Assembly: GCA_002430725.1 (NCBI GenBank) | Contig: DJCU01000040.1 | Location: 15,401 to 79,400, forward strand | Direction of reading: 5' to 3' | Source: Candidatus Gottesmanbacteria bacterium UBA5942 | GTDB taxonomy: Bacteria; Patescibacteriota; Microgenomatia; UBA10105; UBA927 | Length of the DNA: 64,000 bases | In this document: positions 1 through 64,000 of the stretch, one piece after another | Numbering within the stretch: position 1 is the first letter of the stretch | How the letters are laid out: each line of letters begins with the position of its first letter | Notes under the pieces: generated by a model | Seen by the model: the letters and a program-made list of their open reading frames with translations, nothing else | Database searches by the model: none | What the model was told of the DNA's origin: nothing | Position numbers and translations under genes: made by a program

Positions 1-59
1 TTGACAGTGAGCAAGGATAAATTACCTGCTGAAAAGCAAGTGGTTGTACTGCAAGCATC

Positions 60-1412
60 ATGACGAGTCCTAAAGTTCCTCCACACGATGATGTCGCCGA
101 ACAGTCGATACTCGGGGCGATACTTATCGATAAAGATACAATGATCGATGTTGCGGAGTTTTTGCGCCCGCATCATTTTTATTCCCCGTCAAATGGGCTG
201 GTATTTGAATCCATGATGGAGCTTTACGAAACGCATGAGCCCATAGATGTGGTGACGGTAGCCGCGCAGCTGAAGCAAAAAGGCGCGATAAAAGATATCG
301 GTGGGCCCGCATATTTGGCTGATCTAGTAAATGTCGTACCGACCAGCGCGCACGCGGAACAGTACGCGCGTATTATTGTTGAACACGCGACAAAACGAAA
401 ACTTGTGGAGGCCGCGGCAAAAATTACCGAGATGGCATTTCGAGACGAGGGAGGATCACAATCTATCGTCAACGAAGCTGAAATGGAAATATTTGCGATT
501 GCACAATCCACCACGCGGCGTGATTTTATCCCAATCAAAGACGCACTCGCAGCATCATTTGATCGTTTGGATGAATTGCACAAACGAGCAGGGGGACTTC
601 GTGGCGTACCGACTGGCTTTACTGAGCTAGATACAAAACTTGCTGGTATGCAGGATGCAAACCTTATTATTCTTGCCGCCCGACCAGGTACCGGTAAGAC
701 AGCAATGATCCTTAACATGGCACAACATGCTACGGTAAAAGAAAAAATACCAACTGGTATTTTTTCGCTCGAAATGAGCAAGGAAGAATTAGTTGATCGT
801 TTATTGGTAAGCCAAGCTGATATTGAGGCGTGGCGTCTCAAAACTGGCAAACTTACTGATGATGATTTTACAAAATTATCAGACGCGATGGGGGAGCTTG
901 CTGAAGCACCACTTTTTATTGATGATACGCCCGGCATGAACATAATCGAGATGCGGACAAAAGCGCGGAGACTTCAAGTGGAACATGGAGTGAAACTTAT
1001 CATTGTCGACTATTTGCAGCTTTGTGATCCTGGTCGCAAACTTGATAACCGCGTGCAGGAGGTGTCGGTGATTTCCCAAAACTTAAAAAATCTTGCTCGC
1101 GAACTTCGTATCCCAGTACTTGCGTGTTCACAGCTTTCCCGTGCAGTAGAAGCGCGCGGCAACAAAGTGCCGGAGTTATCAGATTTGCGGGAGTCTGGTT
1201 CTATTGAACAAGACGCTGACGTTGTCATGTTTTTGTACCGCGAAGAAACTGATCAAAGTATGTGGGGTGAGCAAATTGCGACAAAGCTCCGGATAGCCAA
1301 ACACCGTAACGGACCTTTGGGTGAAATTGACCTTATATTCCGGGGAGACCGCATCCGGTTTTACTCAGTTGAGCGCAAGCACACTGACTCGATGCCACCA
1401 GCAGTTCACTGA
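60..1412 (+). CDS. dnaB: Replicative DNA helicase DnaB
   Basis: N-terminal DnaB fold (AEQSILGAILID), Walker A ARPGTGKTA, RecA-like C-terminal domain; 450 aa with no intein. Confidence 0.95.
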   Translation: MTSPKVPPHDDVAEQSILGAILIDKDTMIDVAEFLRPHHFYSPSNGLVFESMMELYETHEPIDVVTVAAQLKQKGAIKDIGGPAYLADLVNVVPTSAHAEQYARIIVEHATKRKLVEAAAKITEMAFRDEGGSQSIVNEAEMEIFAIAQSTTRRDFIPIKDALAASFDRLDELHKRAGGLRGVPTGFTELDTKLAGMQDANLIILAARPGTGKTAMILNMAQHATVKEKIPTGIFSLEMSKEELVDRLLVSQADIEAWRLKTGKLTDDDFTKLSDAMGELAEAPLFIDDTPGMNIIEMRTKARRLQVEHGVKLIIVDYLQLCDPGRKLDNRVQEVSVISQNLKNLARELRIPVLACSQLSRAVEARGNKVPELSDLRESGSIEQDADVVMFLYREETDQSMWGEQIATKLRIAKHRNGPLGEIDLIFRGDRIRFYSVERKHTDSMPPAVH

Positions 1413-1540
1413 CGTATTCCTTCTTGCCGCGTTTTTACGCTATAATAGTCACTAGTTTGTTGCTCAATATTGATAAATACATATTGCCGAGGTGGCCCCT
1501 CAAAGCCACTGGGGCAACAGCATATTGATAAATACATATT

Positions 1541-1628
1541 GCCGAGGTGGCGGAATGGCAGACGCTCAGGTCTCAAAAACCTGTGAGGTTAACCCCTCGT
1601 GGAGGTTCGACTCCTCTTCTCGGCACCA
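1541..1628 (+). tRNA. tRNA-Leu (anticodon CAA), class II with long variable arm and encoded CCA
   Basis: Acceptor stem GCCGAGG/CTCGGC; anticodon stem CAGGT/ACCTG with loop CTCAAAA giving anticodon CAA; T-loop GGTTCGACTCC; 3' CCA. Confidence 0.85.
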
Positions 1629-1650
1629 TGTTGTGGTATAGTTTGCATAT

Positions 1651-2604
1651 ATGAAACTAAAAGATATTTACTCACTCGCAGTCACCATGGGTATAGCGTC
1701 TGATCCTCGAGGAAAAGAGGGGGTCGTCAAGCTTTTGGCGCGCAGAAAAAAAGCCTACGATGAATTGCCGAAATCGAAAAAAGAAGAATACGACATCGAA
1801 GATCTTACAAATCCCTATACGGACTCACGAATATTTTTGGGTGATCCTGAGATGGAAGTAGATTCCATTATGGCAGGCATTGATATCAATGCAGCCGAGG
1901 TATTGCTTGCTGATCGTTTGAACCAAAAAGGGGAAAGTATTGATTTGTTGCTCACACACCATCCCGAAGGAGCATCACTTGCCTCACTTCATGAAGTGAT
2001 GGATGTGCAGGCAGATATTTGGGCGAAGTATGGAGTTCCGATAAATATTGCCGAAGGAGTCATGCACGATCGAATCCGCGAGGTGCAGCGGCGATTTTCT
2101 CCAGTAAACCATGCAGAAGCTATCGATGCTGCACGTTTATTGGGATTGGCGTTTATGGGTATGCACACTATAACCGACAATTTGGTACATGAGTATATGG
2201 AGCAGTTGTTTGAAAAAACGAAACCGGAAACAGTAGGTGATGTATTGGATGTGTTGAAAAAAGAACCAGAGTACAAAGAAGCTATGAAAGGCAAAGCAGG
2301 CCCTATGATTTTTGCGGGTGACGCGCACAATCGGGCAGGGAAAGTCGCTCCGATAGAATTTACCGGTGGCACCGAGCCTTCACCGATTGTCTATGAAAAA
2401 CTTGCTATGGCAGGCGTGGGTACTGTTGTTGGCATGCACGCTGCCGAGGAACACCGCAAGGAAGCCATGAAATATCACATTAACCTAGTTATCGCAGGGC
2501 ACATGAGTTCGGATAGCTTGGGGATGAACTTGCTCCTTGATGCGTTTGAGAAAAAAGGCGTCAAGATACTTCCGTGTTCGGGCCTCATCCGAATCAAAAG
2601 ATAA
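1651..2604 (+). CDS. NIF3 (YqfO/YbgI) family dinuclear-metal-centre protein with a lysine-rich N-terminal extension
   Basis: LGDPEMEVDSIMAGID...IDLLLTHHPEG matches the NIF3 N-terminal motif (xLLITHHP); C-terminal GHMSSDSLG matches the NIF3 GHxxSE region. Confidence 0.65.
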   Translation: MKLKDIYSLAVTMGIASDPRGKEGVVKLLARRKKAYDELPKSKKEEYDIEDLTNPYTDSRIFLGDPEMEVDSIMAGIDINAAEVLLADRLNQKGESIDLLLTHHPEGASLASLHEVMDVQADIWAKYGVPINIAEGVMHDRIREVQRRFSPVNHAEAIDAARLLGLAFMGMHTITDNLVHEYMEQLFEKTKPETVGDVLDVLKKEPEYKEAMKGKAGPMIFAGDAHNRAGKVAPIEFTGGTEPSPIVYEKLAMAGVGTVVGMHAAEEHRKEAMKYHINLVIAGHMSSDSLGMNLLLDAFEKKGVKILPCSGLIRIKR

Positions 2605-2605
2605 A

Positions 2606-3082
2606 TTACTTTTGGAGAAGGAGAAGAAAAAATACCACCGTTGCTACCTGTGTGACTAATCCAAGTGGAAGCTGTGCTTTTGTGTGGAATACATTGGGTA
2701 CTTTGTAAAATGCAAAGGCGAGCCACTCTAGCGCTCCTGCATTTTTCCCGGGTTCGAGCTTTTTTTGATGAGCAAAAAATATATACCATGGAGTTTCCAG
2801 CCAGTCAGGTAATATGCCGGCTACCACTGTTATCGCCCAAAGCGGGAACGGGAGATATTGTCCAAAGAAATAATATGATAATCCCAATCCAACGCTTGTT
2901 TCGATAATGGCAAATAAGCCTGTTTTATGTTTTGGTCGTGCGCGCCAATTTGTCCCAAAATCCCAATGCGGAATACTATCCATGATGTAGTGTGAGGTGA
3001 GTGCAAGAAGACTTGCGGTTATGGGATCGGTAAAACGTGCGGCAATAGCGCCAGCTACCAATGCGTGTGCGGTTGCGGTCAT
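2606..3082 (-). CDS. Polytopic membrane protein, possibly a YdjM/DUF457-like membrane-bound metal-dependent hydrolase
   Basis: Multiple hydrophobic helices and conserved His residues (SHYIMDSIPHWDFG); start trimmed to MTATAH because the 3151 start overlaps the divergent MFS gene. Confidence 0.35.
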   Translation of the reverse strand: MTATAHALVAGAIAARFTDPITASLLALTSHYIMDSIPHWDFGTNWRARPKHKTGLFAIIETSVGLGLSYYFFGQYLPFPLWAITVVAGILPDWLETPWYIFFAHQKKLEPGKNAGALEWLAFAFYKVPNVFHTKAQLPLGLVTQVATVVFFLLLLQK

Positions 3083-3130
3083 AATTGTATTGTATGATAA
3101 GATGGTTGTTGTTGCAAAACAGAGAAGTGT

Positions 3131-4444
3131 TTGCGTATGAGGGTGACACACCTTACAAAAAAAATGGATCCAGTGCTGGATGTGTTGTCCAACACATTAT
3201 TCCGCCGCCTTTGGATAGGGCAAATTGCCTCACAGCTTTCTAGCAACATGTTAGTATTTTTGCTTGCCCTTATTATTTATCGGGCGACCGGGAGTAATGT
3301 TGCGGTATCTGGTTTATTTTTAGCATACGGTTTGCCGTCATTACTTTTTGGGGTCATGGCGGGAACGATTGTTGATAGATTAGATAGAAGAGCAGTGTTG
3401 TTGGTGGCTCATGTGATCCGTGCACTGCTTATTGTCGGCGTCTATATGATGGGCGACCGGGTTTCTGCAGTGTATCTTTTGGTATTTGCGTATGCGGTGA
3501 TTAATCAGATGACAATGCCAGCAGAAGTGCCGCTCATCCCGCAATTCGTCCCCAAAACTCATTTGGTATCCGCAAATAGTCTTTTTTCATTTACGTTTTA
3601 CAGCAGTATGGCAATTGGCTTGATAAGCGCGGGACCAGTGCTTCGATGGTTGGGTCGTGATGGCGCGCACTTTTTGCTTTTTTCGCTGTATATAGTTGCG
3701 GCGATTTCTGTATTTGGTATACCCCCGCAGGGTGAGGGTATTAAATCACTTCGCAGAATTTTTCACTACGACTTTTTTTATATCGTCAAACGGTTTTTGG
3801 CAAACATGGAAGGTGGGATACAGTATGTTGCAAGGTCTCGCGTATTGCGGGACGCTGTCGTGCTGCTTACCGGCACTCAGATTATGTTAGTGCTTTTGGG
3901 TACACTTGGGCCGGGACTTGCCGATACAGTGCTCAAAATAGACGTGCGTGACGCGTCACTTCTTATCGTAGGCCCGACTATCGCGGGTATTTTATGTGGT
4001 GCATTATGGGTTGGTAATCGGGGATATCGCTATCCGTATAGAAAACTGATGAATATAGGGGTCGTATCTGCAGGGATTATTCTTATTACGGTTTCTTTGT
4101 TATTTGCAGTTGCCAACACTGTATGGTTTTCTCTGATGCCGCGACCGTTGGTACTCACCATTGCGCTTGGTTTATTTTTTCTTTTGGGAGTTGCCAATAG
4201 TTTATTGGATGTTCCTTCTAATACGTTATTACAAAAAGAAGCCCAAGGTGATATGCGGGGGAGAGTGTATGGTATTCTCTCCGCGTCCGTTGGTGGCGCA
4301 GGTATTTTGCCCGTTGTTGTAAGCGGAGTGCTTGCTGATCTTATTGGGGTAGGGAATGTTCTTTTTTTGCTTGGGCTCGTGGTAACATTGTATGGGCTAT
4401 ATCGACAGGTCATTAGGCGATTTGATAGTACGAAGGTAAAATAA
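3131..4444 (+). CDS. MFS transporter (EntS/YbdA-like)
   Basis: 12-TM profile; MFS motif GTIVDRLDRR after TM2; the true start may be the internal MDPVLDVL. Confidence 0.85.
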   Translation: MRMRVTHLTKKMDPVLDVLSNTLFRRLWIGQIASQLSSNMLVFLLALIIYRATGSNVAVSGLFLAYGLPSLLFGVMAGTIVDRLDRRAVLLVAHVIRALLIVGVYMMGDRVSAVYLLVFAYAVINQMTMPAEVPLIPQFVPKTHLVSANSLFSFTFYSSMAIGLISAGPVLRWLGRDGAHFLLFSLYIVAAISVFGIPPQGEGIKSLRRIFHYDFFYIVKRFLANMEGGIQYVARSRVLRDAVVLLTGTQIMLVLLGTLGPGLADTVLKIDVRDASLLIVGPTIAGILCGALWVGNRGYRYPYRKLMNIGVVSAGIILITVSLLFAVANTVWFSLMPRPLVLTIALGLFFLLGVANSLLDVPSNTLLQKEAQGDMRGRVYGILSASVGGAGILPVVVSGVLADLIGVGNVLFLLGLVVTLYGLYRQVIRRFDSTKVK

Positions 4445-4454
4445 CGTAAACCGT

Positions 4455-5297
4455 ATGATACCAACTATTATTCCAATAGATCAGGGAGGGATTGTTGTCA
4501 TCAACACCATTATCGTGGTGGCATGGCTTATTTTTTCATTTCTATTTTGGCGAGGACTTCGACATTTTGCAGTGGAAGAAGATAGGATTTTTGATCTGAC
4601 ATTTTATAGTACGCTCGCCGCATTTATCGCGGCACGTGCGGGCTTCGTGTTTATGCACTGGGAGCTTTTTGCGGGTAAATCATGGCTTCTTGTCGCTGCA
4701 TTGTGGGTTTCACCCGGATTATCGTGGCTCACCGGTTTGGTCGGTGGACTTGCTGTACTTACCATGTTGAGCCGACAATACAAAGTCCGGCTAGGGTTGG
4801 TATTAGATACGTTAGTTACCGCGTTGCCTTTGCCGATTATTCTTGTACTTGCTGGTTCGCTTATTACGGGATCTGCTCTTGGTGCAGTTACTACGTTACC
4901 TTGGGGAATTCGGATAGGCAGCGATGTAGCGAGGAGACATCCGGTAGAGCTATATGAAATGATATCGCTTATTTTTATCTCGCTTATTATGGTAAAGCTC
5001 GCGAGTGTGTCGCATAAACGAAAATGGCCGTATGGTATCGTTGGCATATGGTTTTTTCTTTTGTACGCGGTAAATGCATTCCTGCTTGAATTTGTTAAAG
5101 ATGCTCGTGTATACTGGAGTTCGTTAAGCGCCAATCAATGGATTTTGATTGGCATTTTTGCTGAATGTATTGGTGTATTGTATGTGCGGGGCGGCGGCAG
5201 GGAGCGGCTTCGTCCATTTATACAAAAAACCACAAATTTTTTTACAGAGAAAGGAAAGAAATTACATGAATCAGTTTCCCGCAGAAACACTCAGTGA
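4455..5297 (+). CDS. lgt: Prolipoprotein diacylglyceryl transferase
   Basis: Lgt signature PWGIRIG...RRHPVELYEMISLIFISLIM (compare E. coli RHPSQLYE); multi-TM. Confidence 0.7.
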   Translation: MIPTIIPIDQGGIVVINTIIVVAWLIFSFLFWRGLRHFAVEEDRIFDLTFYSTLAAFIAARAGFVFMHWELFAGKSWLLVAALWVSPGLSWLTGLVGGLAVLTMLSRQYKVRLGLVLDTLVTALPLPIILVLAGSLITGSALGAVTTLPWGIRIGSDVARRHPVELYEMISLIFISLIMVKLASVSHKRKWPYGIVGIWFFLLYAVNAFLLEFVKDARVYWSSLSANQWILIGIFAECIGVLYVRGGGRERLRPFIQKTTNFFTEKGKKLHESVSRRNTQ

Positions 5298-5643
5298 AAT
5301 AAAAGCACACCTTCTCGATGAGCAGGCGAGGCTCGCAGCACGTATAGAAGAGCTTTCTGGTCAGGATCCGTTCAGTGATCCAGGTAGAGCGACAGACAAC
5401 GCAGCGAGCGATACAGAAGCCAGTGAGGAAAGTAATCATGACCGAGTTTCAGCTTTGGTTGATGAGCTCAAAAAGCAGGCAGAAGATGTCGCGTTAGCAT
5501 TAGGAAAAATTAATGATGGCACATACGGTTTTTGTACCGAGTGTGGCACTATGATAGACACTGACCGGTTGGCTATCCACCCGACTGCTACAATGTGCTT
5601 GCAGTGCGAGATGAAAAAATCGAGTAGCTCGGGGAAAAAGTGA
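5266..5643 (+). CDS. DksA/TraR family C4-type zinc-finger protein
   Basis: Coiled-coil N-terminus; CTECG-x17-CLQC zinc finger; SD-like aaaggaaag upstream of the internal ATG at 5266; the longer 5149 ORF overlaps the lgt 3' end. Confidence 0.7.
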   Translation: MNQFPAETLSEIKAHLLDEQARLAARIEELSGQDPFSDPGRATDNAASDTEASEESNHDRVSALVDELKKQAEDVALALGKINDGTYGFCTECGTMIDTDRLAIHPTATMCLQCEMKKSSSSGKK

Positions 5644-6347
5644 ACATACCTATTCTTTACGAGGATAACGTTCTTCTTGTTATCAACAAACCTCCAGGGG
5701 TCGTGGTAAACAATGCTGAATCCGTGAAGGGAGAAACAGTACAAGATTGGGCAGCTCCTCGCCTTGAGGGAGCATTAGGTGAAGCTCCAAGTGAGGATGA
5801 GAAGGCGTTTTACGAACGGGCAGGTATCGTGCACCGTATAGACAAGGAAACCTCGGGTTGTTTGCTACTTGCGAAAAGTGTTCCCGTTTTTGTCGAGTTG
5901 CAACGACAGTTTAAAGAGCGGGAAGTCAAAAAAACATATATGGCGATTGTTCATGGCAGACTTGTTCCCGAAGAAGGTGAGATTAGAGCACCCGTAGGCA
6001 GGCTGCCCTGGAATAGAGAACGATTTGGCATTGTTCCCGGAGGCAAGGAGGCGGTGACAAAGTATAAAGTGATGCGTACAGGAAATTCGCATAAAACCGA
6101 TATTTCGTTAGTTGAGTTGTACCCGGAAACTGGACGTACTCATCAGATACGGGTGCACCTAAAATATATCAATCATCCGATTGTCGGTGACTGGCAGTAT
6201 GCCGGTCGTAAAACTGCGAGGAGTGATCGCGTGTGGGCGCCCAGAGTTATGCTGCACGCATATAAGGTTTCATTTACGCACCCCGACACCCATGAAATAC
6301 TTGCAATTGAAGCTCCTGTGCCGGATGATATGAACAGTATTATCTGA
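5640..6347 (+). CDS. RluA-family 23S rRNA/tRNA pseudouridine synthase
   Basis: Catalytic motif HRIDKETSGCLLLAKS; GTG start overlapping the upstream stop. Confidence 0.9.
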   Translation: MNIPILYEDNVLLVINKPPGVVVNNAESVKGETVQDWAAPRLEGALGEAPSEDEKAFYERAGIVHRIDKETSGCLLLAKSVPVFVELQRQFKEREVKKTYMAIVHGRLVPEEGEIRAPVGRLPWNRERFGIVPGGKEAVTKYKVMRTGNSHKTDISLVELYPETGRTHQIRVHLKYINHPIVGDWQYAGRKTARSDRVWAPRVMLHAYKVSFTHPDTHEILAIEAPVPDDMNSII

Positions 6348-6358
6348 CATTCCTGCAC

Positions 6359-8080
6359 ATGGAGCATTCACTATCCCTCATAACCACATTTTTATTACTT
6401 CTTTCGGCTGCATTGGGCGGAGGAGCTATCGCTGTTCAGTTGCGGTTGCCGTCTATTGTGGGGTATATAGCCGGTGGCATACTGGTCGGAAATGTGTTTC
6501 CTCAAGGGTTTGATCATCGGCTTATCACGATGATCGCGGAGGCAGGAGTGACGCTTCTTCTTTTTACCCTCGGTGTTGAATTTTCGTTCCATCGCCTGAA
6601 ACGAATTTTACATGCTGTCGCATGGCCAGCTATCGGACAAATTGTGATAACGCTTTTTATTGTCATGCTGGCGCTTATTGCGCTCAAAACGCCATTTATC
6701 CCTGCATTGTTTCTTTCAAGTGCAGCCGCGCTTTCTTCTACTGCGATCGTGGTGAAACTTTTATCTGAGCGAGGAGAGTTGGATTCGGTACCCGGAGAGC
6801 TTTCGACTGGCTGGCTTGTGGTGCAGGATTTAGCGGTTGTTCCTATTCTTATTTTACTTTCTGCAATTTCTTCTGTTTCATCGGGTGAAGGAGCAGTTCT
6901 ATCAGTGTTAGGGGCGATCGCATTTGCGATGCTCAAAGCAGGCATACTGATAGTTGCTGTACTGTACTTAGGCAGCAGAGGGGTGCCAAAATTACTCGGG
7001 GCGGTTGCGGGTTTTAAGAACAGAGAGTTGTTTCTCCTTACCACTATTGGAATTGTCTTTTTGGTCGGGTTACTGACATACGTCGTGGGACTTTCAGTAT
7101 CGTTAGGAGCATTTTTAGCGGGACTTCTTGTCGCGGAAACGAGTCAAAATCATGCAGTGTTTGCTGAAGTGAGACCGTTACGGGATTTATTTGCGGTCGT
7201 ATTTTTTGTGTCGCTTGGTATGGCGCTGCCGATTTCATCTTTGGTATCTTCGCTTCCAGTAATCGTTGTTATGACACTTGCGGTGATAGTGGTGAAAGGT
7301 GGGAGTATTTATACCTTACTTCGATTTTTGGGATACCATCGTAAAACTGCATTTTTGGTAGGTATATATCTTACACAAGTAAGTGAATTCGGATTTATCA
7401 TCGCGGGCATGGGGATTGCGCTCGGAGCACTTTCCGAACCGCAGTCATCGCTGCTTGTGGCGGTTACATTTATTACCATCCTTATTTCCAGTCCGCTTAT
7501 AAGTAATGGACATAAGGCATATTATTTCGTGCATAATTTTCTTAAAAGAATTCCAAAAACATTCCGCGACAAAGAAGAAGACACACCACGAGATGAAGGA
7601 TATCCAATACGCGATCACGTGGTCATTTGCGGTTATGGCAGGGTAGGAAAGTATATCGGTCGCGCATTGCAAATGAGCAACGTGCCGTTTCTTGTGGTTG
7701 ATTATAATCAGCACACCCTCGCGAGCCTTCGTGGGGCAGGTATTCAGACGGTCTATGGAGATCCTGCAGATAAAGATGTCTTGGATTATGCGCAGGTCGA
7801 CCTTGCGAAATCTGTGGTTATCGCGATCCCCGATAGGCATACGCAGGAAATGATTATTGGAAATGCATTATCGTTAAACCGCCGGATAAAAATTATTTGT
7901 CGAACGCATCATGAGGAAGATCAGCGGCATCTCAAATCTCTCGGGGTGCAAACGGTTATTCAGCCTGAATTTGAAGCGGCGCTTACTGTGGTAAATAAGT
8001 TACTACATGACTTCGGTGTTCCTCCCGAGGAAATGGCAGGAAAAATGAGTAGGCTTAAGATAGAACACGGGATTGGCTAA
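6359..8080 (+). CDS. CPA2 monovalent cation:proton antiporter (Kef-type) with C-terminal RCK/TrkA-N domain
   Basis: Na+/H+ exchanger membrane domain; Rossmann motif VVICGYGRVGKYIG in the C-terminal domain. Confidence 0.85.
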   Translation: MEHSLSLITTFLLLLSAALGGGAIAVQLRLPSIVGYIAGGILVGNVFPQGFDHRLITMIAEAGVTLLLFTLGVEFSFHRLKRILHAVAWPAIGQIVITLFIVMLALIALKTPFIPALFLSSAAALSSTAIVVKLLSERGELDSVPGELSTGWLVVQDLAVVPILILLSAISSVSSGEGAVLSVLGAIAFAMLKAGILIVAVLYLGSRGVPKLLGAVAGFKNRELFLLTTIGIVFLVGLLTYVVGLSVSLGAFLAGLLVAETSQNHAVFAEVRPLRDLFAVVFFVSLGMALPISSLVSSLPVIVVMTLAVIVVKGGSIYTLLRFLGYHRKTAFLVGIYLTQVSEFGFIIAGMGIALGALSEPQSSLLVAVTFITILISSPLISNGHKAYYFVHNFLKRIPKTFRDKEEDTPRDEGYPIRDHVVICGYGRVGKYIGRALQMSNVPFLVVDYNQHTLASLRGAGIQTVYGDPADKDVLDYAQVDLAKSVVIAIPDRHTQEMIIGNALSLNRRIKIICRTHHEEDQRHLKSLGVQTVIQPEFEAALTVVNKLLHDFGVPPEEMAGKMSRLKIEHGIG

Positions 8081-8101
8081 GGCGTATGGTACAATCCAAG
8101 G

Positions 8102-9286
8102 ATGACATTTAGCTTCAAAGTACGCAAACAGGACACCAAAACTAGGGCTCGATTGGGAGTAATAACTACGCCACATGGCGCTATTGAAACACCCGCGTTT
8201 GTACCTGTAGGAACGCAGGCGAGTGTGAAGTCGCTAAGCCCCGATGAGCTGCAGACACTTGGTGTCCAATTATTTTTTGTTAACACCTACCATGCCTACT
8301 TGAGACCCGGACTTTCTGTCATTAACAAATTTGGCGGGTTGCATGCGTTTATGGGCTGGCAGGGGCCAATCATTACTGATAGCGGAGGGTTTCAGGTGTT
8401 TTCGTTGGCTCGCCCCAAATATGTACCGCAGGATCGGGGTGAAGATAGGCCTTCACTCGTTAAAATTAGCGAGGATGGTGTGGAATTCCGGTCGCATTGG
8501 GATGGTAGTTTGCATACGTTTACCGCTGAGTCATCGATGCAATGGCAATGGCAATTGGGGAGCGATATACATATCGCGTTTGACGATTGCACTTCGTATC
8601 CTGCAACACATAAACAGGCGAAGATATCTATGGAGCGGACGCACCGATGGGCTCTTCGGAGCGTTTCTGAACACCAGAAACAGGCAAATACCCACAAGAA
8701 GCGACATAAGCCGTATCAAGCGCTCTATGGTGTCATACAGGGTAGTGTATATGAAGATTTGCGGGTAGCGTCAGCAAAATTTGTTCGGGAGCTAGCAGTA
8801 GATGGTATAGCTATTGGTGGAGTATCGGTGGGAGAAACAAAAACTGAAATGCGAGATGTGTTGTCATGGGTTTCTCCGCATTTACCAGAAGATAAGCCCC
8901 GGCATTTGTTGGGAGTAGGTGAGATTGATGACATATTTACACTGATAGCGTATGGCATGGACACCTTTGATTGTGTGCAACCAACGCGACTGGCGCGGAT
9001 GGGTAGGTTGTATGTAAAGAAAAATAAAAAACATGAGATCGATATCACCAAAAAAATATGGGAAAAAGACACAAAACCAATTGAGCCCGGTTGTCGGTGT
9101 TATACCTGTACCCACTTTTCTCGAAGCTACCTGCATCACTTGTTTCGGGTGCGGGAACTTTTGGCGTATCGTCTCGCCACTATTCATAACATTCATTTTA
9201 TAAACACACTCGTTTTAGACATTCGGGAAGCGATCAAAAATGGAGTATTTCTTGAAATGAAGAAGATCTGGGCTTACAATAAATAG
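8102..9286 (+). CDS. tgt: Queuine tRNA-ribosyltransferase
   Basis: N-terminus RLGVITTPHGAIETPAFVPVGT; zinc site CRCYTCTHFSRSYLHHL. Confidence 0.95.
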   Translation: MTFSFKVRKQDTKTRARLGVITTPHGAIETPAFVPVGTQASVKSLSPDELQTLGVQLFFVNTYHAYLRPGLSVINKFGGLHAFMGWQGPIITDSGGFQVFSLARPKYVPQDRGEDRPSLVKISEDGVEFRSHWDGSLHTFTAESSMQWQWQLGSDIHIAFDDCTSYPATHKQAKISMERTHRWALRSVSEHQKQANTHKKRHKPYQALYGVIQGSVYEDLRVASAKFVRELAVDGIAIGGVSVGETKTEMRDVLSWVSPHLPEDKPRHLLGVGEIDDIFTLIAYGMDTFDCVQPTRLARMGRLYVKKNKKHEIDITKKIWEKDTKPIEPGCRCYTCTHFSRSYLHHLFRVRELLAYRLATIHNIHFINTLVLDIREAIKNGVFLEMKKIWAYNK

Positions 9287-9311
9287 ATAAACTAAAGGAG
9301 GTTTATTTTAT

Positions 9312-9458
9312 ATGGGTAATTTTGGCGGATTTTATAAGGGCGATAAAAAGAAAGCGAAAAAAAAGGATTTAGAAAAGAAAGCGCAAAAACAGCTGTCCGG
9401 TGGTTCATGGCAGCTTCCTCAAGTGGAGATAATCAAAAAAGGGAAAAAAGAGTGGTAA
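9312..9458 (+). CDS. Small lysine-rich protein (48 aa), uncharacterized
   Basis: Strong SD aaaggagg 8 nt upstream of ATG; MGNFGGFYKGDKKKAKKKDLEKKAQKQLSGGSWQLPQVEIIKKGKKEW; below the 60-aa ORF-track cutoff. Confidence 0.35.
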   Translation: MGNFGGFYKGDKKKAKKKDLEKKAQKQLSGGSWQLPQVEIIKKGKKEW

Positions 9459-9482
9459 GCGAGTGGTTCTAATACACCTGCC

Positions 9483-10442
9483 ATGAGAAGTCATTCTGCC
9501 GCACATACCAGACGCGCTCATCGCGCGATACCCGCATTTGTGGGGATCGGGTTTATCGCGGTATGTATTATTTGTAGTGTTATTTTTCTTCGTTTATTTG
9601 TGCAACCGTTCCCGTACAGACAATCACTTGTCATTGCAGGTAACCCTACCCATATCATTTCTATCAATGCCGCAAAAAATAACATCATCGTTGTCGATGT
9701 ACCAGAAGATACGGTCATTTCTGCAACACATGGGTACGGAAACTATCCCATTCGATCTCTTATCACGCTTGATGATATCGATAATCACCACGGGGCACTT
9801 GTGACTGGGAGCATGAGTGATGCTTTTGGTATACCGATCAAGTGGTACGTAAACCCCGGTGAGTTAGGTAATGGTGATGGTACTGTGTCGCTTATACGAA
9901 GTATTTTTTCATTCGGCAATCTGTTTCGGGTACTACAGGGAAGTATGGATACCTCTATGCCACTTGCCACATGGATAAATTTGGTGTGGGCGTTACGCTT
10001 TATTCCGGCAGATGGAGTAGAGAGTATCAATATCCGCCAAGCAATCATCCATGTCGATACGCCAGATGGAAGTTCTGTCTCAACACTGGATGAAAACAAG
10101 CTCGATTATATGCTCGAAAATTCGCTTTTTGATAGTGGGTTACGTGCAGAGGGGATTACCGCTGCAATATACAACACAACACAAGTGCCTACAGTAGGAC
10201 TCAGAGCGTCTCGTCAGGTATCCCGGATGGGTGTGCAGTTGGTATTTGTCGGAAATGCTGAACCAACAGTGTCAGAGTGCCAGATAAACGGGTTGCGTGA
10301 AGCATTACAGAGTAAAACCGCAGATTACCTTGCGGACTACTTTGGTTGTAAAAAAGTTGAGGGAGAAAGTGATATTGGACGAGGTACTGGCGCTGATCTT
10401 GTTGTGTTGCTTGGTGAAAAATACGCGTCCCAGTATAAGTAA
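9483..10442 (+). CDS. LytR-CpsA-Psr (LCP) family protein with LytR_C-like C-terminal domain
   Basis: N-terminal TM, then LVIAGNPTHIISINAAKNNIIVVDVPEDTVI, resembling the LCP core (SDTIM..S.PRDT). Confidence 0.5.
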   Translation: MRSHSAAHTRRAHRAIPAFVGIGFIAVCIICSVIFLRLFVQPFPYRQSLVIAGNPTHIISINAAKNNIIVVDVPEDTVISATHGYGNYPIRSLITLDDIDNHHGALVTGSMSDAFGIPIKWYVNPGELGNGDGTVSLIRSIFSFGNLFRVLQGSMDTSMPLATWINLVWALRFIPADGVESINIRQAIIHVDTPDGSSVSTLDENKLDYMLENSLFDSGLRAEGITAAIYNTTQVPTVGLRASRQVSRMGVQLVFVGNAEPTVSECQINGLREALQSKTADYLADYFGCKKVEGESDIGRGTGADLVVLLGEKYASQYK

Positions 10443-10457
10443 GAAGGGAGAGGCAAT

Positions 10458-11165
10458 TTACTCTTCGTTTTCCGTTTCCTTGTCGTCAGTTTCAGTTGGT
10501 GTCCCATCATCTTCGCGCTCGTTGCGGGTAAACGGTACGTACAACGCTGTCGTTGAAAACGATGGTTGGTTTTCAAACCGTTTGCCGCGGCCAATTTCAC
10601 GAATAAATAATGTCAGAGTGTTTTTTCCGATGGATTTCACAAGTGCTTGATAGGTGTTACCGACCGCCAAAAATTTTATCAGGCGGAACGATAAATCATC
10701 GGGAAGCGCGGCAAGATAGGTGTTGGCTGCATTCCTCGCTTCTACCACATGGTTTCTTGCTTTCAGTTCGACTTCTTCTCCCGGTGAGACAGTTGCAAGC
10801 ACTGCCATAGGGGCAGCGTTTACACATTCAACAATTTTTGTTTTGCCGGGTTCTTCGAGGAACGAGAGGGGAGCGAGGTGGGTTTTGTTTGCTTTGATAA
10901 GGTCTTTTTGGCGAACGCTTCCTAGTTTTTTTATATTTTTTATGGCAATCTGGTTGTATTCGTCAATTTTGATGACGCGCTGAAATGTTTTTTTGGCTAA
11001 GGTGAATTGACCACTTTGGAGGTATGCAAAGCCAAGACGGTTGAGGAGACTAATGTTGTTTTTGTCGGTTTTAAGAAGTGCAGTATTTATCCGAATTGCC
11101 TCTTTCCAATCTTGGGCGAGTGCTGCATTTATAGCCGCTTGATCAGAAACAATTACATCGTTCAT
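10458..11165 (-). CDS. TPR repeat-containing protein with acidic C-terminal tail
   Basis: TPR-like helices (LGFAYLQSGQFTLAKKTFQRVIKIDEYN); C-terminal part unrecognised. Confidence 0.5.
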   Translation of the reverse strand: MNDVIVSDQAAINAALAQDWKEAIRINTALLKTDKNNISLLNRLGFAYLQSGQFTLAKKTFQRVIKIDEYNQIAIKNIKKLGSVRQKDLIKANKTHLAPLSFLEEPGKTKIVECVNAAPMAVLATVSPGEEVELKARNHVVEARNAANTYLAALPDDLSFRLIKFLAVGNTYQALVKSIGKNTLTLFIREIGRGKRFENQPSFSTTALYVPFTRNEREDDGTPTETDDKETENEE

Positions 11166-11229
11166 GGTGATGAAGCGTACCAGAGTTTCTTGAGAAAAGT
11201 CAAGACAGAAGATACAATATTGTACTGGT

Positions 11230-11949
11230 ATGAGCGGTCATTCAAAGTGGAGTAAAGTCAAACACCAAAAAGCGACAACTGACGCTGTTAAAAGTCGTGA
11301 ATTTACTCGTGCCTCCCGCGGTATTACAGTGGCGGTGCGCGAAGGCGGCGGCCTTACAGATCCTGATAAAAATTTCCGATTACGGTTAGCAATTGAACTT
11401 GCAAAGCAAGTAAATATGCCCAAAGACAATATAGAACGGGCGATAGCCAAAGGAGCAGGGTCGGGGGCTACTGCGTTTGAAAATCTTACCTATGAAGGAT
11501 ACGGGCCGGGGGGAGTCGCGTATGTAGTGGAAGCCGCGACTGACAATCATCAACGTACGGCTGCTGCGGTAAAGCATGCATTTGATCGCGCGGGTGGATC
11601 ATTAGCAACTCCGGGAGCAGTGAGTTTTCAGTTTCAGAAAAACGGGGTACTTTTGATTGCAAAATCAGACATGCTTTTTGATGCGATGCTTGATCGCGCC
11701 ATAGGCGCTGGAGCAGATGATGTTATCGAACGTGATGACGTGTATGAAGTGTACACAAAGTATACTGAGCTTTTTGCGGTAAGGCAGGTGTTTGAATCTT
11801 CATCACTGGTCATCGAACATGCATCGCTTATTATGCGGCCGTTAAATTCTGTGAGTCCTCAAGCGGATGTGCGCCTCAAAAATGAAGCACTTATATTGGC
11901 ATTAGAATCGCTTGACGATGTACAAAACGTATATACTACTATGGAATAG
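11230..11949 (+). CDS. yebC: YebC/PmpR family DNA-binding transcriptional regulator
   Basis: MSGHSKWSKVKHQKATTDAVKSREFTRASRGITVAVREGGG is the canonical YebC N-terminus. Confidence 0.9.
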   Translation: MSGHSKWSKVKHQKATTDAVKSREFTRASRGITVAVREGGGLTDPDKNFRLRLAIELAKQVNMPKDNIERAIAKGAGSGATAFENLTYEGYGPGGVAYVVEAATDNHQRTAAAVKHAFDRAGGSLATPGAVSFQFQKNGVLLIAKSDMLFDAMLDRAIGAGADDVIERDDVYEVYTKYTELFAVRQVFESSSLVIEHASLIMRPLNSVSPQADVRLKNEALILALESLDDVQNVYTTME

Positions 11950-12004
11950 GAGTGTATACTCGCGACAAGTTGTAGTTGATGCCAAAAGAAGAGGGAAGTG
12001 ACGT

Positions 12005-12844
12005 ATGATAAAACAAATAATCGATCGTATTGCGAAGCGTTTTAAGCGTTGGGACAGGACTCAACCATTTTCGAAACGCCAGCAGTTTGTCATTATTACT
12101 GGGCTTCTCACCGCGGTGCTTATGACGACACAACTGGTGTCATTGGATTTTCGATATCCGATGGTGGGAGTGCTTGCTGTGTTAAGTTATTTACTTTGTG
12201 CGTTTGCATTGCGTGAAGATTTAAAAGGACACGAGTGGGCGACACTGTTGATCTTGCCATCGTTTTTTACAGCAGCAGTTGCAGTGTTTTATTTTCTTTT
12301 GCCAACACGTTGGCTTACTCGGTTGCCGATCGCAGCGCTTTACGCAGTCGGTATGTATGCATTGTTACTCACTGAAAATATTTACAATGTAGCTGTTGCG
12401 CGAACCATAGCGCTGCTTCGTGCGGCGCACTCAGTAGGATTTTTGCTTACACTCGCGACATACTTTTTGCTGCTGCAGACAATCCTCGCATACCGTTTTC
12501 CTGGCATCATCAATGCGATACTCGTAGGGCTCGTGACGTATCCATTAACACTGCAGATTTTATGGGCGACAAATTTGGAGTCATATATAGGGAAGTCAGT
12601 GAAGGATCTGACACTTGTTATTACTGTCGTATGTGTTGAGTTAGCCTGGATATTTGCACTTTGGCCTGTCAGGACAACGCTTTTGGCGCTTTTTTTAACA
12701 ACAGTCTTTTACGGACTGGTTGGCATGGGTCAACAGTATCTCTCAGATCGACTATATAAGCGAACGGTATGGGAATTTTTTGGAGTTGTCGCGATTGTAT
12801 TTGTTATTTTGCTTTTAACAGTGAATTGGCGCGCGGCTATTTAG
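12005..12844 (+). CDS. Polytopic membrane protein, function unknown
   Basis: About 8 predicted TM helices, no recognisable motifs. Confidence 0.5.
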   Translation: MIKQIIDRIAKRFKRWDRTQPFSKRQQFVIITGLLTAVLMTTQLVSLDFRYPMVGVLAVLSYLLCAFALREDLKGHEWATLLILPSFFTAAVAVFYFLLPTRWLTRLPIAALYAVGMYALLLTENIYNVAVARTIALLRAAHSVGFLLTLATYFLLLQTILAYRFPGIINAILVGLVTYPLTLQILWATNLESYIGKSVKDLTLVITVVCVELAWIFALWPVRTTLLALFLTTVFYGLVGMGQQYLSDRLYKRTVWEFFGVVAIVFVILLLTVNWRAAI

Positions 12845-14112
12845 GCATAGAACGTGGGGAGTGGGAGAGTGATATAGTTTGATATAGTTGATATAGTTTG
12901 ATATACGTCTATAAAACTATAGGACACTATGTGGATAAATATTTTCACGGCCTCAGACAACTGTTTTCACAACCCTCCATTTGAAGCTAAACTAGCTTCA
13001 GGTTGTCTATAAAACTATAGGGTAGAGCACTCCTATCACTCTTCACTCGTACGCTCGCCTCATTCCACCCGCTCCCTTGAGTACACAAAGTGTGCGATAA
13101 AATAGCAGTTTGGATTGTTATGACGGGCTAAATAGCGTTATGTCACTCGGAGCAGAGTGTCGAAACGTAGCCTCAAAAACGCTACTTTAGCGCATTAGAA
13201 CAGTCTAAATAAAACCGAAAAGATATACACGTTTGGCAGACGTGCCTATGCAATGCTAATCATGCGTAATGGTGCGCAGCATCGTGTAGCATTGAGGCTG
13301 ATAATATAGTTTTGGACCGTATTATCGCTCTATTCTGACACCTGAATGTTATTCTGTTGTATTAGAAATTAGCCTCGAAAATGACAATATAGCGCGTATT
13401 AATGAGCTAAATTAGCCCCTACGAAATACACAGTGTCAACGTAGCCTCATAAATCTTTATATAGAGCGTAAAAACGCGCTAAATTGCGACATCTCCAGTG
13501 TATACGTTATCTCCGGAGTAGGGTTCTGTAGCCTCGAAAATGACAATATAGAGCGTATTAATGCGCTAAACGGTATGCTATATAAAAAACCCGAACGACC
13601 TTATTTGACTGTCATATTGTTGTCGATATTGAACACAAAAACAGTACGCACAAAGTAGCCACGAGAGAGTGCAGTATTTTGCATGAGCTTGAGCGACTGA
13701 TGCATATACTCCTCTTTGCAACAATCCTAGCTTTTTTGGCATGACTCCTTTTTAGGCCAAATATGCCTGGGAGCGGGAAAATGGTATAAGTCGCACAATA
13801 ATACTTTTACGACATTATGAAGCGAGGTGTGCCCGAATAGTCACTTTTTGTGCGCCTATCATTATCTGACATTTGTGCATCAATATATCGTAATTTTATG
13901 ATGTGTACTTATATGTTCCTCTCTTACTGTATTGCCACTTAACTCGTCACTGGTTTGTGTTTGTCCGCTTATCAAGAAAACCCTGCTGAGTTTTCAGAGT
14001 TTTCGCGTTCTAGTAAGCTAAATAGTTTTTAGTTCGTTTTGTGAGATGATCACTTGTATGTCTTTTAATAATCAGGGGCCTTGTAGGTCATTACAGAGGC
14101 TTAAAATTGAGG
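12845..14112. repeat. 1.27 kb ORF-free, repeat-rich non-coding region
   Basis: No ORF of 60 aa or more in any of six frames; tandem gatatagtt(t) x4 at 12871-12906; 17-bp direct repeat gtctataaaactatagg at 12907 and 13005; 42-bp direct repeat at 13370-13411 and 13529-13570; tagcctc motif four times; inverted gaggcta. Confidence 0.7.
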
Positions 14113-14811
14113 CTAATTCTCAAGAAAACGATACGTCCCTAAAACGCGTGTTTTTGACGGATGTGCACCCGCATTTGTCTCTACCAACGCCACTGTATCA
14201 ATGACTCCGCTGCCAATGTCCGTATCTTTTAATGTTTGTAGTTTTTTCAGAAATTCTGGAGTCGGTGTATGGGTATATCGACAGATGGTTGTATTGGCAA
14301 ATACCATGGTGTCCGAGAAGTATTTTTTGTCGTCTGGGATACCATGTCGCACAAATTCATGGCGTATGCGATGGATAAATCGATTGTACCGAGGTGTAAT
14401 AAGGACGATGACCGAGACACTTGTTGGCAGCGCTAACACGCCATGCCATACAAACGGAAATGGCCGTTCTGACGGGATAAGTTTGGTAAGCAGACCGCGC
14501 GATGTTTCAATATCTTTTTGGCTATATGTGGGCGGATTATGGATGATTCGGATGCTATGAAATGTCACATGCAGTGATTGTTTTTGATAATAATATTGTG
14601 TTGGATCAAGGCGTTGTAATGGTTCGATTAGCTTGTTCTGAATGGACGCAGCAATTGCTTCCGGTACAAATGCGTTGAGGCTCAGACATAGCTGATTGTC
14701 TGAGGCAAAGTCAGTCTGCATAGGTACGATTGTTGAGACGCGAGAGTCCGCTGCGAGCATGGTTTCCATCTGGCGCATCAGGGCAAGCTGCTTCTTCTGA
14801 AACGGGGTCAT
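14113..14811 (-). CDS. Hypothetical protein, weak resemblance to 2H phosphoesterase (LigT-like) with degenerate second motif
   Basis: One H-x-T-x motif (SLHVTFHS) about 88 aa before an N-T-T-I at the expected second HxTx position. Confidence 0.35.
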   Translation of the reverse strand: MTPFQKKQLALMRQMETMLAADSRVSTIVPMQTDFASDNQLCLSLNAFVPEAIAASIQNKLIEPLQRLDPTQYYYQKQSLHVTFHSIRIIHNPPTYSQKDIETSRGLLTKLIPSERPFPFVWHGVLALPTSVSVIVLITPRYNRFIHRIRHEFVRHGIPDDKKYFSDTMVFANTTICRYTHTPTPEFLKKLQTLKDTDIGSGVIDTVALVETNAGAHPSKTRVLGTYRFLEN

Positions 14812-14860
14812 AGAGATATTCTAACATATTGACAACTGGCGTCATGTCGTACAATCATGG

Positions 14861-15844
14861 TTGTATAGACGTCTCAATGAACATATGGATTTAGAACAAC
14901 TTATCAAAGATTTTTTAGAATATCTGGAAATTGAGCGAAATGTTTCGCAATTGACGATACGGAATTATCGGCACTATTTGTCGCGATTTGTGCACTTTTT
15001 GACGAGCCCGGCCGACCCTGCCTCCCCTCCCCCATCCGTGAAAACTGCCCCCGTGAAAATTACGGATATTACCGCAGAAAGTATTCGGCATTATCGGTTG
15101 TATCTCGCGCGGTTTGCCGATGAAAAAGGTATGAGCCTCAAGCGAGTTACCCAAAACTATCACCTGATCGCACTCCGGAGTTTCTTAAAATACGCAGCAA
15201 AGCGAGACATCCCTACTATTTCGCCCGACAAAATTGATTTGCCCAAGGCGGAAAGCAGGTCTATCAAGTTTTTGGAGCATACCGATGTGGAGCGACTCTT
15301 AAACATGCCCGACATGAACACAAAGGAAGGAACGAGAGATAAAGCGATACTCGAGGTGTTATTTTCTACCGGTCTTCGGGTATCGGAACTTGTCAGTCTC
15401 AATCGTGATCAGATAAACCTTGATAGACGTGAGTTTAGTGTGGTTGGTAAAGGAAGAAGAACGCGTATTGTGTTTTTGTCCGAGCGGGCTGCAGATTGGC
15501 TGCGAAGGTATCTTGCCACTCGCGAAGACGATATGCGACCAGTATTTATCCGATATAGTGGCAGAACTCCTGATGAGCACGATACGACAGGCGCATCAAT
15601 CAGGTTGACCGCGCGCTCGGTGCAGCGGGGCGTTGAAAAGTATGTCAAAAAAGCAAAGTTGATGGTAAAGATTACGCCGCACGGGTTGCGGCACAGTTTT
15701 GCGACAGACCTGTTGGGAAATGGGGCGGATTTACGGGCTATCCAAGAGTTATTGGGGCACAAAAATGTCTCTACGACTCAAATTTATACCCATGTCACGA
15801 ACCCACAGCTGAAGCAAATACACGATAAGTTTCATAGCAAATAA
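14861..15844 (+). CDS. Tyrosine site-specific recombinase, XerC/XerD family
   Basis: Catalytic box HGLRHSFATDLL...LGHKNVSTTQIYTHV; N-terminal core-binding domain with an atypical Pro-rich insert SPADPASPPPSVKTAPV. Confidence 0.9.
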   Translation: MYRRLNEHMDLEQLIKDFLEYLEIERNVSQLTIRNYRHYLSRFVHFLTSPADPASPPPSVKTAPVKITDITAESIRHYRLYLARFADEKGMSLKRVTQNYHLIALRSFLKYAAKRDIPTISPDKIDLPKAESRSIKFLEHTDVERLLNMPDMNTKEGTRDKAILEVLFSTGLRVSELVSLNRDQINLDRREFSVVGKGRRTRIVFLSERAADWLRRYLATREDDMRPVFIRYSGRTPDEHDTTGASIRLTARSVQRGVEKYVKKAKLMVKITPHGLRHSFATDLLGNGADLRAIQELLGHKNVSTTQIYTHVTNPQLKQIHDKFHSK

Positions 15845-15850
15845 TTAGGC

Positions 15851-16813
15851 ATGACCCCTACCTCATACATACAACAACAGCTTGATGCATTCGCAGCCCC
15901 ACTATCCGTTCCGTTGATTGGTTCAGATATAGAAACAAATATATACACATTGTTGCTTTCCAAAAAGTTTCGAAAGTATTCGGTGAGTCCTGAATATTTA
16001 TCTCATATTCGTAATGCTATTCACTTGAATGTCTCTCGTAATGAACCCATCAAACTTACGCTTGTGTTTGGTGGATATAAATTATGGCGATTAGAAGAGT
16101 TTCCAGAGCCGGATTGGGCTGAAGTTTTTAGTCTTATGTATTATGCCCATTGGTTGCGTCCCATCGCTGCGATATACAAGCCGGGGGTTGTCTTGGACTT
16201 TTATTCTGATGATGTGATTTTGGAGTACATGGATAATATTCCCAAAAAAGAGACTGATCAGTATATTGCAGGTTTTCGAAACTTGCTCGAGTTTATGAAG
16301 TCATATATTCCGAAGAATGTATTATTTACTCTCAATCGTGTTGGTGATCAGTATGGAAGTTACAATGATTTTATTATTGAGCTGGAGCAATCAATTGAAG
16401 ATGTTAAAAAAACATTAGGTGGTTTACCCACGCTCACACCGGAACAGGCAGGGCTCGTAGAACTCAATGTCCGAGTGAAACCTGGACAAACAGATGATCC
16501 ACTCTGGAAAGAAAAAGTTTTTTTGATCCACGAAGGATACGCGCGGGTTTCGAAGCGGCGGCCGTATTACCGAGCGCCAGATAAAATATTTGTGATCACT
16601 CGACCGCTCAAAGATTCTATCGCAGTCGGCACTACGAAAACGTCTGTTGTGAAATTTTGGATTGGTGCAGGAGTGCTGCAAAAGCAGGGTGATAGTTTTG
16701 TGCCATATATCTACTCTCCGAAACAACTATCAGAGGGAAAATTTTTGACTGAAAACATACATATAGCCGGTTTGACCGGTAAAAATTATACATCGGTGAA
16801 AATACGCCAGTAG
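15851..16813 (+). CDS. Hypothetical protein (320 aa) tightly coupled between the recombinase and ATP-grasp genes
   Basis: 6-nt gap after the recombinase and 10 nt before the ATP-grasp gene; no recognisable family. Confidence 0.5.
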   Translation: MTPTSYIQQQLDAFAAPLSVPLIGSDIETNIYTLLLSKKFRKYSVSPEYLSHIRNAIHLNVSRNEPIKLTLVFGGYKLWRLEEFPEPDWAEVFSLMYYAHWLRPIAAIYKPGVVLDFYSDDVILEYMDNIPKKETDQYIAGFRNLLEFMKSYIPKNVLFTLNRVGDQYGSYNDFIIELEQSIEDVKKTLGGLPTLTPEQAGLVELNVRVKPGQTDDPLWKEKVFLIHEGYARVSKRRPYYRAPDKIFVITRPLKDSIAVGTTKTSVVKFWIGAGVLQKQGDSFVPYIYSPKQLSEGKFLTENIHIAGLTGKNYTSVKIRQ

Positions 16814-16823
16814 GAGGTGTTAT

Positions 16824-17831
16824 ATGCGCATATCAGTCCTATACAACAAACCAGCTGCACGATTTACGACAAAGACCACGCATCTGGTCGCTGAAGAGGA
16901 TACTGAGGAGTCAGCAGTGGAGGTAGCGGAAGCACTGCAACAAAAAGGAGCAGTCACTACCCTTGCTCCTATTACCGAGCGAGATTTCAAAAAAGTGATT
17001 ATGGCTTTGCCAAATGATTTAGTGTTCAATCTGATCGAATGGACAGGTGTAGACACGCCATACGCAGTGAAAGCATATGAGCACATTCATGCGCGAAACC
17101 TCGTATATACTGGCGCGACTTTGGATACCTACTTACTCTCCTGTGATAAGTCGGTCATGAAAAATCGCTTGGATGAGCATGGACTTCCGACTGCCAAGTG
17201 GCAGTTGTTTCATACCGGAAACGAATCGATACGACAGGATTTTCGGTATCCACTCATCGTCAAAGTAAGCTCGGAACATTCCAGTGTCGGGTTGTCGAAG
17301 GAGGCTATCGTAAAGGATGAGAAAAATTTGATAACTATCGTAAAAAAAAGACTCGCAGAATATAAGCAGCCGGTATATGCAGAAGAGTTCTTGACGGGGC
17401 GTGAGTTTCAGGTGACGCTTATAGAGAAAGCGAGTGGACTTACGGTGTTACCTATATCAGAAGTGTTGTATACCAAAACAACCGATGTACCCTTTTTGAC
17501 CTATGAAAGTCGATGGGATGCCACACACTCGGACTACGATAATTCAGGGGTGCTACTTGCGAAACTCACTCCAGCTATGCAGCACAAGATTGAAGATATG
17601 AGTAAGCGAGCATTCACGACATTTGGGTATCGTGATTATGCGAGGTTTGATGTGCGGTGTCAGGGTGATGAGCCGATGTTTTTGGAGATAAATTCAAATC
17701 CTGGATTAAGCGATGACGAAGAATACGGTATGACCGTTTCCTATAAAGCAGCAGGGATGACATTTGCCGATTTTGTATGGGAGATCGTGCAGTCCACTTT
17801 ACGGAGACACAAAAAGTCTTTTAAGGAATAA
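16824..17831 (+). CDS. ATP-grasp ligase, D-alanine--D-alanine ligase-like
   Basis: PLIVKVSSEHSSVGLSKEA and YRDYARFDVRCQGDEPMFLEINSNPGLS parallel the Ddl ATP-grasp central and C-terminal motifs. Confidence 0.75.
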   Translation: MRISVLYNKPAARFTTKTTHLVAEEDTEESAVEVAEALQQKGAVTTLAPITERDFKKVIMALPNDLVFNLIEWTGVDTPYAVKAYEHIHARNLVYTGATLDTYLLSCDKSVMKNRLDEHGLPTAKWQLFHTGNESIRQDFRYPLIVKVSSEHSSVGLSKEAIVKDEKNLITIVKKRLAEYKQPVYAEEFLTGREFQVTLIEKASGLTVLPISEVLYTKTTDVPFLTYESRWDATHSDYDNSGVLLAKLTPAMQHKIEDMSKRAFTTFGYRDYARFDVRCQGDEPMFLEINSNPGLSDDEEYGMTVSYKAAGMTFADFVWEIVQSTLRRHKKSFKE

Positions 17832-18429
17832 ATACCCGGGCGGTTTCGGTACGGAAATACGGCAAGCTTTCCGGGTCGCGGGCAACAACCATCATAAGTT
17901 GCGGCTGCCATTTTCTGATAAGCCGAAATTTTTTGCTATTTTTTTTCACTCGTTTTCTTTTGTAATCAAAATCCCACCAGCGTGATCGGAAATCCGCCCA
18001 GTCATAGGACTTTCGTTTTCCCGTTGCGCTGTCGAGAAGTACTACTCGAGATTTACTTGCAAGATACGAAGCGACCATAGCCCAGTGACCTGATTCTTCT
18101 TGCGGTCGATATTTATCGTCCAGATCATAAAGGTAAGAAACAATAACTGCGCGCTGCTCCTTTGGGCGATATTTGAGTGCACTCTGCAGATGGTGTAAAG
18201 TTGCGTATTCCATGACCAAGACAGATAGCCCGAGTTTATTGGCGGCTTCGATCATGTGTTTTGTGCTTGTACCGTTTCTACCGGTCTTGCATAATGAAAT
18301 TAACCGTTTCATTGACACTCTTTTCCCTACCACTTCGAGCGCGTGCTTAAGAGATGTCGGTCCACAGGTAATATCATCCGGCTGCTGAATTGGTTTTATA
18401 TGTGTTCTTCCCATAGTAAAATTCCACAA
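17821..18429 (-). CDS. Stand-alone peptidase C39-like (papain-fold) domain protein
   Basis: QQPDDITCGPTSLKHAL matches the C39 Q..D.CG.A.L catalytic Cys motif; downstream GHWAMVASY is a candidate catalytic His; convergent with and overlapping the ATP-grasp 3' end by 11 nt. Confidence 0.55.
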   Translation of the reverse strand: MWNFTMGRTHIKPIQQPDDITCGPTSLKHALEVVGKRVSMKRLISLCKTGRNGTSTKHMIEAANKLGLSVLVMEYATLHHLQSALKYRPKEQRAVIVSYLYDLDDKYRPQEESGHWAMVASYLASKSRVVLLDSATGKRKSYDWADFRSRWWDFDYKRKRVKKNSKKFRLIRKWQPQLMMVVARDPESLPYFRTETARVFIP

Positions 18430-18550
18430 TAAACGTCAAACGGGGCGTTGGAATAACCATTTTACCCTGTGGAGGAATGACCGGCAAGACCTATAGTGAC
18501 GCCTACTGTCACCGATAGTAAAGCTTTTTTGTGGCTAGCTAGCTTCAAAA

Positions 18551-19285
18551 TTACTGGATTTCGTAGCTTAGCATGACATTTACAGTGATCTCAGAAGACC
18601 CTGGTTCTACCTCGGTAGGCACGCCACCTCCAGAAACAGATAGCTTTTCTGCGGCATCATACATGAGCGGTCTTGGGCCAGCTCCACCACCTTCGCTGTA
18701 GTTTATGACCCTTCCCAGAGTAAAGCCAGCGGCTTTGGCTGCAGCTTCTGCTTTGGATTTTGCATCAGCGACCGCGGCTTCACGTGCCTGATTTTCTGCT
18801 TTTGTTTTGTCATCGACATCAAACGATATGCCACCTACTTGGTTTGCTCCCTGTGCTGTTGCGGCATCGATAACCGCATTGGCGTTATCTATTTTTCTTA
18901 CTTTGATAGTAAGATTTGAATTCGCTTGGTAACCAGTGATGCGTTGGGTATCTGACGAGTAGTCATATACCGGAGAAATGTTGTAGTAGCTAGTTTTTAT
19001 ATCTTTTTCGTCTACCCCCAGTTTTTTTATCGCGTCACTCATTGCATTTATTTTGGTATTTAATTCCTGTTGTACGCGAGTGACGGTAGACCCTTGGGAA
19101 GTTACCCCGACATGCACAACTGCGATATCAGGTACCATAGTCACTTTTCCTTCACCGGAAACGGTAAAGGTATCTGTTTTTTGGGTAACGACATTATATA
19201 ACGAAAATGGGATAGGCCCGGCTAGTTTGGTGTAGGCAAAAAGTAGTATAAAAAATAGAACAATAGCACCAGCGAGATTTTTCAT
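18551..19285 (-). CDS. SIMPL domain (DUF541) secreted/periplasmic protein
   Basis: Signal/anchor N-terminus; SIMPL-type repeats (VTVVGEGK..., ANSNLTIKVRKIDNANAVIDAA) and VEPGSSEITVNV C-terminus. Confidence 0.7.
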   Translation of the reverse strand: MKNLAGAIVLFFILLFAYTKLAGPIPFSLYNVVTQKTDTFTVSGEGKVTMVPDIAVVHVGVTSQGSTVTRVQQELNTKINAMSDAIKKLGVDEKDIKTSYYNISPVYDYSSDTQRITGYQANSNLTIKVRKIDNANAVIDAATAQGANQVGGISFDVDDKTKAENQAREAAVADAKSKAEAAAKAAGFTLGRVINYSEGGGAGPRPLMYDAAEKLSVSGGGVPTEVEPGSSEITVNVMLSYEIQ

Positions 19286-19303
19286 AGTGTTAGGTTACCC
19301 TTC

Positions 19304-20149
19304 TTATTGCATCATACAAGCTTTTATAAGATTTTGCATAAGACAGGCGACATTTACCGGCCCAACTCCTCCGGGGGTGGGTGTGTACCAACCCGCAATG
19401 TCAGCGACATCATTTTCTTCATAGTCTCCTCGTAATTTTCCTTTAGCATCACGCCAAATGCCAACGCTGATAAGGATAGCACCGGGTTTTACCGAGTCCC
19501 GAGTGACTACCCGTTCGCGTCCGACACACGAAATGATAATGTCTGCGTTTTTTATATGACTCTGGGGGTCGGGTGTCTGGGAATGAATTTGTGTGACCCT
19601 CGTATGCTTTTTTTGTAAATAGTGAAAAATAGGAGCTCCTGCAGTTGCTCCCCTGCCAATGACCACGATATGTTTTTCTTTGAGCCAATGGCTAAATTCT
19701 TTTTGTTGCGCAGGTGACTCGCGGTATATGGCTTGTAGCATTTCATCGACCGCCATAGCCACCGGTACATCAAACGGTGAGCCGGATAAAAATCCATCGA
19801 CATCTTTTGTTGGTAAGACATCGTCCAACGTGTCGTTCACTACGCCCACTTCTTTGGGGATAGGTCGTTGGACAATAAGTCCATGCACCAACGTGTCTTT
19901 ATTGTATTTAGTAATAAGGTTATACAGTCCTCCTGCGGTAAGTGCCGGGGGCTGGTGGTCAAAGATGACGCGAGCTCCGATTGCTTCTGCTGCTTTTTGT
20001 TTTTGTTTAATGTACGCAAGAGATGCCGGGTCGTCACCTATCAGAATGACCGCGAGCGTTGGGATAACGCCTTTTTTTTGTAAGCCACCCACCTGTATTT
20101 TTAACGAATCGAGTATCGATTGCGCGAGTAATGTACCATCTAGTTTCAT
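19304..20149 (-). CDS. folD: Bifunctional methylenetetrahydrofolate dehydrogenase/cyclohydrolase
   Basis: VVIGRGATAGAPI NAD(P)-binding motif; PGGVGPVNVACLMQN C-terminus. Confidence 0.9.
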   Translation of the reverse strand: MKLDGTLLAQSILDSLKIQVGGLQKKGVIPTLAVILIGDDPASLAYIKQKQKAAEAIGARVIFDHQPPALTAGGLYNLITKYNKDTLVHGLIVQRPIPKEVGVVNDTLDDVLPTKDVDGFLSGSPFDVPVAMAVDEMLQAIYRESPAQQKEFSHWLKEKHIVVIGRGATAGAPIFHYLQKKHTRVTQIHSQTPDPQSHIKNADIIISCVGRERVVTRDSVKPGAILISVGIWRDAKGKLRGDYEENDVADIAGWYTPTPGGVGPVNVACLMQNLIKACMMQ

Positions 20150-20233
20150 AGGTATGAAATTAGTATAGCAAATTCACATTTGACAATGGGGGCGACTTCG
20201 CCCCATTATACATACAGAGGAGCAATTATTTAT

Positions 20234-20974
20234 ATGGAACATAAACCATTAAGTGTCGCAATTATTGTAAGTAGTGTACTGTTAGTGACGTTGGTTGCAG
20301 TGGGTGGTCTTTTCCTTCCCTCGTGGGGCAGAATTCACGTTGCTCCAACCCAAACCGTTACGGTCGTGGGCGAAGCGAAATCGCAAGAAAAAAGCCAAAT
20401 TGCTGTTTTTTCAGCAGGGGTCAATGCGTTTAATGATGACAAAACTGTCGCAGTGAACGATGTAAACCGCAAGGTGGAAGCGATCATAGCTGCGGTGAAA
20501 GTGTTTGGTGTCACAGAAGATGATATCAAGACGCAAAGTTTGAATATTTATCAAAACCAGGAACAATACTATGAAGATGGTCGGCAAAAGTATCGCCCAG
20601 GACAGTGGAATGTCAGTAATACCGTTGAAATAACACTACGAAATGTAGATCAGGCATCTGCACTTGCCGGAGTACTTACAAATACCGGGGCAAACAACGT
20701 GTACGGCCCGAATTTCACTTTTGATGATACGAGCGAACAAGCGACCGCGCTTCTTGACGCAGCGTTTAGCAATGCAAAAGTGAAAGCTGAAAAAGTCGCG
20801 CAGTCGACAGGCCAGAAATTAGGGAAAGTAGTCAGTGTTACGGAGGCTGGAGCATCACAGCAGGCAGTTCCCTACTATGCGCGGATGGAGGGTGGTGGCG
20901 GTGGTGGCGGTGCGGTTGAACCAGGAAGCGGTACGGTGAGTAAAACCGTTACGGTGACATTTGAGCTTCGCTAA
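20234..20974 (+). CDS. SIMPL domain (DUF541) protein, paralog of 18551-19285
   Basis: Same architecture and similar C-terminus AVEPGSGTVSKTVTVTFEL; start placed at the ATG after SD agaggag. Confidence 0.7.
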   Translation: MEHKPLSVAIIVSSVLLVTLVAVGGLFLPSWGRIHVAPTQTVTVVGEAKSQEKSQIAVFSAGVNAFNDDKTVAVNDVNRKVEAIIAAVKVFGVTEDDIKTQSLNIYQNQEQYYEDGRQKYRPGQWNVSNTVEITLRNVDQASALAGVLTNTGANNVYGPNFTFDDTSEQATALLDAAFSNAKVKAEKVAQSTGQKLGKVVSVTEAGASQQAVPYYARMEGGGGGGGAVEPGSGTVSKTVTVTFELR

Positions 20975-20978
20975 CCCG

Positions 20979-21257
20979 TTATTTTTTTCTTTCTGTGTCA
21001 GTAGGAAGCATCACAATTATTTCGGTGGTTGGCTTTGGAAAAAATGTACGTCCTGTATATCGAATAGATTGCCAAGCTGATCCTATCCATAATCCCAGAG
21101 TGTTTATAGCAGCCTCGCTTCGAGATTTTTGATGAAGCTCCTGTTCTCTCTCAGCTAATCTGAGCGACATATGCATAGAGGTGCAAAAACCAAAGCGGCT
21201 TCGCGTTCGTTCGATAGTGTATGCATCGCGCCATCCTCTACGAAATGCTTCTCTCAT
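20979..21257 (-). CDS. Small hypothetical protein (about 92 aa)
   Basis: ORF starting MREAFRRGWRDAY 11 nt after the upstream gene's stop; no family recognised; may be spurious. Confidence 0.2.
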   Translation of the reverse strand: MREAFRRGWRDAYTIERTRSRFGFCTSMHMSLRLAEREQELHQKSRSEAAINTLGLWIGSAWQSIRYTGRTFFPKPTTEIIVMLPTDTERKK

Positions 21258-21267
21258 GTCACTCGCA

Positions 21268-21519
21268 TTATAGCTCAATAATTTCTTGAATATTTGAAAG
21301 TGTTTTTCGTAGTGCGCCAAGCAGTTCACTGCGTTCATTAAATGGCCCAAATGAGCCAGTGTATGGCGGTATTACCCCTCGTCTTGGCAATTCTGTCGTG
21401 CAAAGTGCTTGCCAGCCATTTCTTGTGTGTGTTACTTCGATGCGGACGGGATATTTTTCTCCCCCATTGGTAAATATGCCTGATAGATAGGTAGATCTTT
21501 TTTCTATTGCGCGAGACAT
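21268..21519 (-). CDS. UPF0150/HicB-like small protein with no adjacent HicA
   Basis: YPVRIEVTHTRNGWQALCTTELP...ERSELLGALRKTL resembles the HicB N-terminal domain (E. coli HicB YPVTLTPAPEGGYMVSFVDIPEA...GETVAEAMEAAKDAL) with an insertion. Confidence 0.35.
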   Translation of the reverse strand: MSRAIEKRSTYLSGIFTNGGEKYPVRIEVTHTRNGWQALCTTELPRRGVIPPYTGSFGPFNERSELLGALRKTLSNIQEIIEL

Positions 21520-21884
21520 GATTGGTTAATAATTGCAGCAGGAAGTTGTCCTAAAACTTCTTGTGGTGTGACATTGACGTATTTATCATAGAGCTGTTTC
21601 GGGAGTTGGTATTCACTGCACACACCAGTACCTGTTCCCGAGGTTACGCAAAAGCCTAAACATCGCTGGCTCGTGCCGTTACATGCAACACCTGCATCAG
21701 CAAGCTTTTGCACACATTCGTATTTTGTGCCGCTACACCAGCTAAGAAATTCTTTCCCATCTTTTTCACATTGAGTTTTTGCGACCTGTCTATTAAATGA
21801 GGTAGCAACAAGCGTATAGGTCATTTGCGCATAGCTCGACATAAGCGCAAGCGCAATCAATACAGGCTGGAGAAATGATTCCAT
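21504..21884 (-). CDS. Secreted cysteine-rich small protein
   Basis: Signal peptide MESFLQPVLIALALMSSYAQ; 8 Cys in about 100 residues; no homolog recognised. Confidence 0.45.
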   Translation of the reverse strand: MESFLQPVLIALALMSSYAQMTYTLVATSFNRQVAKTQCEKDGKEFLSWCSGTKYECVQKLADAGVACNGTSQRCLGFCVTSGTGTGVCSEYQLPKQLYDKYVNVTPQEVLGQLPAAIINQSCLAQ

Positions 21885-24407
21885 TTATTTTGTAAGGCAC
21901 GTTGCCGCAGCGATGGTGTCGTTCTTATCGGTAAACCGCATCAGTATGACACCGCTCGTGGCGCGGGACAGCTGCGGAATAGATTTCATCGGCAGCTTGA
22001 CGACCTGCCCCTTGGTGGAAGTAAGAATAACTTCTTCGCTTCCTTCGGGTACCATTTGTGATAACACAACTTTTCCAGTTTTGGGTTTAATCTCTGCGAC
22101 TTTTACTCCCTGTCCTCCCCGCTTCTGCTTGGGGAATCCTGTGATATTGGTTTTTTTACCAAGCCCTTTTTCCATAAGGGTCAAAAAGTCCGCTTTTTTA
22201 TTTTCGCTGCCGATAACTTCCATCGCGACTACGTAATCACCGGGTTTCAGAAGAATACCCCGTACACCCATGGTGTCGCGACCTGTGTGTCGTACTTCAG
22301 TTTCCGAAAATCGTATGGTTTTGCCGTCATGGGTGACAAGCAGCACATCATCATTGCCACTCGTAAGTTTTGCCCAGATAAGTTCATCACCTGACTCAAG
22401 TTTTATGGATAGTAAGCCATTACGCCTGATGTTTTCATACTGGGAAAGTTTTGTTTTCTTGACGACTCCCTTTTTGGTCGCCATGAGAATGTATTCCAAA
22501 CCTTTCTCTTTTTGTTCTGAGCGTTTCAGCGAATACGCCAACATAGAGGTGACTTTTTCAGCGCTTTCGATGTTTATGAGGTTCACAACTGCCTGCCCTT
22601 TGGATTGTCTGCTTGCTTCTGGAATATCCCAGACTCGTACCTGGTACACCTTTCCTTTTTCGGTAAAGAAGAGCATATTATCGTGCGTGTGGGCGCTTAC
22701 GAGTCGGTCAATCGCGTCTTCATCTTTGGTTGTCATACCGATGACTCCCTTACCTCCTCGCTCCTGTAGCTTAAAAGTAGTGCGTGGCACCCGCTTAATG
22801 TAGCCCGTTTCGGTCATGGTAATGATGGTTTCTTCGTTAGGAATAAGTTGCTCGTCAGAAAGCTCTCCGACTCTACTTTTGTATACTCGGGTCTTTCTGT
22901 TATCACCGTATTTTTCTTTGAGCTTGACGAGTTCTTCTTTGATAACTTTGAGGATTTTTTCGGGATGTGCCAAGAGATCGTTTAAGTACGCAATTGTTTC
23001 TCTGATCATGGCAAGTTCATCTTCAATTTTTTGGCGTTCGAGTGCCGCGAGTTTGCGCAGTTGCATATCGAGGATGGCGGTTGCCTGAATTTCTGACAGC
23101 TTGAAGCGCGCCATGAGCTTGGTTTTGGCATCATCTGCATCTTTGGCTTTTTTGATGATGGCGATAACTTCATCGATATGGTCAACCGCTATTTTGAGAC
23201 CTTCAAGGATATGCTCACGTGCCTTTGCCTCTTTAAGTTCAAATTCGCTTCTTCGATAAATGACATCATGGCGGTGTCTCAAGTATTCTTCTAAAATTTC
23301 GCGAAGCGTGAGCGTTCTGGGTGTGCCATCGACAAGTGCCACCACGTTTACCGGGAATGTCGTTTGTAGCTCAGTGAATTTATAGAGGTTATTGAGTACT
23401 TTGTTGGGTTGGGCATCGCGTTTGAGCTCTACGACTACCCGAATACCTCTGCGATCTGATTCATCTCGAAGATCAGAAATACCGTCAAGTTTTTTGTCTT
23501 TGACCAAATCAGCAATTTTTGCGACAAGATTTGCCTTATTTACCTGGTATGGCAATTCAGTAATCGCGATCATACTTTTCCCATTACCCATTTCTTCGAT
23601 TTCCGCTTTGCCACGCATGACGATTTTGCCTTTGCCTGTTGAATACGCATTTTTTATTTCGTTGATGTCATAAATCGCTCCGGCAGTCGGAAAGTCTGGC
23701 CCTTGTACGAACTCCATAAGATCTTCGAGTGTGACATCAAATGTCATGCCAAAGCGTTTGCTTTCACCGACATCGTTGGTGCTCGCTGTTCCTTTTTTAT
23801 CGATCGTTGATTTGCCGATCATAAAAATGATTGCATCAACGAGTTCGGATAAATTGTGCGGCGGGATTTTCGTTGCCATACCAACGGCAATACCCTCGCT
23901 TCCCATAAGGAGTAAATTCGGGAGTTTTGCAGGCAAACATACCGGTTCTTGGATTGAACCGTCAAAGTTTGGCAAGAAATTTACGGTTTCTTTTTCAATG
24001 TCTAGCAGCATTTCATCGGCAATACTGTCCAGACGACACTCTGTATACCGCATGGCGGCTGGTGGATCACCGTCAACCGAGCCAAAGTTTCCCTGTCCGT
24101 CAACGAGGGTGTATCGCATCGAAAAATCCTGCGCGAGACGCACCAACGCTTCGTAGACTGAGGAATCTCCGTGTGGGTGATATTTACCCAAGACTTCTCC
24201 GACTACAGTTGCAGATTTTTTGTATTTTGAACTGTGATGCAATCCAGTCTGGTGCATGGCATAGAGAATTCTTCGATGTACCGGTTTTAAGCCATCACGT
24301 ACATCTGGAAGTGCACGAGAGACGATGACACTCATTGCGTAGTCCATGTAGGACTTTTGCATTTCGGTGACGATATTGCTTTCCTGGATTTTGCCGATTT
24401 CTGCCAT
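21885..24407 (-). CDS. gyrA: DNA gyrase subunit A
   Basis: [21 protein letters not shown], active-site region, C-terminal beta-pinwheel repeats. Confidence 0.97.
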
Positions 24408-24494
24408 ATAATTTAAGACAAATATAACGATAACAACGAGAATGACAAATACAATACTATATGTTTGTTGTTTTCGTTATTTTCGTTGCATTTG

Positions 24495-25013
24495 TTATTT
24501 ATTCTTTATTCCGTCCATTATTTCTTTTTGGGCGACAGCTTTTCCTTTCCATTCCTTGAGTTTTACCCATTTGCCTGGTTCAAGTTCTTTATAGTGCTCG
24601 AAAAAGTGTTTGATTTTCGCTTTGGTTGGTTCTGGAACGTCACCGATATCTTTCATGACTCCGTAGAAGGGGTCTGATTTTTCACTCGGGACTGCGACAA
24701 CTTTCATGTCGATGCCAGATTCGTCTTCCATTTCCAGCATGCCGATTGGCGTGACGTTAATCATCACTCCAGGGTGCAGTGGTTGTGAGCACAAGACCAT
24801 AACATCCACCGGGTCTCCGTCTCCTGATTTGGTGTTTGGAACAAATCCATAGTTAGCCGGATATCCCATGGTGGTGCGTACAAAACGATCGACCATGACG
24901 ATTTCTGCTTCTTTGTCCATTTCATATTTCACCATGCATCCTTCTGGGATTTCGATGATAACGTTTATGTCTTCTGGTGGGTTCTTTCCTGGTTTAATGA
25001 CTGATAGGTTCAT
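24495..25013 (-). CDS. ppa: Inorganic pyrophosphatase (family I)
   Basis: IIEIPEG...KYEMDKE...DPVDVMVL signature. Confidence 0.95.
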   Translation of the reverse strand: MNLSVIKPGKNPPEDINVIIEIPEGCMVKYEMDKEAEIVMVDRFVRTTMGYPANYGFVPNTKSGDGDPVDVMVLCSQPLHPGVMINVTPIGMLEMEDESGIDMKVVAVPSEKSDPFYGVMKDIGDVPEPTKAKIKHFFEHYKELEPGKWVKLKEWKGKAVAQKEIMDGIKNK

Positions 25014-25069
25014 ATAATCCTCCTTTTGTATATCGTTAATATAGTATTTCTTTTTTTACCGTCACGTTT

Positions 25070-26998
<1,929 letters not shown>

Positions 26999-27091
26999 CT
27001 AAAGAAAAAAGCGAGCGACTAATCCGCTCTAAAAATCATTGTACTCGATCATATATTGCCTTGTCTAGCCATGTTTTGGGAATATTGATTG

Positions 27092-27748
27092 TTATGGGAG
27101 CGCGAGCGCCGCGGCTTCCAATTGGAGCAGTATATTTACATTGTTTTCTTGATATTTGCGAGTTTCAAGAAGCGCGTGAAGAAACGCGGTTTTATGCGCT
27201 GTATTCGCGTGATGCTTTGCGTTAACAAGTTCATTTCGAAGTGTCGTGATAACGGTATCTATCCACGGTAACAAATCTTCTTTCGTTTTTCCGAGAGTGG
27301 ATAGGTGTGCTATTTTTTGACCTTTTGATAGCGCAAAAAAAGCTTGGAGGTCTAATGATGGAGCGGGTGCTGCCGAATTATTAACGGTTGATGTAAGTAG
27401 TCGACATTCGCATCTCGAGACAATTGTTCCCAAGATGGCGTGGATATTTGAAACTCCGATTGCGATGTATGCGTGTGCGGGAGGCTCTTCGAGGGTTTTT
27501 AAAAGCGCTTGTTGTGCTTCCATCGTCAAGCGCTCTCCGTCAGAGATGATGCCAGCAGTGTGTGTCCCCTGCTGAGGCAATAAAGAGAGACGTTTCATAA
27601 ATGTGCGGATTTCTTTAATGCCAATAGACAATGTGTCTGAGGAGGGTCTGACACAATCAAATGGTGAAATGCCCCACTTGTCTACTGCTTCTTGTATTGC
27701 TTGTTCTCTGATAGTGAGGTCGTTATGAATAAAAAGTACGGTTTGCAT
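27092..27748 (-). CDS. holB: DNA polymerase III delta-prime subunit-like (short form lacking Walker A)
   Basis: ISDGERLTMEAQQALLKTLEEPPAHAYIAIG...IVSRC matches the delta' sensor/SRC region. Confidence 0.7.
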   Translation of the reverse strand: MQTVLFIHNDLTIREQAIQEAVDKWGISPFDCVRPSSDTLSIGIKEIRTFMKRLSLLPQQGTHTAGIISDGERLTMEAQQALLKTLEEPPAHAYIAIGVSNIHAILGTIVSRCECRLLTSTVNNSAAPAPSLDLQAFFALSKGQKIAHLSTLGKTKEDLLPWIDTVITTLRNELVNAKHHANTAHKTAFLHALLETRKYQENNVNILLQLEAAALALP

Positions 27749-27944
27749 ATATAAAAAAGGAACTATGAGAAGAGCAGGATATATATTTTTCTCTATCTTC
27801 TATTATTGTAGGTAAAATATCACTCATTTACCAGAGCGTTTCTTTTCCCTCCCCTTGCAATAGTGCGTGTTCCTATGAATAATGGAATAAGAGACCAAAT
27901 GTTACCTCTGTATGTTTATACTCAGAGGTGGGTTTGTTATTTGT

Positions 27945-29660
27945 ATGCCTGCCCTAGACATCATCACCAGCTTAGTACAAGCAAACGCTATAACGGAAGA
28001 GCAAGCCGAGCGGCTTCGTACCGATGCGTTGAATTCAGGTGTTTCATTTGAAGAAGTCATCAAGGAAAAACATATTGTTACTCCCGAAGTGTTTGCGAAA
28101 GCCAAGGCGGAGACTCTTGGTATCCCCTTTGTCACCATTTCCGGTCGTCCAATTACACCAGACGTTATTAACTTTATTCCCGAACCGGTTGCGCGTAGAT
28201 ACACGCTTGTTCCATTTCAGATAGAACCCAAAGAGCCAGGCGCTTTGTCGGTTGCCATGCTTGACCCTCTTGATTTCCAAGTAGTGGAGTTTCTCGAGAA
28301 AAAATCAGGTCGTCCCATAAAAGCATTTATGGGTGTCGAAGATGATATTAAATCAGCAATTAACGAACTTTATACCCAAAATTTAGGCGCAGATGTGACC
28401 GCTGCGCTAGAAGAATCCGGCCCGGCAGTCAAAACGTATGAAGCAGGACATCTTGGTGAAGTTATCAGGGAAGCTCCTATCGCACAAATTGTATCGGCAA
28501 TATTGGAGCAAGCCATACGCATACGGGCATCTGATATTCATATAGAGCCGCAAATTGGAGAAACACGGGTGCGGTATCGTGTTGACGGTATATTGCAGGA
28601 GCGGCTTATGTTGCCGCGTAAATTGCAGGACGCGGTGATTTCCCGTATCAAAATATTGGCAGATTTAAAAATTGACGAAAAACGAATTCCCCAAGACGGT
28701 CGGTTTAATTTCAAAATGAGTGAAAGTGAGGTAGATCTTCGCGTATCTACGCTTCCTACAGTGCACGGTGAGAAGGTGGTCATGCGGTTGCTCAAAAAAT
28801 CAGGTGGTATCCCCACGTTGCAGGATTTGGGTCTCCGTGGATTGGCTATCAAAAATCTTGAATCCTCTATTCGCAGACCACACGGTGTTATTTTGGTTAC
28901 CGGCCCTACTGGTTCAGGAAAAACGACTACATTATATTCGGTGCTTTCCATCCTCAATAATGCCAAGGTAAATATCATGACACTGGAGGATCCGGTTGAG
29001 TACGAAATTACCGGTGTCAATCAGGTACAGATTAATCCTGCAGCAGGACTCACATTCGCGACAGGATTGCGGTCGTTTTTGCGTCAGGATCCGAATATTA
29101 TTCTGGTTGGAGAAATTCGTGACCAAGAAACCACTGAACTTGCTATACAGGCAGCTTTAACTGGTCATTTGGTATTTTCTACGCTTCACACCAACAATGC
29201 TTCAGGAGCAATTCCTCGGTTAATTGACTTGGGGGCAGAGCCATTTTTACTCGCTTCCGCCCTAAACGCAGTGGTTGGTCAGCGTATTGCCCGCCGCTTG
29301 TGCCCTGCATGCAAAGAAGAATACGTCCCAGAAGAAGCAGTTATTATTGATATAAAGAAAGTTGTCGGAAATTTATGGCCACAAGATAAGCCGATGGTGC
29401 TCTACAAAGGCAAAGGGACTGTGGATGGCACAACATGTGAAACCTGCGGTGGCGCGGGATATTTGGGTCGACTTGGTATATTTGAGGTATTTGCGGTAAC
29501 CGATATGATCAGTAAACTGACATTGTCGCACGCAACAATGAAAGAGATAGAAACACAGGCAATTAGCGAAGGAATGATCACGATGAAACAAGATGGCTAC
29601 CTCAAGGCGCTTGAGGGTATTACCACGATTGAAGAAGTGCTTCGGGTGGCGCAGGATTAA
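27945..29660 (+). CDS. pilB: Type IV pilus assembly ATPase PilB (GspE family)
   Basis: N-terminal GSPII domain; Walker A GPTGSGKTTTLYS; tetracysteine CPACK...CETCGG; the ORF track's start at 27912 is also possible. Confidence 0.9.
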   Translation: MPALDIITSLVQANAITEEQAERLRTDALNSGVSFEEVIKEKHIVTPEVFAKAKAETLGIPFVTISGRPITPDVINFIPEPVARRYTLVPFQIEPKEPGALSVAMLDPLDFQVVEFLEKKSGRPIKAFMGVEDDIKSAINELYTQNLGADVTAALEESGPAVKTYEAGHLGEVIREAPIAQIVSAILEQAIRIRASDIHIEPQIGETRVRYRVDGILQERLMLPRKLQDAVISRIKILADLKIDEKRIPQDGRFNFKMSESEVDLRVSTLPTVHGEKVVMRLLKKSGGIPTLQDLGLRGLAIKNLESSIRRPHGVILVTGPTGSGKTTTLYSVLSILNNAKVNIMTLEDPVEYEITGVNQVQINPAAGLTFATGLRSFLRQDPNIILVGEIRDQETTELAIQAALTGHLVFSTLHTNNASGAIPRLIDLGAEPFLLASALNAVVGQRIARRLCPACKEEYVPEEAVIIDIKKVVGNLWPQDKPMVLYKGKGTVDGTTCETCGGAGYLGRLGIFEVFAVTDMISKLTLSHATMKEIETQAISEGMITMKQDGYLKALEGITTIEEVLRVAQD

Positions 29661-29765
29661 CTATTGAACCAGAGTAACGAAAGTGACGAGAATAACGAAC
29701 ATAACAAGAGATCGTGGTGGGATATGCTCGTTATTTTCGTTCTAGTCGTTTATTGTTATTTATAT

Positions 29766-30824
29766 ATGGATATACAACAATTATTCGCAGAAGCAGCACA
29801 CAAAGAAGCATCTGATATTCATCTTATTGTCGGATTTCCTCCTATGATAAGAGTCTCCGGCATATTGTTTCCCGCGGAAGGCACGTCAATCCTTACCGAT
29901 GATAGCGCAAAAGAACTCATCTATAGCACATTGAGTGCGGAGCAAAAAGAGGTATACGAAACGAACAAAGAAATCGATTACTCATTAGCATCTGCGGTCG
30001 GTCGGTTTCGGGTAAACGTATACATGCAAAAAGGAACGATCGCAGCAGCGTTCCGGTTAATTCCTCAGAAAATAAAAACTATCGAAGAACTTGGGCTTCC
30101 TGATATTTGTCATCAGTTTGTAAAGTTGCGCCAAGGGCTCGTGTTGGTAACCGGCCCTACTGGACACGGGAAATCCACGACACTTGCTTCTATGATCAAT
30201 ATGATCAATCAAAATCGTGCCACCCATATCGTGACCATCGAAGATCCTATTGAGTACGTATACCCGACTGGTCAGTCTATCGTTTCGCAACGCGAGATGC
30301 ACGGTGATACCCACTCGTGGAATGTCGCGCTCCGGAGCGTATTACGCGAAGACCCCGATGTAGTGCTCATTGGAGAGATGCGAGATTTGGAAACGATACA
30401 GTCAGCTATTACGATTGCTGAAACAGGTCATTTGGTGTTTGCGACATTGCATACAAATTCTGCAGCACAAACGGTAGATCGTATCGTAGATGTTTTTCAG
30501 GAAAACCAGCAAGTGCAGGTGAGATTACAGCTATCAAACGTTTTGGAAGGGGTGCTTTCACTTCGGTTAATCCCCTCGCTTTCCGGAGGAAGAATTCCTG
30601 CTTCAGAAATTCTTACTGCGACACCCGCAGTGCGGACACTTATTCGTGAAGGAAAAACACATCAAATAGACAATATTATTCAGACAAGCGCAGAGTTTGG
30701 GATGCAGACGCTTGAAACATCACTCGCCCAGTCAGTGCGGTCGGGAGCAATCAGTCTTGAGGTTGCCAATGCATTTGCGCTCCGTCCGGAAGAATTGGGC
30801 AGACTGCTCCAGCGGACAGTCTGA
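29766..30824 (+). CDS. pilT: Twitching-motility ATPase PilT
   Basis: ASDIHLIVGFPPMIRV; Walker A GPTGHGKSTTLASMI; start placed at MDIQQLF; the ORF from 29664 adds an unusual 34-aa leader. Confidence 0.85.
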   Translation: MDIQQLFAEAAHKEASDIHLIVGFPPMIRVSGILFPAEGTSILTDDSAKELIYSTLSAEQKEVYETNKEIDYSLASAVGRFRVNVYMQKGTIAAAFRLIPQKIKTIEELGLPDICHQFVKLRQGLVLVTGPTGHGKSTTLASMINMINQNRATHIVTIEDPIEYVYPTGQSIVSQREMHGDTHSWNVALRSVLREDPDVVLIGEMRDLETIQSAITIAETGHLVFATLHTNSAAQTVDRIVDVFQENQQVQVRLQLSNVLEGVLSLRLIPSLSGGRIPASEILTATPAVRTLIREGKTHQIDNIIQTSAEFGMQTLETSLAQSVRSGAISLEVANAFALRPEELGRLLQRTV

Positions 30825-30850
30825 TGATATATAAGCGAGGAATATAACGT

Positions 30851-32059
30851 ATGGCATTTTTTTCCTATAAAGCGCGGGATAGCGCGGGCAAAGTAGCGAC
30901 AGGACTCGTGGAGGCCACAAACAAAGAAGCTGCCACACGATTACTTCACGAGAAGCAGCTATTTATTATTGGACTTACAGAGACACGCGCTCGTTCAAAA
31001 AGTGCGGCAGGCACACAGTTTCAGCGTGTAGGTTTTGGTGAGATTGTTAATTTTACCCGACAGCTTTCAACCATGGTTGTTGCCGGGTTGTCTCTTCCCG
31101 AGGCGCTTTCTATTCTTCGTATTCAAACAACGAATCCCGCTATGGGAAGCGTCCTTATGGAGGTTGAGCATCAGATAGTCGGTGGCGGAAACTTAGGAGA
31201 TGCACTCGCAAAATACCCTCAGCATTTTTCTGCAATTTACATTGCCCTTATTCGCGCTGGAGAATCCTCGGGACAACTTGACCAAGTGCTCGCAAGACTC
31301 GCAGATAGTTTGGAGTCGCAGCGTGATTTCAGAAGTAAAGTAAGCGGCGCCATGATTTACCCGGTGATTATCATCATTGGTATGGCAATTGTGGTCATGA
31401 TTATGATGACTGTCGTAATTCCGAAACTTACCGAGTTATATGCTGATTTCGGGGTTGATCTGCCATTTGCTACCCAACTGCTTATTTCTATTTCTCATTT
31501 TTTTGTGGGTTGGTGGTGGCTCATGATTGCACTCGTAGTTGGCGGAGGGTATGGTTTTATGCGATGGAAAAAAACACCAATCGGTGAGCTCGTGATCGAC
31601 TCATTTATCCTGCATATTCCCCTATTCGGAGAGCTACAAAAAAAGATCATATTGGTGGAGTTCACACGTACGTTGTCCATGCTTATTTCTTCCGGTATAC
31701 GGTTACTCGATGCACTCAGGATACTCAAAGACGCATTAGGTAATGTGTTGTTTCGTAATGCGATTGTCGATATTTCTAAAAAAGTTGAACGAGGATTTCC
31801 ATTGGGAGAAACATTTGCGCAGTATCCTGTGTTTCCACCAATCGTATCTCAAATGATGAAAGTCGGAGAAGAAACCGGCAAGCTCGATGATACACTCCTT
31901 AAGCTGTCAAAATATTTTCAGTCAGAATCCGAAAATTTGGTGAAGGGATTAACGACCGCCATAGAGCCGATTATTATGGTTGTTCTTGGGGTTGGTGTCG
32001 GATTTATCGTCATCTCTGTTATTACCCCTATTTACAACTTGACATCGCAGTTTAAATAA
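30851..32059 (+). CDS. pilC: Type IV pilus platform protein PilC (GspF family)
   Basis: Two GspF repeats, 3 TM segments. Confidence 0.85.
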   Translation: MAFFSYKARDSAGKVATGLVEATNKEAATRLLHEKQLFIIGLTETRARSKSAAGTQFQRVGFGEIVNFTRQLSTMVVAGLSLPEALSILRIQTTNPAMGSVLMEVEHQIVGGGNLGDALAKYPQHFSAIYIALIRAGESSGQLDQVLARLADSLESQRDFRSKVSGAMIYPVIIIIGMAIVVMIMMTVVIPKLTELYADFGVDLPFATQLLISISHFFVGWWWLMIALVVGGGYGFMRWKKTPIGELVIDSFILHIPLFGELQKKIILVEFTRTLSMLISSGIRLLDALRILKDALGNVLFRNAIVDISKKVERGFPLGETFAQYPVFPPIVSQMMKVGEETGKLDDTLLKLSKYFQSESENLVKGLTTAIEPIIMVVLGVGVGFIVISVITPIYNLTSQFK

Positions 32060-32589
32060 TGATAAACCTAGATTATATGAGAAATTATCTTGCCCAAAAT
32101 AAAGGTTTTACCTTAATCGAGCTTCTTATCGTTATTGCTCTTCTTGGAGCACTTGCAGTTGGACTTCTCGCTACTATCGATCCTTTCGAACAACTGAAAA
32201 AAGGTCGCGATACATCACTTCGGAATACTGTTTCCGAGTTTTATAACGCAAATTTGCGCTACTATGCTACCAAAGGGCAATTTTACTGGGGTACTGATGG
32301 TACTTCTGGAAGTGCCTATCCAAACTTTACCAGTACCATTACTGAGCTTATTACCGTAGGAGAACTGAAAGCGCGCTTTCAAGAGCTTGCTGGCAGTAGC
32401 AACTTAGCGAAAATCTATATCAATTCAACAAGCGGAGAGCATCTGTCTACCTGCTTTGTTCCTGAATCAAAAGCATTTCAGGAAGACTTGAACACGATCT
32501 ACGAAACCAGCGGTGAGCCTGCGACAAATACCTGCAAATCACAGACGACTGGCACTGCAGGTTCAAGTTGCGCCTTCTGTATACAGTAA
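32059..32589 (+). CDS. pilA: Type IVa major pilin (prepilin with N-terminal methylation motif)
   Basis: KGFTLIELLIVIALLGALAVG class III signal; C-terminal Cys pair (D-region). Confidence 0.8.
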   Translation: MINLDYMRNYLAQNKGFTLIELLIVIALLGALAVGLLATIDPFEQLKKGRDTSLRNTVSEFYNANLRYYATKGQFYWGTDGTSGSAYPNFTSTITELITVGELKARFQELAGSSNLAKIYINSTSGEHLSTCFVPESKAFQEDLNTIYETSGEPATNTCKSQTTGTAGSSCAFCIQ

Positions 32590-32619
32590 CGAACCATAGC
32601 GGTTTGTTATAATGCCCAC

Positions 32620-34629
32620 ATGATCGTATCATTCGTGATGTTTGTTCTATCGCTTGTCCTGTTTCTCGCGTTTCAGGCACAGGGAATTTATACAGGCGAT
32701 AGCGGAGACCTCGTTACTGCAGCATACATCGGAGGCGTGCCGCATCCCCCTGGGTATCCACTCTATACATTGTTAGGTTTTTTGCTTTCGAAACTCCCGT
32801 TTTTTAGCGTTTCGTGGCGATTAAGCTTGCTTTCTTCAATTCCTCATGCAATGAGCGTTGGGCTTGTATTTTTGCTCATTTATTACTTGACGAAAAAAAA
32901 TACATGGGCAGCGCTATTTGGTTCACTGCTGCTTTTGTCTAATTATCTCTTCTTTTTGTACAGTACGACTCCCGAAGTGTTCGCCATGTTTGATTTGTTT
33001 ATTCTAGCGTGTTGGTTTTTGCTTTACCGTTGGCAGGAAACCCGGAATTTTCGATATTTTTATTACGCGTGTTTTGTATTTGGGTTGTCACTCACCCATC
33101 ATCATGTCATGGCGTTTTTTGTCCCAGCATTTTCCTATTTTATATGGAAAAACACGCATGCGTATAAAAAGAAACTGACAATGCGCATGGTATTTTTGTC
33201 TATATTGTCATTTTTGGTTGGATTATTGCCGTACGCCTACGTGCCAGTGGCGGCAGTGCGGGATACAATTATCAATTGGGATAGAGCAGTAGACCTTTCG
33301 GGATTTGTGCGCCTCGTGACACGCGCTGACTATGGCACGTTTGTATCCGGTGGCGGGTATGGTGAAACCCTTGTTGAGCGGTGGTTTGCAGTGGTCGCAT
33401 ACGCTAATTTTCTGGTCACCGACTGGAGTTGGGTCGGTATTACGTTGACAATCGTAGGGTTGTGGGCGCTTTATAAAACACAGCGCATTTGGTTTTGGTC
33501 ATGGGTGATAGCGCTTCTTTGTGTCGGGCCACTCTTTTTCTTTTACGCAAGTTTTCCGCTCGCAAGTCGTTTTACATTGGGGACGTACGAACGATTTTTA
33601 TTGCCAAGTTATGTGCTCATGGGTGTCGCCTCCGGTATAGGATTAGGCGAAACACTGCGGATTATTTCTGGTATACTCACTCCCCGCTTGACGCTTTCAA
33701 AGCGCAAAGCAGTGATGGTACTGGTATTTTTGACCTTTCTTATTTATCCTCTCACCATTTCAGGTATCACGCTGTGGCGGTTTGTCGGGTTACCGAAAGA
33801 TCGGACTGCAGACAACATGGGTATCGATATATTAGAAAATACTGCCCCAGGAGCGATATTGTTAATGAGTCAGGACACTGCGTTGTTTACCACACAATAC
33901 GTGCGATATGCACTGGGCGTGCGACCTGACACTGCAGTTATTCATGCGGTACGATTACCTATCGAGGGATATCAGGCATCACTTACTAAATCTTTTCCGC
34001 ATCTCGTTTTCCCAAAAGCTTCGCCTGCGACTTACGTTGAGGAATTTGTTAAAGCAAACCGGACACAATCGCAACGAATATATAGCAATGTCATTTTGCC
34101 TGCGGGTGAAGGGTGGTATTGGGTGCCTCGTGGGATGCTCTATGAGGCAGTTCCGTTTGACGAGCTACCCGGTGATGAGGTTATGTATCAGGATGCGAAA
34201 GCGCATCTTACGCGACTCCATGATCCACGTTCTGGAATTTTGGGTCGTTATGAACACCTTATGTTGTCTGATGTGCTAGATGTCTACGGCCATGCCGCCA
34301 TAGCGCTGGGGAAAACACTTGTACGTGCTGATCGATGGGAAGATGCGAGAGTAGAATTTACGCGCGCAGTGTCATACGCAGGCGACACCAGTATCGGTGA
34401 GGCGTTGGAACTGTTAGGACTTACTCATTTGCACTTTAAGGACTGTGATGCGGCACTTCGTGCGTTTCGCGAAGCGAAAGAACGTTCAATTGTGATTTCT
34501 CCCCGACACATTATGCTCGAGTCCGTTACGTTCGGTGAGTGCGTGGGCGATGAGAAGCGCGCTTCTGAGCTTTTTTCGGAGTATGAACGACTACGTTCCG
34601 CTTCAGAGCAATCATTAGAAGCGCTGTAA
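32620..34629 (+). CDS. GT-C-type polytopic membrane glycosyltransferase-like protein (DUF2723/PMT/TMTC-like) with C-terminal TPR repeats
   Basis: About 11 N-terminal TM helices with aromatic-rich loops, C-terminal TPR (ALGKTLVRADRWEDARVEFTRAVSYAGD...); sits directly downstream of the pilin gene. Confidence 0.5.
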   Translation: MIVSFVMFVLSLVLFLAFQAQGIYTGDSGDLVTAAYIGGVPHPPGYPLYTLLGFLLSKLPFFSVSWRLSLLSSIPHAMSVGLVFLLIYYLTKKNTWAALFGSLLLLSNYLFFLYSTTPEVFAMFDLFILACWFLLYRWQETRNFRYFYYACFVFGLSLTHHHVMAFFVPAFSYFIWKNTHAYKKKLTMRMVFLSILSFLVGLLPYAYVPVAAVRDTIINWDRAVDLSGFVRLVTRADYGTFVSGGGYGETLVERWFAVVAYANFLVTDWSWVGITLTIVGLWALYKTQRIWFWSWVIALLCVGPLFFFYASFPLASRFTLGTYERFLLPSYVLMGVASGIGLGETLRIISGILTPRLTLSKRKAVMVLVFLTFLIYPLTISGITLWRFVGLPKDRTADNMGIDILENTAPGAILLMSQDTALFTTQYVRYALGVRPDTAVIHAVRLPIEGYQASLTKSFPHLVFPKASPATYVEEFVKANRTQSQRIYSNVILPAGEGWYWVPRGMLYEAVPFDELPGDEVMYQDAKAHLTRLHDPRSGILGRYEHLMLSDVLDVYGHAAIALGKTLVRADRWEDARVEFTRAVSYAGDTSIGEALELLGLTHLHFKDCDAALRAFREAKERSIVISPRHIMLESVTFGECVGDEKRASELFSEYERLRSASEQSLEAL

Positions 34630-36763
34630 TGATGGCGCTTATTGCGCTTATTATCGCTCCCCACCTGAGTGTCAGAGGCGCATAGATAAACGACACTTCA
34701 TGCGTACCTTCTGGTACTATTATTGCCCGTTGCGATAGATTTGCGGCAAATATTGGTGTTTCTTTGTCATCCACTGTTGCTATCCAACCGGGGTAATGCG
34801 TATCGGCTAGCACCAGTAGCCCTGGAGTTGCCATCGTAACAGCAAGGTCAACGCGTACGTGAGCGTCAGTTTGCCATGCAATATGGTCAGCTTGTGTATT
34901 GCGTAAGGTGTGAGGTTGTTTTTCTATAAGTTGTGAAAGAAAGGTGTTGTTTTTTACTTCGTGTTGCTCAAGCATAACCGAACTTCCTACACGAAAATCA
35001 GGGTTACGAAGGGTAAGAATTGCATCTTTCAGAGTTGCGGCGATTGTTGCCTCATGTACGGTATATGCGCGAGGAAGTGCCTCATCGTTGGTGTAAAGAG
35101 TGACTGCAAAATCAGCAGATTTTTTATGATACGCCTCTCGAAGCGCTGGAGGTGCAGTGAGCGGAAGAAATGAAACGACATTGCCGATTGCATACATATT
35201 TGCGAGGTGAAGCGCTGAGATTGTGGCGTGTTGTGCGTCAATGGTTACTGTTTCGTCAAGGAGGCTGCCGCCAATTGCTGGTCGGTGAAGGTATCGGCCT
35301 GCATATACCTGTGCCTGATCCACCCCCCACAAGATGTTGCTGTTGGGTGATAAGCTATCTTTAAGTGAACGAAATCCTTCAGGTTTGCTCCAGCCAGTGG
35401 TAATCATCATGTCGTTATATATACTGCTATCGCCAATAGTAAGCACTCGGCCTGGCCCTACATAGTTTTTGAGGTCAGGTGCTTCTATCCATAATGCCGC
35501 AGGTTCAATAAGGTGGTATGACCACCAGGTGTACATAAGTTGTCCGCTATGGAGCGCCATAAGGCTATAAATAAAAATATATGAAAGTGGGGTGCGGATA
35601 TGCCTGCGGAGCGTATCAAACGTATGTGCCGCGATAAATGATATGCCGATAATGACAAGCCAAAGAAACCGTGAAGGCACTCGGAAAAGATTGAGTGGCC
35701 ATATACTAAATACGATATATGTAGGCGCATATTTGCCACCCGCAAGCGTGAGTGAGACGATAACGACAAGCCACCAGAATATAATAGTGGGATTTTTGCG
35801 GATGCGAAAAAGACTTAACACAAGAAGAAATAGTGGAATAAGTCCGATATAGGCAGTATTTTCCCAAAATATGCTTCCGTCAAACGCATAAAAAGGCGGG
35901 TACGTTCCATTGGCCGGGTTTCCAAGAAAAAACGGTGAAATAAACGAAACGAGATGTTTTATTGGCATGGAATACATGGTTGCTGCTTCAGGACTAAAAC
36001 CAGATGGACTTGGGCTTTCTTTAAGAAATTCCCAAGATGGCAGAAGTTGCATAGCTCCCCCACCGATGCCCAACAAGAGAGAGATAGACCAGTACCATAT
36101 AGCTCGCCAATTTTTATTGGGTAACGTAAGCCAGAGAACGATTACGCCTGATATGACGAGGGTAAGAAATGTCGCCTGAGGAAATCCTGCATATATTTGT
36201 TGTGAAAGCGACAATGCAAGAAGTCCACCCCAGGGAAATGGTTTACTGGTGACAACCAATATACTGAGTGTCGCAATAATTGGAAGCATGCTCATTCCCT
36301 GGAGCAGTGTAATATGGGGTAGTTGGGTTATGGTAAGGCTCGAAAACATAACGGTTACCGCGGTAAACCAGCTCGAAAGTGGAGAAAGTCGCATTACCCT
36401 GCACCACCAATAGATACCTAACCCAAGTGTGAGGACGGCAAGGGTAAGCGTGAGGTTATATGCAGTAACAGGCTCAAAGAGGCTAAAAAACACGAGATTT
36501 GGAAGAAAAAATACTCCGGTTTGTCCCTCAGCAAGGAGTGGAAATCCTTGACCCACGTCACTTCTCCATAGTGGAAGGGTATGGGATTGGAGCGCTTGGG
36601 AAAGTGCAAATTTTGTCACAAAACTAAAATGCCATGCGTCACTTCTCCCATAGTCAGGAGTCACGATAAGTTGTGGTGTGGGATAAAATAAACGTCCAAA
36701 AAAAACGCCTACCAGGAGAAAAAGCGAAATAATGCCTATACGATCAGCCCAAACACTGCGCAT
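34526..36763 (-). CDS. YfhO-family GT-C membrane glycosyltransferase-like protein
   Basis: 745 aa, many TM helices, YfhO-like N-terminus (LFYPTPQLIVTPDYGRSDAWHFSF); convergent with the upstream gene and overlapping it by about 100 nt. Confidence 0.5.
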   Translation of the reverse strand: MRSVWADRIGIISLFLLVGVFFGRLFYPTPQLIVTPDYGRSDAWHFSFVTKFALSQALQSHTLPLWRSDVGQGFPLLAEGQTGVFFLPNLVFFSLFEPVTAYNLTLTLAVLTLGLGIYWWCRVMRLSPLSSWFTAVTVMFSSLTITQLPHITLLQGMSMLPIIATLSILVVTSKPFPWGGLLALSLSQQIYAGFPQATFLTLVISGVIVLWLTLPNKNWRAIWYWSISLLLGIGGGAMQLLPSWEFLKESPSPSGFSPEAATMYSMPIKHLVSFISPFFLGNPANGTYPPFYAFDGSIFWENTAYIGLIPLFLLVLSLFRIRKNPTIIFWWLVVIVSLTLAGGKYAPTYIVFSIWPLNLFRVPSRFLWLVIIGISFIAAHTFDTLRRHIRTPLSYIFIYSLMALHSGQLMYTWWSYHLIEPAALWIEAPDLKNYVGPGRVLTIGDSSIYNDMMITTGWSKPEGFRSLKDSLSPNSNILWGVDQAQVYAGRYLHRPAIGGSLLDETVTIDAQHATISALHLANMYAIGNVVSFLPLTAPPALREAYHKKSADFAVTLYTNDEALPRAYTVHEATIAATLKDAILTLRNPDFRVGSSVMLEQHEVKNNTFLSQLIEKQPHTLRNTQADHIAWQTDAHVRVDLAVTMATPGLLVLADTHYPGWIATVDDKETPIFAANLSQRAIIVPEGTHEVSFIYAPLTLRWGAIISAISAIITALLMIALKRNVVVHTPKKAQKRASHRPRTHRT

Positions 36764-36847
36764 ATTAATTGTCTAGTCTACGGGTTTTCTCTTTTCCCCG
36801 CAACGCCTTATTGAAAGTTTTGTTTCTGTAGTCGATACTTTATATAT

Positions 36848-37600
36848 ATGATCTCCGGATTTATATTTCTCTTTGGGTTAGTAATCGGTTCATTTCTCAA
36901 TGTTGTCATAGATCGTTTGCCTCACGGGGAAAATATTATTTGGAAGCCATCACATTGTGATTTTTGTAAAAAGCACTTGCGGTGGTTCGAACTTGTTCCG
37001 GTGATTTCATTTCTCTTTCAGGGTGGTCTATGTCGGAGATGTCACGCTCGGCTATCGTGGCAGTACCCCATGATGGAAGTGGTAACAGGAATTGGTTTTG
37101 TATTGCTAAGTCGCCAGTTTGATGTCGCAAGCGTCATGTTTTTGGCCGCCATCTTCGTGTACTCATTGTTTCTCGTTATTTTTGTGATTGATCTAAAGCA
37201 TCAGATTATTCCGGATAGTATGCTTCTTTTGCTACTTTTCGTATTTATTATCGTTGGTATAGCATTCCCTACTCCTGATCGTTTTTTGCATGTTGTTGCA
37301 GGTCTTGGTGCAGGTGCATTTTTCTTTCTGTTATGGCTTATTACCCGCGGCAAAGGTTTGGGGTTTGGTGATGTAAAACTTGTGGTGCTGATAGGATTGT
37401 TTCTCGGATACCCAGGAACGGTATTTGCTCTGTATATCGCTTTCTTGACCGGCGCTATTGCGGGTGTCATACTGATGATAACCAAGCATGCCAAAATGAA
37501 ATCGCGCATCGCTTTTGGACCGTTCCTTCTACTGGGAACGCTGAGCGCGTATGTATGGGGTGATAGTATGTGGCGTTGGTGGATGGGATTATTTATATGA
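36848..37600 (+). CDS. pilD: Prepilin peptidase PilD (A24 family)
   Basis: Zinc-binding CDFC...CRRC; catalytic DLKHQIIPD and GFGDVKL motifs. Confidence 0.85.
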   Translation: MISGFIFLFGLVIGSFLNVVIDRLPHGENIIWKPSHCDFCKKHLRWFELVPVISFLFQGGLCRRCHARLSWQYPMMEVVTGIGFVLLSRQFDVASVMFLAAIFVYSLFLVIFVIDLKHQIIPDSMLLLLLFVFIIVGIAFPTPDRFLHVVAGLGAGAFFFLLWLITRGKGLGFGDVKLVVLIGLFLGYPGTVFALYIAFLTGAIAGVILMITKHAKMKSRIAFGPFLLLGTLSAYVWGDSMWRWWMGLFI

Positions 37601-38067
37601 AGCGGTATTTATCACAACAGCGTAATGATCGGATACATGGGTTTTCGCTTGTTGAGCTACTGATTACGGTGTCGATTATCGCCATTCTTGTGGCGATCGG
37701 TATCGCATCATACGCCACCATAAACAGACAGTCACGAGATACGAGGCGAAAAAGCGACCTTGAGCAAATTCGTTCGGCGCTTGAAATGTACCGTGCGGAC
37801 AACGGATATTATCCAGCGGCAAATGGATCGTCATGGGTGGTAGCATCTGAACCAACACTCGGTTTGACGACCGCCCTCGTGCCTACCTATCTGCCGATCA
37901 TTCCGACTGACCCTAGCTCACCAGACCAAGACTATATGTATCAAGCGACCAATGTAGCGAGCGGTTTGTATTACGGATACTGTATAAGTGGTGGGTTGGA
38001 AGGTGAAGATCCGACCGATACCTGTACTCCTGCACCTACCCACACCTATGGCTTGAAAAATCCATGA
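37597..38067 (+). CDS. Minor pilin / pseudopilin (GspG/PilE-like)
   Basis: GFSLVELLITVSIIAILVAIG prepilin signal; ATGA overlap with the pilD stop. Confidence 0.7.
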   Translation: MKRYLSQQRNDRIHGFSLVELLITVSIIAILVAIGIASYATINRQSRDTRRKSDLEQIRSALEMYRADNGYYPAANGSSWVVASEPTLGLTTALVPTYLPIIPTDPSSPDQDYMYQATNVASGLYYGYCISGGLEGEDPTDTCTPAPTHTYGLKNP

Positions 38068-38534
38068 TGAAGAAAGGATTTACCCTCATTGAATTGTTAA
38101 TCGTTATTCTCATATTGGTCACCATTATGGGATTGGGTATGGCGAGTTTTAATTCCTTTAATCGTAGGGAGCGTCTAAAGCAAACTGGTCTCACACTCAG
38201 GTCAAATTTGCGGTTTAGTCAAACCAAGGCGATATCAGCGCAGAAACCTGCTTCTAACTGTACCACGTATGTGGGTATGCGAATTAGCTTTTCCGAAACA
38301 TCCTATAGCTCACAGCATGAATGTGATCCGGAGGGTTTAGTAGGGTCAGTTGATGTTGTCACGTTACCTATGGGAATTACTTTTTTACCGATACCTGCTG
38401 ATTTTACATTTCTTACCCGTACGAATACCGCAAGCATAGCGAACGATGTCACCATTACTCTGACAAACGAAGATCAGAATTACTCTCTCACGTTATCGCC
38501 TAGTGGTAATATTCGTGATTTAGGATTTGAATAA
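38064..38534 (+). CDS. Minor pilin (GspH/FimT-like)
   Basis: KGFTLIELLIVILILVTIMG prepilin signal. Confidence 0.7.
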   Translation: MMKKGFTLIELLIVILILVTIMGLGMASFNSFNRRERLKQTGLTLRSNLRFSQTKAISAQKPASNCTTYVGMRISFSETSYSSQHECDPEGLVGSVDVVTLPMGITFLPIPADFTFLTRTNTASIANDVTITLTNEDQNYSLTLSPSGNIRDLGFE

Positions 38535-38542
38535 GTTTTACT

Positions 38543-38992
38543 ATGAAGCACAGAAAACGAGAGTCGGGTCAAACATTATTAGAGCTTGTTATTGCGTTGG
38601 GAGTTGTTGCTGTTGTTATTACTGCACTCGTGTCTGCGGTGACTGCTTCGCTTCGGTATAGTCAGGCGACTCGGTTTCGGAGCAGAGCAGTAAAATTTGC
38701 GCAAGAAGGCGTTGAGCTTACGCGGAAAGTTCGTGATGAGCAGCCTTGGAGCACATTTTTTGCATACACTGGTGGCGATGGAAGATGGTGTCTAGACGCA
38801 TCTGGCGTATGGACAGATGATGATGGCAATGGGACATGTCCGTTAGCAGCGGGAGATAATTTTTGGCGAAGCGTACACTTTTCCTGGGATGACACAGAAG
38901 ATATTATGATAGTAACAGTGCGCGTATCGTGGGGTGATCGTAGTACTCCATCTACTGTTGAGCTGGTTACTCATTTTACGGAATGGAAATGA
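38543..38992 (+). CDS. Minor pilin (PilV/GspI-like)
   Basis: GQTLLELVIALGVVAVVI prepilin signal. Confidence 0.65.
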   Translation: MKHRKRESGQTLLELVIALGVVAVVITALVSAVTASLRYSQATRFRSRAVKFAQEGVELTRKVRDEQPWSTFFAYTGGDGRWCLDASGVWTDDDGNGTCPLAAGDNFWRSVHFSWDDTEDIMIVTVRVSWGDRSTPSTVELVTHFTEWK

Positions 38993-39555
38993 AAAAAATA
39001 GAACACATAGCGCATCGACAGGCTGGATTTACGTTGCTTGAAATGGTCGTGTCTATTGCGATTGTTGCGTTAGTCGCGACAGTACTGAGTCAGGTGTTTA
39101 TTTCTACACTGCGTACGAATACCAAAACAGAAATTCTTAAAGACATGAAGCAAAACGGTGAGTTGGCGCTCGAAAATATGGTGCGCATGATCCAAAACGC
39201 ACAGGATATTACCAGCACATGTGAAAGTACTGGAACGAGCAGTCAAACTATTACCCTTCTTAATCCTGATGGCAAAGAAACCAGCTTAGGTTGCATTGTA
39301 GACGGCACTATTACCCGGTTGGCATCAACAAGCGCGGAGGGAACAGAATACCTTACCTCTAGTAATGTCACCGCGGGTGGCACGACATGTGCAGGAAGCT
39401 CGATTGAATTTCTGTGTAAAGGTGGCGCGGGGGTTGCACCTAGCGTCACTATATCATTTCAGCTCGCGCAATCAGGTACTGCTGTCGGAGTATTTGAACA
39501 GTCTAGCGAGTCGTTTCAGACAAGCGCAAACATGAGAAACATTTTTAAGGAATGA
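38983..39555 (+). CDS. Minor pilin (PilW/GspJ-like)
   Basis: AGFTLLEMVVSIAIVALV prepilin signal. Confidence 0.65.
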   Translation: MEMKKIEHIAHRQAGFTLLEMVVSIAIVALVATVLSQVFISTLRTNTKTEILKDMKQNGELALENMVRMIQNAQDITSTCESTGTSSQTITLLNPDGKETSLGCIVDGTITRLASTSAEGTEYLTSSNVTAGGTTCAGSSIEFLCKGGAGVAPSVTISFQLAQSGTAVGVFEQSSESFQTSANMRNIFKE

Positions 39556-40454
39556 AGCTTCTTGCGAAGGAGCGAGAAATGTATAACAATAGTCGTATGA
39601 GGAGAATTAATGCTATGAAGAATTCATTTGAGCAGGGTCAAATATTGCTCATTACCCTTCTCGTATTGACTGTTGCAACCACGATTGCCCTCTCCCTCAT
39701 CGGTAGGGCAACTATCGATTTGTCGATGAGTAATCAATTAGAAGAATCTACCCGCGCGTTTAATGCTGCTGAAGCAGGTATTGAACAGGCATTGCAATCA
39801 GGCTCAGAGACGGCAACAGGACCGGTGACGCTTACATCAGGCGTGACCTACGAGGTTTCGGTTAACTCTATCGGTGGACAGCCGGGCGTATTTCAGCTTG
39901 CGCGTAAAACACCAAAAAATGTGACGGAAACAATATGGTTGGTTAACCATGACCCCACTACAGGTGCTCTTGATGAGACGCGAGTTTTTGACGACAACAC
40001 CCTTTCGCTATGCTGGAGTCAGGAAGAAGCGCCCGATGTCGCCGCAGCGCTCGAAGTGACGGTACTGTATAAAGACAATCTAAATGAGTATCACGCAGCC
40101 CGCATGGCGGTTGATCCGGACGCCGTCACCCGTAACAACAATTTTGATTCATCAGGTATCACCCTTGATGGATGCGGACTTGGATATTATGAAAAACAGG
40201 TGGACTTTACGACACTAGGTATTAGTCCAGCTGGCACCGATACGTTACTCGCACTTCGTATCCGTCCGATATATGCAGACGCTACTATTGCTATAGATAG
40301 CGCCTCAGATATTCCCCAACAAGGGAATGTGATTGAATCTGTCGGAAGGACCGGTACTGGAGTCAGTCGAAAAGTGGTGGTGTATCAGCAATATCGCGCT
40401 CCGCTTTCCGTATTTGATTCGGTACTATTCAGTCAGTCATCGCTCAGTCACTAA
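39552..40454 (+). CDS. PilX/GspK-like minor pilin
   Basis: QGQILLITLLVLTVATTIALS PilX N-terminal motif; the start may be the internal MKNSFEQ. Confidence 0.5.
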   Translation: MKLLAKEREMYNNSRMRRINAMKNSFEQGQILLITLLVLTVATTIALSLIGRATIDLSMSNQLEESTRAFNAAEAGIEQALQSGSETATGPVTLTSGVTYEVSVNSIGGQPGVFQLARKTPKNVTETIWLVNHDPTTGALDETRVFDDNTLSLCWSQEEAPDVAAALEVTVLYKDNLNEYHAARMAVDPDAVTRNNNFDSSGITLDGCGLGYYEKQVDFTTLGISPAGTDTLLALRIRPIYADATIAIDSASDIPQQGNVIESVGRTGTGVSRKVVVYQQYRAPLSVFDSVLFSQSSLSH

Positions 40455-40485
40455 AACAAGGGAAGGAGTATAGATATACTGCCCT

Positions 40486-41511
40486 ATGAAATCCATTTTA
40501 GGTCTTGATATCGGTTCACATAGTATAAAACTCGTTGAGATAGGCTCGTCCGGCACAGAGCGTCATTTACTTGCCGCAGGAAGCATACCAACACCCCCCA
40601 AAGCACTCCAGTCTTCGTTAGACGCTGATCATCAGGCTGTCGCGATGGCGATAAAGCAACTCATAAAAGAAACAGGTGCGAAATCAACGTCTGTAGCGTT
40701 TGCATTGCCGGAGTCACAGGTATTTACTCGGGTCATCGAAGTGCCGGCATTATCGCAGCGCGAACTTTCAAGCGCCATAGGATGGGAGGCAGAGCAGTAT
40801 ATTCCCCTACCGCTTGATCAAGTAAATTTGGATTACTCGATACTTCGGGATGCCAAAGAAACAGGTACGGATAAAATGGACGTATTGCTTGTCGCGTGCC
40901 CCAAAAATTTATTGGAAAAATATCTTTCTATCCTTGAAGCTGCCGAGCTCATCCCCCTAGCTGCCGAAACCGAAATTATTGCAACCGCGAGGGCATTGTC
41001 CCGTTCGGTTGCGACTATCAAAAACGCGGCGCTCTTGGTGTCTTTGGGAGCGCAAACAACCGATCTTGCCATTTTACGCGGGGGTGTATTGGCGTTTACT
41101 CGTTCGATTGCCGCTGGCGGAGAAGCGCTTTCTCGGGCATTGGTGTCGGGATTGGATTTTAATACCAATCAGGCAGAAGAGTTTAAACGTACCTACGGGC
41201 TGGAGCAGGATAAACTACAAGGGAAAATAGTAGCTGCAGTGAAGCCGATTATGGATACGATTATAGGAGAAATGAAGCGAGCGCTTGCGTATTATAGTGA
41301 GAAACATAAGGATGAGCGCGTGGAAGTGACACTACTTTCTGGAGGCACCGCGAAGCTCCCCGGTATGGTTGTGTATATTGCCCAAAATGTGGGTATAGAG
41401 GCACAGCTTGCAAACCCCTGGGTCGGTATCAAGCGTGACCCACGATTTGCTGTATTAGATAAAGAAGGAGCGACTTTCACCGTAGCGGTAGGTCTCGCTC
41501 TTCGGGAGTGA
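40486..41511 (+). CDS. pilM: Type IV pilus assembly protein PilM (actin-like ATPase fold)
   Basis: ILGLDIGSHSIKLVEIG phosphate-1 motif; FtsA/PilM architecture. Confidence 0.85.
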   Translation: MKSILGLDIGSHSIKLVEIGSSGTERHLLAAGSIPTPPKALQSSLDADHQAVAMAIKQLIKETGAKSTSVAFALPESQVFTRVIEVPALSQRELSSAIGWEAEQYIPLPLDQVNLDYSILRDAKETGTDKMDVLLVACPKNLLEKYLSILEAAELIPLAAETEIIATARALSRSVATIKNAALLVSLGAQTTDLAILRGGVLAFTRSIAAGGEALSRALVSGLDFNTNQAEEFKRTYGLEQDKLQGKIVAAVKPIMDTIIGEMKRALAYYSEKHKDERVEVTLLSGGTAKLPGMVVYIAQNVGIEAQLANPWVGIKRDPRFAVLDKEGATFTVAVGLALRE

Positions 41512-41517
41512 TCGCGC

Positions 41518-42060
41518 ATGAGCAATTCAGATATAAACCTTATCCGGAAAGATGTAAGTAGTTCCCGTAAATTTTCAGTCCTAGAAGAAAAACTGCGGCT
41601 TGTCTCAGTATGGTTTTTGGGCGGCGTGTTTGTTATCGGGATAGCAATAGGAACTGCATATCTTTATATAAGTCTCCGTGTCCGGTCGCTTGAAGCGACA
41701 AAAGTTACTCTCGCACAACAAATAAATCTCCAGAGTGCCAAAGAAGGTATTTTGCTATCGCTCAAAGAACGGACTTCTGTGGCTGGACGAGCGCTTGAAG
41801 TGGCGAAGCCTTGGGGAAAAATGTTTACGGTATTACAGGAAATTGCCTCGGAAGCACAATACAATTCACTTACTGTGGATGACACTGGTAAAGTGACGAC
41901 TACATTATTCCTCGGTTCTATAGACGAATCGGTTTCTGTGGTGCTTAATCTCGTGAGACTGGTAAATGAGCGGATGCTTCGTACGCCACAATTGTTATCA
42001 TTTTCGTATAAAGAAGACGCTACCGTACAAATGACAATATCGTTTTTTCCGGTTTTTTAA
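41518..42060 (+). CDS. pilN: PilN-like bitopic pilus assembly protein
   Basis: Short cytoplasmic N-terminus, single TM, periplasmic coiled coil; position after pilM. Confidence 0.55.
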   Translation: MSNSDINLIRKDVSSSRKFSVLEEKLRLVSVWFLGGVFVIGIAIGTAYLYISLRVRSLEATKVTLAQQINLQSAKEGILLSLKERTSVAGRALEVAKPWGKMFTVLQEIASEAQYNSLTVDDTGKVTTTLFLGSIDESVSVVLNLVRLVNERMLRTPQLLSFSYKEDATVQMTISFFPVF

Positions 42061-42068
42061 ATTGCAGT

Positions 42069-42809
42069 ATGCAACCTATCGACAAAATACTTCGTAACTA
42101 TCAAAGCATGATCGTTTCAGGGGCGATTATATTGTTTTGTGTTATCGCACTAATTTTTGCGGTTATCCCTTCTGTTCAAAAAATACAGGAGATGTTTGTT
42201 CAAGTATCTGACATAGCTGCAGAAGCCGAAGGGTTACAGAAAAAGCTTAATGTTTTAAATGCCTTGGATGAGCAAACACTTCGATTTCAATTAGCGAGTG
42301 TATTGACCGCTGTTCCTGGCGACCGATCGTTTCCATCGTTATTTGAAACTGTTGAAGGGGTAGCCGCTCGGACTGGGGTAGTAGTCCAGCAAATGGGTTT
42401 GTCGGGAGGCACAACACTTGCCACTCCATCAGCTGCGAAGTTATCCGCTGCTGATCGAAAATTGGGTGCACGTACCGTACCCTTTTCAGTGACGGTCAAC
42501 GGATCGATTTCTGCTGTTCAGGAGTTTATTACGCTTGCTCCTAATGTGCGCAGATTATTACGTATCCGTACTTTTGCAATTGCATTCCCTCCCGATGAGC
42601 GCCCATTGACGGTTTCGATAGAGATGGACGCGTTTTATGAGCCACTACCCACGAGTCTCGGAACAGCAAAAACTATTCTTCCGGAGCTTACTGCCGCAGA
42701 CAATGAAATTATTGAGCGATTAGGGAATATGGAGCTTATTACGCAAAGTGCTGAGGCGTTGCCTGAACCGTTTATTGGCCAAATTAAGCCAAATCCTTTC
42801 GTGCCTTGA
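42069..42809 (+). CDS. pilO: PilO-like pilus assembly protein
   Basis: Single TM plus coiled coil; position after pilN. Confidence 0.5.
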   Translation: MQPIDKILRNYQSMIVSGAIILFCVIALIFAVIPSVQKIQEMFVQVSDIAAEAEGLQKKLNVLNALDEQTLRFQLASVLTAVPGDRSFPSLFETVEGVAARTGVVVQQMGLSGGTTLATPSAAKLSAADRKLGARTVPFSVTVNGSISAVQEFITLAPNVRRLLRIRTFAIAFPPDERPLTVSIEMDAFYEPLPTSLGTAKTILPELTAADNEIIERLGNMELITQSAEALPEPFIGQIKPNPFVP

Positions 42810-43482
42810 GTAATAGATCAGGGCGTCTTTTTTGGGTGCGTTCCAACGCTTTTTCTTCACGCCACTTCATGATTTTTTTGTGGTTTCCTGAAAGTAGCAC
42901 AGCAGGGACAGAAGCTTTTCCGTATCTTTCTGGACGCGTGTAATGCGGATATTCAAGCATGTTGTTTTCAAATGATTCGTTTATGGTGGCATCGGGTTTT
43001 GCCAACACATCAGGAAGAAGTCGGGCAACTGAGTCAGTAAGCACCATCGCGGGAATTTCACCACCGGTCAAGACATAATCACCGATGGAAATTTCCTCAT
43101 CAACTAATGCACGTGCCCGCTCGTCTACTCCCTCATAGTGACCACAAAGGATGATAAGGTGATCGACAGTACTTAGTTGGCGTGCTTTGTGTTGTGTGTA
43201 GGTTTCGCCCTGCGGGGTCATAAGTATTGCCCGTTGTGTACTATTTTTAACCAGTGAACGTGTGTGTTGGAGTGCACGGTCGATAACATCAACTCGAAGC
43301 ACCATGCCTGTTCCTCCGCCATACGGATGGTCGTCAACAGAACCGTACGCATCAGAGGCAAAGTCGCGAAGATTAACGAATGTTATGTCGAGTTTCCCTT
43401 TTTCTATTGCTCGTTTTACGATAGAAGCACTAAATACTCCGGAAAACATTTCCGGGAATAAAGTAATGATGGAGATATGCAT
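42784..43482 (-). CDS. trmD: tRNA (guanine37-N1)-methyltransferase
   Basis: MHISIITLFPEMF...DDHPYGGGTGMVL canonical TrmD. Confidence 0.95.
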   Translation of the reverse strand: MHISIITLFPEMFSGVFSASIVKRAIEKGKLDITFVNLRDFASDAYGSVDDHPYGGGTGMVLRVDVIDRALQHTRSLVKNSTQRAILMTPQGETYTQHKARQLSTVDHLIILCGHYEGVDERARALVDEEISIGDYVLTGGEIPAMVLTDSVARLLPDVLAKPDATINESFENNMLEYPHYTRPERYGKASVPAVLLSGNHKKIMKWREEKALERTQKRRPDLLLKARKDLA

Positions 43483-43485
43483 AGC

Positions 43486-43737
43486 TCACGCCTCAACTGG
43501 TGGCGCGTCCTCGGCGATTTCAACATCTATATAGATGTTTCGTTTTGCCGCAATGACTTTCATGAGGTCACGAAGCGCACGAATAATGCGTCCGCTCTTT
43601 CCGATAACTTTACCGGTGTCTTCAGGGTGGGTATGGATAGTGAGAATAATTGCTTCACCATCCTGTCGTTCGTCAATAACGATGTTTTCCGGGTGATCGA
43701 CAAGTGTTCGGACGAAATAGTCTAATGTGTCTTTCAT
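43486..43737 (-). CDS. khpA: KH-domain RNA-binding protein KhpA (UPF0109)
   Basis: VIGKSGRIIRALRDL GXXG KH motif. Confidence 0.85.
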   Translation of the reverse strand: MKDTLDYFVRTLVDHPENIVIDERQDGEAIILTIHTHPEDTGKVIGKSGRIIRALRDLMKVIAAKRNIYIDVEIAEDAPPVEA

Positions 43738-43967
43738 GGGGTTTTCGCGAGAAGCTTTTCGACTCCAGGGCTTACAACTGCACCCTGGCTTTTCCAGTAG
43801 GCGACCCGATCAAGGTTTACTGAAACCTGCGTGGGCTTTACTAGTGGATTATAAAATCCGAGCATTTCAACAGGCGTCCCGTTGCGTCTTTTTCCCTCTT
43901 CTATCGCAACAATGCGGTACGTCCGTCTATTTTTGGCTCCGTATTGGGCTAAACGAATCTTTACCAT
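43734..43967 (-). CDS. rpsP: 30S ribosomal protein S16
   Basis: MVKIRLAQYGAKNRRTYRIVAIE...LGFYNP. Confidence 0.95.
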   Translation of the reverse strand: MVKIRLAQYGAKNRRTYRIVAIEEGKRRNGTPVEMLGFYNPLVKPTQVSVNLDRVAYWKSQGAVVSPGVEKLLAKTP

Positions 43968-43982
43968 AGAAGTAATATTCTA

Positions 43983-44669
43983 TCAGATATCGCCACGCTT
44001 CTCAAGAGCGCTCTGAGCAGCTTGCTGTTCAGCTTCCTGTTTTGATTTACCGATACCACTTCCCAAGACGGTATCCCCTGTCGCAACCTCTACCCAAAAG
44101 GTCTTATTGTGGTCAGGCCCTTCACTTTTCACTACTCGATAGACAGGTGATGTTTTTGTCTTTTCCTGAGTAATTTCCTGCAGCAAACTTTTGAAATCTA
44201 TGTAACTTTTGGTCGTGAGAATGGTTTCTGTTTTGTATAACAGGTGGGTCATGAGAAATTTTTTCGCTTCTTCGATGCCACGATCAAGAAAAATTGCCCC
44301 CAATAATGCCTCAAAACAGTCCGCAAGGAGTGATTCGTTACTTCTTCCCCCCGAGGATTCTTCTCCGCGGCTCAACATGAGAAGTTCTCCCAGTCCGAGG
44401 CTCGCGGCAACCGCCCCCAAGCTCTTGGTTTTAACAAGAGTGGATCGAACATTTGTGAGCGTGCCTTCAGGAAACTGCGGATAGGTTTCGTATAAGTATT
44501 GGGAGGTGATAAATGATAATACCGCGTCTCCCAAAAATTCTAGTCGTTCGTTCGATCCTTTGTCTTCTTTGGATTCATTTAGGTGTGAACGGTGGATAAA
44601 TGCCTGCTTTAACAATTCAGTATCGTTAAATTGTATAGCAATTGTTTGTTGAAGTTCGTCGAGTGTCAT
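43983..44669 (-). CDS. rnc: Ribonuclease III
   Basis: ERLEFLGDAVL signature, C-terminal dsRBD. Confidence 0.95.
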   Translation of the reverse strand: MTLDELQQTIAIQFNDTELLKQAFIHRSHLNESKEDKGSNERLEFLGDAVLSFITSQYLYETYPQFPEGTLTNVRSTLVKTKSLGAVAASLGLGELLMLSRGEESSGGRSNESLLADCFEALLGAIFLDRGIEEAKKFLMTHLLYKTETILTTKSYIDFKSLLQEITQEKTKTSPVYRVVKSEGPDHNKTFWVEVATGDTVLGSGIGKSKQEAEQQAAQSALEKRGDI

Positions 44670-44689
44670 AGGTTGTTGTTGTAAAGTAA

Positions 44690-45043
44690 TTATGGTGATA
44701 GTTTGACGATAGTGCCAAGTACCCCATTGATAAATTTTGCACTATGCTCGTTGCCAAACGACTTTCCTAGCTCTACCGCTTCGTCTATCACGACTTTTTT
44801 GGGATTTTTGGTATCAAACATAAGTTCCCAAACAGAAAGCCGTAATATTGCTAAGTCAATTTTAGCAATTTTTTCAAGCGGCCACTCTGGCGCGGCTTTT
44901 TCAATATGCGCGTCAATTTCTGAGAGCTTTTCGACAATAGGAGCTGTTTCTTCTGAGACCGGCACTTCGCGGAAGCTGTAGCTAAATAATTGCTGCATCC
45001 TGGTAATACGTTTTTGATGTCGCGGGTCGTTGGGGGTCTTCAT
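44690..45043 (-). CDS. nusB: Transcription antitermination factor NusB
   Basis: DLAILRLSVWEL...VVIDEAVELGKSFG...KFINGVL. Confidence 0.85.
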   Translation of the reverse strand: MKTPNDPRHQKRITRMQQLFSYSFREVPVSEETAPIVEKLSEIDAHIEKAAPEWPLEKIAKIDLAILRLSVWELMFDTKNPKKVVIDEAVELGKSFGNEHSAKFINGVLGTIVKLSP

Positions 45044-45119
45044 GAACTCTGAAACTATCAGCTTTCAGCAATCAGCTCTCACTGCTATTGCGTGACAACT
45101 GGCACCTGACAGCCGATTG

Positions 45120-45323
45120 TTATGCTGTTTTCTTTACTTTCTTTTCTTTTTTCACTGCAACTGCTCGTCCATTATAAAATCCGCAGTATTTACATACTCG
45201 ATGTGGTATTCGTGGTTTACCACAATTTGGGCAGATCAAAAGTCCTGGCAATTTCATACGGATACTTGCGTCCCGTTTGCCCTGGCGGCGTTTTGATGCT
45301 CTTCGTTTTGGTAGCGGTGTCAT
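45120..45323 (-). CDS. rpmF: 50S ribosomal protein L32
   Basis: PKRRASKRRQGKR...CPNCGKPRIPHRVCKYCGFY zinc ribbon. Confidence 0.85.
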   Translation of the reverse strand: MTPLPKRRASKRRQGKRDASIRMKLPGLLICPNCGKPRIPHRVCKYCGFYNGRAVAVKKEKKVKKTA

Positions 45324-45376
45324 AAGATAAAAATAAACTAAATGAAATCCCTCGTAACGAGCGATAACAATCGCTA

Positions 45377-47437
45377 TTACGATTGAATAGTATCTATTTT
45401 ACTCCCCTGGAGGCGTTCTCTCAAGTAGGGAAACTGAGAAAGGCTCGGATCCTGGTTTGTGAGGTCATTGACTGTTTGCTTTACCCTAGCTACCAATTCG
45501 GTGTCAGAAAGTGTCGCGATGGCAAATCCTGCAACCCCATGCTGTCGTGTACCAAATAGTTCTCCGGGGCCTCGTAGCTTCAGGTCGAGCTCGGCAAGCT
45601 CCGGGCCATTATGCACCGTTTCGAGGGCTTTAAGCCGGTTAATGATCTCGGGCGTCTCGTTTTCAGTAAACAGCAAGCAATATGATGGCTTTTCCCGCCT
45701 CCCCACCCTTCCCCGTAGTTGGTGAAGTTGGGAAAGACCAAACCGTTCAGCTGCCTCTATGACCATGATAGTTGCTTCTGGGATATCTATGCCTACTTCA
45801 ACAACTGGAGTAGATACAAGAATATCTGTTTTTTGGTCATGCATACGAGTAAGGGCTTCGGTTTTTTCATCAGCCTTCATGCGGCCATGCAGGAGGTCGA
45901 CCGTAAGCGGCGAAAATATTTTTTTGAGGGTAACAAATTCACTGGTAGCGGCTTTCACTGTGGTGAGCGTTTCTGATTCGTTGATGAGCGGGCAAATAAC
46001 AAACGCTTGTGAGTGAGTATTGGAAAGTTCTTTTTTGATCCATTCGTACGCGGCATTTCGCTTGGATGTCGGTACAACCCATGTTTTTATGGGTACTCTG
46101 CCTTTCGGAAGCGTGTGAAGTACACTTATATCAATATTGCCAAATGCGGTTTGAGCGATAGTCCGAGGTATAGGTGTTGCGGTCATCGAAAGCTGGTGTG
46201 GCACGACACGTTCTTTTGTTTGGTTACGTAACGCTCCGCGTTGAGCAACGCCAAATCGTTGTTGTTCATCGATGACGATAAATCCAAAATCAGGAAGCTC
46301 GCTCGCTTTTGATAATAATGCGTGTGTGCCGACATAGATAGCTGGAATACTTGTTTTGGGAGGCGGTGGAGTCTTTTTAGACCCTCCGAGGATAAGGTGA
46401 ATATGTATATGAAATGTGTCTTCTAAGATGAGGCGAAGTGTGTTGGCGTGTTGCTCTGCGAGTATCTGGGTTGGTGCAAGGAGCGCAGAATTTTGTTGAT
46501 TAAGAAAAGCTGCAAACATGCCCGCTGCCGCCACAACCGTTTTTCCAGCCCCCACATCCCCTTCGAGCAGCCTATTCATTGGTGTTGGACTAGCCAAGTC
46601 GGAGATAATGTCCGAAACCGCTGTTAACTGATCGGGAGTTAGGGTAAACGGTAATCTGCTCACAAACTCGTTGAGCTGATTTTTCGATATACGAAGCGCA
46701 TGGGCTTTGAGTGATTGTTTCCACCATCGTTTTTGTTGTTGGGATTGCAACATAAGCATAAATAATTCATCAAATGCCAGACGTTCTCGGGCAAGTGCCG
46801 CATGTTCTAAGGTATCGGGAAAATGGATTGTCTGTATGGCATGTTGAATATCTGGTAAGTGGTGGGAGACGCGAATATATTCAGGGATTGGGTCTTGTAT
46901 AAGCGAAAGATACTGCTCGAGTACAAACGCGATTCTGCCACGCAACCATTTTGATGAAAGACCATTCGTTTCTGGATAGACCGGTACGAGACGACCAGTA
47001 TGGAGGCTGTCTTTATTTTCTCCTGCACTATGAAGCACTTCATATTCAGGTGATGACAATACTTTTTTTTGACCAAACCAACCGACATTACCCGAAACAC
47101 TCAAGGTATCTCCGGCAGAAAGGATTTTTGTAAGGTATAGTTGGTTAAACCACGTTATATCTATCGCGCCGCTTTCATCACGTAAACGTGCCATGACGAG
47201 TCGTTTTCCGTTTTTGGTAATAAAGGTGCGAATATATTCGAGTTCTCCCACAACAGTAACGGTTTCACCAGGCTGTAAGCGAGCTATTGGAGAGACTAAG
47301 GAATAATCTTTGTACCGAAATGGCACATAGGTCATGAGGTCGTAAACAGTTTTGACTCCAACTTTAGCAAGAAGCGATGCCATGCGCGGGCCAACACGAG
47401 GAACAAATTGTATTGGACTATCAAGCGTCACTTCCAT
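45377..47437 (-). CDS. recG: ATP-dependent DNA helicase RecG
   Basis: Wedge domain, Walker A GDVGAGKT, DEQQRFG, helicase C-terminal motifs. Confidence 0.9.
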   Translation of the reverse strand: MEVTLDSPIQFVPRVGPRMASLLAKVGVKTVYDLMTYVPFRYKDYSLVSPIARLQPGETVTVVGELEYIRTFITKNGKRLVMARLRDESGAIDITWFNQLYLTKILSAGDTLSVSGNVGWFGQKKVLSSPEYEVLHSAGENKDSLHTGRLVPVYPETNGLSSKWLRGRIAFVLEQYLSLIQDPIPEYIRVSHHLPDIQHAIQTIHFPDTLEHAALARERLAFDELFMLMLQSQQQKRWWKQSLKAHALRISKNQLNEFVSRLPFTLTPDQLTAVSDIISDLASPTPMNRLLEGDVGAGKTVVAAAGMFAAFLNQQNSALLAPTQILAEQHANTLRLILEDTFHIHIHLILGGSKKTPPPPKTSIPAIYVGTHALLSKASELPDFGFIVIDEQQRFGVAQRGALRNQTKERVVPHQLSMTATPIPRTIAQTAFGNIDISVLHTLPKGRVPIKTWVVPTSKRNAAYEWIKKELSNTHSQAFVICPLINESETLTTVKAATSEFVTLKKIFSPLTVDLLHGRMKADEKTEALTRMHDQKTDILVSTPVVEVGIDIPEATIMVIEAAERFGLSQLHQLRGRVGRREKPSYCLLFTENETPEIINRLKALETVHNGPELAELDLKLRGPGELFGTRQHGVAGFAIATLSDTELVARVKQTVNDLTNQDPSLSQFPYLRERLQGSKIDTIQS

Positions 47438-47561
47438 GAGGCTATTATACAGCGTTACTGTAATCCACCTGCGAGGAATGGTACGAAAGAAGTCGCCACA
47501 AGCGCAATTGTCGAGATGACGACAATCACCTTCCAGAATTTTTCGTGTTTTCTAAAAAAGT

Positions 47562-48785
47562 TCATGACGTTATTTTACCAGCTTTTCTGCCGACTTTTAA
47601 TATATCGCCTTTTTTGGGTGATATTGCCTGGTGATAATCGGTTATAAGTTCGTTGTTAAATGCAACCGCCTTTTGTTCGATGAGGCGTTTCGCTTCAGAT
47701 TTGCTTGAAGCAAAACCTGAGGCAAGCACGACATCAGAAAGCGTAGGATTATCGGAAAATGCGCTCAGTGACAACGGTACGAGCTCCGCGTTACCCAAGT
47801 CGCCCTTTTGAAATCGAGTTTCAAATTGTTTCTGTGCGTTTTCGGCATCTTTGTCTGAGTTAAATTGTCGTGTGAGTTCGTACGCAAGTTGCTTTTTGAA
47901 CTTCATAGGGTTTTCCCCTTCCGTCATTTGTTCTTGCATGGCGGTAATGTCGTTGTCAGATATATCAGTGAGTAATGTAAAACATGGAATGATAGCGTCA
48001 TCACCTAATGACATTATTTTGCCATAAAAATCGTTTGGTGCATCGGTAAGCCCAATCGCATTGCCTTCTGTTTTCCCTATTTTCACCCCTTTGGCGTCTG
48101 CAAGAAGTGGTACGGTCATCACGAATTTTTCCCTGCCCTGCATAGCCGATACCAATTGGCGACCTGCAAGCATGTTAAACGATTGATCCGTTCCGCCAAG
48201 TTCAAGATCGACACTCATCGCGACCGAATCATATCCTTGGAGTAGCGGGTACAAAAATTCACGAAGATTTATCGACTCTCCCCGTTTCATGCGCTCCTGG
48301 TACATGTCTCGTTCAATAAGTTGCTGCACCGAAAAATTTTGTGCGATTTCCAAAATATCTACAAGCGTAAGCGAGTTTAGCCAATCACCGTTGTAGAGAA
48401 TTTCTACGGGATTATCGCCATCAAACCGAATTATTTTACTTGCCTGTTTTACGTAGTCCTGTGCATTTGATCGTAGTTCCTCACGGGACATAAATTTTCC
48501 ACGAGCTTTCATCTTGCCCGAAGGGTCTCCTGCCTGGCCAGTCCCATCACCGATTAAAAATATGACATGGTGTCCGAGATCCTGAAATTCTTTCAGCTTT
48601 CTAATCGCTACCGCATGCCCGATATGCAGCTGCGTGCCAGTCGGATCAAAACCCTGGTACAGCCGAAGTTTTTTGCCGCTACGAAGCACTTTTTCAAAGG
48701 CTTCACGATTTGGGTAAATGGTGTCGACACCCCGAGTTAATAAATGATCAATTGCGTCCATAATTTCTCCTTTACTATAGCACAC
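47562..48785 (-). CDS. tyrS: Tyrosine--tRNA ligase with C-terminal S4 domain
   Basis: HIGHAVAIRKL (HIGH), KIGKTEGNAIGL (KMSKS-region equivalent), S4 C-terminus. Confidence 0.95.
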   Translation of the reverse strand: MCYSKGEIMDAIDHLLTRGVDTIYPNREAFEKVLRSGKKLRLYQGFDPTGTQLHIGHAVAIRKLKEFQDLGHHVIFLIGDGTGQAGDPSGKMKARGKFMSREELRSNAQDYVKQASKIIRFDGDNPVEILYNGDWLNSLTLVDILEIAQNFSVQQLIERDMYQERMKRGESINLREFLYPLLQGYDSVAMSVDLELGGTDQSFNMLAGRQLVSAMQGREKFVMTVPLLADAKGVKIGKTEGNAIGLTDAPNDFYGKIMSLGDDAIIPCFTLLTDISDNDITAMQEQMTEGENPMKFKKQLAYELTRQFNSDKDAENAQKQFETRFQKGDLGNAELVPLSLSAFSDNPTLSDVVLASGFASSKSEAKRLIEQKAVAFNNELITDYHQAISPKKGDILKVGRKAGKITS

Positions 48786-48794
48786 CGTTAGTCA

Positions 48795-49901
48795 TTATTC
48801 ATGCCACACGTGTCGTGCCACGCGTGCGACAAGCTGTAGTTTCCGTTTCTGATCACGTACCGTCATATTATTGCCGCGGGCGACAGACGCAAATCCGCAT
48901 TGCGTGCTTATCGCGAGCCGTTCTATCGGAACAAAACGTGCGGCTTCCCGTATACGCGCCACCAGATCTTTTTGCCGTTCGAGTTTGGGTGACTTGGTGG
49001 TTACAAGACCCAATACTACTATTTTATCTTTCGGCACATGACGCAACGGGCTGAAATCGCCCGCGCGCTCACTGTCAAATTCCAACAGCAGCCGATCTAC
49101 GCGCGCACGTTTAAAAACGATATCTGCGATGCGCTCGTATCCTCCTCGAGCCATAAAACGGTTTTTGTCGTTACCGCGGCATATGTGGAGTGACGTTGTG
49201 CCGGAAAATCCCTCTAAGATGTCATTTATCATCGCCACACCTTCGGCAATAAGCGTTTCAGGGTTGAACCCTTTGCCCGCAAACCATTCCCGCTGAACCG
49301 GATCAAGCAGCATGCCAAATTCGGGAGCATCAACCTGTATGTGGGCAACCCCCTGTCGATCCAGTTCCCGCACGCTCTCCTTGAGGTGGTGTGTGACATC
49401 TTTGAGAAACCCAAGTGGTGACGGGTATACCCGGTTAGATATGCCAGGGACAAAGTAGTAACTCATCATAGTCGGGCTTGGAATAGTAATTTTTGTCGGC
49501 ATATCGGTGATTGCCCGCAGGAATGAGAATTCGTCAACCGAGATATCATGAATTTTTTTAAGTTTCCCGACGATGCCTACCGTTACCGGATCGACAATTT
49601 TCTTTCCGTTCATATCAAACCAGATGACGGTGTTTCCCGGGACATTCCATTTAAATCCTTCCATCGCTTTTACAAAATTATGGCAAAATACCGGGCGGCG
49701 CATTTCCCCGTCGGTAACGATATCGACACCGGTCTCTTCCTGTATGGTGACTGCTTCTCTGACCGCCTTGTCTTCTTCCCGAGTGAGATCAGCCGGTGTT
49801 GCTTTTCCCTGCCTCACATTTTCCTGCATCGCAAGCAGTGATGATGGTCGCAGCATACTGCCCACAACATCAGCTCGTATGGGCGCTCGTTTTGTTTTCA
49901 T
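48795..49901 (-). CDS. Core (single-domain) cobalamin-independent methionine synthase, MetE C-terminal-like
   Basis: DVVGSMLRP start typical of the MetE catalytic barrel; Zn ligands retained (H-I-C in GTTSLHICRGN; Cys in ISTQCGFAS); no N-terminal folate-binding barrel. Confidence 0.8.
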   Translation of the reverse strand: MKTKRAPIRADVVGSMLRPSSLLAMQENVRQGKATPADLTREEDKAVREAVTIQEETGVDIVTDGEMRRPVFCHNFVKAMEGFKWNVPGNTVIWFDMNGKKIVDPVTVGIVGKLKKIHDISVDEFSFLRAITDMPTKITIPSPTMMSYYFVPGISNRVYPSPLGFLKDVTHHLKESVRELDRQGVAHIQVDAPEFGMLLDPVQREWFAGKGFNPETLIAEGVAMINDILEGFSGTTSLHICRGNDKNRFMARGGYERIADIVFKRARVDRLLLEFDSERAGDFSPLRHVPKDKIVVLGLVTTKSPKLERQKDLVARIREAARFVPIERLAISTQCGFASVARGNNMTVRDQKRKLQLVARVARHVWHE

Positions 49902-50761
49902 GTTTCCTCCTTCCGGGCAAATGCCCTAAGTGAAATGGGACTAAAATCTAGCACGTGTCCTTTGACAGGATCTCGGTTAATCCGCCGTTTGGACCAAGGC
50001 GAAAGGTTTCTGGGCGGTTCCGCGTCCGTCACCGACCATACCGATACTCCAGGTAGGTGACGCAGCACATCGGAGAATTCCTTCTTTGAAAAAGCAGCAG
50101 TAAATGTCGGCAGAAGAAGCGGCACGATAGACGGTTTCGTAAACCGGAGCCTTTCCTCAAGTGCTGTTAAAAATTCGGGAGACGTATTCCGCTGGTAGTC
50201 TGCAACCAGTAGGCTTCCGCCTGGTTTCGTCAGCCTGAACATTTCAGTCATTGCTTCACGCAGGCGCTCCAGGCTCGACATCTGATGGGTAGAGTTATGG
50301 CTAATCACCAGGTCAAACTGGTTGTCCGGTAATGCAATACGTTCTACCGGTGACTTTACAAATCCCATGCGTCCGAGTATCGACCGGGCGTGAGCTTTTT
50401 GTCGCGCGTGTTGAAGCATCGTGTCATCGCCATCATGTTCCATGACAAATTTTGCGCCCATTTTGGATAGTTCGCGTCCAAGCCTACCTGGGCCCGACAT
50501 GACATCCAACACGTGCATAGAGCGAAGCTTCCGTTTGCCGAACCGGTTCGCTACCTCGCGCGCGAGTAGCCAATCATCGACCGATGCGGGGTAATCACAC
50601 CCCTGAATGTACGTAAGCGCTTCGTCACGCGTGAACATTTCCGCACGTTCGGGTACCCGTGTCCGGAAATCGAGCGCACGTAATCCGAACGGGTCGACAT
50701 TTTTTTGCCTGAGCATGTCAGATCTCATGATTTCTCTCATATATCCCTCACTTTCATACAT
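49898..50761 (-). CDS. Class I SAM-dependent methyltransferase
   Basis: Motif I VLDVMSGPGRLG, motif post-II PGGSLLVADY; stop overlaps (ATGA) the start of the downstream MetE-like gene. Confidence 0.7.
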   Translation of the reverse strand: MYESEGYMREIMRSDMLRQKNVDPFGLRALDFRTRVPERAEMFTRDEALTYIQGCDYPASVDDWLLAREVANRFGKRKLRSMHVLDVMSGPGRLGRELSKMGAKFVMEHDGDDTMLQHARQKAHARSILGRMGFVKSPVERIALPDNQFDLVISHNSTHQMSSLERLREAMTEMFRLTKPGGSLLVADYQRNTSPEFLTALEERLRFTKPSIVPLLLPTFTAAFSKKEFSDVLRHLPGVSVWSVTDAEPPRNLSPWSKRRINRDPVKGHVLDFSPISLRAFARKEET

Positions 50762-50824
50762 AATGTTTATACGTTTTGCATTTCGGGTCGCAGCCCTTTT
50801 GTATACGAAAGGGTTTGCCCGTAT

Positions 50825-50909
50825 GTGCTGAGGGGAGGATTCGAACCTCCGCAGACCTGAAGATCAGCTGTTTTACAGACAGCCGCAGTTGTCCCCTTTG
50901 CTACCTCAG
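50825..50909 (-). tRNA. tRNA-Tyr (anticodon GTA), class II, no encoded CCA
   Basis: Minus-strand sequence GCTGAGG...: anticodon stem GCTGT/ACAGC, loop CTGTAAA giving GTA; long variable arm; T-loop GGTTCGAATCC; discriminator A. Confidence 0.85.
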
Positions 50910-50939
50910 CAATATGTATGTATCAATATGTTGTCGCCA

Positions 50940-51285
50940 CAAAAAACCCCGCCTCCGTCCCCGATAAAAAATCGGGAACAAGGGCGGGGGTTTATCCCAC
51001 GCGGTACCACCTTGCTTCGCTAAAGTAAGTTTTTTCCACAAAAAAACCGACGAGAGGTCGGTTCTACCTTAGCCTCATTTGTGAACTCCGCTTATGGCGA
51101 CATTCACATTCTGCTTTTACGGGCTTACCCGGATTGGTTTACTCCTTGTTCAACCTTTCAGCTCAAGTGAGTATTTCGCAGATAATCTATCGGGAGATCT
51201 TGCACCAACCGTCTCCTCTCTCTTGTCTCAGATTGCCTACTACTTCATCACTTTCAATGCTTTTCCTATTCAATTGTTGATTGAA
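50940..51285 (-). promoter_or_regulatory. Putative T-box riboswitch leader (tRNA-sensing antitermination)
   Basis: Minus strand: promoter TTGACA-17-TACAGT; T-box core AAGGUGGUACCGCG (forward 51000-51013) giving antiterminator AAGG/CCUU + bulge UGGUACC + GCG/CGC; overlapping intrinsic terminator CCCCCGCC...GGCGGGG + U7 (forward 50942-50998). Confidence 0.6.
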
Positions 51286-51344
51286 ACTGTATCACAATTT
51301 GTCATTTTTGTCAATCGCAGTTACAATGGATTTCGTGATACAAA

Positions 51345-53917
51345 TGTCCGATTTATTCAGTGAGCGGCAACGGAGGAAGCTATTTGGCTCAAATGTTTCC
51401 CGCATGAAACTCTGGAGCGTTCTCGCGTTCGGAGGGTTCATCGGTTTTGTCGTTCTTATATTATTTGTTGGTATTCTTTTTGCGTGGTATGCCAAGGATT
51501 TACCTCGACCGGATAAAGTGCAACGACAGGAAGGACTTTCTACCGTTGTGCTCGATCGAAATGGAGAAAAGCTCTACGATATATTTGAAGAAGCCAATAG
51601 AATTCCTGCAAAATGGGATGAGATCCCCCAGTATCTTAAAGACGCTACAGTCGCTATAGAAGATAAGGATTTTTATAAGCACCAGGGGTTATCCACGACC
51701 GGTATTATGCGCGGACTGCTGGCGTGTGTATTCATGCGCAGATGTCAGGGAGGTTCTACACTCACGCAACAATTAGTAAAAAATGTATTGCTTTCGCAGG
51801 AGCGAACATTGCCTCGAAAAATGAAAGAAGCAGTGCTTGCGATACAGATAGAGCGTAAATACAGCAAAAATGACATTCTTCTCATGTATCTTAATGAAGC
51901 TCCGTATGGTGGCACTGCAGTTGGGGTAAAAACCGCAGCAGAGCATTACTTTGACAAAGATGTGAAAGATCTTACCCTTGTACAATCTGTTGTGCTCGCG
52001 GGACTTCCCCAGTCACCGAGCTATTATTCGCCATTTACAGGAGATGAAACTGCATATCGTGGACGGGCACAGGAAGTGCTCCGAAGAATGAGGGAGGATG
52101 GCTATATTACTCCCGCACAAGAAGGTGAAGCGAAAAAGCAGTTAGAATCTGTTGCATTTGCCTCTGGAGATGTCGGACTTCGAGCGCCACATTTTGTCGC
52201 TTATATAAAAGAGTTATTGATCGATAGATTTGGCGAAAAAACAGTGAATGCTGGTGGATTGACGGTCACGACAACGCTCGATTGGAAGCTACAGGAAGCA
52301 GCGCAGCTTGCGGTCAAAGAAGAAGTTGAGAAAGCCAAAAAGCTAAAAGTCAGTAATGGGGCTGCCATCGTGATGGATCCGCGTACTGGTGAAATTCTTT
52401 CTATGGTGGGAAGTAAAGACTATGCCGCTACCGACAGTTCTGGACTTAAATTTAACGTGGTTACTCAGGGACTTCGTCAACCAGGTTCGACACTCAAGCC
52501 TATGATTTATGCTGCCGCACTAACCAAAGGATACACTGCAAGCACCATGCTTATGGATGTGGAAACCAAATATCCTTCTGGTGATGCGACAAAGCCTGAG
52601 TACAATCCCAAAAACTACGACAATAAATACAGAGGCCCTATGCAACTTCGGTACGGTTTGGCAAATTCTATCAATACGACCGCGGTAAAAGTCGCGGCTC
52701 TCGTGGGGGTACGAGATGTGTTGAAATTAGGCTATGCCATGGGATTGCAGACATGGGAACCTACTGATGCCAATATGAAACGGGTGGGATTGTCGTTGCC
52801 GCTCGGAGGTGCTGAAGTAAAAATGATCGATATGGCTACCGCATTTTCTGTATTTGCGGCAGAAGGAATGAGAACTGAACCTGTTGCTATTCTCAAGGTA
52901 ACCGATACCAGTGGCAAGACATTGTTTGAGCACAAACCTGTTTCTCCCCGAAACGAATTGGAGCCTGATGTGGCATTTATTATTTCTTCTATACTTTCTG
53001 ACAATGACGCACGGAAAGAAGTTTTTGGCACACGATCGCACTTGGTAATTTCAGGGAAAACCGTTGCCGCTAAAACCGGTACCACCGATGATAAGCGCGA
53101 CAACTGGACTGCAGGTTATACCAAAAGTCGTGTCGTGGTCGCATGGGTTGGGAACAATGACAATTCACCGATGAGTCCTACGCTTGCCTCTGGTGTTACG
53201 GGAGCTGCTCCTATTTGGAATCGCATTATGCGCGAGGCGATTAAAGATATTCCCGATGAGCCATTTACCCGACCAGAGGGGGTTATAGAAATGGATATTG
53301 ATGCGTTTGGAGGCGGCCTTCCGTTTGAAAATCAACCAACGCGCAAAGAGTTTTTTATCAAAGGCACAGAGCCCACCGGGCCCGCAGCAATTTACCAGAA
53401 GTTGAAGATTTCTCGGAAAGACAGTAACAAGTTGGCAAACAGTGTCGAAATAGCGACCGGAGACTATGACGAGAAATTGTTTATTGTCATTCGTGAAGAT
53501 GATCCAGTTTCCGGTGACGGGAAAAATCGATGGCAAGAAGGTATCAATGGGTGGATTGCCGGACAAGATAGTAAATACAAAGCGCCAACCGAAACGTATA
53601 ACGGTGGTGATTCAAATCAAGTCGTTATTCAGATTAAAAAACCCAATGATAATCAGCGAATCGATAATAACGATGTTCAGGTAGAAGCAGAGGCGATATC
53701 TACCGCGGATATAGAACGGATCGAAATATATGTCGATGGTACAAAAGTGAAAGAAAAATCCAACGAAAAAACAATTTCTGAAACCGTCAACATTGCCAAT
53801 GGTTCACACACGATAAAAGTAAAAGCGATTGATAAACGAGGAACGTCTTCCGAACGGGAAATTCACGTAGGCATTAATCAGGATTATGCTTCCCCCACTC
53901 CGACACCCACACCATAA
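51345..53917 (+). CDS. Class A penicillin-binding protein (PBP1A family; GT51 transglycosylase + transpeptidase) with C-terminal Ig-like domain
   Basis: GT51 motifs (ATVAIEDKDFYKHQG, GGSTLTQQL), transpeptidase STLKP...SINT...KTGT; short cytoplasmic tail plus TM when started at 51345 (an alternative start is 51404). Confidence 0.9.
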
Positions 53918-53933
53918 CAACGTTATGGTGATG

Positions 53934-55937
53934 TTAACGAGATTTAAGCGATACACCAAATTTTGATTCCGCAAGTGAAATCAGTTTTGTGCGAATTGGA
54001 GTAATATCAGCGTTTGTAAGATTTCTTTTTTCGTCTTGGTAGGTGATATGGAATGTCCTCGTATTCTCGTGAACATCGAGTAGTGTCACATCAAAAACTA
54101 ATGGGTGCGCAGCGCGAAGCGCTTCCATAAGTGGGCCGATATAGAAATTATCGGGCACAATAAATGATAGATCTTCCATTATTGGCGGGTACTTTGGTAC
54201 TGGCGTATAACTTTTTTTGGCGTTAGCGCGGGCAACCAGTTTTCCAAAATCGATCACAAGCCGAGTAAGCGGCGTTGTTATCCCGTTTTTTTGTAGCATT
54301 TGATAGTCGAGTGTGCCCAACGAGCCAAACTCAGAAAGCGATAGTCTATGCTGACTGTACCAATCAAATGGTTGCTTGGCTTCGTTTGCTAAATCGTGAG
54401 GAAACGGGATGCCGAATAATGAAAATATTGTTTCTGCAAGCCCCTTCGCTTCCAAAAACTTGTTCCCGCTCCACACGACAATAAGTGTTGGGGTTTCTTC
54501 GGGTAAATTGTTTGGCCGAAACCGATATACCATACTCAGTTCAAAAACTTTCAGAGATTTTGTTAGTTTGAGATTTTCCCGTAAGACCGGCACCATACTC
54601 ATAAACAAATCAGGTCGCATGTATTCCCATTCAGAAGAAAGAGGATTGGCGATTTTGTATGCATTATTGGTGTCATGTCCAAATTTCTCCATAAGTTCTT
54701 TCGAGACCATGGAATACGTAATAAGTTCTGTGTACCCCCAATCTCTGAGTCGAATTTTCAGTGCTTCTTCGTGAGAGAGCACTGGGTCTGGCATCGTGGT
54801 TGGCGGTGCGTGCTCCGGCAATCGGGAAGGAATATTTTGATATCCATATACGCGAGCAATCTCTTCGATGACGTCCACATCTATCGATACATCACGCCTA
54901 TAACTGGGTACAACGACAGTGATTGCCTTAGTAGAGCTTTGTACGCGAAAACCTAGGCTAGCAAGTGTTTCTTTTATTTCTTTGAGGGAAATAGTACCAA
55001 TATACGAATAAATTTTTGATAGAGGCACGGAAACGGTAACTGCCTTATGCGGTTTAGGATACAGGTCAATGAGTGTGCTTGCTGGTTTCCCTCCGGTAAG
55101 CTCCATCATTAACTCCATCCCACGATAAAACACAGGTTTGACAAGTTCTGTATCTAATCCTTTTTCAAATAGCGCAGCAGCTTCTGTTCGATGTCCGAGT
55201 GCCATAGAGGTTTTTCGAATGTGCGAAGGGCTATATGTCTGAAGAAACAATATAACCCGCTTCGTTCGTTCGGTGACCGATGAATTTTCTCCTCCCATGA
55301 TGCCGCATAGATCAATGAGTTTGCCATGCTTATCTTCGATGACGATATCGTTTCCAGGGAGTGTATGCGATTTACCATCAAGAGTTTGGAGCTTTTCTCC
55401 CTTTTTGGAAGCTCTGAGTGTCATTTTGTGACCTTCTATGGCATCGTAATCAAATACATGAGCGGGTTGTCCATAGGCACGCATAAGAAAATTGGTAATG
55501 TCTACGACATTGTTAAGGCTCCGCATCCCAGCAAGCTCCAGATATTTGGTGAGCCATGTGGGCGATGCTTTTACCGTAACGTTGTCAAAAATGAGCGACA
55601 TCCACCGAGGATTTAACGTAGCATCTGTCGCAAGCGTTAGCTTTAGTTCGTTTTTGCTTTTGGGAAATACTACTTTTTCCCGGTAGGGATCGCCCACAAG
55701 GGTGGCAGCTATGCCAAATCGAGGTAATATAGTAGCCGCTTCGCGTGCTACTCCCATGACCGACATAGCGTCTGGTCTGTTGCCAGTAATTTCTATATCG
55801 TACACACACTCGTTACCTTCGCCATAAATTCGTTCGATGGATGGCCCGCAGAGCGAGAGGTATTCTTTGATTTCTTGAGGCGTTGCCTTTGTTTTGAGGT
55901 ACATTCGCAACCAATTGTCAGGAATTAATATATTCAT
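53934..55937 (-). CDS. pheT: Phenylalanine--tRNA ligase beta subunit (short form without N-terminal tRNA-binding domain)
   Basis: B3/B4 and B5 domains, C-terminal FDX-ACB; adjacent to pheS. Confidence 0.9.
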   Translation of the reverse strand: MNILIPDNWLRMYLKTKATPQEIKEYLSLCGPSIERIYGEGNECVYDIEITGNRPDAMSVMGVAREAATILPRFGIAATLVGDPYREKVVFPKSKNELKLTLATDATLNPRWMSLIFDNVTVKASPTWLTKYLELAGMRSLNNVVDITNFLMRAYGQPAHVFDYDAIEGHKMTLRASKKGEKLQTLDGKSHTLPGNDIVIEDKHGKLIDLCGIMGGENSSVTERTKRVILFLQTYSPSHIRKTSMALGHRTEAAALFEKGLDTELVKPVFYRGMELMMELTGGKPASTLIDLYPKPHKAVTVSVPLSKIYSYIGTISLKEIKETLASLGFRVQSSTKAITVVVPSYRRDVSIDVDVIEEIARVYGYQNIPSRLPEHAPPTTMPDPVLSHEEALKIRLRDWGYTELITYSMVSKELMEKFGHDTNNAYKIANPLSSEWEYMRPDLFMSMVPVLRENLKLTKSLKVFELSMVYRFRPNNLPEETPTLIVVWSGNKFLEAKGLAETIFSLFGIPFPHDLANEAKQPFDWYSQHRLSLSEFGSLGTLDYQMLQKNGITTPLTRLVIDFGKLVARANAKKSYTPVPKYPPIMEDLSFIVPDNFYIGPLMEALRAAHPLVFDVTLLDVHENTRTFHITYQDEKRNLTNADITPIRTKLISLAESKFGVSLKSR

Positions 55938-55940
55938 AGG

Positions 55941-57029
55941 TTAAAATTGTTGTAAAAACCGTACATCATTACTGTAGAGCAAACGAATATCGTCAAGCTT
56001 TGTTCCTGATTTCATCATGCTGGTGCGTTCTATCCCCCATCCGAATGCGAAACCAGAATATACATCAGGATCTATTCCCCCGTTTCGTAGCACGACAGGA
56101 TGCACCATGCCTGCACCTCCTAGTTCTAACCAGCCGGCTTTGCAGAGCTTACAGGTGCTCCCATCTTCCAGTTTGCTTGTACCAAGACAAATACCACAAT
56201 TTATGTCTACTTCAAACGAAGGTTCGGTAAATTGGAAATGAAACGGTCGGAGTCGAGTTACTCGGGAAGCGCCAAAAAATTGTTTGACGAAATGATCAAA
56301 TACTCCTTTTAGATTTCCGATAGAGACGTTGCGGTCTACGTATAGACCTTCAAATTGATGGAACATTGGAGTGTGTGACACATCGATTTGTCTACGGTAG
56401 CATTTGGCAATATTGATCATGCGGATAGGTAATTCGCCCTTTTCCATTTCTCGTACCTGTCCATTGCTGGTGTGTGGGGTAAGTACCATCTTTTGTTTAT
56501 GAGGGTCTTTTCCTGGTTTCCCCGGGTATTCAAGGAAAAACGTTTCCCACTCGTCTCGTGCCGGATGGTTCGTAGGCATATTCAGTGATTCAAACGGATA
56601 CCAATCCCAGTCGACTTCAGGGTGACGCACGCGAGTAAAGCCAATGCGTTCAAAAATTCGGGTAATTTCCATAATTGCTTGCGTGACGAGGTGGAGATTA
56701 CCATTGGGCGGGCGTTCTCCGGGCATGGTGATGTCGAGAAATGTGGTATTTTTCGTTTTTTGCCCTGGATGACTGGCTGCTCTCGCCTCTAAGCCTTGTT
56801 CAATAGATTGTTTTACTTGAGACACTATCACGCCAACCTGTTGACGTTCTTCTTTGGGTACTCGACTGATCTGTTTCGTGAGGCGTGCAAGATCACTTTT
56901 CGAGCCCATGAGTAAAAGTTTGAGTTCCTCAACACTTTTACTGGTGTCTTTGATAAGTGACAGCGCTTCCTCTTGCGCGAGAAGGAGTAAGCTGATCACA
57001 TTGCTTCCTGATATGATTTCTTCCGTCAT
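55941..57029 (-). CDS. pheS: Phenylalanine--tRNA ligase alpha subunit
   Basis: Class II motifs FRPFHFQFTEPSFEVD, GFAFGWGIERTSMM. Confidence 0.95.
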   Translation of the reverse strand: MTEEIISGSNVISLLLLAQEEALSLIKDTSKSVEELKLLLMGSKSDLARLTKQISRVPKEERQQVGVIVSQVKQSIEQGLEARAASHPGQKTKNTTFLDITMPGERPPNGNLHLVTQAIMEITRIFERIGFTRVRHPEVDWDWYPFESLNMPTNHPARDEWETFFLEYPGKPGKDPHKQKMVLTPHTSNGQVREMEKGELPIRMINIAKCYRRQIDVSHTPMFHQFEGLYVDRNVSIGNLKGVFDHFVKQFFGASRVTRLRPFHFQFTEPSFEVDINCGICLGTSKLEDGSTCKLCKAGWLELGGAGMVHPVVLRNGGIDPDVYSGFAFGWGIERTSMMKSGTKLDDIRLLYSNDVRFLQQF

Positions 57030-57040
57030 ACGAATATGTT

Positions 57041-57070
57041 TATTGTACGTTTTGGTTTATGATGTCGCAA
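57041..57070 (-). promoter_or_regulatory. Candidate sigma70-type promoter for pheST (TTGCGA-17-TACAAT)
   Basis: Minus-strand hexamers with 17-nt spacer, -10 about 12 nt before the pheS ATG (near-leaderless). Confidence 0.3.
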
Positions 57071-57130
57071 GAAGAGAGGCGGGCGGCGTAGCTACTCGAG
57101 CGCATCGTCCGCCCCTCTTCTTATTTCGTT

Positions 57131-57334
57131 TTATCTGCGCTGCCTTTGCAATGTTCTCTCCGGATCTTGTCTTGCTCGTCGATGATGTGTGCTCCATATT
57201 TCAACTTTTCGTTCGTTTATCATTTGTTGTAACGCTGGTCTGAGCGTAATATCAGTTGATCGGTGAATTCTCCTTCCGATCGTAAGTAATTCAAGTCTTG
57301 TTTTTGCTTTACTTAGTTTTTCTTTAATATTCAT
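57131..57334 (-). CDS. Small basic hypothetical protein (67 aa) between rplT and pheS
   Basis: Excellent SD aaaggaggtg 7 nt upstream of ATG; followed by the GC-rich hairpin at 57076-57117. Confidence 0.35.
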   Translation of the reverse strand: MNIKEKLSKAKTRLELLTIGRRIHRSTDITLRPALQQMINERKVEIWSTHHRRARQDPERTLQRQRR

Positions 57335-57417
57335 GTGTTTTCACCTCCTTTCTGCAATATATATCCGCTTAGGCGGGTATTATTGCGCTAGGAAGTGCCT
57401 TAACTCATTTCAGAGCA

Positions 57418-57450
57418 CAAAAAATCCCGCTTTCGCGGGATCCTTGGGTT
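57418..57450 (-). terminator. Intrinsic terminator after rplT
   Basis: Minus strand: atcccgcg-aaa-gcgggat stem followed by TTTTTTGTG. Confidence 0.5.
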
Positions 57451-57539
57451 ATTTTTCTTTTTTCTTACGCGCCCAAAGAACCCCGCTGTAGCGAGGTAAA
57501 GAACGCAAAGAATAATGTGTTAATCATAGTAGAGAAAAA

Positions 57540-57890
57540 TTAGTTAACCGATTTCACTTCGTTTAAGATCGCATCAAATACATCTGGATCATCGACCACC
57601 AAATTGGCGAGCGTTTTCCGATCGAGTTCGATGTGCGCCTCTTTTAGCTTATGAACAAGTGAGCTGTAAGAAAGATTGCGTAGTTTACTAGCTTCCGAAA
57701 TTCTGGTAATCCACAGTTCACGAAAATCTCGCTTTCTGTTTTTACGACCAGCAAATGCATACTCACCTGCATGAAGATATGCTTCAGTTGCTACTTTGAT
57801 GAGCTTTCTTTTGGTCATCCGATAGCCTTTGTTGGCTCGGAAAATTTTATTATGCTTTGCTTTGCTGGTTGTGCCTCGTTTTACTCTCAT
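57540..57890 (-). CDS. rplT: 50S ribosomal protein L20
   Basis: MRVKRGTTSKAKHNKIFRANKGY... Confidence 0.95.
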   Translation of the reverse strand: MRVKRGTTSKAKHNKIFRANKGYRMTKRKLIKVATEAYLHAGEYAFAGRKNRKRDFRELWITRISEASKLRNLSYSSLVHKLKEAHIELDRKTLANLVVDDPDVFDAILNEVKSVN

Positions 57891-57902
57891 ATATTCCCCC
57901 TT

Positions 57903-58100
57903 TTATGACTTTCTTAGGTATGCTTTTACGTGTTTTACCATAGCTTTTTTCAATTCGACTTGGCGATCCTGGCGCCGCTGCTGCCGTTTGCCTTTTTTGC
58001 GGCGAAGGTGTCTCGCTCCCTGTACCCGATGGACTAGTTTCCCAGTACCGGTTACTTTGAATCGCTTTGCTGCTACTTTTCGTGTTTTAACTTTTGCCAT
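57903..58100 (-). CDS. rpmI: 50S ribosomal protein L35
   Basis: MAKVKTRKVAAKRFKVTGTGK... Confidence 0.95.
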   Translation of the reverse strand: MAKVKTRKVAAKRFKVTGTGKLVHRVQGARHLRRKKGKRQQRRQDRQVELKKAMVKHVKAYLRKS

Positions 58101-58161
58101 ATGAGTTAACTATTCATTATTAACAATTAACTATCAACTATCAATAATTAATTATTAACAA

Positions 58162-58719
58162 TTAATTCGTTCCTTCTCCCTCTTCTTTTCCTTCGCCTTT
58201 TTTGTTCGGTACTACCATAGCGGCAAGTACTCGTCCTTCCATCCTCGGTTCGCGAACAATTTTTACCCCTTCTAATGCGTGTACGAAGCGATTTAATACC
58301 TCGTACCCAAATTGCTTTCTTCCAAGTTCTCGACCCTTAAAAAGTACATTTATTTTAACCTGATTTCCCTTTTCAATAAACTCAGTCGCCCGTTTGAGCC
58401 AGGTGTCAAAGTCATGTTGCTCGATAAATGGACGCAATCTAACTTCTTTGACCCCCACATTTTTTACATTCTTTTTCGATTCGCGCTCTTTTCTCGCCTC
58501 CTGGTACTTAAACTTTTTGTAATCAATTAGTTTAGCGACAGGCGGTTTCGCATTTGGCGCAATCTCTACTACATCGACCCCAAATTCTTTGGCTTTTTGT
58601 AAAGCCTCGAGTTTGGAGACTATGCCGATCTGTACCCCTTTTTCATCCAACAGCCTGATTTCCGGGCTGAGGATTTGGTAGTTGATCTTGTAAAACTTAT
58701 GGGTTGGCTTTGGTCTCAA
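58162..58719 (-). CDS. infC: Translation initiation factor IF-3
   Basis: EIRLLDEKGVQIGIVS N-domain, C-domain KVLFKGRELGRKQFG; the start may be a non-ATG codon inside the thrS 3' overlap. Confidence 0.9.
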   Translation of the reverse strand: MRPKPTHKFYKINYQILSPEIRLLDEKGVQIGIVSKLEALQKAKEFGVDVVEIAPNAKPPVAKLIDYKKFKYQEARKERESKKNVKNVGVKEVRLRPFIEQHDFDTWLKRATEFIEKGNQVKINVLFKGRELGRKQFGYEVLNRFVHALEGVKIVREPRMEGRVLAAMVVPNKKGEGKEEGEGTN

Positions 58720-60484
58720 TCTCTTTTGCTAGCCTTGCGAGGAAGTCGTCAAGGTGTATATCCTTGAGATTTTCCCCGTGTCGGCTACGTAAGCTCACCG
58801 TATTACTGTTTATTTCGGTATCCCCGATTATAGCTAAGTATGGCACTTTTTGCAACGTATGATCTCTTACTTTAGCCTGCATCGGCTGTGAGCGGGTATC
58901 TGCTTCAGCCCGGATACCAGCCTTTTTAAGTTTTTGGACAATGGTTTCGGCTGCTTCATTGTGACGCTCTGCAATAGGAACAACAACCACCTGTACTGGC
59001 GCAAGCCACAGTGGAAAAGCGCCACCATATTTTTCGATCAAAAATGCCATGGTGCGCTCAATTGCCCCGATAGATGACCGGTGGATAACAATCGGCTCCG
59101 CTGCCTCTCCCTGCTCGTTGGTGTACGTTAGGGAAAAGCGCTTTGGCATAACGAAGTCATACTGAACTGTAAACGCTGTTTCTTCTTTGCCATGAATATT
59201 TTTTATCTGGACATCTATTTTTGGCCCATAAAATGCGGCTTCATCAGCTGCTTCAAAAAAGGCAGCATTTCGATTTGTTAATACTTCCCGAAGTACCGCT
59301 TCAGCATTGTCCCATGCTGCATCGTCTTTGAAATATTTCTTTTCGTTGGCTCGATCACCGAGAGAAAGTCGATATCGGTAATCTTTCCCCGCTTGTAAGC
59401 CAAAGGCAGATGAAGCAAAGTCGATAAGGTCGAGTACGCCATTAATTTCTTGTCTGGCTTGCGCAGGAGTCGCGATAATATGTGCATCAGCAAGACAAAA
59501 ACTTCGAACCCGCATAAGACCCGAAAGCTCTCCGGATTTTTCATAGCGGTAGAGCTTGGCAAGTTCCGCAAGACGCATAGGAAGCTCCTTGTAGCTTCGT
59601 GGTTTGGATTTATAGAGTTCAAAATGATGCGGACACGTCATAGGCCGCAGCATAAACTCATCCTCATCGATAGCGATAGGAGCGTACATCGTATCTTTGT
59701 AGTATGGGTAATGACCGCTGGTACGGTAGAGGTCAAGACGAGCCAGATCTGGTGTCATGACATGGAGATATCCACGCTTTAGCTCTTCTTCTACGACAAA
59801 TCGCTCAAGTTCTCTTCGTACGGTTGTCCCTTTTGGTGTCCAGAGGGGTAAACCTTTGCCGACAAGATCGGAAAATGTAAACAGATCAAGTTCTGCGCCA
59901 AGCTTTCGGTGATCGCGTTTTTTGGCTTCTTCCTGTTGGACAATATAGTCATCGAGCGCCTTCTTGGTTGGAAAACATGTGCCATAAATACGGGTAAGCA
60001 TTTTATTTTTTTCGTTGCCGCGCCAATACGCACCTGCCACTGAGAGCAGCTTGAAATGCTTGAGATCATTATTTGGATGGGGACAATGTCCTCCCCGGCA
60101 CAAATCGGTATAGTTGCCTGATGTATAGATCGTGAGATGTTGACCATCTTCGCTAAATTCCTCTATAAGTTCTTTTTTGTATTCGTTTCCTTGATTATGA
60201 GACAACGCCTCCTCCTTTGATACTTCTTTTCTCCGGAATTCCTTCCACTCTTTGACCAATGTTTTCATTTTCTCTTCAATTTGTGGAAAATCGTCCTCCG
60301 ATATTTTTGTGTCACCGAAATCAAAGTCGTAATAAAATCCGTCCTCGATAGCGGGGCCAATTGTCCGTTTCGCATGTGGCCAAAGCTCCATGACCGCGGC
60401 AGCGAGTAGATGCGCGCAGGAGTGGCGGAGATTTGATAAGTTATCGTTATTGTTTTGCATAGGTAATCCTCCCTTATTACACAA
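58697..60484 (-). CDS. thrS: Threonine--tRNA ligase (lacking N-terminal TGS domain)
   Basis: N2/editing-like domain HSCAHLLAAAV, class II core, anticodon-binding C-terminus. Confidence 0.95.
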   Translation of the reverse strand: MCNKGGLPMQNNNDNLSNLRHSCAHLLAAAVMELWPHAKRTIGPAIEDGFYYDFDFGDTKISEDDFPQIEEKMKTLVKEWKEFRRKEVSKEEALSHNQGNEYKKELIEEFSEDGQHLTIYTSGNYTDLCRGGHCPHPNNDLKHFKLLSVAGAYWRGNEKNKMLTRIYGTCFPTKKALDDYIVQQEEAKKRDHRKLGAELDLFTFSDLVGKGLPLWTPKGTTVRRELERFVVEEELKRGYLHVMTPDLARLDLYRTSGHYPYYKDTMYAPIAIDEDEFMLRPMTCPHHFELYKSKPRSYKELPMRLAELAKLYRYEKSGELSGLMRVRSFCLADAHIIATPAQARQEINGVLDLIDFASSAFGLQAGKDYRYRLSLGDRANEKKYFKDDAAWDNAEAVLREVLTNRNAAFFEAADEAAFYGPKIDVQIKNIHGKEETAFTVQYDFVMPKRFSLTYTNEQGEAAEPIVIHRSSIGAIERTMAFLIEKYGGAFPLWLAPVQVVVVPIAERHNEAAETIVQKLKKAGIRAEADTRSQPMQAKVRDHTLQKVPYLAIIGDTEINSNTVSLRSRHGENLKDIHLDDFLARLAKEIETKANP

Positions 60485-60655
60485 AAAATCACCCTCTCGT
60501 CAGAGCTCCATGACTGGGGCGGTTCCATCTGACGTTACGGTGATCTTAATTTGACATCTTTACGCTGATGCAGCGCTTCTCTTTGAGGTTGGTGAGATCT
60601 CATGTAAACGAGAAGTATGTTTATTGTATGCGGTTTTAGGGCAATGTCAAGCGGT

Positions 60656-61453
60656 TTAGCTGAATTTCATAATCATGCCGCTTTGTTGTGCTCGCCGATA
60701 ACTCCATGCAAAAAACCACATGCCCAGCAATATATAGACGACATTGAGGAAGATGGCGATAAAAAGTCCCACAATATCTACGCGTTGGGTCATAAATACT
60801 TGTCGCATCCCCTCAAAAATATAGCTTGTTGGTAATGCGCGTGCCACATACTGCATCCATGTGGGAAGTGCACTTACAGGGTAGTAGACGCTTGAAAATG
60901 GCAAAATAATCATCGTGAGTGTCCATGCAAATACCTGTACTCGATACCCGTATTGCAAGATAAGTCCGTTAATAAAAAACCCAAGACTCCATCCCGAAAT
61001 CATCAGCATAAGCGCGTATGGCGCAAGTACCCAGCCTAACGAAAATATATTAAATGCAAACAATACGCTCGAAAGTATAAATAACCATACGAACGTCACG
61101 AAAAGTTTGGCTGTCGCAAGCACGATGGTCGCCATACTAAATTCCCAGATAGTAATGGGTGATGAAAACATGTTGAGAAGGTTTCTGTCCCATGCTTCCT
61201 GCAAAAATAATAACCCCATTTCTTCCTGTGATCGGGCGACCAGTGTCCACATGAGAAGTCCGCCTAAAAATAACTGCACAAAAAATGTGGTTGTCCCCGT
61301 TTCTTTCTGAAGATATACATTGACCAATCCCCAGATGAACAAGTTCATGGTTGGCCACCAAAACGAATCAGCAATTCGCTCCAAACTTCGTGGCCAGGTG
61401 AGAAGGTGTCGAAGCACCAATGCATACACTCTATTAAAATTAAGCAGTTTCAT
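60656..61453 (-). CDS. ABC-2 family transporter permease
   Basis: 6-TM ABC-2 type membrane protein; start trimmed to MKLLNF (14-nt overlap with the ATPase stop). Confidence 0.6.
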   Translation of the reverse strand: MKLLNFNRVYALVLRHLLTWPRSLERIADSFWWPTMNLFIWGLVNVYLQKETGTTTFFVQLFLGGLLMWTLVARSQEEMGLLFLQEAWDRNLLNMFSSPITIWEFSMATIVLATAKLFVTFVWLFILSSVLFAFNIFSLGWVLAPYALMLMISGWSLGFFINGLILQYGYRVQVFAWTLTMIILPFSSVYYPVSALPTWMQYVARALPTSYIFEGMRQVFMTQRVDIVGLFIAIFLNVVYILLGMWFFAWSYRRAQQSGMIMKFS

Positions 61454-62366
61454 GGCGTGCCTTTCCGATAAAGAAATCTTCAAGTGTCGGTTTGTCAATG
61501 GAAATCTGTGTATAGTCTGCTCCGATTTTGGATAAATCGGTGAGTAGTGACGCGACTTGCTGTTCGTTAATGTCGATGGTGACATAACGTTCGTTTGTTT
61601 GACACGTGAGGTGATGATTGGTGCAATACTCTACTGTTCGTTTTTGCCCATCACGCATCATCAGTCGAACGCGAGTCTTTTTTATTTTTTTCGCTAACCC
61701 TTCGGGTGTATCTACCGCGACAATTTTCCCGTGATCCATAAAAATGACGCGGTCACAAAGTTCTTCTATCTCTGCCATGTTGTGGGAGGTAAGCAGTATC
61801 GTTGTTTGATATTTCTCTCGGGAGAGTTTTATAAACTGGCGGATGCGATCAGCGATATCCGGATCTACCGAGCTTGTGGGTTCATCCAGAAGCACAAGCT
61901 TGGGTTGATTAACAAATGCCTTAGCAAGGTTAAGGCGCGCGATATTGCCCGATGACAGATCGCCGCCCAACGTATTTTTGAGATCAGTAAGGTGAAATGT
62001 CGAAAGCATTTCGTCTGTTTTTTGCCGCGGATTTACTACCTCATACATCAGTGCAAACACGTAAACATGTTCCCACACCGTCATACGCCATGGTGATTTC
62101 ACATAAGCAGATGAATAGTTCATGTCTTTGAGTATTTCTTCTCGGTGGGTCGCAAAATTTTTTCCGAATATACGTATGTCTCCCGAAGAAGGTGCAATGA
62201 CTCCTAACATCATCGATAGCGTTGTTGTTTTGCCCGCGCCATTTGGACCTAACAATCCCACGATCTCCCCTTCCCGAACGGAAAACGATATACCATGTAC
62301 CGCGGGAAAGTTGCCAAATCGTTTGGTAAGTTTTGTTACTCGCACAATATCGTGAATCATAGCCAT
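61440..62366 (-). CDS. ABC transporter ATP-binding protein
   Basis: Walker A GLLGPNGAGKTT, signature LSGGNIARL, Walker B LVLLDEPTS. Confidence 0.9.
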   Translation of the reverse strand: MAMIHDIVRVTKLTKRFGNFPAVHGISFSVREGEIVGLLGPNGAGKTTTLSMMLGVIAPSSGDIRIFGKNFATHREEILKDMNYSSAYVKSPWRMTVWEHVYVFALMYEVVNPRQKTDEMLSTFHLTDLKNTLGGDLSSGNIARLNLAKAFVNQPKLVLLDEPTSSVDPDIADRIRQFIKLSREKYQTTILLTSHNMAEIEELCDRVIFMDHGKIVAVDTPEGLAKKIKKTRVRLMMRDGQKRTVEYCTNHHLTCQTNERYVTIDINEQQVASLLTDLSKIGADYTQISIDKPTLEDFFIGKARHETA

Positions 62367-62438
62367 GAGTATACTCCTGCCAATCAGGGTAATGAAAGAG
62401 AAGAATTACATTTCTTAAAAAAAGAATATACGCTAAAC

Positions 62439-62948
62439 TTAGATGGTGAAGGCGTAGACGTGGTGCTCGGTATCTTTTCTGACTACTTTCCAGCCTGGGA
62501 AAATAAAGCTATTGGAAATCACCAGCGAGCCGGGTTTGAGTTCCCTTTTGAGTTTTGCCGCAAGATCTGTCATTTTCCATGGGATAAGATATACAAATAC
62601 GACATCGGCATCGGATAAGTCGGTCGTCCAGAGGTTTTGCCAAAGTACGGTAACCTTGCCCTTGTAGGGTGTCCACAAGGCACGAAATCGGGTATACCAG
62701 ACTAAGTATGGGTTAATCTCTATTCCCATAGCTTTTGCCCCAAATCGAGCAGCAGCCAAAAGCACACGTCCGTCACCGCTTCCTACGTCATAGACTGTTT
62801 GACCCGCGCGAATGTTAGCAAGTTTTACCATCGCACTAACAGACGAGTTAGAGGAAGGGACAAACGGGCCGCCTGTCACAAATGCAAGACAAAGAAACAG
62901 GAAAAATCCTGCCATAACAAGTTGGATAATGAGAAAAAGTATGCCCAT
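62439..62948 (-). CDS. Small membrane-anchored class I SAM-dependent methyltransferase
   Basis: N-terminal TM, then motif I VYDVGSGDGRVLL. Confidence 0.5.
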   Translation of the reverse strand: MGILFLIIQLVMAGFFLFLCLAFVTGGPFVPSSNSSVSAMVKLANIRAGQTVYDVGSGDGRVLLAAARFGAKAMGIEINPYLVWYTRFRALWTPYKGKVTVLWQNLWTTDLSDADVVFVYLIPWKMTDLAAKLKRELKPGSLVISNSFIFPGWKVVRKDTEHHVYAFTI

Positions 62949-63653
62949 TTATAATCGCTCCGCGATGACGATGAGTCGCTTGTATGTGGTGCCCGGAGGC
63001 CAACAGGTCATAAGCGTCAGTGTTTCTATTTTTGGTACAGTAAACAAATATTCTACTGCAGAAGGCGCCACAGTGCGAACCTCTGCCACGTTGTAGGTGT
63101 AGCGGATGTTTCGGTAGTAGATATCGATAGGATCTCCCCGTTCCATTTTTGAGAGCAGATAAAATACTGAGTTGTAGCGTAAAGCTTCAAAAAAATTGAC
63201 GGAAGAGTGGGAAAAAAGAAATGTATTTCTCCCCTCCCCCGGAAACGCACTGCCTTTCGCGTGTGCAACTCCTCGGGTGAGTGCGTTTTGATACTCTACG
63301 CTATTAAAAGGGTCGACACTCGGAATTATTTTAGCGTTGGCGTTTATTTTGGGTATGATAATGCCAAATTCTTTGTCGATTGGCTCTTGGGGAATCTCCA
63401 GTGATTTTGGTGCAGTAATTTTTTTGGCATTGTAGCCAATTTCAAGTTGTATCGCTGGCCACAGCGTCATACCTATGATAAATAATGCAGTCGCAATACT
63501 CCACAGTCCGATATGTATCAGCGTGTTAGAGACGCGCAAAAACGTAGAATTTTTTGAGGCGTGTTTCTTTGTGTGGATTTTATTGCGCTTGGGTTTGTTT
63601 CTTTTTCCAGTTGGCATACAGGATTGCTCCCAGAAGCAGTATACCACCGCCAA
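62949..63653 (-). CDS. Sortase family transpeptidase
   Basis: N-terminal signal anchor; catalytic TLxTC motif LTLMTCWPPG; conserved His region FLFSHSS. Confidence 0.7.
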   Translation of the reverse strand: MAVVYCFWEQSCMPTGKRNKPKRNKIHTKKHASKNSTFLRVSNTLIHIGLWSIATALFIIGMTLWPAIQLEIGYNAKKITAPKSLEIPQEPIDKEFGIIIPKINANAKIIPSVDPFNSVEYQNALTRGVAHAKGSAFPGEGRNTFLFSHSSVNFFEALRYNSVFYLLSKMERGDPIDIYYRNIRYTYNVAEVRTVAPSAVEYLFTVPKIETLTLMTCWPPGTTYKRLIVIAERL

Positions 63654-64000
63654 GCATTAGGTTTCGAGCCATAGCTTTTTTCGCATCATCGGTTTTACCC
63701 ATATCGACAACTTCGGCGCTCGGACTGGTTTCTCCCAATGTGTCGCCGCTTGTGCCCGTTGCTCCCATAGCGCCTGTTGAGGCAGTCTGACCCAATACAC
63801 TTCCGCCCTGATTTACGGGAATAGCTCCAGCAGTTTGCTGGCTTGTGGTGGTCGTTGTGGTGGTCGCATTGGTGATTGTGACTTCGCTATCACCTACGAT
63901 GCCTGAACCGTTTCCTGCCGCATCGAACGAGCGGATCGCATAGTAGTAGTTCTTGTTGCAGTCAGGGACGGTGTTGGTAGCATCATGTGTTTCATTTGAA
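63580..64000 (-). CDS. Surface protein (5' end beyond window) with FN3-like domain, Thr-rich linker and C-terminal TM plus basic tail
   Basis: Reading continues open to the window edge upstream of the track's TTG start; YYYAIRSFDAAGNGSG FN3-like, TTTTTTS linker, C-terminus LMLGGGILLLGAILYANWKKKQTQAQ resembles a sorting-signal anchor. Confidence 0.5.
   Translation of the reverse strand, partial: SNETHDATNTVPDCNKNYYYAIRSFDAAGNGSGIVGDSEVTITNATTTTTTTSQQTAGAIPVNQGGSVLGQTASTGAMGATGTSGDTLGETSPSAEVVDMGKTDDAKKAMARNLMLGGGILLLGAILYANWKKKQTQAQ

Follow-up and report, generated by a model that had tools for sequence, protein, structure and literature searches.

CPR genomes are tiny and gene-dense, yet one lineage retains 0.5–1.3 kb of non-coding DNA at a single syntenic position. 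The example described here lies in a 64 kb window (the whole stretch of DNA analysed) from Candidatus Gottesmanbacteria (CPR/Microgenomates), where the interval 12845–14112 is the largest gene-free gap. The longest open reading frame in any frame is 54 aa (13578–13742, minus strand), and the region is thus ORF-free as stated in a preliminary description; the accompanying statement that spacers elsewhere are below 100 bp is correct for most of the window, although other gaps reach ~500–520 bp. The neighbouring genes are as follows.

11230–11949: YebC/TACO1 gene, preceding the DUF5656 gene
12005–12844, plus strand: DUF5656 membrane-protein gene (Pfam PF18900), the upstream flank of the gap
14113–14811, minus strand: gene for a 232-aa protein without family assignment, between the locus and xer
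14861–15844, plus strand: XerC/D/A-like tyrosine recombinase gene (xer; Pfam PF00589 and PF02899)

The YebC–DUF5656–gap–Xer synteny is kept among relatives, and the DUF5656–gap–recombinase arrangement is present in ~57 of 59 related genomes. The region had been described as adjoining the recombinase gene, but the minus-strand 232-aa gene separates the two. Its product has no match in Pfam, NCBIfam or PDB, and other genomes have at this position either an ~305-aa AP_endonuc_2 TIM-barrel gene or no gene. The recombinase scores as XerA-like with the NCBIfam models, reaching 223.7 with XerA_Arch (cut-off 220), while its scores with XerC (252) and XerD (246) are both under their cut-offs.

Conserved blocks within the gap

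The gap contains collinear blocks in the order A-B-U(1-6)-C-D-E, all in a single orientation, in ~57 of 59 Gottesmanbacteria loci; with metagenome loci included, block order and orientation are constant in >150 loci. The features in the window are these.

12866–12976, plus strand: block A (nhmmer: 55 loci, always plus-oriented directly after DUF5656)
12870–12905: part of block A, 3.7 tandem copies of TGATATAGTT
12917–12923: part of block A, CTATAGG
12930–12938: part of block A, perfect DnaA-box-like 9-mer TGTGGATAA, reading TTATCCACA on the minus strand
12942–12949 and 12964–12971: parts of block A, TTTTCACG and TTTTCACA, respectively
13003–13030, plus strand: block A2, a second AAACTATAGG copy and then GTAGAG, the right-hand 17-nt direct repeat
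13070–13140, plus strand: block B, CTTGAGTACAnnnnnTGTGCG ... TTTGGATTGTT..ACG(C)TCTAAAT (45 loci)
13167–13225, plus strand: U module 1, TAGCCTC, an A-rich stretch and the imperfect palindrome TTTAGCGC..GTCTAAA, then AAAACCGAA
13291–13337, plus strand: U-like unit with a flipped heptamer (GAGGCTG) before the palindrome TTTGGACCG..CGCTCTA
13368–13413, plus strand: U module 2, missing in several close relatives
13441–13500, plus strand: U module 3, then ATTGCGACATCT, similar to the right arm of D
13527–13573, plus strand: U module 4
13578–13600, plus strand: block C, CATAAAAAACCCGAAnG
13788–13815, no strand assigned: block D, with the invariant dyad GTCGCACAATAATACTTTTACGAC at 13790–13813
13817–14039, plus strand: unconserved spacer after D, T-rich (T 39%, A 22%)
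14040–14116, plus strand: block E, ..GGCCTTGTAGGTCATTACAGAGGCTTAAAATTGAGGCTAA (44 loci, including loci without the 232-aa gene)

Identity of the blocks to the closest species is 0.72–0.94, compared with 0.56 at third codon positions of the flanking gene and 0.52–0.68 in the spacers, and we therefore conclude that selection acts on the blocks only. By the same comparison the inter-block spacers change at about the neutral rate, and the blocks are, as judged from sequence identity, under purifying selection across the whole class and beyond. The conservation in relatives that the preliminary description wished to see checked is thus found, its ORF-free repeat region exists, and the alignments identify the 1.27 kb gap as a genuine non-coding locus that is strongly conserved in Gottesmanbacteria and in candidate-phyla bacteria related to them.

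Block A is composed of direct TGATA repeats (including the tandem repeat reported previously), the DnaA-box-like 9-mer and two TTTTCAC repeats. This architecture is retained in distant metagenome loci, and TGTGGATAA is located upstream of D in 69 of 91. The 17-nt direct repeat GTCTATAAAACTATAGG occurs as reported at 12907 and 13005, 98 nt apart, and block A2 is limited to closer relatives (10 loci). The segment bracketed by the two copies (12907–13021) folds at -24.9 kcal/mol (z = -2.6 relative to shuffles); of the two perfect hairpins attributed to it, one is a perfect 8-bp hairpin and the other is a 5-bp hairpin. The 3' half of block B resembles a degenerate U palindrome.

The U module consists of a heptamer, TTAGCCTC, and an imperfect palindrome, TTTAGnGC-N8-GCnCTAAA, and these modules are most often ~85 bp apart, with U–U spacing across loci peaking at 84–90 bp. 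The pattern TTTAGNGC-N8-GCNCTAAA matches exclusively the four U sites in the 64 kb window (0.25 expected). Two 42-nt repeats reported at 13370 and 13529 are indeed 95% identical and 159 nt apart, and they are part of a four-copy family with other members at 13168 and 13442; the four copies are 67–95% identical, with spacings of 202, 72 and 87 nt. The promoter-like hexamers noted in the 42-nt repeats are present but are not sigma-70 promoters: TGACAA and TATTAAT are separated by just 10 nt, and relatives do not preserve TGACAA. A promoter scan shows no sigma-70 excess (4 sites versus 5.9 expected), and the proposal of a small-RNA array with repeated promoters is not supported, given the spacing of these hexamers and the lack of conservation of one of them. 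TAGCCTC does occur four times on the plus strand, as reported, and 5 of the 9 copies in the window are within the region, with a chance expectation of 4.3 for the entire window. Its inverse was reported twice; the exact copy at 14109–14115 is the last heptamer of block E and overlaps the stop codon of the minus-strand gene, but the sequence at 13294 is GAGGCTG, with one mismatch. Relatives have (G/A)AGGCTAA at the position of this flipped heptamer (13291–13337), and among loci the U heptamer is found in either orientation.

Two kinds of repeat array were considered for the U modules, and neither is supported. The recombinase scores 111 and 76 bits with integron-integrase models that require 265 and 435, and the inter-module spaces (~40–160 nt) contain no cassettes. 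The copy identities and irregular spacings given above do not fit a CRISPR array, and no Cas protein is present among nine neighbouring proteins scanned against Pfam.

In the spacer that follows D, T exceeds A in 94% of the loci and in 97% of the distant ones, and the plus strand is U-rich and G-poor. The spacer has no period-3 signal, an apparent TT periodicity of ~9 nt, and an identity of 0.52 to the related locus L003, about the neutral rate. The last heptamer of block E is inverted in L017 and L037, giving GGGGCT-loop-AGCCTC and a T-run; L019 has the same arrangement, and E apparently ends in a terminator hairpin in L048, as it apparently does in L019.

The D dyad and its half-site in the xer promoter

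The preliminary description missed the dyad at 13790–13813, although no other element of the region is as conserved. At least 119 further metagenome contigs and 49 genome loci carry GTCGCACAATAATACTTTTRCGAC without any change, only position 20 varies within the dyad (G or A), and conservation of this 24-nt core is on a par with that of rRNA segments. Together with two flanking nucleotides on each side it comprises an 11-bp arm, a 6-bp centre (TAATAC) and a second 11-bp arm. In this genome D reads ATAAGTCGCACAA-TAATAC-TTTTACGACAT (13788–13815); the consensus is ATGTCGCAMAA / TAATAC / TTTTGCGACRT, and among 148 sequences no arm pair other than 5/20 varies. D is intergenic and single copy in the window, and no second copy at ≤6 mismatches is present in any of ~170 loci, each of which has one D. 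Wherever contigs include the flanking genes the context is YebC–DUF5656–D–Xer, and in the distant loci that carry D, DUF5656 is merely 30–45% identical and Xer ~55%. D is 0.25–3 kb upstream of xer and on the same strand in >150 loci, and in some genomes extra half-sites adjoin it.

An arm of D is also found in the promoter of the recombinase gene.

14829–14856, plus strand: xer promoter, with TTGACA at 14829–14834 and TACAAT at 14850–14855
14845–14856: D left-arm half-site ATGTCGTACAAT, overlapping the -10 hexamer

The left-arm motif can be written A[TC]GTCG[CT]ACAAT, and 82 of 124 loci have the arm 12-mer (≤2 mismatches) within the 160 nt that precede xer. The position of the half-site relative to the -35 and -10 hexamers differs by lineage, and in distant relatives it is just upstream of -35. 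In L019, L028 and L029 a second Xer-like gene replaces D and the T-rich spacer, and its promoter contains a perfect 11-6-11 palindrome, ATCGAGTATAA-TATCCC-TTATACTCGAT.

D resembles dif-type core sites in its imperfect inverted arms of ~11 bp, its centre within the 6–8 bp range, its single intergenic copy and its conservation across related genomes; and, as in a single-recombinase module, it is linked to xer in essentially every locus that spans both. It agrees with E. coli dif at 13 of 28 positions, a modest similarity; in the inner part of the left arm, CGCACAA agrees at six of seven positions with CGCATAA of the XerC arm. By comparison, archaeal dif sites share 14–18 of 28 positions with the bacterial consensus, and a single intergenic copy with 11-bp inverted arms and a 6-bp centre corresponds to the criteria of Cortez et al. 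for archaeal dif (PMC2958812).

To the left and to the right of D alike, plus-strand and minus-strand genes have a positive plus-strand GC3 skew. The sign of this skew is constant from 13 kb to the left of D to at least ~30 kb to its right, beyond which the skew is weaker without a clear sign change, and both flanks are skew-positive in 41 of 47 related loci. D is thus not at a replication terminus or origin, and a terminus-located dif is rejected since there is no GC-skew switch at D. A phage or mobile-element att site is likewise rejected, as viral contigs contain neither D nor the L028-type palindrome and there is no second D-like copy, and an invertible segment is rejected by the constant orientation of the blocks in all loci.

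Competing explanations

The locus is most likely a DNA control or recombination locus, and not a large structured RNA, a dead gene or an origin. Our leading proposal, a tentative one that we put slightly short of an even chance, is a cis-acting DNA locus in which an Xer-type (dif-like) core site is combined with a half-site operator at xer and with accessory modules that bind proteins. It builds on the conservation and geometry of D, the half-site in the xer promoter, the lack of coding capacity and of RNA covariation, and the position away from origin and terminus; we infer the identity of the binding protein and the occurrence at D of recombination, beyond regulation alone. The U palindrome without covariation, the heptamer in both orientations and the 84–90 bp spacing all argue for a DNA site, and the loci in which a second Xer gene, accompanied by an 11-6-11 site, takes the place of D argue for a recombinase site. 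Against it, a canonical FtsK-guided dif would be expected at a strand switch, where D is not located. Blocks A, U and E have no match to known operators; and the single orientation, the strand-specific T-richness, the terminator-like hairpins of E and the complementarity of the D flanks would also fit RNA transcription. Of the explanations offered in the preliminary description, a recombination site or dif-type site for the Xer-like enzyme is thus the one that the evidence favours, on the strength of D and the promoter half-site, although the site is not at the terminus; a large structured non-coding RNA and a small-RNA array are not supported, and the decayed-element option is rejected.

The main alternative, possible but on the unlikely side, is one or more undescribed plus-strand non-coding RNAs, either an independent transcript or the 3' UTR of the YebC–DUF5656 operon, in which the blocks would be protein-binding or base-pairing motifs and the variable spacers linkers. 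Repeated UUAGCCUC-plus-hairpin modules could, for example, act as a CsrB/CrcZ-like sponge, with the D hairpin as a recognition element. The fixed order and orientation of every block in >150 loci, the U-rich but unconserved spacer, the fold of segment 12907–13021, and the canonical terminator hairpin at the end of block E, seen in L017 and L037 and apparently also in L019 and L048, are all consistent with this. Known RNA families provide no counterpart: an Rfam search, as suggested in the preliminary description, has no match in 12700–14300 at E≤10 other than a 14.5-bit chance match to P1, and at gathering scores the Rfam 15 models (ROOL, GOLLD, HEARO/omega, OLE, RNase P, tmRNA, 6S, SRP and others) give nothing relevant in the whole window and nothing at D in the 16 distant loci searched. 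The region contains neither a tRNA nor a tmRNA according to ARAGORN. RNAalifold, applied in sliding windows to 17 relatives on both strands and to D with its flanks in 148 sequences, yields only weak local hairpins and pairs no consensus positions around D. Among 127 U copies, the two stem positions that vary do so independently or avoid Watson-Crick pairing; pairing of TAGCCTC with GAGGCTA shows no consistent compensation. Global alignment of D ±100 nt recovers the D stem alone. The D flanks are more complementary than shuffled flanks (-10.3 versus -8.9 kcal/mol, p=1.5e-4), and paired cells and covariation score in D with its flanks (148 sequences) are above shuffles, but slid-register controls equal that score. 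Pair 5/20 is C-A in 39% of sequences, breaking the plus-strand hairpin, and the first flanking pair is T..G in 35%, breaking the minus-strand hairpin, so neither strand of D is consistently paired; moreover, a D arm occurring as a lone half-site in a promoter is the behaviour of a DNA site. One subgroup has a pyrimidine box at ~-70 with the potential to pair with GGGAGAAG at ~+35; judged by eye, a few of the changes seem compensatory. This long-range helix is suggestive only. A sigma-70 reading of block A and D was rejected by eye for lack of consistent -35/-10 spacing. A more specific version, which we consider quite improbable, is an RNA gene widespread in CPR/Microgenomates that cooperates with the XerA-like recombinase, with a core of ~150 nt around the D hairpin, extended to ~1.2 kb with repeated modules in Gottesmanbacteria. 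Such an RNA could be a cofactor or guide of the recombinase or a decoy of its DNA site, and its motif would have a DNA counterpart in the promoter half-site.

It is improbable, though a little less so than this last version, that D, the promoter half-sites and the other blocks are ordinary transcription-factor operators forming a regulatory hub for xer and its neighbours without recombination. The half-site overlaps the -10 or abuts the -35 of xer, D and U are palindromic like sites of dimeric repressors, and block A has a conserved, perfect box for DnaA, a protein that doubles as a transcription factor. Such a hub does not readily explain 0.7–1.3 kb of operators lacking a plus-strand gene to control, the convergent gene that separates the locus from xer in Gottesmanbacteria, or why the best-conserved element and the xer promoter are ~1 kb apart. 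Recombinase sites are indicated instead by the 11-6-11 geometry, by linkage to a recombinase and by the loci where a second Xer with its own site has replaced D. A pseudogene or decayed mobile-element remnant, as the preliminary description also considered, would account for the lack of ORFs, the many repeats and the recombinase gene nearby, and three relatives carry an inserted second recombinase gene. We reject it as very improbable: tblastx similarity occurs in all six frames and is confined to the nucleotide-conserved blocks, there is no period-3 signal, and D is in no viral contig. Relatives have no intact gene across the interval except for the three insertions, which are unrelated to the window sequence, and the blocks are syntenic in ~57 of 59 of them and far beyond, with purifying selection acting on them throughout the class and outside it. 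We give the smallest chance of all to a chromosomal replication origin or other DnaA-dependent element. The region is large, gene-free, AT-richer and repeat-rich, with an invariant perfect DnaA box (12930–12938), direct repeats and a T-rich stretch, but this is the one perfect box, and box-like matches in the window number 11 with 16 expected. Cumulative GC skew climbs across the region, genes of both orientations have positive GC3 skew on both sides here and likewise in the 47 related loci, the upstream genes are directed into the region and not away from it, and there is no dnaA signature in the window.

Proposed mechanism and related systems

For the cis-acting DNA locus that we favour, the single XerA-like recombinase, or a regulator dedicated to it, would bind the arm motif, as a dimer at D and through a single half-site at the xer promoter. 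Occupancy of the promoter half-site would couple xer expression to site occupancy. By analogy, blocks A, U and E may be accessory protein-binding sites that, together with the T-rich spacer, build a cer/psi-like nucleoprotein architecture around the core. If D is an Xer target, Microgenomates have in it their first candidate site for dimer resolution or recombination, in a linked xer-plus-site module with built-in feedback at the xer promoter and away from the terminus, and it bears on the control of FtsK-independent Xer systems. If the locus instead encodes an RNA, it represents a new and widespread class of CPR non-coding RNA, and under either reading the D 24-mer is useful as a marker for the group. 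Searches of a literature library (Gottesmanbacteria intergenic DNA, DUF5656, dif in Patescibacteria) found neither this locus nor a relevant CPR non-coding or structured RNA.

The linkage of D to a single xer is shared with XerS/difSL of streptococci and lactococci and XerH/difH of Helicobacter and Campylobacter, modules that are FtsK-dependent and located at the replication terminus. D differs from these in that it is not at a skew switch, its arm is also in the xer promoter, and it is embedded in 0.5–1.3 kb of conserved blocks; the sequences and spacer lengths of difSL and difH are also unlike those of D (an 11-bp centre in difSL). In both, a single Xer gene is linked to a conserved, imperfectly palindromic site in the non-coding DNA beside it, gene and site being described as one module, and single-recombinase Xer systems keep the site beside the gene (PMC5357621). 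The archaeal XerA/dif system provides a second parallel, with a recombinase that passes the XerA cut-off and an 11-6-11, single-copy, intergenic and conserved site. In Thermococcales dif is conserved across genera, with conserved flanking or inverted-repeat sequences, but archaeal dif is in the termination region and not beside xerA (PMC2958812), whereas D, whose sequence was compared with that of E. coli dif, is linked to xer and away from the terminus.

Among RNAs, CsrB/RsmZ, CrcZ, OLE, GOLLD, ROOL and HEARO resemble the locus in being long and non-coding, with variable repeat modules and unconserved linkers, but the locus has no Rfam match, no covariation in its module hairpins and no CsrA-type GGA motifs. 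Plasmid cer and psi combine a core site with a long non-coding stretch that binds accessory proteins, as the D locus putatively does, and cer is a 280-bp non-coding region (PMC5357621). No ArgR, PepA or ArcA boxes were identified at the D locus, which also differs from cer and psi in being chromosomal and in having accessory-like blocks on both sides of the core, extending up to 1.2 kb.

The gene-free region and its conserved blocks

The segment at 12845-14112 is by far the widest gap between genes in this gene-dense window, and the preliminary description of it as ORF-free holds, the longest ORF in any frame being 54 aa. The tandem repeat (TGATATAGTT x3.7, 12870-12905) and the 17-nt direct repeat (copies at 12907 and 13005) are both present, and five of the nine window copies of the heptamer TAGCCTC fall within the region; the supposed inverse heptamer at 13294 reads GAGGCTG. 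The segment between the 17-nt repeats, described as strongly structured with two perfect hairpins, has a fold somewhat more stable than shuffled sequence (z = -2.6), with one perfect 8-bp hairpin. The two 42-nt repeats are real and belong to a family of four (13168, 13370, 13442 and 13529), and the promoter-like hexamers noted in them lie only 10 nt apart and do not hold up as promoters. Gaps of 330-510 bp at 43483-43982, 45044-45376 and 57030-57539 are likewise unexplained, and an AT-rich tandem repeat (58106-58165; 21-mer TTAACTATTAACTATCAACAA x2.6, or heptamer ATTAACA x6.7) sits in a 270-bp gap ahead of a gene ending at 58162.

The genes upstream of the region are YebC and a DUF5656 membrane protein, and those downstream are, in order, a 232-aa protein, a XerC/D/A-like tyrosine recombinase (xer) and Ddl; the recombinase gene is thus not next to the region as first described, because the opposite-strand 232-aa gene intervenes. 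A DUF5656 protein search, taking one genome per species, gave 59 related loci, whose titles, where informative, name Candidatus Gottesmanbacteria or other Microgenomates/Patescibacteria. The order YebC–DUF5656–gap–(optional minus-strand gene)–Xer is maintained across them, with no consistent ORF in the gap of ~0.7-1.3 kb. The 232-aa protein (14113-14811, minus strand) has no relative in Pfam, NCBIfam or PDB and is kept at the same position in ~20 related genomes (42-82% identity); in other genomes it is replaced by a ~305-aa AP_endonuc_2/xylose-isomerase-like TIM-barrel gene. A hidden protein-coding gene was rejected, as tblastx similarity occurs in all six frames and is limited to nucleotide-conserved stretches, and there is no period-3 signal in the region.

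Searches with blastn and nhmmer reveal collinear conserved blocks, on one strand throughout, designated A, A2, B, U (1-6 copies), C, D and E. Identity to the closest species is 72-94% in the blocks, compared with 56% at DUF5656 third codon positions and 52-68% in the spacers. It is thus the blocks that are under selection; the spacers change freely in sequence but are roughly constant in length. The consensus of 127 U modules is TTAGCCTCAAAAA-N7-TTTAG(A/C)GC(G/A)T-4 nt-A(T/C)GC(G/T)CTAAAT, with U-to-U spacing peaking at 84-90 bp. Within the window this palindrome pattern is confined to the region, and its leading heptamer may be inverted with the palindrome unchanged. The spacer after D is T-rich (T 39-40%) and G-poor on the plus strand in 94-97% of loci. 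Its TT dinucleotides (13817-14039 and equivalents in 36 loci) have an apparent periodicity of ~9 nt, with autocorrelation maxima at 9-10, 17-18, 26-27 and 36-37 and Fourier power for T at period 9 of ~2x background. In one related locus (L057:6832-6950), AATTATCCAAT / TTGGATAATT repeats in both orientations directly 3' of the DUF5656 gene replace the usual start of block A.

Block D and its link to xer

Coordinates of two features in the window:

13790-13813: block D, GTCGCACAATAATACTTTT(G/A)CGAC, single occurrence in the window
14829-14834 and 14850-14855: xer promoter, TTGACA and TACAAT separated by 15 nt

Block D has exact matches in at least 119 metagenome contigs, and those that include flanking genes have YebC and DUF5656 on the upstream side and Xer on the downstream side. 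Because this context is kept even with DUF5656 proteins only 30-45% identical and Xer proteins ~55% identical to those of the window, D is conserved well beyond Gottesmanbacteria. Among 148 distinct sequences it varies at position 20 only (G 61%, A 39%). With two flanking nucleotides on each side it reads ATGTCGCA(C)AA - TAATAC - TT(T)TGCGAC(G/A)T, two 11-bp inverted arms about a 6-bp centre, which is the geometry of the core sites of Xer and other tyrosine recombinases. Archaeal dif sites were recognized in silico as 11-bp imperfect inverted repeats with a 6-bp spacer that are intergenic, single copy and conserved between genomes, and they also had conserved flanks (PMC2958812); D shows every one of the listed features but not the terminus location. 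The window recombinase passes the NCBIfam cut-off for archaeal XerA and fails those for XerC and XerD.

A second element, ATGTCGTACAAT (14845-14856), is the D left arm with one change and overlaps the xer -10 hexamer. This 12-mer (≤2 mismatches) recurs in 82 of 124 loci, no more than 160 nt upstream of xer; it overlaps the xer -10 in Gottesmanbacteria and lies directly upstream of a TTGACA-17-TAAACT promoter in several distant loci. The 12-mer is thus constant in sequence and shifts relative to the promoter, and therefore behaves as a protein-binding site and not as a promoter element. Additional half-sites adjoin D or sit in the xer leader in some genomes.

Several further D-like sequences are present. 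Strings of half-sites in both orientations (e.g. GTCGCACATCATGGATTGTAGCGACGT ... TTCGTACAATCCGTCGCTATTGTTGCGACGTC ... ACGCAAAATAGC) lie within the ~100 nt upstream of xer in L003, L004, L041, L057 and others, and might serve as several binding sites or form alternative hairpins. In L015, L021, L023, L025 and L037, a partial copy in inverted orientation, GTCGCAAAAGTA, lies ~10 nt past D (about +34 from its start) and could base-pair with the D 3' half to form an alternative hairpin, or be an extra half-site; similar inverted copies are further downstream in L136, L159, L173 and L179. In the window an exact left-arm copy, GTCGCACAA (context CATGTCGCACAAAT; 14346-14354, plus strand), lies inside the 232-aa coding region ~540 nt downstream of D, and GTCGCAMAA occurs six times with 1.7 expected, six being reached in 1 of 100 shuffles.

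A possible recombination locus and the alternatives

We tentatively favor reading the region as a cis-acting DNA locus, with D as a Xer-type core site to which the linked XerA-like recombinase, or a regulator dedicated to that enzyme, would bind. That protein could also occupy the half-site at the xer promoter, giving feedback on xer expression, and blocks A, U and E with the T-rich spacer may, on the analogy of cer and psi, be accessory protein-binding and architectural DNA surrounding the core. The main weakness is the position away from a skew switch, and D is therefore not a canonical FtsK-guided dif. Archaeal XerA works without FtsK and the dif of Sulfolobus is found outside the zones of fork fusion, which makes a non-terminal site conceivable. 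Cumulative skew climbs through the region, and third-codon-position GC skew of the plus strand is positive on both sides for both gene orientations, arguing against an origin or terminus; in 47 related loci the left flank is positive in all 47 (mean +0.115) and the right in 41 (mean +0.044). With a lone perfect DnaA box and no dnaA signature within the window, oriC is the least probable reading of all, and a pseudogene or decayed mobile element, as the preliminary description had entertained, is very improbable given selection on the blocks. A phage or element att site was rejected as far as visible, since D is absent from viral contigs and no locus examined has a second D-like copy.

An undescribed ncRNA is the less likely but substantial alternative. 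In line with an RNA, all blocks have a fixed orientation, the plus strand after D is T-rich and G-poor, a few genomes have a terminator-like hairpin at E and one subgroup has a possible long-range helix. Rfam gave no match for the region in the window (gathering score, or E≤10) or in 16 distant loci, and the region holds no tRNA or tmRNA. Sliding-window RNAalifold on 17 relatives gave weak local hairpins only, on either strand, and on D with its flanks zero pairs. In the 127 U modules, one variable pair of the 'stem' varies independently (A-G 49, C-G 27, A-T 21, C-T 19) and the other avoids Watson-Crick pairs (G-T 41, A-C 30, A-T 18, G-C 17). The D hairpin is disrupted by C-A on the plus strand in 39% of sequences, and at the first flanking pair on the minus strand in 35%. 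Complementarity of the D flanks exceeds that of shuffled flanks, and pair counts are above shuffles, but slid registers score equally high. Overall, the behavior of the conserved elements is that of sequence-specific double-stranded DNA sites; that they form purely a hub of transcription-factor operators is improbable. Elsewhere in the window, a T-box leader (93.8 bits; 50825-51266, minus strand) lies directly upstream of a minus-strand tRNA-Tyr gene, an unusual arrangement with no aminoacyl-tRNA synthetase ORF between.

Relation to known modules and a second recombinase

The locus has no Rfam family and we found no account of it in the literature searched. In the single-recombinase systems XerS/difSL and XerH/difH, site and gene are neighbors that form a single module (PMC5357621), and we class the CPR locus as a variant of this linked single-Xer/site kind, away from the terminus and set apart by its promoter half-site and unusually elaborate conserved non-coding surround. 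In three loci (L019:7690-8792, L028:7440-9062 and L029:7440-9054) a second Xer-like gene (338-339 aa) supplants D and the T-rich spacer, and in L028 and L029 it is followed by a 176-178-aa ORF, whose L028 copy matched no family. The second gene has a canonical promoter (TTGACA-16/17-TAnAAT), after which a perfect 11-6-11 palindrome, ATCGAGTATAA-TATCCC-TTATACTCGAT, abuts the ATG start codon; together these look like a self-contained recombinase-plus-site module.

Follow-up and report, generated by a model that had tools for sequence, protein, structure and literature searches.

Xer recombinase, divergent Ddl-family ATP-grasp ligase and C39-like peptidase genes in a conserved block of Gottesmanbacteria-type Microgenomates

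Gene content of the locus

Four genes were the subject of this analysis, all located in a 64,000-nucleotide stretch of DNA (the window). The original prediction had placed them at the positions below (the C39-like gene from the TTG at 18429), and each was found there. A promoter-like site lies immediately ahead of the first.

14829..14858, plus strand: promoter-like site (TTGACA, 18 nt, AATCAT; 10 of 12 matches in a consensus scan), directly 5' of the Xer ORF
14861..15844, plus strand: Xer-type tyrosine recombinase, 327 aa as the longest ORF (Pfam Phage_integrase)
15851..16813, plus strand: 320-aa protein with a predicted PvcA/IsnA (isonitrile synthase) fold
16824..17831, plus strand: Ddl-family ATP-grasp ligase, 335 aa (Dala_Dala_lig_C)
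17821..18414, minus strand: stand-alone C39-like cysteine peptidase, 197 aa from the ATG (202 aa from a TTG at 18429)

The spacing of the genes was also as predicted: 6 nt separate the recombinase gene from that of the 320-aa protein, 10 nt separate the latter from the ATP-grasp gene, and the 3' ends of the ATP-grasp and C39 genes overlap convergently by 11 nt. We infer that the 320-aa gene is probably co-transcribed with the genes on either side of it. The promoter-like site is a possible, weakly indicated promoter for a transcription unit comprising these three genes; sites of this kind were not enriched in the consensus scan relative to shuffled sequence.

The first protein contains the Phage_integrase domain (PF00589, E = 1.3e-43) and SAM-like N-terminal domains (PF02899, E = 2.1e-13), and the motifs LRVSEL, HGLRHSFAT and IYTHV can be read in its translation. 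It scored 223.7 bits against the NCBIfam model XerA_Arch, passing the cut-off of 220, and 252 and 246 bits against XerC and XerD, under their respective cut-offs of 335 and 330. A catalytic domain and a SAM-like N-terminal domain at a Xer-level score identify it as a Xer site-specific recombinase. Because the nearest relative was called at 319 aa, translation may start downstream of the TTG at 14861, e.g. at the ATG at codon 9. No dif-like site was recognized near the gene.

The C39-like protein matched Peptidase_C39 (PF03412; E = 6.9e-9, 36.1 bits, cut-off 22) and PF13529 (28.2 bits, cut-off 24), with a weak match to the Pfam family Phytochelatin. The catalytic motif IQQPDDITCGPTSL is present in the sequence, and Q11, C17, H110 and D128 (numbered from the ATG) are invariant in 25 homologs; the protein as a whole is strongly conserved, with a mean column identity of 72%. 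When its structural model was compared with known structures using Foldseek, the peptidase domains of ComA and PCAT1 were recovered (E = 4e-7 to about 1e-6), as were the phytochelatin-synthase-like Alr0975 (E = 1.7e-4) and the pseudomurein endoisopeptidase PeiR (E = 3e-5). The protein thus has a C39 peptidase fold in which the Gln/Cys/His/Asp set is complete; an N-terminal hydrophobic segment is absent. Its start is most likely the ATG at 18414, because all homologs begin with MGR(S/T)H. The assignments made originally for this protein (a papain-fold, C39-like peptidase with an intact catalytic set), for the recombinase and for the Ddl-like ligase were therefore correct.

Conserved gene order and the adjacent non-coding region

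Gene order was compared across 80 metagenome loci from relatives among the Gottesmanbacteria-type Microgenomates, 55 of which were scored for the recombinase and 72 for the peptidase. In 51 of the 55 loci the gene immediately upstream of ATP-grasp is Xer, and the two overlap by 4 or 1 nt in 25. The C39 gene converges on the ATP-grasp gene in every one of the 72 loci, with overlapping 3' ends in 51; the pair is persistently linked. Unrelated genes separate the two by 2–4 kb in three loci. The order YebC, DUF5656, ORF-free gap, Xer, ATP-grasp, C39, SIMPL, FolD, GyrA is retained down to approximately 43% identity of the ATP-grasp protein, and the closest genome, UBA6580, has the same gene order over more than 16 kb. 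Relatives whose ATP-grasp proteins are 79, 60, 51 and 50% identical all have Xer, ATP-grasp, the convergent C39 gene and then FolD (with the SIMPL gene interposed in two of the four), framed by TGT or YebC on one end and by GyrA on the other; the 320-aa gene is absent from all four loci. The order is the same around the C39 genes of relatives whose C39 proteins are 78, 68 and 64% identical. We envisage an ancestral unit in which a Xer gene would have been followed immediately by a divergent Ddl-family ATP-grasp gene, their stop and start codons usually overlapping, and in which a stand-alone gene for a cytoplasmic C39-like peptidase would have converged on the ATP-grasp gene with overlapping 3' ends.

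The surroundings in the window are of a housekeeping character (DnaB, Lgt, TGT, GyrA/B, type IV pilus genes, RecG, TyrRS, a class A PBP, PheRS and ThrRS). A shift in composition had been suggested as something to look for; GC content is flat across the region, tetranucleotide z-scores of windows over the four genes lie between -0.7 and 0.15, and codon usage stays within range. The nearest tRNA genes are 1.5 kb and 50.8 kb away.

Little space separates the genes elsewhere in the block; the adjacent ORF-free region (1.27 kb) holds tandem copies of a conserved hairpin element of about 119 nt. This element had no match in Rfam and is probably a new small RNA. The original prediction had noted that no precursor peptide gene was visible unless one lay in this gap. 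None was found there: not one of the 20 small ORFs at 12845–14112 is kept intact in relatives. What the region offers is a candidate small RNA that is conserved, structured and tandemly repeated.

These observations bear on the earlier proposal that the recombinase marks a mobile or accessory island carrying a RiPP- or butirosin-like modification system, with its precursor encoded in the gap. In its favor, a tyrosine recombinase is adjacent, the Xer/ATP-grasp junction takes different inserts in different lineages, and the 320-aa gene has the lowest GC content (0.406) of 30 genes checked; moreover, a paper on closthioamide assembly mentions both kinds of enzyme, ATP-grasp and papain-like (PMC7183216). 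The synteny data, however, contradict the proposal: the block occupies a fixed position in more than 70 loci with no variable placement, and its composition is average, so that a mobile genomic island was rejected. A RiPP or graspetide cluster was likewise rejected, as no precursor peptide gene was found beside the ATP-grasp gene. The ATP-grasp protein is nearest to Ddl and not to RiPP ligases. Among the neighbors, no carrier-protein domain was listed in the Pfam families of the window and the relatives' loci, and no ABC exporter was found in the 12–17 kb loci around the ATP-grasp/C39 pair (the window and eight annotated relatives). PADLOC returned no defense-system match. We regard an island of this kind, whether microviridin- or butirosin-like, as extremely improbable.

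The four genes are real. Rather than a mobile island for peptide modification, they make up a stable part of the core chromosome in one group of tiny uncultured bacteria; a false lead is thereby removed. The explanation that best accommodates the data, to which we assign a probability of about 0.7, is a conserved core-chromosome stretch of Gottesmanbacteria-type Microgenomates (CPR) that is neither mobile nor RiPP-like, into which the 320-aa gene entered as a separate, lineage-specific insertion. Of the original interpretation, then, the family calls and the linkage of the ligase and peptidase genes stood; the island, the modification system and the treatment of the first three genes as a unit did not.

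A PvcA-fold protein at the recombinase–ligase junction

The 320-aa protein had been considered unrecognizable, and curated sequence models indeed fail to name it: there was no NCBIfam match, and the only Pfam match was to PF05141 below threshold (E = 0.0019, 18.2 bits vs. 26.4). Distant members of its family also fall under the PF05141 gathering score. Its predicted structure, by comparison, matches PvcA/PIsnA over the full length, and a profile alignment reveals motifs in common with PIsnA (K77, D88-x-A90-E91, P111-G112 and S119-D120). On the strength of the modeled fold, the protein is best described as a distant relative of the isonitrile synthases that is present at this site in some lineages only. 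IsnA/PvcA enzymes are known to use Tyr or Trp together with ribulose-5-phosphate to form an isonitrile (PMC7949033); the 320-aa protein shares their motifs only in part.

The family is CPR-wide, and its genes normally stand alone. In 78 of 79 loci from other species, the gene is apart from Xer, ATP-grasp and C39, and it is missing from most Xer/ATP-grasp junctions; its insertion there is a feature of the window's lineage and a few others. No neighbor recurs in the 79 loci, the largest neighbor cluster comprising six. It follows that there is no recurrent partner of the Fe(II)/2-oxoglutarate oxygenase type (IsnB/PvcB) in those loci, where Pfam was applied to part of the neighbors, and none is encoded in the window. 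At the junction, the gene is patchily distributed within one half of the ATP-grasp tree, and other inserts occupy the same site in other lineages. It is nonetheless kept there across lineages that share only about 60% identity in the ATP-grasp protein, and retention over such divergence could mean that it is useful at this position. The opposite expectation, namely that the 320-aa protein would prove to be a cell-wall enzyme of the Fem/Mur type beside an unlinked C39 gene, did not materialize either; the result was a third outcome. A CPR-wide PvcA-fold family beyond the reach of curated models points either to isonitrile-type chemistry in organisms of minimal metabolism or to a new reaction on an old fold.

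Ligase and peptidase function, and comparison with known systems

The ATP-grasp protein matched Dala_Dala_lig_C (PF07478, E = 4.9e-26), with no match to the Ddl N-terminal domain (PF01820) at E ≤ 0.1. Its scores against the NCBIfam Ddl models PRK01372 and TIGR01205 were 118.0 and 117.3 bits, below the cut-offs of 243 and 245.65. All of its top PDB matches are Ddl enzymes, 5d8d being the best, and hhalign aligned it with E. coli DdlB at a probability of 99.6 over 274 columns. In that alignment, K147, S153/S154, R274, D276, E288, N290 and G294 correspond to K144, S150/S151, R255, D257, E270, N272 and G276 of DdlB, and K147, S154, R274, D276, E288, N290 and G294 are invariant in the family; the catalytic residues of Ddl are thus present. 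In DdlB, E15, H63, Y216, S281 and L282 bind D-Ala, with H63, Y216 and S281/L282 belonging to the D-Ala1/D-Ala2 sites. This set is not preserved: H63 is replaced by E72 (at least 90% conserved), K215-Y216 by R230-W231 (W231 is invariant), and the S281-L282 segment by DDxEYGM with a two-residue insertion. The alignment is ambiguous at the equivalent of E15.

Because the residues that handle ATP, Mg and the acyl phosphate are retained, the ligase would be expected to activate a carboxylate by forming its acyl phosphate, and then to join it to an amine. Because residues that position the two D-alanines in Ddl are replaced, its substrates are probably something other than D-Ala plus D-Ala. With its complete catalytic set, the peptidase would be expected to act in the cytoplasm, cleaving or transferring a peptide bond; its substrate may be what the ligase makes or a related small peptide.

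What might such a ligase do? A housekeeping function in the cell wall would make it a D-Ala-D-Ala (or D-Ala-D-X) ligase, sharing an operon with Xer on account of their common role in cell division, and would make the C39 gene an unrelated neighbor. The protein may in fact be the cell's only, very divergent, Ddl. Consistent with this, every top PDB and NCBIfam match is a Ddl; the catalytic residues are all conserved; the genome makes peptidoglycan, as judged from the class A PBP at 51281–53917; and the gene is single-copy in most loci, holds a fixed core position and is preceded by a strong Shine-Dalgarno sequence (TAGGAGGTGTTATATG). The low Ddl score, the missing N-terminal domain and the replaced D-Ala-binding residues speak against it, however, as does the occurrence of two such ligases in tandem in two loci. 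Further, no mur or fts genes lie near the ATP-grasp gene, the window as a whole is devoid of mur genes, and PGAP named several homologs “hypothetical protein”. We consider this function possible, if doubtful.

A second proposal is that the Ddl-like ligase builds a small non-ribosomal peptide or amide that the C39 protein trims, transfers or polymerizes, with the PvcA-like enzyme supplying a modified amino acid in some lineages. By analogy, the pair could be likened to glutathione synthetase acting with phytochelatin-synthase-like enzymes, or to a ligase with an opposing hydrolase. The convergent arrangement survives even in loci rearranged upstream (L114, L137 and L157), the tandem second ligase paralog occurs in two of these (L137 and L157), and the conservation of the peptidase, its matches to Alr0975, PeiR and Phytochelatin and the retention of the 320-aa gene at the junction are all in keeping with it. 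Yet C39, SIMPL and FolD are syntenic everywhere, i.e. the pair has never relocated, and since the linkage lies in a wholly syntenic region, adjacency alone is no proof of joint function. In addition, convergence means that the two genes are transcribed separately, they can be parted (by the 2–4 kb noted above), and the 320-aa family is unlinked to either gene in other CPR lineages. Cooperation of this sort seems to us unlikely. More speculative still, and in our estimation decidedly improbable, is a fuller version: a clade-specific cytoplasmic pathway in which ligase and peptidase would make a non-canonical small peptide (e.g. a thiol peptide, or a peptidoglycan stem with an altered terminus), expressed alongside chromosome-dimer resolution, with the PvcA-fold enzyme adding an amino acid modified in the isonitrile or N-formyl manner in some lineages and with possible regulation by the upstream tandem hairpin RNAs. 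On the preferred reading of the block as conserved core chromosome, a divergent Ddl-type ligase with altered D-Ala-binding positions, wired to Xer, bears on how CPR bacteria build or vary their cell walls.

Each protein can be set beside a characterized counterpart. The ligase shares with DdlB (PDB 2dln/1iov) a three-domain ATP-grasp architecture and the residues for ATP, Mg and acyl phosphate; it differs in reaching only about half of the NCBIfam Ddl cut-off, in having LYNKPxxRF in place of the GGxSxE loop, and in being partnered with Xer instead of mur/fts genes. The recombinase resembles the chromosome-dimer resolvases XerC, XerD and XerA in domain architecture, catalytic motifs, the XerA_Arch score and a fixed chromosomal location. 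In contrast to these enzymes, it is translationally coupled to an ATP-grasp ligase, and it remains under both the XerC and XerD equivalog cut-offs.

The peptidase has the papain-like fold, catalytic set and Pfam C39 score of the ComA and PCAT1 domains (PDB 3k8u, 4ry2). Unlike them, it stands alone at 197 aa with a basic C-terminal extension and no ABC-transporter fusion, and its gene occupies a core-genome position without a transporter or leader-peptide gene nearby. The 320-aa protein carries the K, D-x-A-E, P-G and S-D motifs of PvcA, IsnA and PIsnA (PDB 3e59, 9dh4) in its N-terminal half; it is only about 15–17% identical to these enzymes, and its family is limited to CPR, where it is widespread as a single gene.

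Pathways of the butirosin and closthioamide type belong to accessory biosynthetic clusters and depend on a carrier protein, acyl or peptidyl. BtrJ/BtrH and the closthioamide system resemble the present pair in that the gene for an amide-forming ATP-grasp enzyme lies close to one for a papain-fold enzyme, and BtrH_N has been described as C39-related (PMC10318531). They differ from the block described here, which is core-genomic and has no carrier-protein domain listed among its neighbors.

The four genes and their conserved setting

How much of the original prediction holds for this locus? Its observation of four genes was correct: all four open reading frames (4/4) lie where they were claimed to be, with gaps of 6 and 10 nt between the plus-strand genes and a convergent overlap of 11 nt at the end of the third. 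Its family assignments and its linkage of the ATP-grasp and C39-like genes also stood; mobility, the trio as a unit and the analogy to RiPP systems did not.

Genes of the cluster (coordinates, strand, product)
14861-15844, plus strand: Xer-type tyrosine recombinase, 327 aa
15851-16813, plus strand: 320-aa protein
16824-17831, plus strand: Ddl-like ATP-grasp protein, 335 aa
17821-18429, minus strand: C39-like peptidase, 202 aa

Pfam and NCBIfam models upheld the family calls for three of the four ORFs. The Xer gene matched PF00589 (1.3e-43) and passed the XerA_Arch cut-off (223.7 bits vs. 220), scoring under the cut-offs of both XerC and XerD. The ATP-grasp gene, which has a strong ribosome-binding site (TAGGAGGTGTTATATG), matched PF07478 (4.9e-26) and reached 118 bits in the Ddl family against a cut-off of 243. 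The C39-like gene matched PF03412 with 36.1 bits (cut-off 22); because MGR(S/T)H opens all of its homologues, its start is most likely the ATG at 18414.

Gene order was compared in the neighborhoods of ATP-grasp relatives (79, 60, 51 and 50% identity) and C39 relatives (78, 68 and 64%), and metagenome contigs were scanned for 80 further loci (ATP-grasp identity 40–90%), near-duplicates being removed before counting. The common order is YebC, DUF5656, the ORF-free gap, a variable gene, Xer, ATP-grasp, convergent C39, SIMPL and/or FolD, and GyrA. A same-strand Xer gene lies upstream of the ATP-grasp gene in 51 of the 55 loci with enough sequence; in 25 loci it runs 4 or 1 nt into the ATP-grasp start, and in 12 the two are at most 60 nt apart. 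A convergent C39 gene follows the ATP-grasp gene in 72/72 loci, with overlapping 3' ends in 51 and a separation of 2–4 kb in three.

The junction between Xer and ATP-grasp genes looks like a recurrent insertion point. The 320-aa gene occupies it only in the window's lineage and a few scattered branches of one half of the ATP-grasp tree. Among relatives' loci from metagenome contigs, five (L094, L103, L131, L132 and L138) carry unrecognized opposite-strand ORFs of 190–225 aa at this site, and L152 carries a sugar nucleotidyltransferase. Two others (L137:5254-7297 and L157:5056-7094) hold two Ddl-like ATP-grasp paralogues in tandem, each scoring far under the Ddl cut-off, with the C39 gene converging from the downstream side; there, a polyprenyl synthetase gene replaces Xer as the upstream neighbor.

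Several nearby genes deserve mention. Between the ORF-free region and Xer, 14113-14811 (minus strand) encodes a 232-aa protein that lacks a Pfam or NCBIfam match and that some members of the clade retain; in other lineages, an AP-endonuclease-like gene or a second Xer gene occupies this position. The folD gene (19304-20149) sits between two SIMPL/DUF541 genes, 18551-19285 (minus) and 20180-20974 (plus), a layout kept in several relatives. Adjoining gyrA, 21504-21884 (minus) encodes a 126-aa Cys-rich protein whose N terminus contains a hydrophobic segment; it matches no family, and the ORF is called in relatives too.

The cluster had been read as a mobile or accessory island, for which no support emerged. 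Its setting is one of housekeeping genes (DnaB, Lgt, TGT, GyrA/B, type IV pilus genes, RecG, TyrRS with a T-box, a class A PBP, PheRS and ThrRS), and PADLOC returned zero matches to defense systems. GC is flat across the window, tetranucleotide distance is average for windows over the four genes (z −0.7 to 0.15), and their codon usage is within range; a compositional island was rejected on these grounds. Among 30 genes checked, GC is lowest in the 320-aa gene (0.406), and the only tetranucleotide outliers are windows containing the ORF-free gap (z 2.5–3.1).

The T-box leader (50977-51266, minus strand) closely precedes a tRNA-Tyr gene (50825-50910); the stretch farther downstream, 47562-50761 (minus), holds a methyltransferase gene, a MetE-like gene and TyrRS. 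A tRNA gene immediately 3' of a T-box is an unusual arrangement.

The ORF-free gap and a candidate small-RNA array

A RiPP-like system would need a precursor peptide, for which the ORF-free gap (12845-14112) had been left open as a location. None of the small ORFs in it is intact in relatives: their matches span several frames and contain stop codons, which points to conservation at the level of DNA rather than coding, and a precursor peptide in the gap was rejected. This DNA is detectably homologous clade-wide, even where ATP-grasp identity is only 43–50%, and it matches no Rfam family, even at E ≤ 1.

From 13104 on, the gap contains tandem copies of a conserved element of ~119 nt. Its 5' arm, UUUGGAUUGUUAUUACGCUCUAAAU, pairs with a 3' arm in an interrupted stem of 25 pairs; between the arms are ~53 variable nt and a conserved unpaired motif, UAGCCUCAAAA. 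A covariance model made from the element copies was used for searches.

Copies of the hairpin element in the gap (coordinates, strand, covariance-model score)
13104-13223, plus strand: copy 1, 96 bits (overlapping minus-strand match, 27)
13306-13425, plus strand: copy 2, 78 bits (overlapping minus-strand match, 29)
13455-13584, plus strand: copy 3, 48 bits (overlapping minus-strand match, 46)

The model found no further matches in the remainder of the 64 kb, and a search of 955 kb of other CPR loci came back empty. Most of 58 sources (the window and 57 clade loci) have one to three copies, and all element matches listed lie upstream of Xer in one shared orientation.

Pairing and covariation were assessed in 48 copies. 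Pairing cells amounted to 73.5%, vs. 33–43% with the partner columns slid; the covariation score was 0.19, vs. 0.06–0.09 when slid, and 9 of 500 shuffles reached 0.19. Compensatory changes occur in the stem (e.g., UA/UG/CG at one pair and UA/GC at another). The hairpins could alternatively be inverted repeats at the DNA level; G-U pairs number 141 vs. 78 A-C mismatches in the copies, counts that are phylogenetically non-independent, and this excess favors an RNA read from the plus strand. We regard the hairpins as a candidate new small-RNA array, one of three features of the locus that remain of interest.

In the first ~250 nt of the gap (12856-13100), short motifs are invariant in 23 relatives (GTGATATAGTTTGATA, TGTGGATAA..TTTCACG and TTTCACA), and TTGAGTACA..GTGTGCG is nearly invariant at the gap start; TGTGGATAA, kept in relatives, is the sole perfect DnaA box of the 64-kb window. 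No consensus RNA structure emerged for this stretch, which could serve regulation or DnaA binding, or act as the promoter of the hairpin RNAs.

Other candidates were rejected. A single large structured RNA in the first 385 nt of the gap yielded almost nothing (−4.2 kcal/mol in RNAalifold), and sliding MFE z-scores of the gap were mostly unremarkable, the exception being 13100-13259 (plus strand, z = −3.2). A replication origin was dismissed given the single perfect DnaA box, the constant sign of the GC skew and the unsuited gene orientation, as was a dif site beside Xer, dif-like matches being no better than chance.

The 320-aa protein family

As originally claimed, the 320-aa protein is not recognized by curated models; its sole match, to PF05141 (DIT1_PvcA), is sub-threshold (E = 0.0019). 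Its family is well conserved: 471 clusters at the 90% identity level match the protein (identity 49–84% among the 120 matches listed), and 521 representatives at the 50% level match its family profile in a search of 1.84 billion proteins. They come from Saccharibacteria, Paceibacterota, Nomurabacteria, Microgenomates and other CPR groups.

An AlphaFold model, with 36 sequences as input, was confident (pLDDT 93.8). In Foldseek, it matched isonitrile synthases over its full length (PIsnA, 9dhm, E = 2.8e-12), and the family profile matched PIsnA at the sequence level (E = 3.9e-4); our literature search found no paper describing the PIsnA structure. Residues K77, D88-x-A90-E91, P111-G112 and S119-D120 align with identical residues of PIsnA and are invariant or nearly so within the family. 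Weak matches to PF05141, which might have bridged the two families, were found in only two of ten distant members. The full-length fold match and the profile match to PIsnA mark the 320-aa protein as a distant enzyme of the PvcA/IsnA fold rather than a cell-wall enzyme of the Fem/Mur type. In known enzymes with this fold, the amino nitrogen of Tyr or Trp becomes linked to a ribulose-5-phosphate carbon (PMC7949033); this chemistry is a candidate reaction for the present family.

The proposed trio did not hold as a unit. In a set of 80 genome loci drawn from different species, the 320-aa gene has Xer, ATP-grasp and C39 genes as neighbors only in Gottesmanbacteria UBA6580, the closest genome. Clustering of four genes per side revealed no recurrent partner of the family, the largest cluster covering 6 of 79 loci. 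The family, which has the PvcA fold, spans CPR and escapes the curated models, remains of interest.

The ligase and the facing peptidase

The best PDB matches of the ATP-grasp protein are all Ddl, and its family profile aligned with E. coli DdlB at a probability of 99.6; residue roles are those of the DdlB literature. The ATP, Mg and acyl-phosphate residues of DdlB are kept. H63, K215-Y216 and the S281/L282 segment of DdlB are replaced by E72, R230-W231 and DDxEYGM, all invariant or nearly invariant across the family. From these residues, we infer that the protein is probably an active amide-forming ligase with substrates other than D-Ala and D-Ala.

The C39 family is highly conserved (mean column identity 72%), with Q11, C17, H110 and D128 invariant. 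The protein carries no signal sequence, and neither a transporter nor a leader-peptide gene was found nearby. It is plausible that ligase and peptidase are functionally paired, but the argument for this is their adjacency, and the region around them is syntenic throughout. This divergent ligase of the Ddl type, coupled to Xer and opposite a stand-alone C39-like enzyme, remains of interest. The model of the latter (pLDDT 72.5) is nearest to the peptidase domains of ComA and PCAT1; behind these, it also resembles the pseudomurein endoisopeptidase PeiR and the phytochelatin-synthase-like Alr0975.

Follow-up and report, generated by a model that had tools for sequence, protein, structure and literature searches.

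The window, by which we mean the whole 64-kb stretch of DNA that was analyzed, carries on its minus strand a promoter-like site and a T-box leader, in which a UAC specifier is combined with an intrinsic terminator, and these are followed in order by tRNA-Tyr, methyltransferase, core MetE, tyrS, and the gene for a 36-aa peptide. This region is best read as an operon governed by transcription attenuation in a CPR (Microgenomates-type) bacterium, and the explanation developed below has, taken as a whole, about an even chance of being correct. The promoter-like site (51286..51314; all features given here lie on the minus strand) is found ~20 nt upstream of the leader and consists of TTGACA, a 17-nt spacer, and a TG-extended TACAGT. 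It was located by a consensus scan (10/12 matches) and is a consensus match only; TTGAC.../TGnTATA-like elements occupy aligned positions ahead of the leaders of other loci. The tRNA-Tyr (50825..50910; ARAGORN; Rfam tRNA, 55.4 bits) has the anticodon GUA, a long variable arm, G1-C72, and A73, and starts 30 nt past the terminator U-tract. After a gap of 63 nt it is followed by the gene for a class I SAM-dependent methyltransferase of 287 aa (49898..50761; Pfam Methyltransf_25, 9.5e-17, with Methyltransf_11 and Methyltransf_31), which overlaps, at an ATGA stop/start, the gene for the core MetE, a single barrel of 368 aa (48795..49901; PF01717, 6.8e-18). The downstream tyrS (47562..48761; TIGR00234, 338 bits vs. 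a cut-off of 113.8) encodes, if translation starts at the ATG at 48761, a bacterial-type enzyme of 399 aa with both PF00579 and PF01479 (the class I catalytic and S4-like C-terminal domains). Its ORF reaches back to a GTG at 48785 (47562-48785); the ATG is favored because public gene calls also give 399 aa and because GGAG lies 8 nt upstream of it. The gap between core MetE and tyrS is thus probably 33 nt, and 9 nt only with the GTG start.

An earlier note on this DNA had described four genes on one strand separated by 9 nt or less or by small overlaps. All four genes were confirmed on the minus strand, and the ATGA overlap is present, but the spacing is wider than had been stated at both the tRNA-methyltransferase and, probably, the MetE-tyrS junctions. 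The same note overlooked the T-box leader with its terminator, as well as the conserved small ORF (47455..47565) whose ATG overlaps the tyrS stop (ATGA). The hydrophobic 36-aa translation of this ORF, MNFFRKHEKFWKVIVVISTIALVATSFVPFLAGGLQ, is kept at 43-77% identity directly 3′ of tyrS in 9 other loci, and the ORF is annotated as a gene in NCBI and JGI records. Also present in the window are folD and tgt.

The T-box leader RNA (50977..51266; Rfam RF00230), directly upstream of tRNA-Tyr, comprises Stem I, the Stem II region, Stem III, the T-box sequence, and the antiterminator. It matches the full model (1-219) with 93.8 bits (E 3.4e-20), barely passing the gathering score of 93, and homologous leaders in 18 other loci score 44-112 bits against RF00230. 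The leader alignment places the specifier codon, UAC (Tyr), at 51171..51173 in the Stem I specifier loop (GAAAUACU, then the helix), and this codon is invariant in 20/20 full-length leaders aligned; a UAC at nucleotides 2-4 from the 3′ end of the bulge corresponds to the "+0" frame of TBDB (PMC7778990). The UGGU bulge of the leader can base-pair with A73 of the neighboring tRNA-Tyr(GUA). Upstream of the T-box sequence lies an internal hairpin, CCGACC...GTCGG followed by a run of 7 U (51040..51061), which is kept with its T-run across leaders (T231-T234 are invariant in alignment A2) and is possibly Stem III or a candidate pause/terminator-like element. The intrinsic terminator of the T-box (50941..50989), with a 19-bp stem, a 5-nt loop, and U6, is contained in both the MFE and centroid folds of the whole leader (z = -3.65) and is kept, together with its U-run, in all leaders aligned. 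In the predicted structures the segment that forms its 5′ arm also serves as the 3′ arm of the antiterminator helix in the Rfam model, which makes the two helices mutually exclusive; uncharged tRNA-Tyr is the predicted inducer of the operon.

The Core MetE and the Methyltransferase

The MetE-like protein matches PF01717 (Meth_synt_2) with 65.5 bits against a cut-off of 21 over residues 13-341 of its 368, contains no further domain, and is therefore a core MetE, defined by Meth_synt_2 without Meth_synt_1 in a protein of ~340-390 aa. Its Zn ligands (H239, C241, E274, and C335) and homocysteine contacts (S15, E66, and D191) are invariant in 32 family members, in agreement with the earlier description of a protein that keeps these ligands and lacks an N-terminal barrel; the homocysteine contacts align with Ser22, Glu73, and Asp188 of 3RPD, and all seven residues align with 1YPX. 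The nearest solved relative is PDB 1YPX, which matches over the full length (E 1.2e-55, 192 bits), while the MesD-type structure 3RPD scores 61 bits. Among NCBIfam models, the best matches are PRK06520 (259 bits, cut-off 313) and PRK06233 (216 bits, cut-off 576). By these comparisons the core MetE lies near the uncharacterized YxjG/YxjH (1YPX) clade and outside the curated thresholds, suggesting a separate CPR subfamily. In Lactobacillus, short genes annotated as methionine synthases stand under Met T-boxes (PMC2494555).

The known kinds of short methionine synthase fit poorly. MesD, membership of which was set by Price et al. 2021 at no less than 390 bits to ACIAD3523-type proteins (PMC7857596), was rejected on the basis of 98 bits to PRK09121 (cut-off 392), the score to 3RPD, and the lack of DUF1852 in the annotated loci. 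The archaeal-type short-synthase NCBIfam models, used as proxies for the MesA, MesB, and MesC references, gave 50/258 (PRK00957), 107/406 (PRK04326), and 19/399 (PRK01207) bits/cut-off. Of the two models proposed at the outset, Meth_synt_2 matches (PF01717), and neither DUF1852 (MesX, PF08908) nor a corrinoid protein was found in the Pfam-annotated loci. A split MetE was rejected as well: no PF08267 (Meth_synt_1) occurs in the annotated loci, and the upstream partner is Methyltransf_25/11. That the protein might group with MesA-D, an outcome that would have undone the original proposal, is not what these scores indicate, the comparison with MesA, MesB, and MesC being made through the proxy models.

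The upstream partner has the features of a class I SAM-dependent methyltransferase, namely the Pfam domain, motif I (D-x-x-x-G-x-G), an acidic residue after beta-2, and a Rossmann-like fold, and in addition carries conserved N- and C-terminal extensions. Its family is marked by the motifs GCDYPxSVDD, CHNSTHQ, ADYQR, and DPVKGH, and the source names of its 108 homologs with at least 49% identity are only from CPR; judged by these homologs, it is a CPR-restricted family. In its AF2 model (pLDDT 89) the protein has a NovO-like small-molecule fold: NovO/CouO is the best structural match and all top structural neighbors are small-molecule methyltransferases. A role as an RNA methyltransferase is unlikely because the family is acidic, with a median pI of 5.4. 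Named equivalogs were rejected (UbiE, 53.7/378; CpaM, 52.7/180; BioC, 44.7/185; bits/cut-off), and the public "UbiE" label on an identical protein, far under the UbiE cut-off, is without support.

Conservation and Regulation of the Pair

In a survey of 46 non-redundant CPR loci, core MetE directly follows the methyltransferase gene in 43 of the 44 that have enough downstream DNA, and the methyltransferase is upstream in 4/4 contexts retrieved from the MetE side; the conserved linkage that the earlier note had put forward as its own check is therefore found. The junction is a 4-nt ATGA/GTGA overlap in 27 of 40 measured cases and a gap of 1-5 nt in 8 more, and adjacency and coupling hold over methyltransferase divergence down to 38% identity. 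This arrangement is far beyond chance, and by their gene order methyltransferase and core MetE are a near-obligate, translationally coupled pair across the family. A fusion of the two proteins was looked for and none was found, nor did we find a description of the pairing in the literature.

The tyrosine signal is also widespread. Of 34 loci, 28 carry a Tyr T-box upstream; tyrS is a direct neighbor in 24/33, and tRNA-Tyr stands between T-box and methyltransferase in 13 of the 28 T-box loci; coregulation with tyrS, initially regarded as unexpected, is instead a conserved core feature exerted through the Tyr (UAC) T-box. Five loci without nearby tyrS or tRNA-Tyr (L001, L004, L007, L008, and L054) keep the Tyr T-box with intact specifier and terminator, which by the usual T-box regulon logic argues for a tyrosine-related role, and the link to tyrosine persists where an archaeal-type TyrRS replaces tyrS. 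Recurrent neighbors, DAHP synthase (L005 and L024) and TrpR-like and racemase genes (L037 and L054), hint at aromatic amino-acid metabolism.

A different signal is found at a single locus, L027, where a SAM-I riboswitch (RF00162; 454-555, 49.5 bits vs. a gathering score of 44.4, E 1.2e-8) takes the place of the T-box. It is in sense with the pair, with a hairpin and U-run next and the methyltransferase start at 617, and high SAM is predicted to switch the operon OFF, a puzzling response for an enzyme that consumes SAM, except in the case of catalytic use. Because L027 combines this riboswitch with a gene for homocysteine S-methyltransferase (HMT) and, on the opposite strand, genes for SAH hydrolase and a PfkB kinase, its context supports a tie between the methyltransferase-MetE pair and the Met/SAM cycle. 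In L001, L004, and L007, metK is located 2-3 kb downstream. A SAM-I riboswitch was searched for in the window and is absent.

Discussion

Collectively, these comparisons suggest that methyltransferase and core MetE work as a module of two proteins that S-methylates homocysteine to form methionine and that is usually wired to tRNA-Tyr charging, a proposal to which we give roughly half of our confidence. In this module the YxjH-type barrel would bind and activate homocysteine, while the NovO-fold SAM-binding protein would stand in for the missing folate-binding barrel and deliver, relay, or re-activate the methyl group. SAM itself would probably act catalytically or be drawn from an outside pool; it cannot be the net donor because each SAM methyl costs one methionine. 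The plant S-methylmethionine cycle, made up of MMT and HMT, yields no net methionine, and the reactivation domain of MetH uses SAM only catalytically, in a protein whose gene can be under SAM control. The earlier suggestion that the methyltransferase serves as methyl donor or relay is thus sustained with respect to a role in Met/SAM metabolism, to which the SAM-I riboswitch, HMT, and SAH hydrolase of L027 point, but fails for SAM as a stoichiometric source, which would give no net methionine. The simplest reading of the tyrosine wiring is that the pair was recruited into a tRNA-Tyr/tyrS attenuation unit, which would tie the regeneration of methionine and SAM to the demands of translation. A partner may be dispensable for the barrel, because YxjG/YxjH-type proteins elsewhere occur, to our knowledge, without a linked methyltransferase. 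That the pair represents a fifth kind of core methionine synthase, a YxjH-type barrel obligately dependent on a SAM-methyltransferase-fold subunit, under a Tyr T-box whose targets include the gene for the leader's own ligand, tRNA-Tyr, is a bolder proposition and one that we hold tentatively, at somewhat below even chances. If true, it would open a first way into the methyl-donor chemistry of the YxjG/YxjH clade as a whole, and in minimal CPR cells the regeneration of methionine and SAM would answer to one aminoacylation signal. The pairing may show how tiny-genome CPR bacteria remake methionine.

Other explanations have to be weighed against this module. The two proteins could be independent enzymes of the methyl cycle, with a barrel made self-sufficient by an unlinked donor (methyl-folate or S-methylmethionine) and a SAM-consuming methyltransferase that acts on some small-molecule acceptor and whose SAH is recycled by the barrel. 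The presence of folD in the window, and hence of a folate C1 pool, the metK and SAH hydrolase genes among the neighbors, and the existence of YxjH-type proteins lacking a linked methyltransferase all agree with such independence. The clostridial ubiG operon provides a parallel, as its generic SAM-methyltransferase is embedded among sulfur amino-acid genes that T-box and S-box elements control (PMC2940859). We nevertheless regard independence as unlikely, since the near-universal adjacency and its persistence in distant homologs exceed the expectation for a mere pathway neighbor, and the sense SAM-OFF riboswitch of L027 misfits an enzyme that drains SAM. The evidence for an identity as ordinary MesA, MesB, MesC, MesD, or split MetE, with the established partner encoded elsewhere and the methyltransferase irrelevant, reduces to the shared Meth_synt_2 barrel and its Zn/homocysteine residues. 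Such an identity can hardly be credited given the far closer match to 1YPX than to 3RPD, scores far under every relevant NCBIfam cut-off, and the lack of DUF1852, corrinoid, and Meth_synt_1 genes in the annotated loci, and it would leave the strict methyltransferase linkage without explanation.

The tyrosine signal invites explanations of its own. The pair might make tyrosine available from a precursor or derivative, or it might neutralize a phenolic tyrosine analog that blocks TyrRS, with homocysteine/SAM chemistry as the tool. The prevalence of the Tyr T-box, its retention in the five loci without tyrS or tRNA-Tyr, the survival of the link when tyrS is swapped for an archaeal-type TyrRS, and the nearby DAHP synthase, TrpR-like, and racemase genes would all follow, and NovO/CouO, the best structural match of the methyltransferase, C-methylates a tyrosine-derived phenolic ring. 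Yet that likeness is at the level of the fold only (21% identity), every homocysteine-binding residue is kept in a barrel whose relatives are tied to methionine control, and L027 has swapped the T-box for a SAM riboswitch beside HMT and SAH hydrolase genes; moreover, a chemically sensible two-step route to tyrosine with these folds could not be formulated, and we consider a role in tyrosine metabolism distinctly doubtful. Cotranscription with tRNA-Tyr and tyrS, and tgt in the same window, could also speak for a tRNA-Tyr maturation unit, in which tRNA-Tyr (or TyrRS) would be the substrate of the methyltransferase and homocysteine would be recycled by the barrel. This is very improbable for an acidic family that has no RNA-binding domain and only small-molecule enzymes as top structural neighbors, and the pair persists without tRNA-Tyr/tyrS and under a SAM riboswitch.

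Comparison with Known Systems

The proposed module shares elements with several known systems. YxjG/YxjH (1YPX from Listeria; PRK06233/PRK06520) are likewise single Meth_synt_2 barrels of ~370 aa with identical Zn and homocysteine residues, and the S-box control of Bacillus yxjG and yxjH has one counterpart here, in L027; the short Lactobacillus genes under Met T-boxes are presumably YxjH-type. In contrast, the CPR protein falls under both curated cut-offs (259/313 and 216/576), and its barrel, preceded by a dedicated methyltransferase, usually answers to a Tyr T-box and not to a Met T-box or S-box. A SAM-binding methyltransferase module joined to a Zn-dependent homocysteine methylase also recalls the plant S-methylmethionine cycle and MetH, although those use PF02574 or the MetH Hcy domain, as opposed to PF01717, and no cobalamin domain is present here.

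MesA and MesB use methylcobalamin or corrinoid-protein donors, and MesD works with MesX (Price et al. 2021, PMC7857596; Deobald et al. 2020, PMC7005905). Common to these and to the CPR pair is a MetE barrel that lacks the folate domain and needs an external methyl-donor system, and MesD and MesX share with it the dedicated adjacent partner gene. They differ in sequence clade (61 bits to the MesD-type 3RPD), in the CPR host range, in regulation, and in the partner, here a class I SAM-methyltransferase fold and not DUF1852 or a corrinoid protein. Split MetE, with separate Meth_synt_1 and Meth_synt_2 proteins, similarly sets a catalytic barrel beside a separate protein with donor-binding function (PMC7857596). 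With respect to the methyltransferase, NovO/CouO (PDB 5MGZ and 5M58) are aminocoumarin C-methyltransferases with 16-21% identity, whereas invariant motifs and a C-terminal extension of its own set the CPR family apart, and it has no antibiotic gene cluster nearby.

In terms of regulation, the clostridial ubiG-mccBA(-luxS) operon (PMC2940859) also places a UbiE/UbiG-annotated SAM-methyltransferase in a T-box/S-box sulfur amino-acid operon. However, that operon, which lacks a MetE-like barrel, runs from methionine to cysteine under a cognate Cys T-box, whereas the T-box here is non-cognate (Tyr) for the apparent chemistry. The leader itself resembles the Firmicutes tyrS T-box (RF00230) in its UAC specifier, UGGU bulge, terminator/antiterminator switch, and regulation of tyrS. 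Unlike its Firmicutes counterpart, the CPR leader directly precedes the gene of its own ligand, tRNA-Tyr, and two metabolic genes, and in five CPR lineages it controls the enzyme pair without a nearby tyrS.

Results

The methyltransferase and core MetE genes form a near-obligate pair

Gene calls and domain matches confirm the four genes that an earlier note, made from the sequence alone, had described on one strand, and place them all on the minus strand of the window: tRNA-Tyr(GUA) (50825-50910) is followed by the genes for a 287-aa class I SAM-methyltransferase (MTase; 49898-50761), a 368-aa core MetE that consists of a Meth_synt_2 barrel and nothing else (48795-49901), and by tyrS (47562-48785). 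The ATGA overlap by which the MTase gene was reported to run into MetE is present and is preceded by GGAGG. Gaps of 9 nt or less had also been claimed, and here the description needs correction: 63 nt separate the tRNA and MTase genes, and tyrS lies 9 nt from MetE only if the GTG at 48785 is its start codon. We favor the ATG at 48761, because public gene calls and a GGAG point to it, which gives a gap of 33 nt. A 36-aa hydrophobic single-helix ORF (47455-47565, minus strand) overlaps the tyrS stop codon by ATGA, is kept at 43-77% identity directly 3′ of tyrS in nine of the related CPR loci collected for comparison (L002, L003, L035, L036, L037, L040, L041, L045, and L046), and is probably the final gene of the transcription unit.

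Sequence identical to the window is also found in NCBI assembly GCA_002430675.1 and in a 1.17-Mb JGI contig. Local GC content (0.48 versus ~0.445) was considered as a sign of horizontal insertion, but the signal is too weak for use. Elsewhere the window carries tgt (8102-9286), for the queuine tRNA-ribosyltransferase, which has tRNA-Tyr among its substrates; folD (19304-20149, minus strand); a phage-type integrase gene (14861-15844); and a large type IV pilus/T2SS-like cluster (27912-42060).

The survey set comprised 46 non-redundant loci, the window counted in, drawn from MTase-profile scans of contigs representing one genome per species and of contigs from metagenomes, together with four look-ups from MTase homologs and four starting from MetE homologs. 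The survey relied on tblastn, ARAGORN, and nhmmer with a leader profile, and 19 leaders were confirmed by Rfam. Core MetE lies immediately 3′ of the MTase gene at 43 of the 44 loci with sufficient downstream DNA, bearing out the proposed linkage in other genomes; the sole exception, L018, retains the remnant of a truncated MetE. The junction is a 4-nt ATGA/GTGA overlap in 27 of 40 cases and a gap of 1-5 nt in another 8. An upstream T-box is present at 28 of the 34 loci having at least 450 nt upstream, with tRNA-Tyr between leader and MTase in 13 of these 28. The association with tyrS, adjacent at 24 of 33 loci, also stands, although the Tyr T-box leader ahead of the tRNA had been missed.

Three layouts of the adjacent tyrS occur: a bacterial type downstream, a bacterial type upstream (L005 and L024), and an archaeal type downstream, at the tyrS position 3′ of the pair (L006 7952-9058, NF006330, 359 bits; L023 6982-8106). 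At L028, a tRNA-Tyr of 74 nt that lacks the long variable arm lies downstream of MetE (2140-2213). Archaeal TyrRS and archaeal Tyr identity sets are spread in CPR, and both the archaeal-type layout and the L028 tRNA agree with this pattern (PMC5370408).

Core MetE is a predicted homocysteine alkyltransferase

The core MetE of the window aligns over its full length with PDB 1YPX (E 1.2e-55), a YxjH-like protein of Listeria labeled "putative B12-independent methionine synthase", and only weakly both with the MesD-type structure 3RPD (8e-16) and with full-length MetE. The top NCBIfam models score below their cut-offs (PRK06520, 259 bits versus 313; PRK06233, 216 versus 576), and scores against archaeal-type models for short synthases are far lower. 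As the earlier note had stated, the Zn and homocysteine ligands are present, and all are kept across 32 CPR members, which are 67-78% identical to the window protein: S15, E66, and D191, corresponding to Ser22/Glu73/Asp188, the selenomethionine contacts of 3RPD (PMC7857596), and likewise H239, C241, E274, and C335. Sequence evidence of every kind thus identifies core MetE as a Zn-thiolate homocysteine alkyltransferase. It belongs to a CPR subfamily beside the YxjG/YxjH clade, is not a split MetE, and appears not to be a member of the MesA-D core methionine synthase clades.

The methyltransferase belongs to a small, isolated family

Databases contain 108 homologs of the MTase with at least 49% identity, which have in common characteristic extensions at both termini and the motifs GCDYPxSVDD, CHNSTHQ, ADYQR, and DPVKGH. 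Among homologs that bear an organism name, the nearest belong to Candidatus Gottesmanbacteria, Daviesbacteria, Microgenomates, and, in one case, Saccharibacteria, which places the window in a CPR/Patescibacteria genome. A profile run against 1.84 billion representatives recovered just 15 clusters at E ≤1e-30, which argues for a small, isolated family. AF2 models the protein with high confidence (pLDDT 89). The protein falls below every curated equivalog cut-off (CpaM, 53/180 bits), and the JGI label "ubiquinone/menaquinone biosynthesis C-methylase UbiE" on the identical protein is not supported (54 bits versus a cut-off of 378).

Longer distant relatives have receiver (REC), ThiF, or unannotated N-termini. 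In the representative library, P0244, P0249, and P0262 are distant full-length relatives (~70-120 bits) with an N-terminal response-regulator receiver domain. Five MTase homologs of ~330-343 aa (P0014, P0058, P0060, P0077, and P0083) carry an extra N-terminal segment of ~50-70 aa, FSRRARKLLGRA..GVDP....

A tyrosine T-box precedes tRNA-Tyr and the gene pair

Directly upstream of tRNA-Tyr in the window is a T-box leader (50977-51266, minus strand; RF00230, 93.8 bits versus a gathering score of 93, E 3.4e-20), preceded by a promoter-like consensus match, TTGACA-17-TGnTACAGT. The leader ends in a predicted terminator hairpin of 19 bp with a U6 tract (50941-50989, minus strand), the 5′ arm of which is the 3′ arm of the antiterminator, according to the Rfam structure and the predicted fold. 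The Stem I bulge reads GAAAUACU, and UAC occupies nt 2-4 counted from the bulge end, which is the default specifier frame in TBDB (PMC7778990). The UGGU bulge is complementary to A73 of the adjoining tRNA-Tyr. Together, specifier and bulge predict that the signal sensed is uncharged tRNA-Tyr. UAC is the specifier in 20 of 20 full-length leaders aligned; a reading as ACN (Thr) is ruled out by the TBDB register, the invariance of UAC, and the neighboring tRNA-Tyr and tyrS.

In the window the tRNA-Tyr gene begins 30 nt past the terminator U-tract, and in 8 of 13 loci it lies no more than ~40 nt from the end of the leader-profile match. This leaves little space for a separate tRNA promoter, so that the gene for the T-box ligand appears to be controlled by the T-box itself, which would constitute a possible positive feedback loop. 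The layout recurs in the window (50825-50989), L002, L031, L035, L047, L051, L052, and others. At five loci (L001, L004, L007, L008, and L054) an intact Tyr T-box stands before the pair and both tyrS and tRNA-Tyr are absent from the vicinity, and at several of these the terminator ends just 9-80 nt from the MTase start, which argues that the pair itself is under predicted tRNA-Tyr control.

A G+C-rich hairpin with a run of 5-7 U lies within the window leader, 5′ of the T-box sequence (51040-51061). Nearly all family members keep this element, which resembles either an additional terminator or a programmed pause that follows Stem III. Stem I is shortened to K-turn and specifier in L006 (5559-5787) and L029 (540-770), with UAC and terminator retained. 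Upstream of tyrS in the tyrS-first loci, L005 and L024, no T-box was found even at E 10, and none was found at thrS, pheST, or hisS in the sampled DNA. That the Tyr T-box is the sole T-box, and hence a general starvation sensor, is ruled out by L013, where a second, short T-box (306-465, 62.6 bits) lies ~1.7 kb upstream of the Tyr T-box, with a similar promoter and a differing specifier region, GAUUCC (UUC or AUU); it precedes four small ORFs that lack annotation, one of which resembles the YafQ toxin.

ORFs with no Pfam match and little conservation intervene between T-box and MTase in L001 (319 aa, 5024-5983), L004 (114 aa, 5367-5711), L017 (127 aa, 5-388), L037 (78 aa), and L039 (80 aa); a further inserted ORF is in L032 (279-356), and those of L004, L017, and L032 share the C-terminus ...DGE(A/I)VAEI(K/R)HI. 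Between core MetE and tyrS, L039 also carries a 285-aa ORF (6848-7705) with no Pfam match and a WSMSK motif recalling the KMSKS loop of class I synthetases.

A SAM riboswitch replaces the T-box at one locus

The metagenome contig L027 carries the pair with no T-box; identity to the window proteins is 52% for the MTase and 70% for MetE. Upstream of the pair, the 3′-terminal part of a gene for a homocysteine S-methyltransferase (PF02574, 93 bits, GGCCGTTPEYI motif) is followed by a SAM-I riboswitch (RF00162, 49.5 bits versus 44.4, E 1.2e-8) that has a terminator-like hairpin. Genes for SAH hydrolase and a PfkB kinase, possibly adenosine kinase, lie downstream of the pair on the opposite strand. 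This methyl-cycle locus spans 1-5970 and is the sole one with an S-box in the place of the T-box: no further SAM riboswitch was found in the other Rfam-scanned loci, and a motif scan of all fetched loci returned L027 only. A metK gene is present 2-3 kb 3′ of the pair in L001, L004, and L007. The L027 context and the metK neighbors are independent genomic pointers to the methionine/SAM cycle.

Discussion

The best-supported reading, to which we give about an even chance, is that the pair constitutes a two-protein, methionine-forming homocysteine methylase. By its sequence the barrel is predicted to bind and activate homocysteine, and the near-obligate linkage and translational coupling suggest that the SAM-binding NovO-fold protein substitutes for the missing donor-binding barrel. 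Each SAM-derived methyl costs one methionine, and the L027 riboswitch is sense-oriented, OFF at high SAM, and ill-suited to a SAM-draining enzyme; both points suggest that the role of SAM is more likely catalytic, by analogy with MetH reactivation. Alternatively, SAM may be imported or may be the cofactor of an MTase-fold enzyme with other chemistry. No MTase-MetE fusion (Rosetta-stone) was found. Two independent enzymes within one methyl-cycle operon, which may be compared with clostridial ubiG-mccBA (PMC2940859), are an unlikely explanation, though one to be taken seriously. Modification of tRNA-Tyr by the MTase, for which the neighboring tRNA gene might speak, is very improbable; the family is acidic (median pI 5.4), and no RNA-binding domain was found in it. 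The basic pI of core MetE (median 9.3) was dismissed as a hint of tRNA binding, as the window proteome has a median of 8.3 and is bimodal. That core MetE is an ordinary MesA-D member, despite its closer match to 1YPX than to 3RPD, receives the least credence of all.

For the tyrosine signal, the simplest account of a two-protein methylase is that the pair was recruited into a tRNA-Tyr/tyrS attenuation unit, such that Met/SAM regeneration would track translational demand. Against this account, and in favor of a tyrosine-directed function of the pair, the intact Tyr T-box is kept at loci where tyrS is gone. Such a function, which we consider decidedly unlikely, also finds support in recurring neighbors from aromatic metabolism. 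DAHP synthase is the first enzyme of aromatic amino acid synthesis, and one or two genes for it follow the pair in L005 (8087-8875; TIGR01361, 284 bits) and L024 (6272-7492 and 7715-8140), both with the tyrS-first arrangement and no T-box; in L005 an AlaX-like editing protein is encoded next. TrpR-like genes (PF01371) lie beside the pair, in the operon or divergently upstream, in L031, L037, L047, L048, and L054, alongside an Asp/Glu/hydantoin-family racemase (PF01177) in L037 and L054 (TrpR-like/racemase regions: L037 6871-8167; L054 8026-9439; L047 4287-4565; L048 4324-4641).

T-box, class I MTase, core MetE, and tyrS are each of a known kind. The searchable literature yielded no description of an obligate MTase/core-MetE pair, of a Tyr T-box governing such genes, or of a T-box directly ahead of the gene of its own tRNA ligand, nor did a literature search yield one of YxjG/YxjH biochemistry. 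The wiring of the T-box is unusual here, and we infer the two-protein mechanism. Core methionine synthases are an open problem in that their physiological methyl donors are mostly unknown, and this strictly conserved two-gene system is a tractable candidate for the large YxjG/YxjH-like clade, the two small genes making its methyl-donor question directly testable. The system also bears on the upkeep of the methionine/SAM cycle in CPR/Patescibacteria with minimal metabolism. It would extend T-box biology in two respects: a Tyr T-box stands over genes that seem to serve the chemistry of a different amino acid, and in 13 loci it apparently also controls, in an autoregulatory arrangement, the gene encoding its tRNA ligand.

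In the core-synthase papers examined (PMC7857596, PMC10861871, PMC12478193), the partners are corrinoid, MesX (DUF1852), or fusion proteins, and no SAM-MTase is reported. The exchange of T-box and SAM riboswitch before one gene pair provides a clean comparative clue to function. In Bacillus, yxjG and yxjH are under S-box control, and the short synthase genes under Met T-box control in Lactobacillus are presumably YxjH-type. The methyl-cycle context of the pair agrees with these Lactobacillus genes, which are annotated as methionine synthases and are controlled by Met T-boxes (PMC2494555).

Follow-up and report, generated by a model that had tools for sequence, protein, structure and literature searches.

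The leader of the Bacillus subtilis tyrS gene (Grundy and Henkin, 1993) is reported to be the founding tyrosine-specific transcriptional T-box of the RF00230 family. In the standard logic of this established family, the anticodon of a tRNA is recognised by a specifier and its 3' end by a UGGU sequence. The targets listed for T-boxes are synthetases, biosynthesis genes, transporters and regulators (PMC7778990; PMC11477304). In the glyQS T-box of B. subtilis, RNA polymerase makes programmed pauses at 138, 178 and 207 (PMC13001445). Mixed tRNA-mRNA operons are known from Escherichia coli, where the tRNAs of thrU-tyrU-glyT-thrT-tufB are transcribed together with a protein-coding gene and freed by RNase P and 3' processing. 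The pheM-pheST leader peptide of E. coli senses the charging of its cognate tRNA through the translating ribosome on runs of codons.

The locus described here lies in a 64,000-nucleotide stretch of DNA (the window) from Candidatus Gottesmanbacteria bacterium UBA5942 (GCA_002430725.1 DJCU01000040.1:15401-79400). Its leader shares with that of B. subtilis tyrS a Stem I with K-turn, specifier loop and distal platform, a Stem II, a IIA/B element and a Stem III, together with a UGGN-bulge antiterminator competing with an intrinsic terminator, a UAC specifier, a UGGU-A73 match and tyrS as a target. The B. subtilis tyrS leader is its closest relative in function. The window locus differs in that the first gene placed under regulation is tRNA-Tyr itself, and in that the host is a bacterium of the candidate phyla radiation (CPR; Patescibacteria group, Microgenomates group, Ca. 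Gottesmaniibacteriota) and not a Firmicute. The leader also carries an extra hairpin between IIA/B and Stem III and a hairpin with a U-tract, T1, within Stem III, and across its family the specifier is followed by a pyrimidine or G in place of the usual A. Unlike the window locus, the E. coli mixed operons are not gated by a riboswitch sensing the encoded tRNA. The pheM-pheST system resembles it in coupling the sensing of charging to premature termination; however, the sensor there is a ribosome, whereas a T-box binds the tRNA directly through RNA.

Covariance-model analysis with Rfam RF00230 matched window positions 51266-50977 on the minus strand, the strand of all leader and operon features below. 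The match spanned model positions 1-219, the full model, and scored 93.8 bits (E 3.1e-19) against a gathering score of 93, a margin of only 0.8 bits. On this score and on every structural hallmark tested, the element is very likely a T-box and, equally, a tyrosine T-box. A sigma-70-type promoter, TTGACA-17-(TG)-TACAGT, was present at 51286-51314, with 10/12 matches and the TG extension, and was the best promoter-like site across the 6.5 kb scanned. Transcription is predicted to start near 51279, and the leader runs for approximately 340 nt downstream of the promoter. The 590-nt block of promoter, leader and tRNA gene was 100% identical across four independent assemblies from different samples and is therefore no assembly artefact.

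Homologous leaders were collected by scanning metagenome contigs with a pattern of the Stem II and IIA/B sequence, which returned 119 loci, mostly unrelated T-boxes of other specificities. Alignment A1 comprised 18 distinct homologous leaders from genomes and metagenomes; one locus (L142) was left out as a chimeric low-coverage contig. The loci of the family share a synteny in which a divergent PBP1a gene is followed by the promoter and T-box, then by variable genes and finally by tyrS and recG. Compensatory changes were found in 32 of the 46 base pairs given by RNAalifold, compared with 13-17 in controls, and 93.6% of cells were paired, compared with 33-47% when the partners were slid. None of 500 shuffles attained the observed values for pairing or covariation. 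The promoter was also retained, scoring 10-12/12 in eight of the ten tRNA-bearing leaders scanned and only 8/12 in L080 and L099. The homologues at genome loci scored below the gathering threshold of RF00230 (L002, 90.2; L001, 79.4; L004, 61.4 bits; E <=1e-11). Most members of the family fall below it (61-90 bits) and would thus escape routine annotation. The finding places a well-conserved T-box family in the CPR. Because the leaders covary, UAC and UGGU are invariant and a terminator is present in each, the family is likely to be functional, tyrosine-specific and under purifying selection; this is inferred from sequence alone, with no transcript or biochemical data.

The Rfam alignment placed Stem I at 51161-51260, with a K-turn (UGA/GA), the specifier loop, an AG bulge (AGAGA) and a distal loop (GGUUGGUGCAAG). 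Helices 1-4 of A1, which form Stem I, showed compensatory changes across the 18 leaders. The K-turn at the base of the stem has the form UGA..GAGC flanking the helix AAGUG/CACUU. AGAGA and the distal loop align to the consensus AGAGA..GgUUGGUGaaA, and the adjoining helix 4 covaries. The bulge and loop would likely form the platform for the tRNA elbow, which is inferred from the alignment without data on three-dimensional interaction. The specifier loop consists of AUGAAGUA and, on its 3' side, GAAAUACU. The specifier position of the Rfam model falls on UAC, a tyrosine codon, at 51171-51173, followed by U and then by the helix CACUU. This was the sole invariant triplet of the loop (18/18 leaders); the base before it varied between A, C and U, and the base after it between C, U and G, the U of the window not being the usual purine. 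The alternative frames AUA, ACU and CUC were rejected, as only U-A-C is invariant and the bases on both sides vary. Positions 51117-51159 hold Stem II, whose S-turn is GAA..AGUA, and the IIA/B element CCGGGUAAGCCCGUAA. The alignment shows that the IIA/B element is present, and its pseudoknot pairing is inferred. The Stem II-IIA/B sequence was invariant family-wide, but it doubled as the search pattern, which accounts for part of that invariance.

Between IIA/B and Stem III, at 51081-51107, lies a family-specific extra hairpin, GUGAAUGUCGCC..GCGGAGUUCAC (A1 helices 7-8), which is an insertion relative to the Rfam model and showed compensatory changes in 8/10 pairs. Stem III (51019-51073) has an outer helix, GCUAAGG(UAG)/CUUACUUUAGC, which covaries (for example GCGAAGG/CCUUCGU in L095) and encloses T1. 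The antiterminator at 50979-51014 consists of helix A1 (CAAGG/CCUUG), the 7-nt bulge UGGUACC (51009-51003) and helix A2 (GCGUGGG..CCCCCGC). Helix A1 and UGGU were the same in all 18 leaders, and the closing pairs of A2 covaried (GC/AU, CG/UA/UG). A terminator, T2 (50941-50989), is formed by a hairpin at 50989-50947 of -35.2 kcal/mol and a U6 tract at 50946-50941. Across the 18 leaders, T2 ranged from -26 to -48 kcal/mol, was followed by U6-U8 and overlapped the 3' half of the antiterminator. The discriminator A73 of the tRNA-Tyr is complementary to the U of the bulge, and A73 and the anticodon GUA were found in all 10 linked tRNAs. Tyrosine specificity very probably holds, because no triplet of the specifier loop other than UAC is invariant among the 18 homologues and because UGGU matches A73. 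tyrS was downstream of the T-box in every family locus long enough to show it.

These results bear on an initial annotation of the window, which had described a near-canonical T-box on the minus strand and had suggested a search of the reverse complement with RF00230. The full-model match of 93.8 bits and the hallmarks mapped above support that description, as does the promoter scan (51314-51286) its sigma70-like TTGACA-17-TACAGT promoter. The annotation would have been refuted had no Stem I with a specifier loop and a GA/K-turn motif been foldable; all of these were aligned, and the AG bulge and distal loop that remained to be located were both found and matched the consensus. Its antiterminator AAGG-UGGUACC-GCG...CGC-CCUU with A1, 7-nt bulge and A2 (51014-50979), its strong alternative terminator (T2, -35 kcal/mol) and its pairing of a bulge U with a discriminator A (UGGU in 18/18; all linked tRNAs with A73) were all upheld, and UAC, given as a possible specifier only, is now assigned by position and by its invariance. 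The near-canonical picture needs correction in that the specifier is followed by U (by C, U or G family-wide) in place of the usual purine, and in that the leader has two additional hairpins. One is the conserved extra hairpin before Stem III; the other is terminator-like, lies within the leader and, with its U7 (51063-51040), had been overlooked. The host is also now identified as a CPR bacterium (Gottesmanbacteria).

The tRNA-Tyr gene is located at 50826-50910 (ARAGORN; Rfam tRNA model, 55.4 bits) and has the anticodon GUA, a long variable arm, G1-C72, A73 and no encoded CCA. It begins 30 nt past the U-tract of the terminator. A tRNA-Tyr(GUA) on the same strand within 800 nt of the T-box motif was found in 10 of the 17 distinct family loci with enough downstream sequence to be scored; an eleventh candidate, in L070, was cut by the contig end. 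No tRNA followed the T-box in any of the 67 distinct non-family T-box loci from the same pattern scan. The remaining seven family loci, among them loci without a tRNA behind the T-box such as L002, L004, L026, L047 and L085, indicate that the tRNA is not essential to a T-box operon. The gap from the U-tract to tRNA +1 was 3 nt in L099, 4 nt in L028, 11-12 nt in L051 and L040, 30 nt in the window and 65-130 nt in L018, L001 and L049. Two further loci (L080 and L086) have the order T-box, small ORF, tRNA-Tyr and next ORF, with the tRNA starting 5 nt past the stop codon and ending 1-2 nt before the ATG.

In none of the 10 loci scanned did a sigma-70-like site of at least 9/12 separate the T-box motif from the tRNA, and hits of 8/12 in L001 and L028 were rejected as they lie inside terminator stems. 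There was also no terminator between tRNA-Tyr and the first ORF in the window sequence. Given the recurrence in at least 10 diverged loci, the gaps of 3-4 nt, the lack of an intervening promoter and the placement of the tRNA between ORFs in two loci, co-transcription of tRNA-Tyr with the T-box leader is the most economical reading and a likely one, albeit inferred. In L095, a decayed tRNA lies directly 3' of the terminator, with the acceptor and T arms kept and the anticodon arm lost. This remnant in the same spot, and the family loci that have no tRNA, indicate that the arrangement of T-box and tRNA is ancestral and has been lost repeatedly.

Three protein genes follow and are tightly packed. 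The first (49898-50740) encodes a class I SAM-dependent methyltransferase and has the ribosome-binding site GAGGGA upstream. Its stop codon is overlapped by 4 nt by a gene for a 368-aa MetE homologue with the catalytic domain only (48795-49901; PF01717, Meth_synt_2), which is PRK06520-like but below the curated cut-off. The third, at 47562-48785, is tyrS, encoding tyrosyl-tRNA synthetase (TIGR00234, 337 bits against a cut-off of 114). The initial annotation had placed tRNA-Tyr, with discriminator A, as the first gene 30 nt downstream, and had listed a methyltransferase, a core-MetE gene and tyrS after it; ARAGORN, Rfam and the domain and family matches confirmed all of these. It also concluded that uncharged tRNA-Tyr would induce both its own gene and tyrS, which the comparative data favour but which cannot be proven in silico and remains inferred, without transcript or biochemical data. 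One further amendment is that a motif specific to the tRNA genes of the window fills the 30-nt spacer, and a separate tRNA promoter is not fully excluded.

The spacer motif, CATATTGATACATACATATT (20 nt; 50911-50930, minus strand), ends at tRNA -1. It occurs in three copies in the 64 kb, the other two lying at 1521-1540, directly upstream of tRNA-Leu, and at 1466-1485, ahead of an 11-nt duplicated piece of the tRNA-Leu 5' end. No further copies were present in the window, where zero would be expected by chance. The consensus, CATATTGATA[A/C]ATACATATT, ends exactly at -1 of both window tRNA genes and contains an extended -10-like TGnTACATA (TGnTA(A/C)ATA), without a -35 element and without the final T of the -10 hexamer. 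A similar element precedes tRNA-Tyr in L018, together with a pseudo 5' fragment of tRNA-Tyr. The motif was absent from tRNA-Val of the same genus and from the family loci other than L018. Promoter activity, a role in processing and membership of a recombining cassette are all possible for it.

T1 (51040-51063) is a terminator-like element composed of AACCGAC-cucuc-GUCGGUU, a U7 tract (51046-51040) and then GUGG (to 51036). All 18 leaders contain it, with a stem of 7-8 bp, a free energy of -6 to -13 kcal/mol, a following U5-U9 and invariant U-run columns. Its arms covaried in 4/5 pairs of A1, and the variants included AACCGAC/GUCGGUU, GUCGGUC/GACCGAU, AUCCCGC/GCGGGAU and AUCAGCC/GGCUGAU. Only two compact GC hairpins with U>=6 were present in the 64-kb window, namely T1 and the terminator of an apparent pheST attenuator. 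With its GC-rich hairpin and conserved U-tract, T1 meets the criterion of an intrinsic (Rho-independent) terminator and could be a functional one, although the release of transcripts is inferred from sequence alone. A simple terminator scan missed both T1 and T2 and was uninformative.

Several partners or roles for T1 were considered and discounted. No structure that competes with T1 and covaries was found among the 18 leaders: pairings of GAGG with CCUC, and of the 5' arm of T1 with UGUCGC of the extra hairpin, were not kept across the family on inspection. A short ORF (AUGAGGCUAAGGUAG) ending at T1 was rejected as a leader peptide because many leaders have ACG or AAG in place of its AUG, and the UGG after T1 was rejected as a second site for the tRNA 3' end since its fourth base is not U. 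If efficient, T1 might let little transcription reach the decision point. It cannot terminate all transcripts, however, because the antiterminator and T2 downstream of it are strictly conserved. By analogy with the glyQS T-box, where programmed pauses are kinetic checkpoints (PMC13001445), we hypothesise that T1 may be a hairpin-stabilised pause or partial terminator that would give the tRNA time to bind. Both the glyQS pauses and T1 are upstream of the antiterminator decision; the former slow the polymerase, and T1 is placed where it could act likewise. T1 differs in being a full GC-rich hairpin with an invariant U5-U9, which is terminator-like, and its effect is inferred.

The reading that we favour, with a probability of approximately 0.75, is that of a transcription-attenuating tyrosine T-box which gates the gene of its own ligand and then the methyltransferase, MetE-like and tyrS genes. 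Transcription would begin from the sigma-70 promoter near 51279, and Stem I would capture tRNA-Tyr through pairing of UAC with the GUA anticodon and through the elbow platform. RNA polymerase would probably pause or partly terminate at T1 in Stem III. The 3' ACCA of an uncharged tRNA would then pair with UGGU and stabilise the antiterminator, with read-through of T2 into the tRNA gene and the mRNA; with the tRNA charged or absent, T2 would form and the transcript would end at 50941. RNase P and a 3'-processing nuclease are predicted to excise the tRNA from the read-through RNA, detaching the leader from the mRNA. The net effect would be that a shortage of charged tRNA-Tyr gives more tRNA-Tyr and more synthetase. 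The data above show the T-box, how it is built, its signals of specificity, where it lies and that the arrangement is conserved; the co-transcription, the regulation, the pausing, the processing and the physiological logic of this scheme are inferred.

The strongest competitor, which we nevertheless consider unlikely, is that the T-box controls the protein genes only and that the 20-nt motif in the spacer is a promoter dedicated to tRNA-Tyr, which would supply most of the tRNA from a start at about tRNA +1; read-through past the T-box would be no more than a supplement. In its favour, the motif abuts both tRNA genes of the window and occurs nowhere else in the 64 kb apart from the duplicated 5' fragment, its TGnTA(A/C)ATA resembles TGaTACAGT of the T-box promoter, and L018 has a similar element ahead of tRNA-Tyr. 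For the window and L018 loci, where the motif fills the spacer, such a promoter cannot be excluded. However, the motif has no -35 and has A in place of T at the last position of the -10, it fails both promoter scans, and tRNA-Val of the same genus does without it. There is no room for a promoter in the spacers of 3-12 nt (L099, L028, L040 and L051) or between the ORFs of L080 and L086. A duplicated 5' fragment of a tRNA also accompanies the motif, pointing to a cassette that recombines.

Two other explanations carry little weight with us. One holds that the leader is no longer a switch, that T1 terminates most transcripts constitutively and that what remains is a relic or a short tRNA-binding RNA; this is very unlikely, as is its corollary that the downstream genes are expressed by other means. 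It draws on the construction of T1, which is like that of the presumed functional attenuator terminator upstream of pheS, and on the lack of a competing structure covarying with T1. Against it, strict conservation with covariation was seen in 18 diverged leaders for the antiterminator, UGGU, T2 and the specifier, elements that lie downstream of T1 or are unrelated to it. This calls for selection on transcripts that get past T1, and no alternative promoter is evident. The other holds that recombination at a hot spot happened to leave the tRNA beside the T-box, neutrally and without regulatory meaning. tRNA genes are known to attract integrations, and at this locus the cargo between the leader and tyrS varies, T-box, tRNA and cargo are all lacking in a sister genome (L003), short contigs alone carry this version of the region, and decayed or duplicated tRNA fragments are present. 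Yet the arrangement is kept even where PBP1a identity to the window is no more than 54-85%, and the tRNA is always the cognate one, on the same strand and directly after the terminator. A gene 3-30 nt past the terminator of a T-box with no intervening promoter would be gated whatever its origin, and we regard an accident without regulatory meaning as very improbable.

The open-access literature searched contained no report of a T-box ahead of a tRNA gene, nor of T-boxes in the CPR or Patescibacteria, which is absence of evidence and not proof. The initial annotation had noted that it knew of no description of a T-box ahead of a tRNA gene and that T-boxes are rare outside Firmicutes, Actinobacteria and a few other lineages. 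The element is a bona fide RF00230 T-box that is wired in a variant manner, and this wiring, of which that literature held no description, is conserved in a CPR lineage. A T-box operon starting with the sensed tRNA would be a new regulatory topology, with the ligand under the control of its sensor, and raises questions on the sign of the feedback, on bootstrapping and on the effect of tRNA processing on the leader and the mRNA. A bolder reading is that the T-box gates the only tRNA-Tyr gene of the genome and so controls its own ligand; we put this forward with the odds leaning against it. Were it true, a self-referential loop would set the tRNA:synthetase ratio in a minimal genome, and its sign would be the reverse of that in stringent control as classically described for tRNA genes. 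By being cut out, the tRNA would provide a built-in punctuation severing the leader from the mRNA, and with T1 there would be a second checkpoint, kinetic or by termination, of a sort not known to be described for T-boxes. With a sole tRNA-Tyr gene, basal read-through would have to bootstrap the loop.

Comparison of the loci showed considerable turnover around the leader. Between leader and tyrS, the methyltransferase and MetE-like genes are found in the window and in L047, and unrelated ORFs in other loci. The tyrosyl-tRNA synthetases of L018 and L095 were only 43-44% identical to that of the window, but their PBP1a was 85% identical, from which we infer that the synthetase gene has probably been replaced at a fixed locus. 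The relatives of the window synthetase among species-representative genomes were CPR metagenome-assembled genomes. The window-type version of the region was found only on contigs of <5 kb, and the flanking genes on contigs of up to >1 Mb, the pattern that strain-level polymorphism would produce.

The neighbouring proteins of the sister genome, Candidatus Gottesmanbacteria UBA6580 (L003), were 85-97% identical to those of the window (PBP1a 96.9%, RNase III 95.6%, NusB 94%). The same promoter is kept in L003, and the T-box, tRNA and cargo are all absent. In their place are a short ORF, MRMNTTTKYVYTYYPFKVGLVVVMK, and then a pairing that overlaps a terminator hairpin with U7. This has the form of a tyrosine leader-peptide attenuator, and L003 appears to use attenuation of the pheM-pheST type for tyrS at the position of the T-box. 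Rfam analysis identified no T-box near tyrS in L003 or L005-L008, and a survey for tyrosine-rich leader peptides upstream of tyrS in L005-L014 gave weak hits only (3 Tyr per 6-residue window, L013 and L014). L003 was the only clear case of such a peptide upstream of tyrS. The same locus in sister genomes thus carries either a T-box or an apparent tyrosine leader-peptide attenuator, which would be a natural swap of tRNA-charging sensors. As a separate observation, the same lineage appears to use leader-peptide attenuation for pheST (window 57415-57531).

The closest genome relative of the window, Ca. Gottesmanbacteria UBA6580 (L003), encodes a PBP1a that is 97% identical and carries the same promoter as the window. 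The T-box, the tRNA and the cargo genes (the variable genes between the leader and tyrS) are absent from L003. A short ORF, MRMNTTTKYVYTYYPFKVGLVVVMK, is present 5' of tyrS in their place (L003 9540-9710), with four Tyr in six codons. This is followed by an alternative pairing and a terminator, AACCCCG-cgag-UCGGGG with U7, and then by tyrS. The L003 element appears to be a Tyr leader-peptide attenuator that occupies the locus in place of the Tyr T-box, a reading inferred from sequence alone. No other clear Tyr leader-peptide attenuator was found upstream of tyrS, leaving L003 as the sole clear example.

A putative leader was also noted at pheST in the window, as a weak Rfam Phe_leader match (37.5 bits vs a gathering score of 55) at 57413-57531 on the minus strand, and again in a related locus at L001 419-537. 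The minus-strand window interval includes a short ORF, MINTLFFAFFTSLQRGSLGA, which lies 3' of the rplT-like gene and has four Phe in five codons. A hairpin, GGAUCCCGC-gaaa-GCGGGAU, with U6, is present on the same strand between this ORF and pheS-pheT. The surrounding gene order, thrS-infC-rpmI-rplT-pheST, is common to the window and E. coli. The putative pheST leader resembles a pheM-type leader-peptide attenuator and may represent one in a CPR bacterium.

Within Stem III of the window's T-box, 5' of the antiterminator, lies a terminator-like hairpin, T1 (51040-51063, minus strand), with an invariant U-tract and then (G/A)UGG on its 3' side. T1 was conserved in all 18 homologous family leaders, and its arms covary across them. 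No structure competing with T1 was found. Its role could be that of a pause or a partial terminator, as judged from sequence alone.

The comparison of TyrRS from L018, L095, L026, L040 and other related loci with that of the window identified two types, with a mutual identity of only 39-44%, in one syntenic slot between PBP1a and recG. The types differ even between genomes in which PBP1a is 85% identical. The window version of the T-box-to-tyrS region (47562-51330) was recovered only on contigs of <5 kb, while its flanking genes were present on contigs of up to >1 Mb from the same kinds of samples; the region may thus be a strain-variable island. In L005, a tRNA-Tyr precedes two tandem tyrS-like genes, and a T-box is absent.

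A hydrophobic 35-codon ORF, MNFFRKHEKFWKVIVVISTIALVATSFVPFLAGGLQ (window 47457-47565, minus strand), overlaps the tyrS stop codon (ATGA). As there is no terminator between tyrS and recG in the window, the T-box-controlled transcript may run on past tyrS.

The 3' end of a 20-nt motif, CATATTGATA[A/C]ATACATATT, falls exactly at -1 of both window tRNA genes, with copies at 1466-1485 and 1521-1540 on the plus strand and at 50911-50930 on the minus strand. At the tRNA-Leu, a 30-nt unit, composed of the motif and the tRNA's first 11 nt, occurs twice, with the spacer CCCTCAAAGCCACTGGGGCAACAG between copies, and the same build is present 5' of tRNA-Tyr at L018 5540-5600. The motif may serve as a promoter or a processing signal, or it may represent a recombination cassette.

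A decayed tRNA-Tyr lies directly 3' of the T-box terminator at L095 ~2465-2540. Its acceptor stem and T arm are intact, and other sequence stands in place of the D and anticodon arms; this tRNA could be a pseudogene or could have been kept as a processing signal. In the tRNA-Tyr behind the L070 T-box, when compared with L099, anticodon positions G34 and U35 are separated by a structured insertion of 35 nt. This tRNA lies in the final 85 nt of the contig as oriented, with the contig end falling inside it, and the insertion is possibly intron-like or possibly an artefact. At 1561-1770 of L136 and L137, ~7 kb past the end of the 64-kb window, a complete tRNA-Val(CAC) is nested in an apparent second tRNA, with the 5' half of the latter, GGGGCGCAUAGCUCAGCUGGCUAGA, upstream and its T arm and acceptor 3' strand, ..GUGCGCCCCA, downstream.
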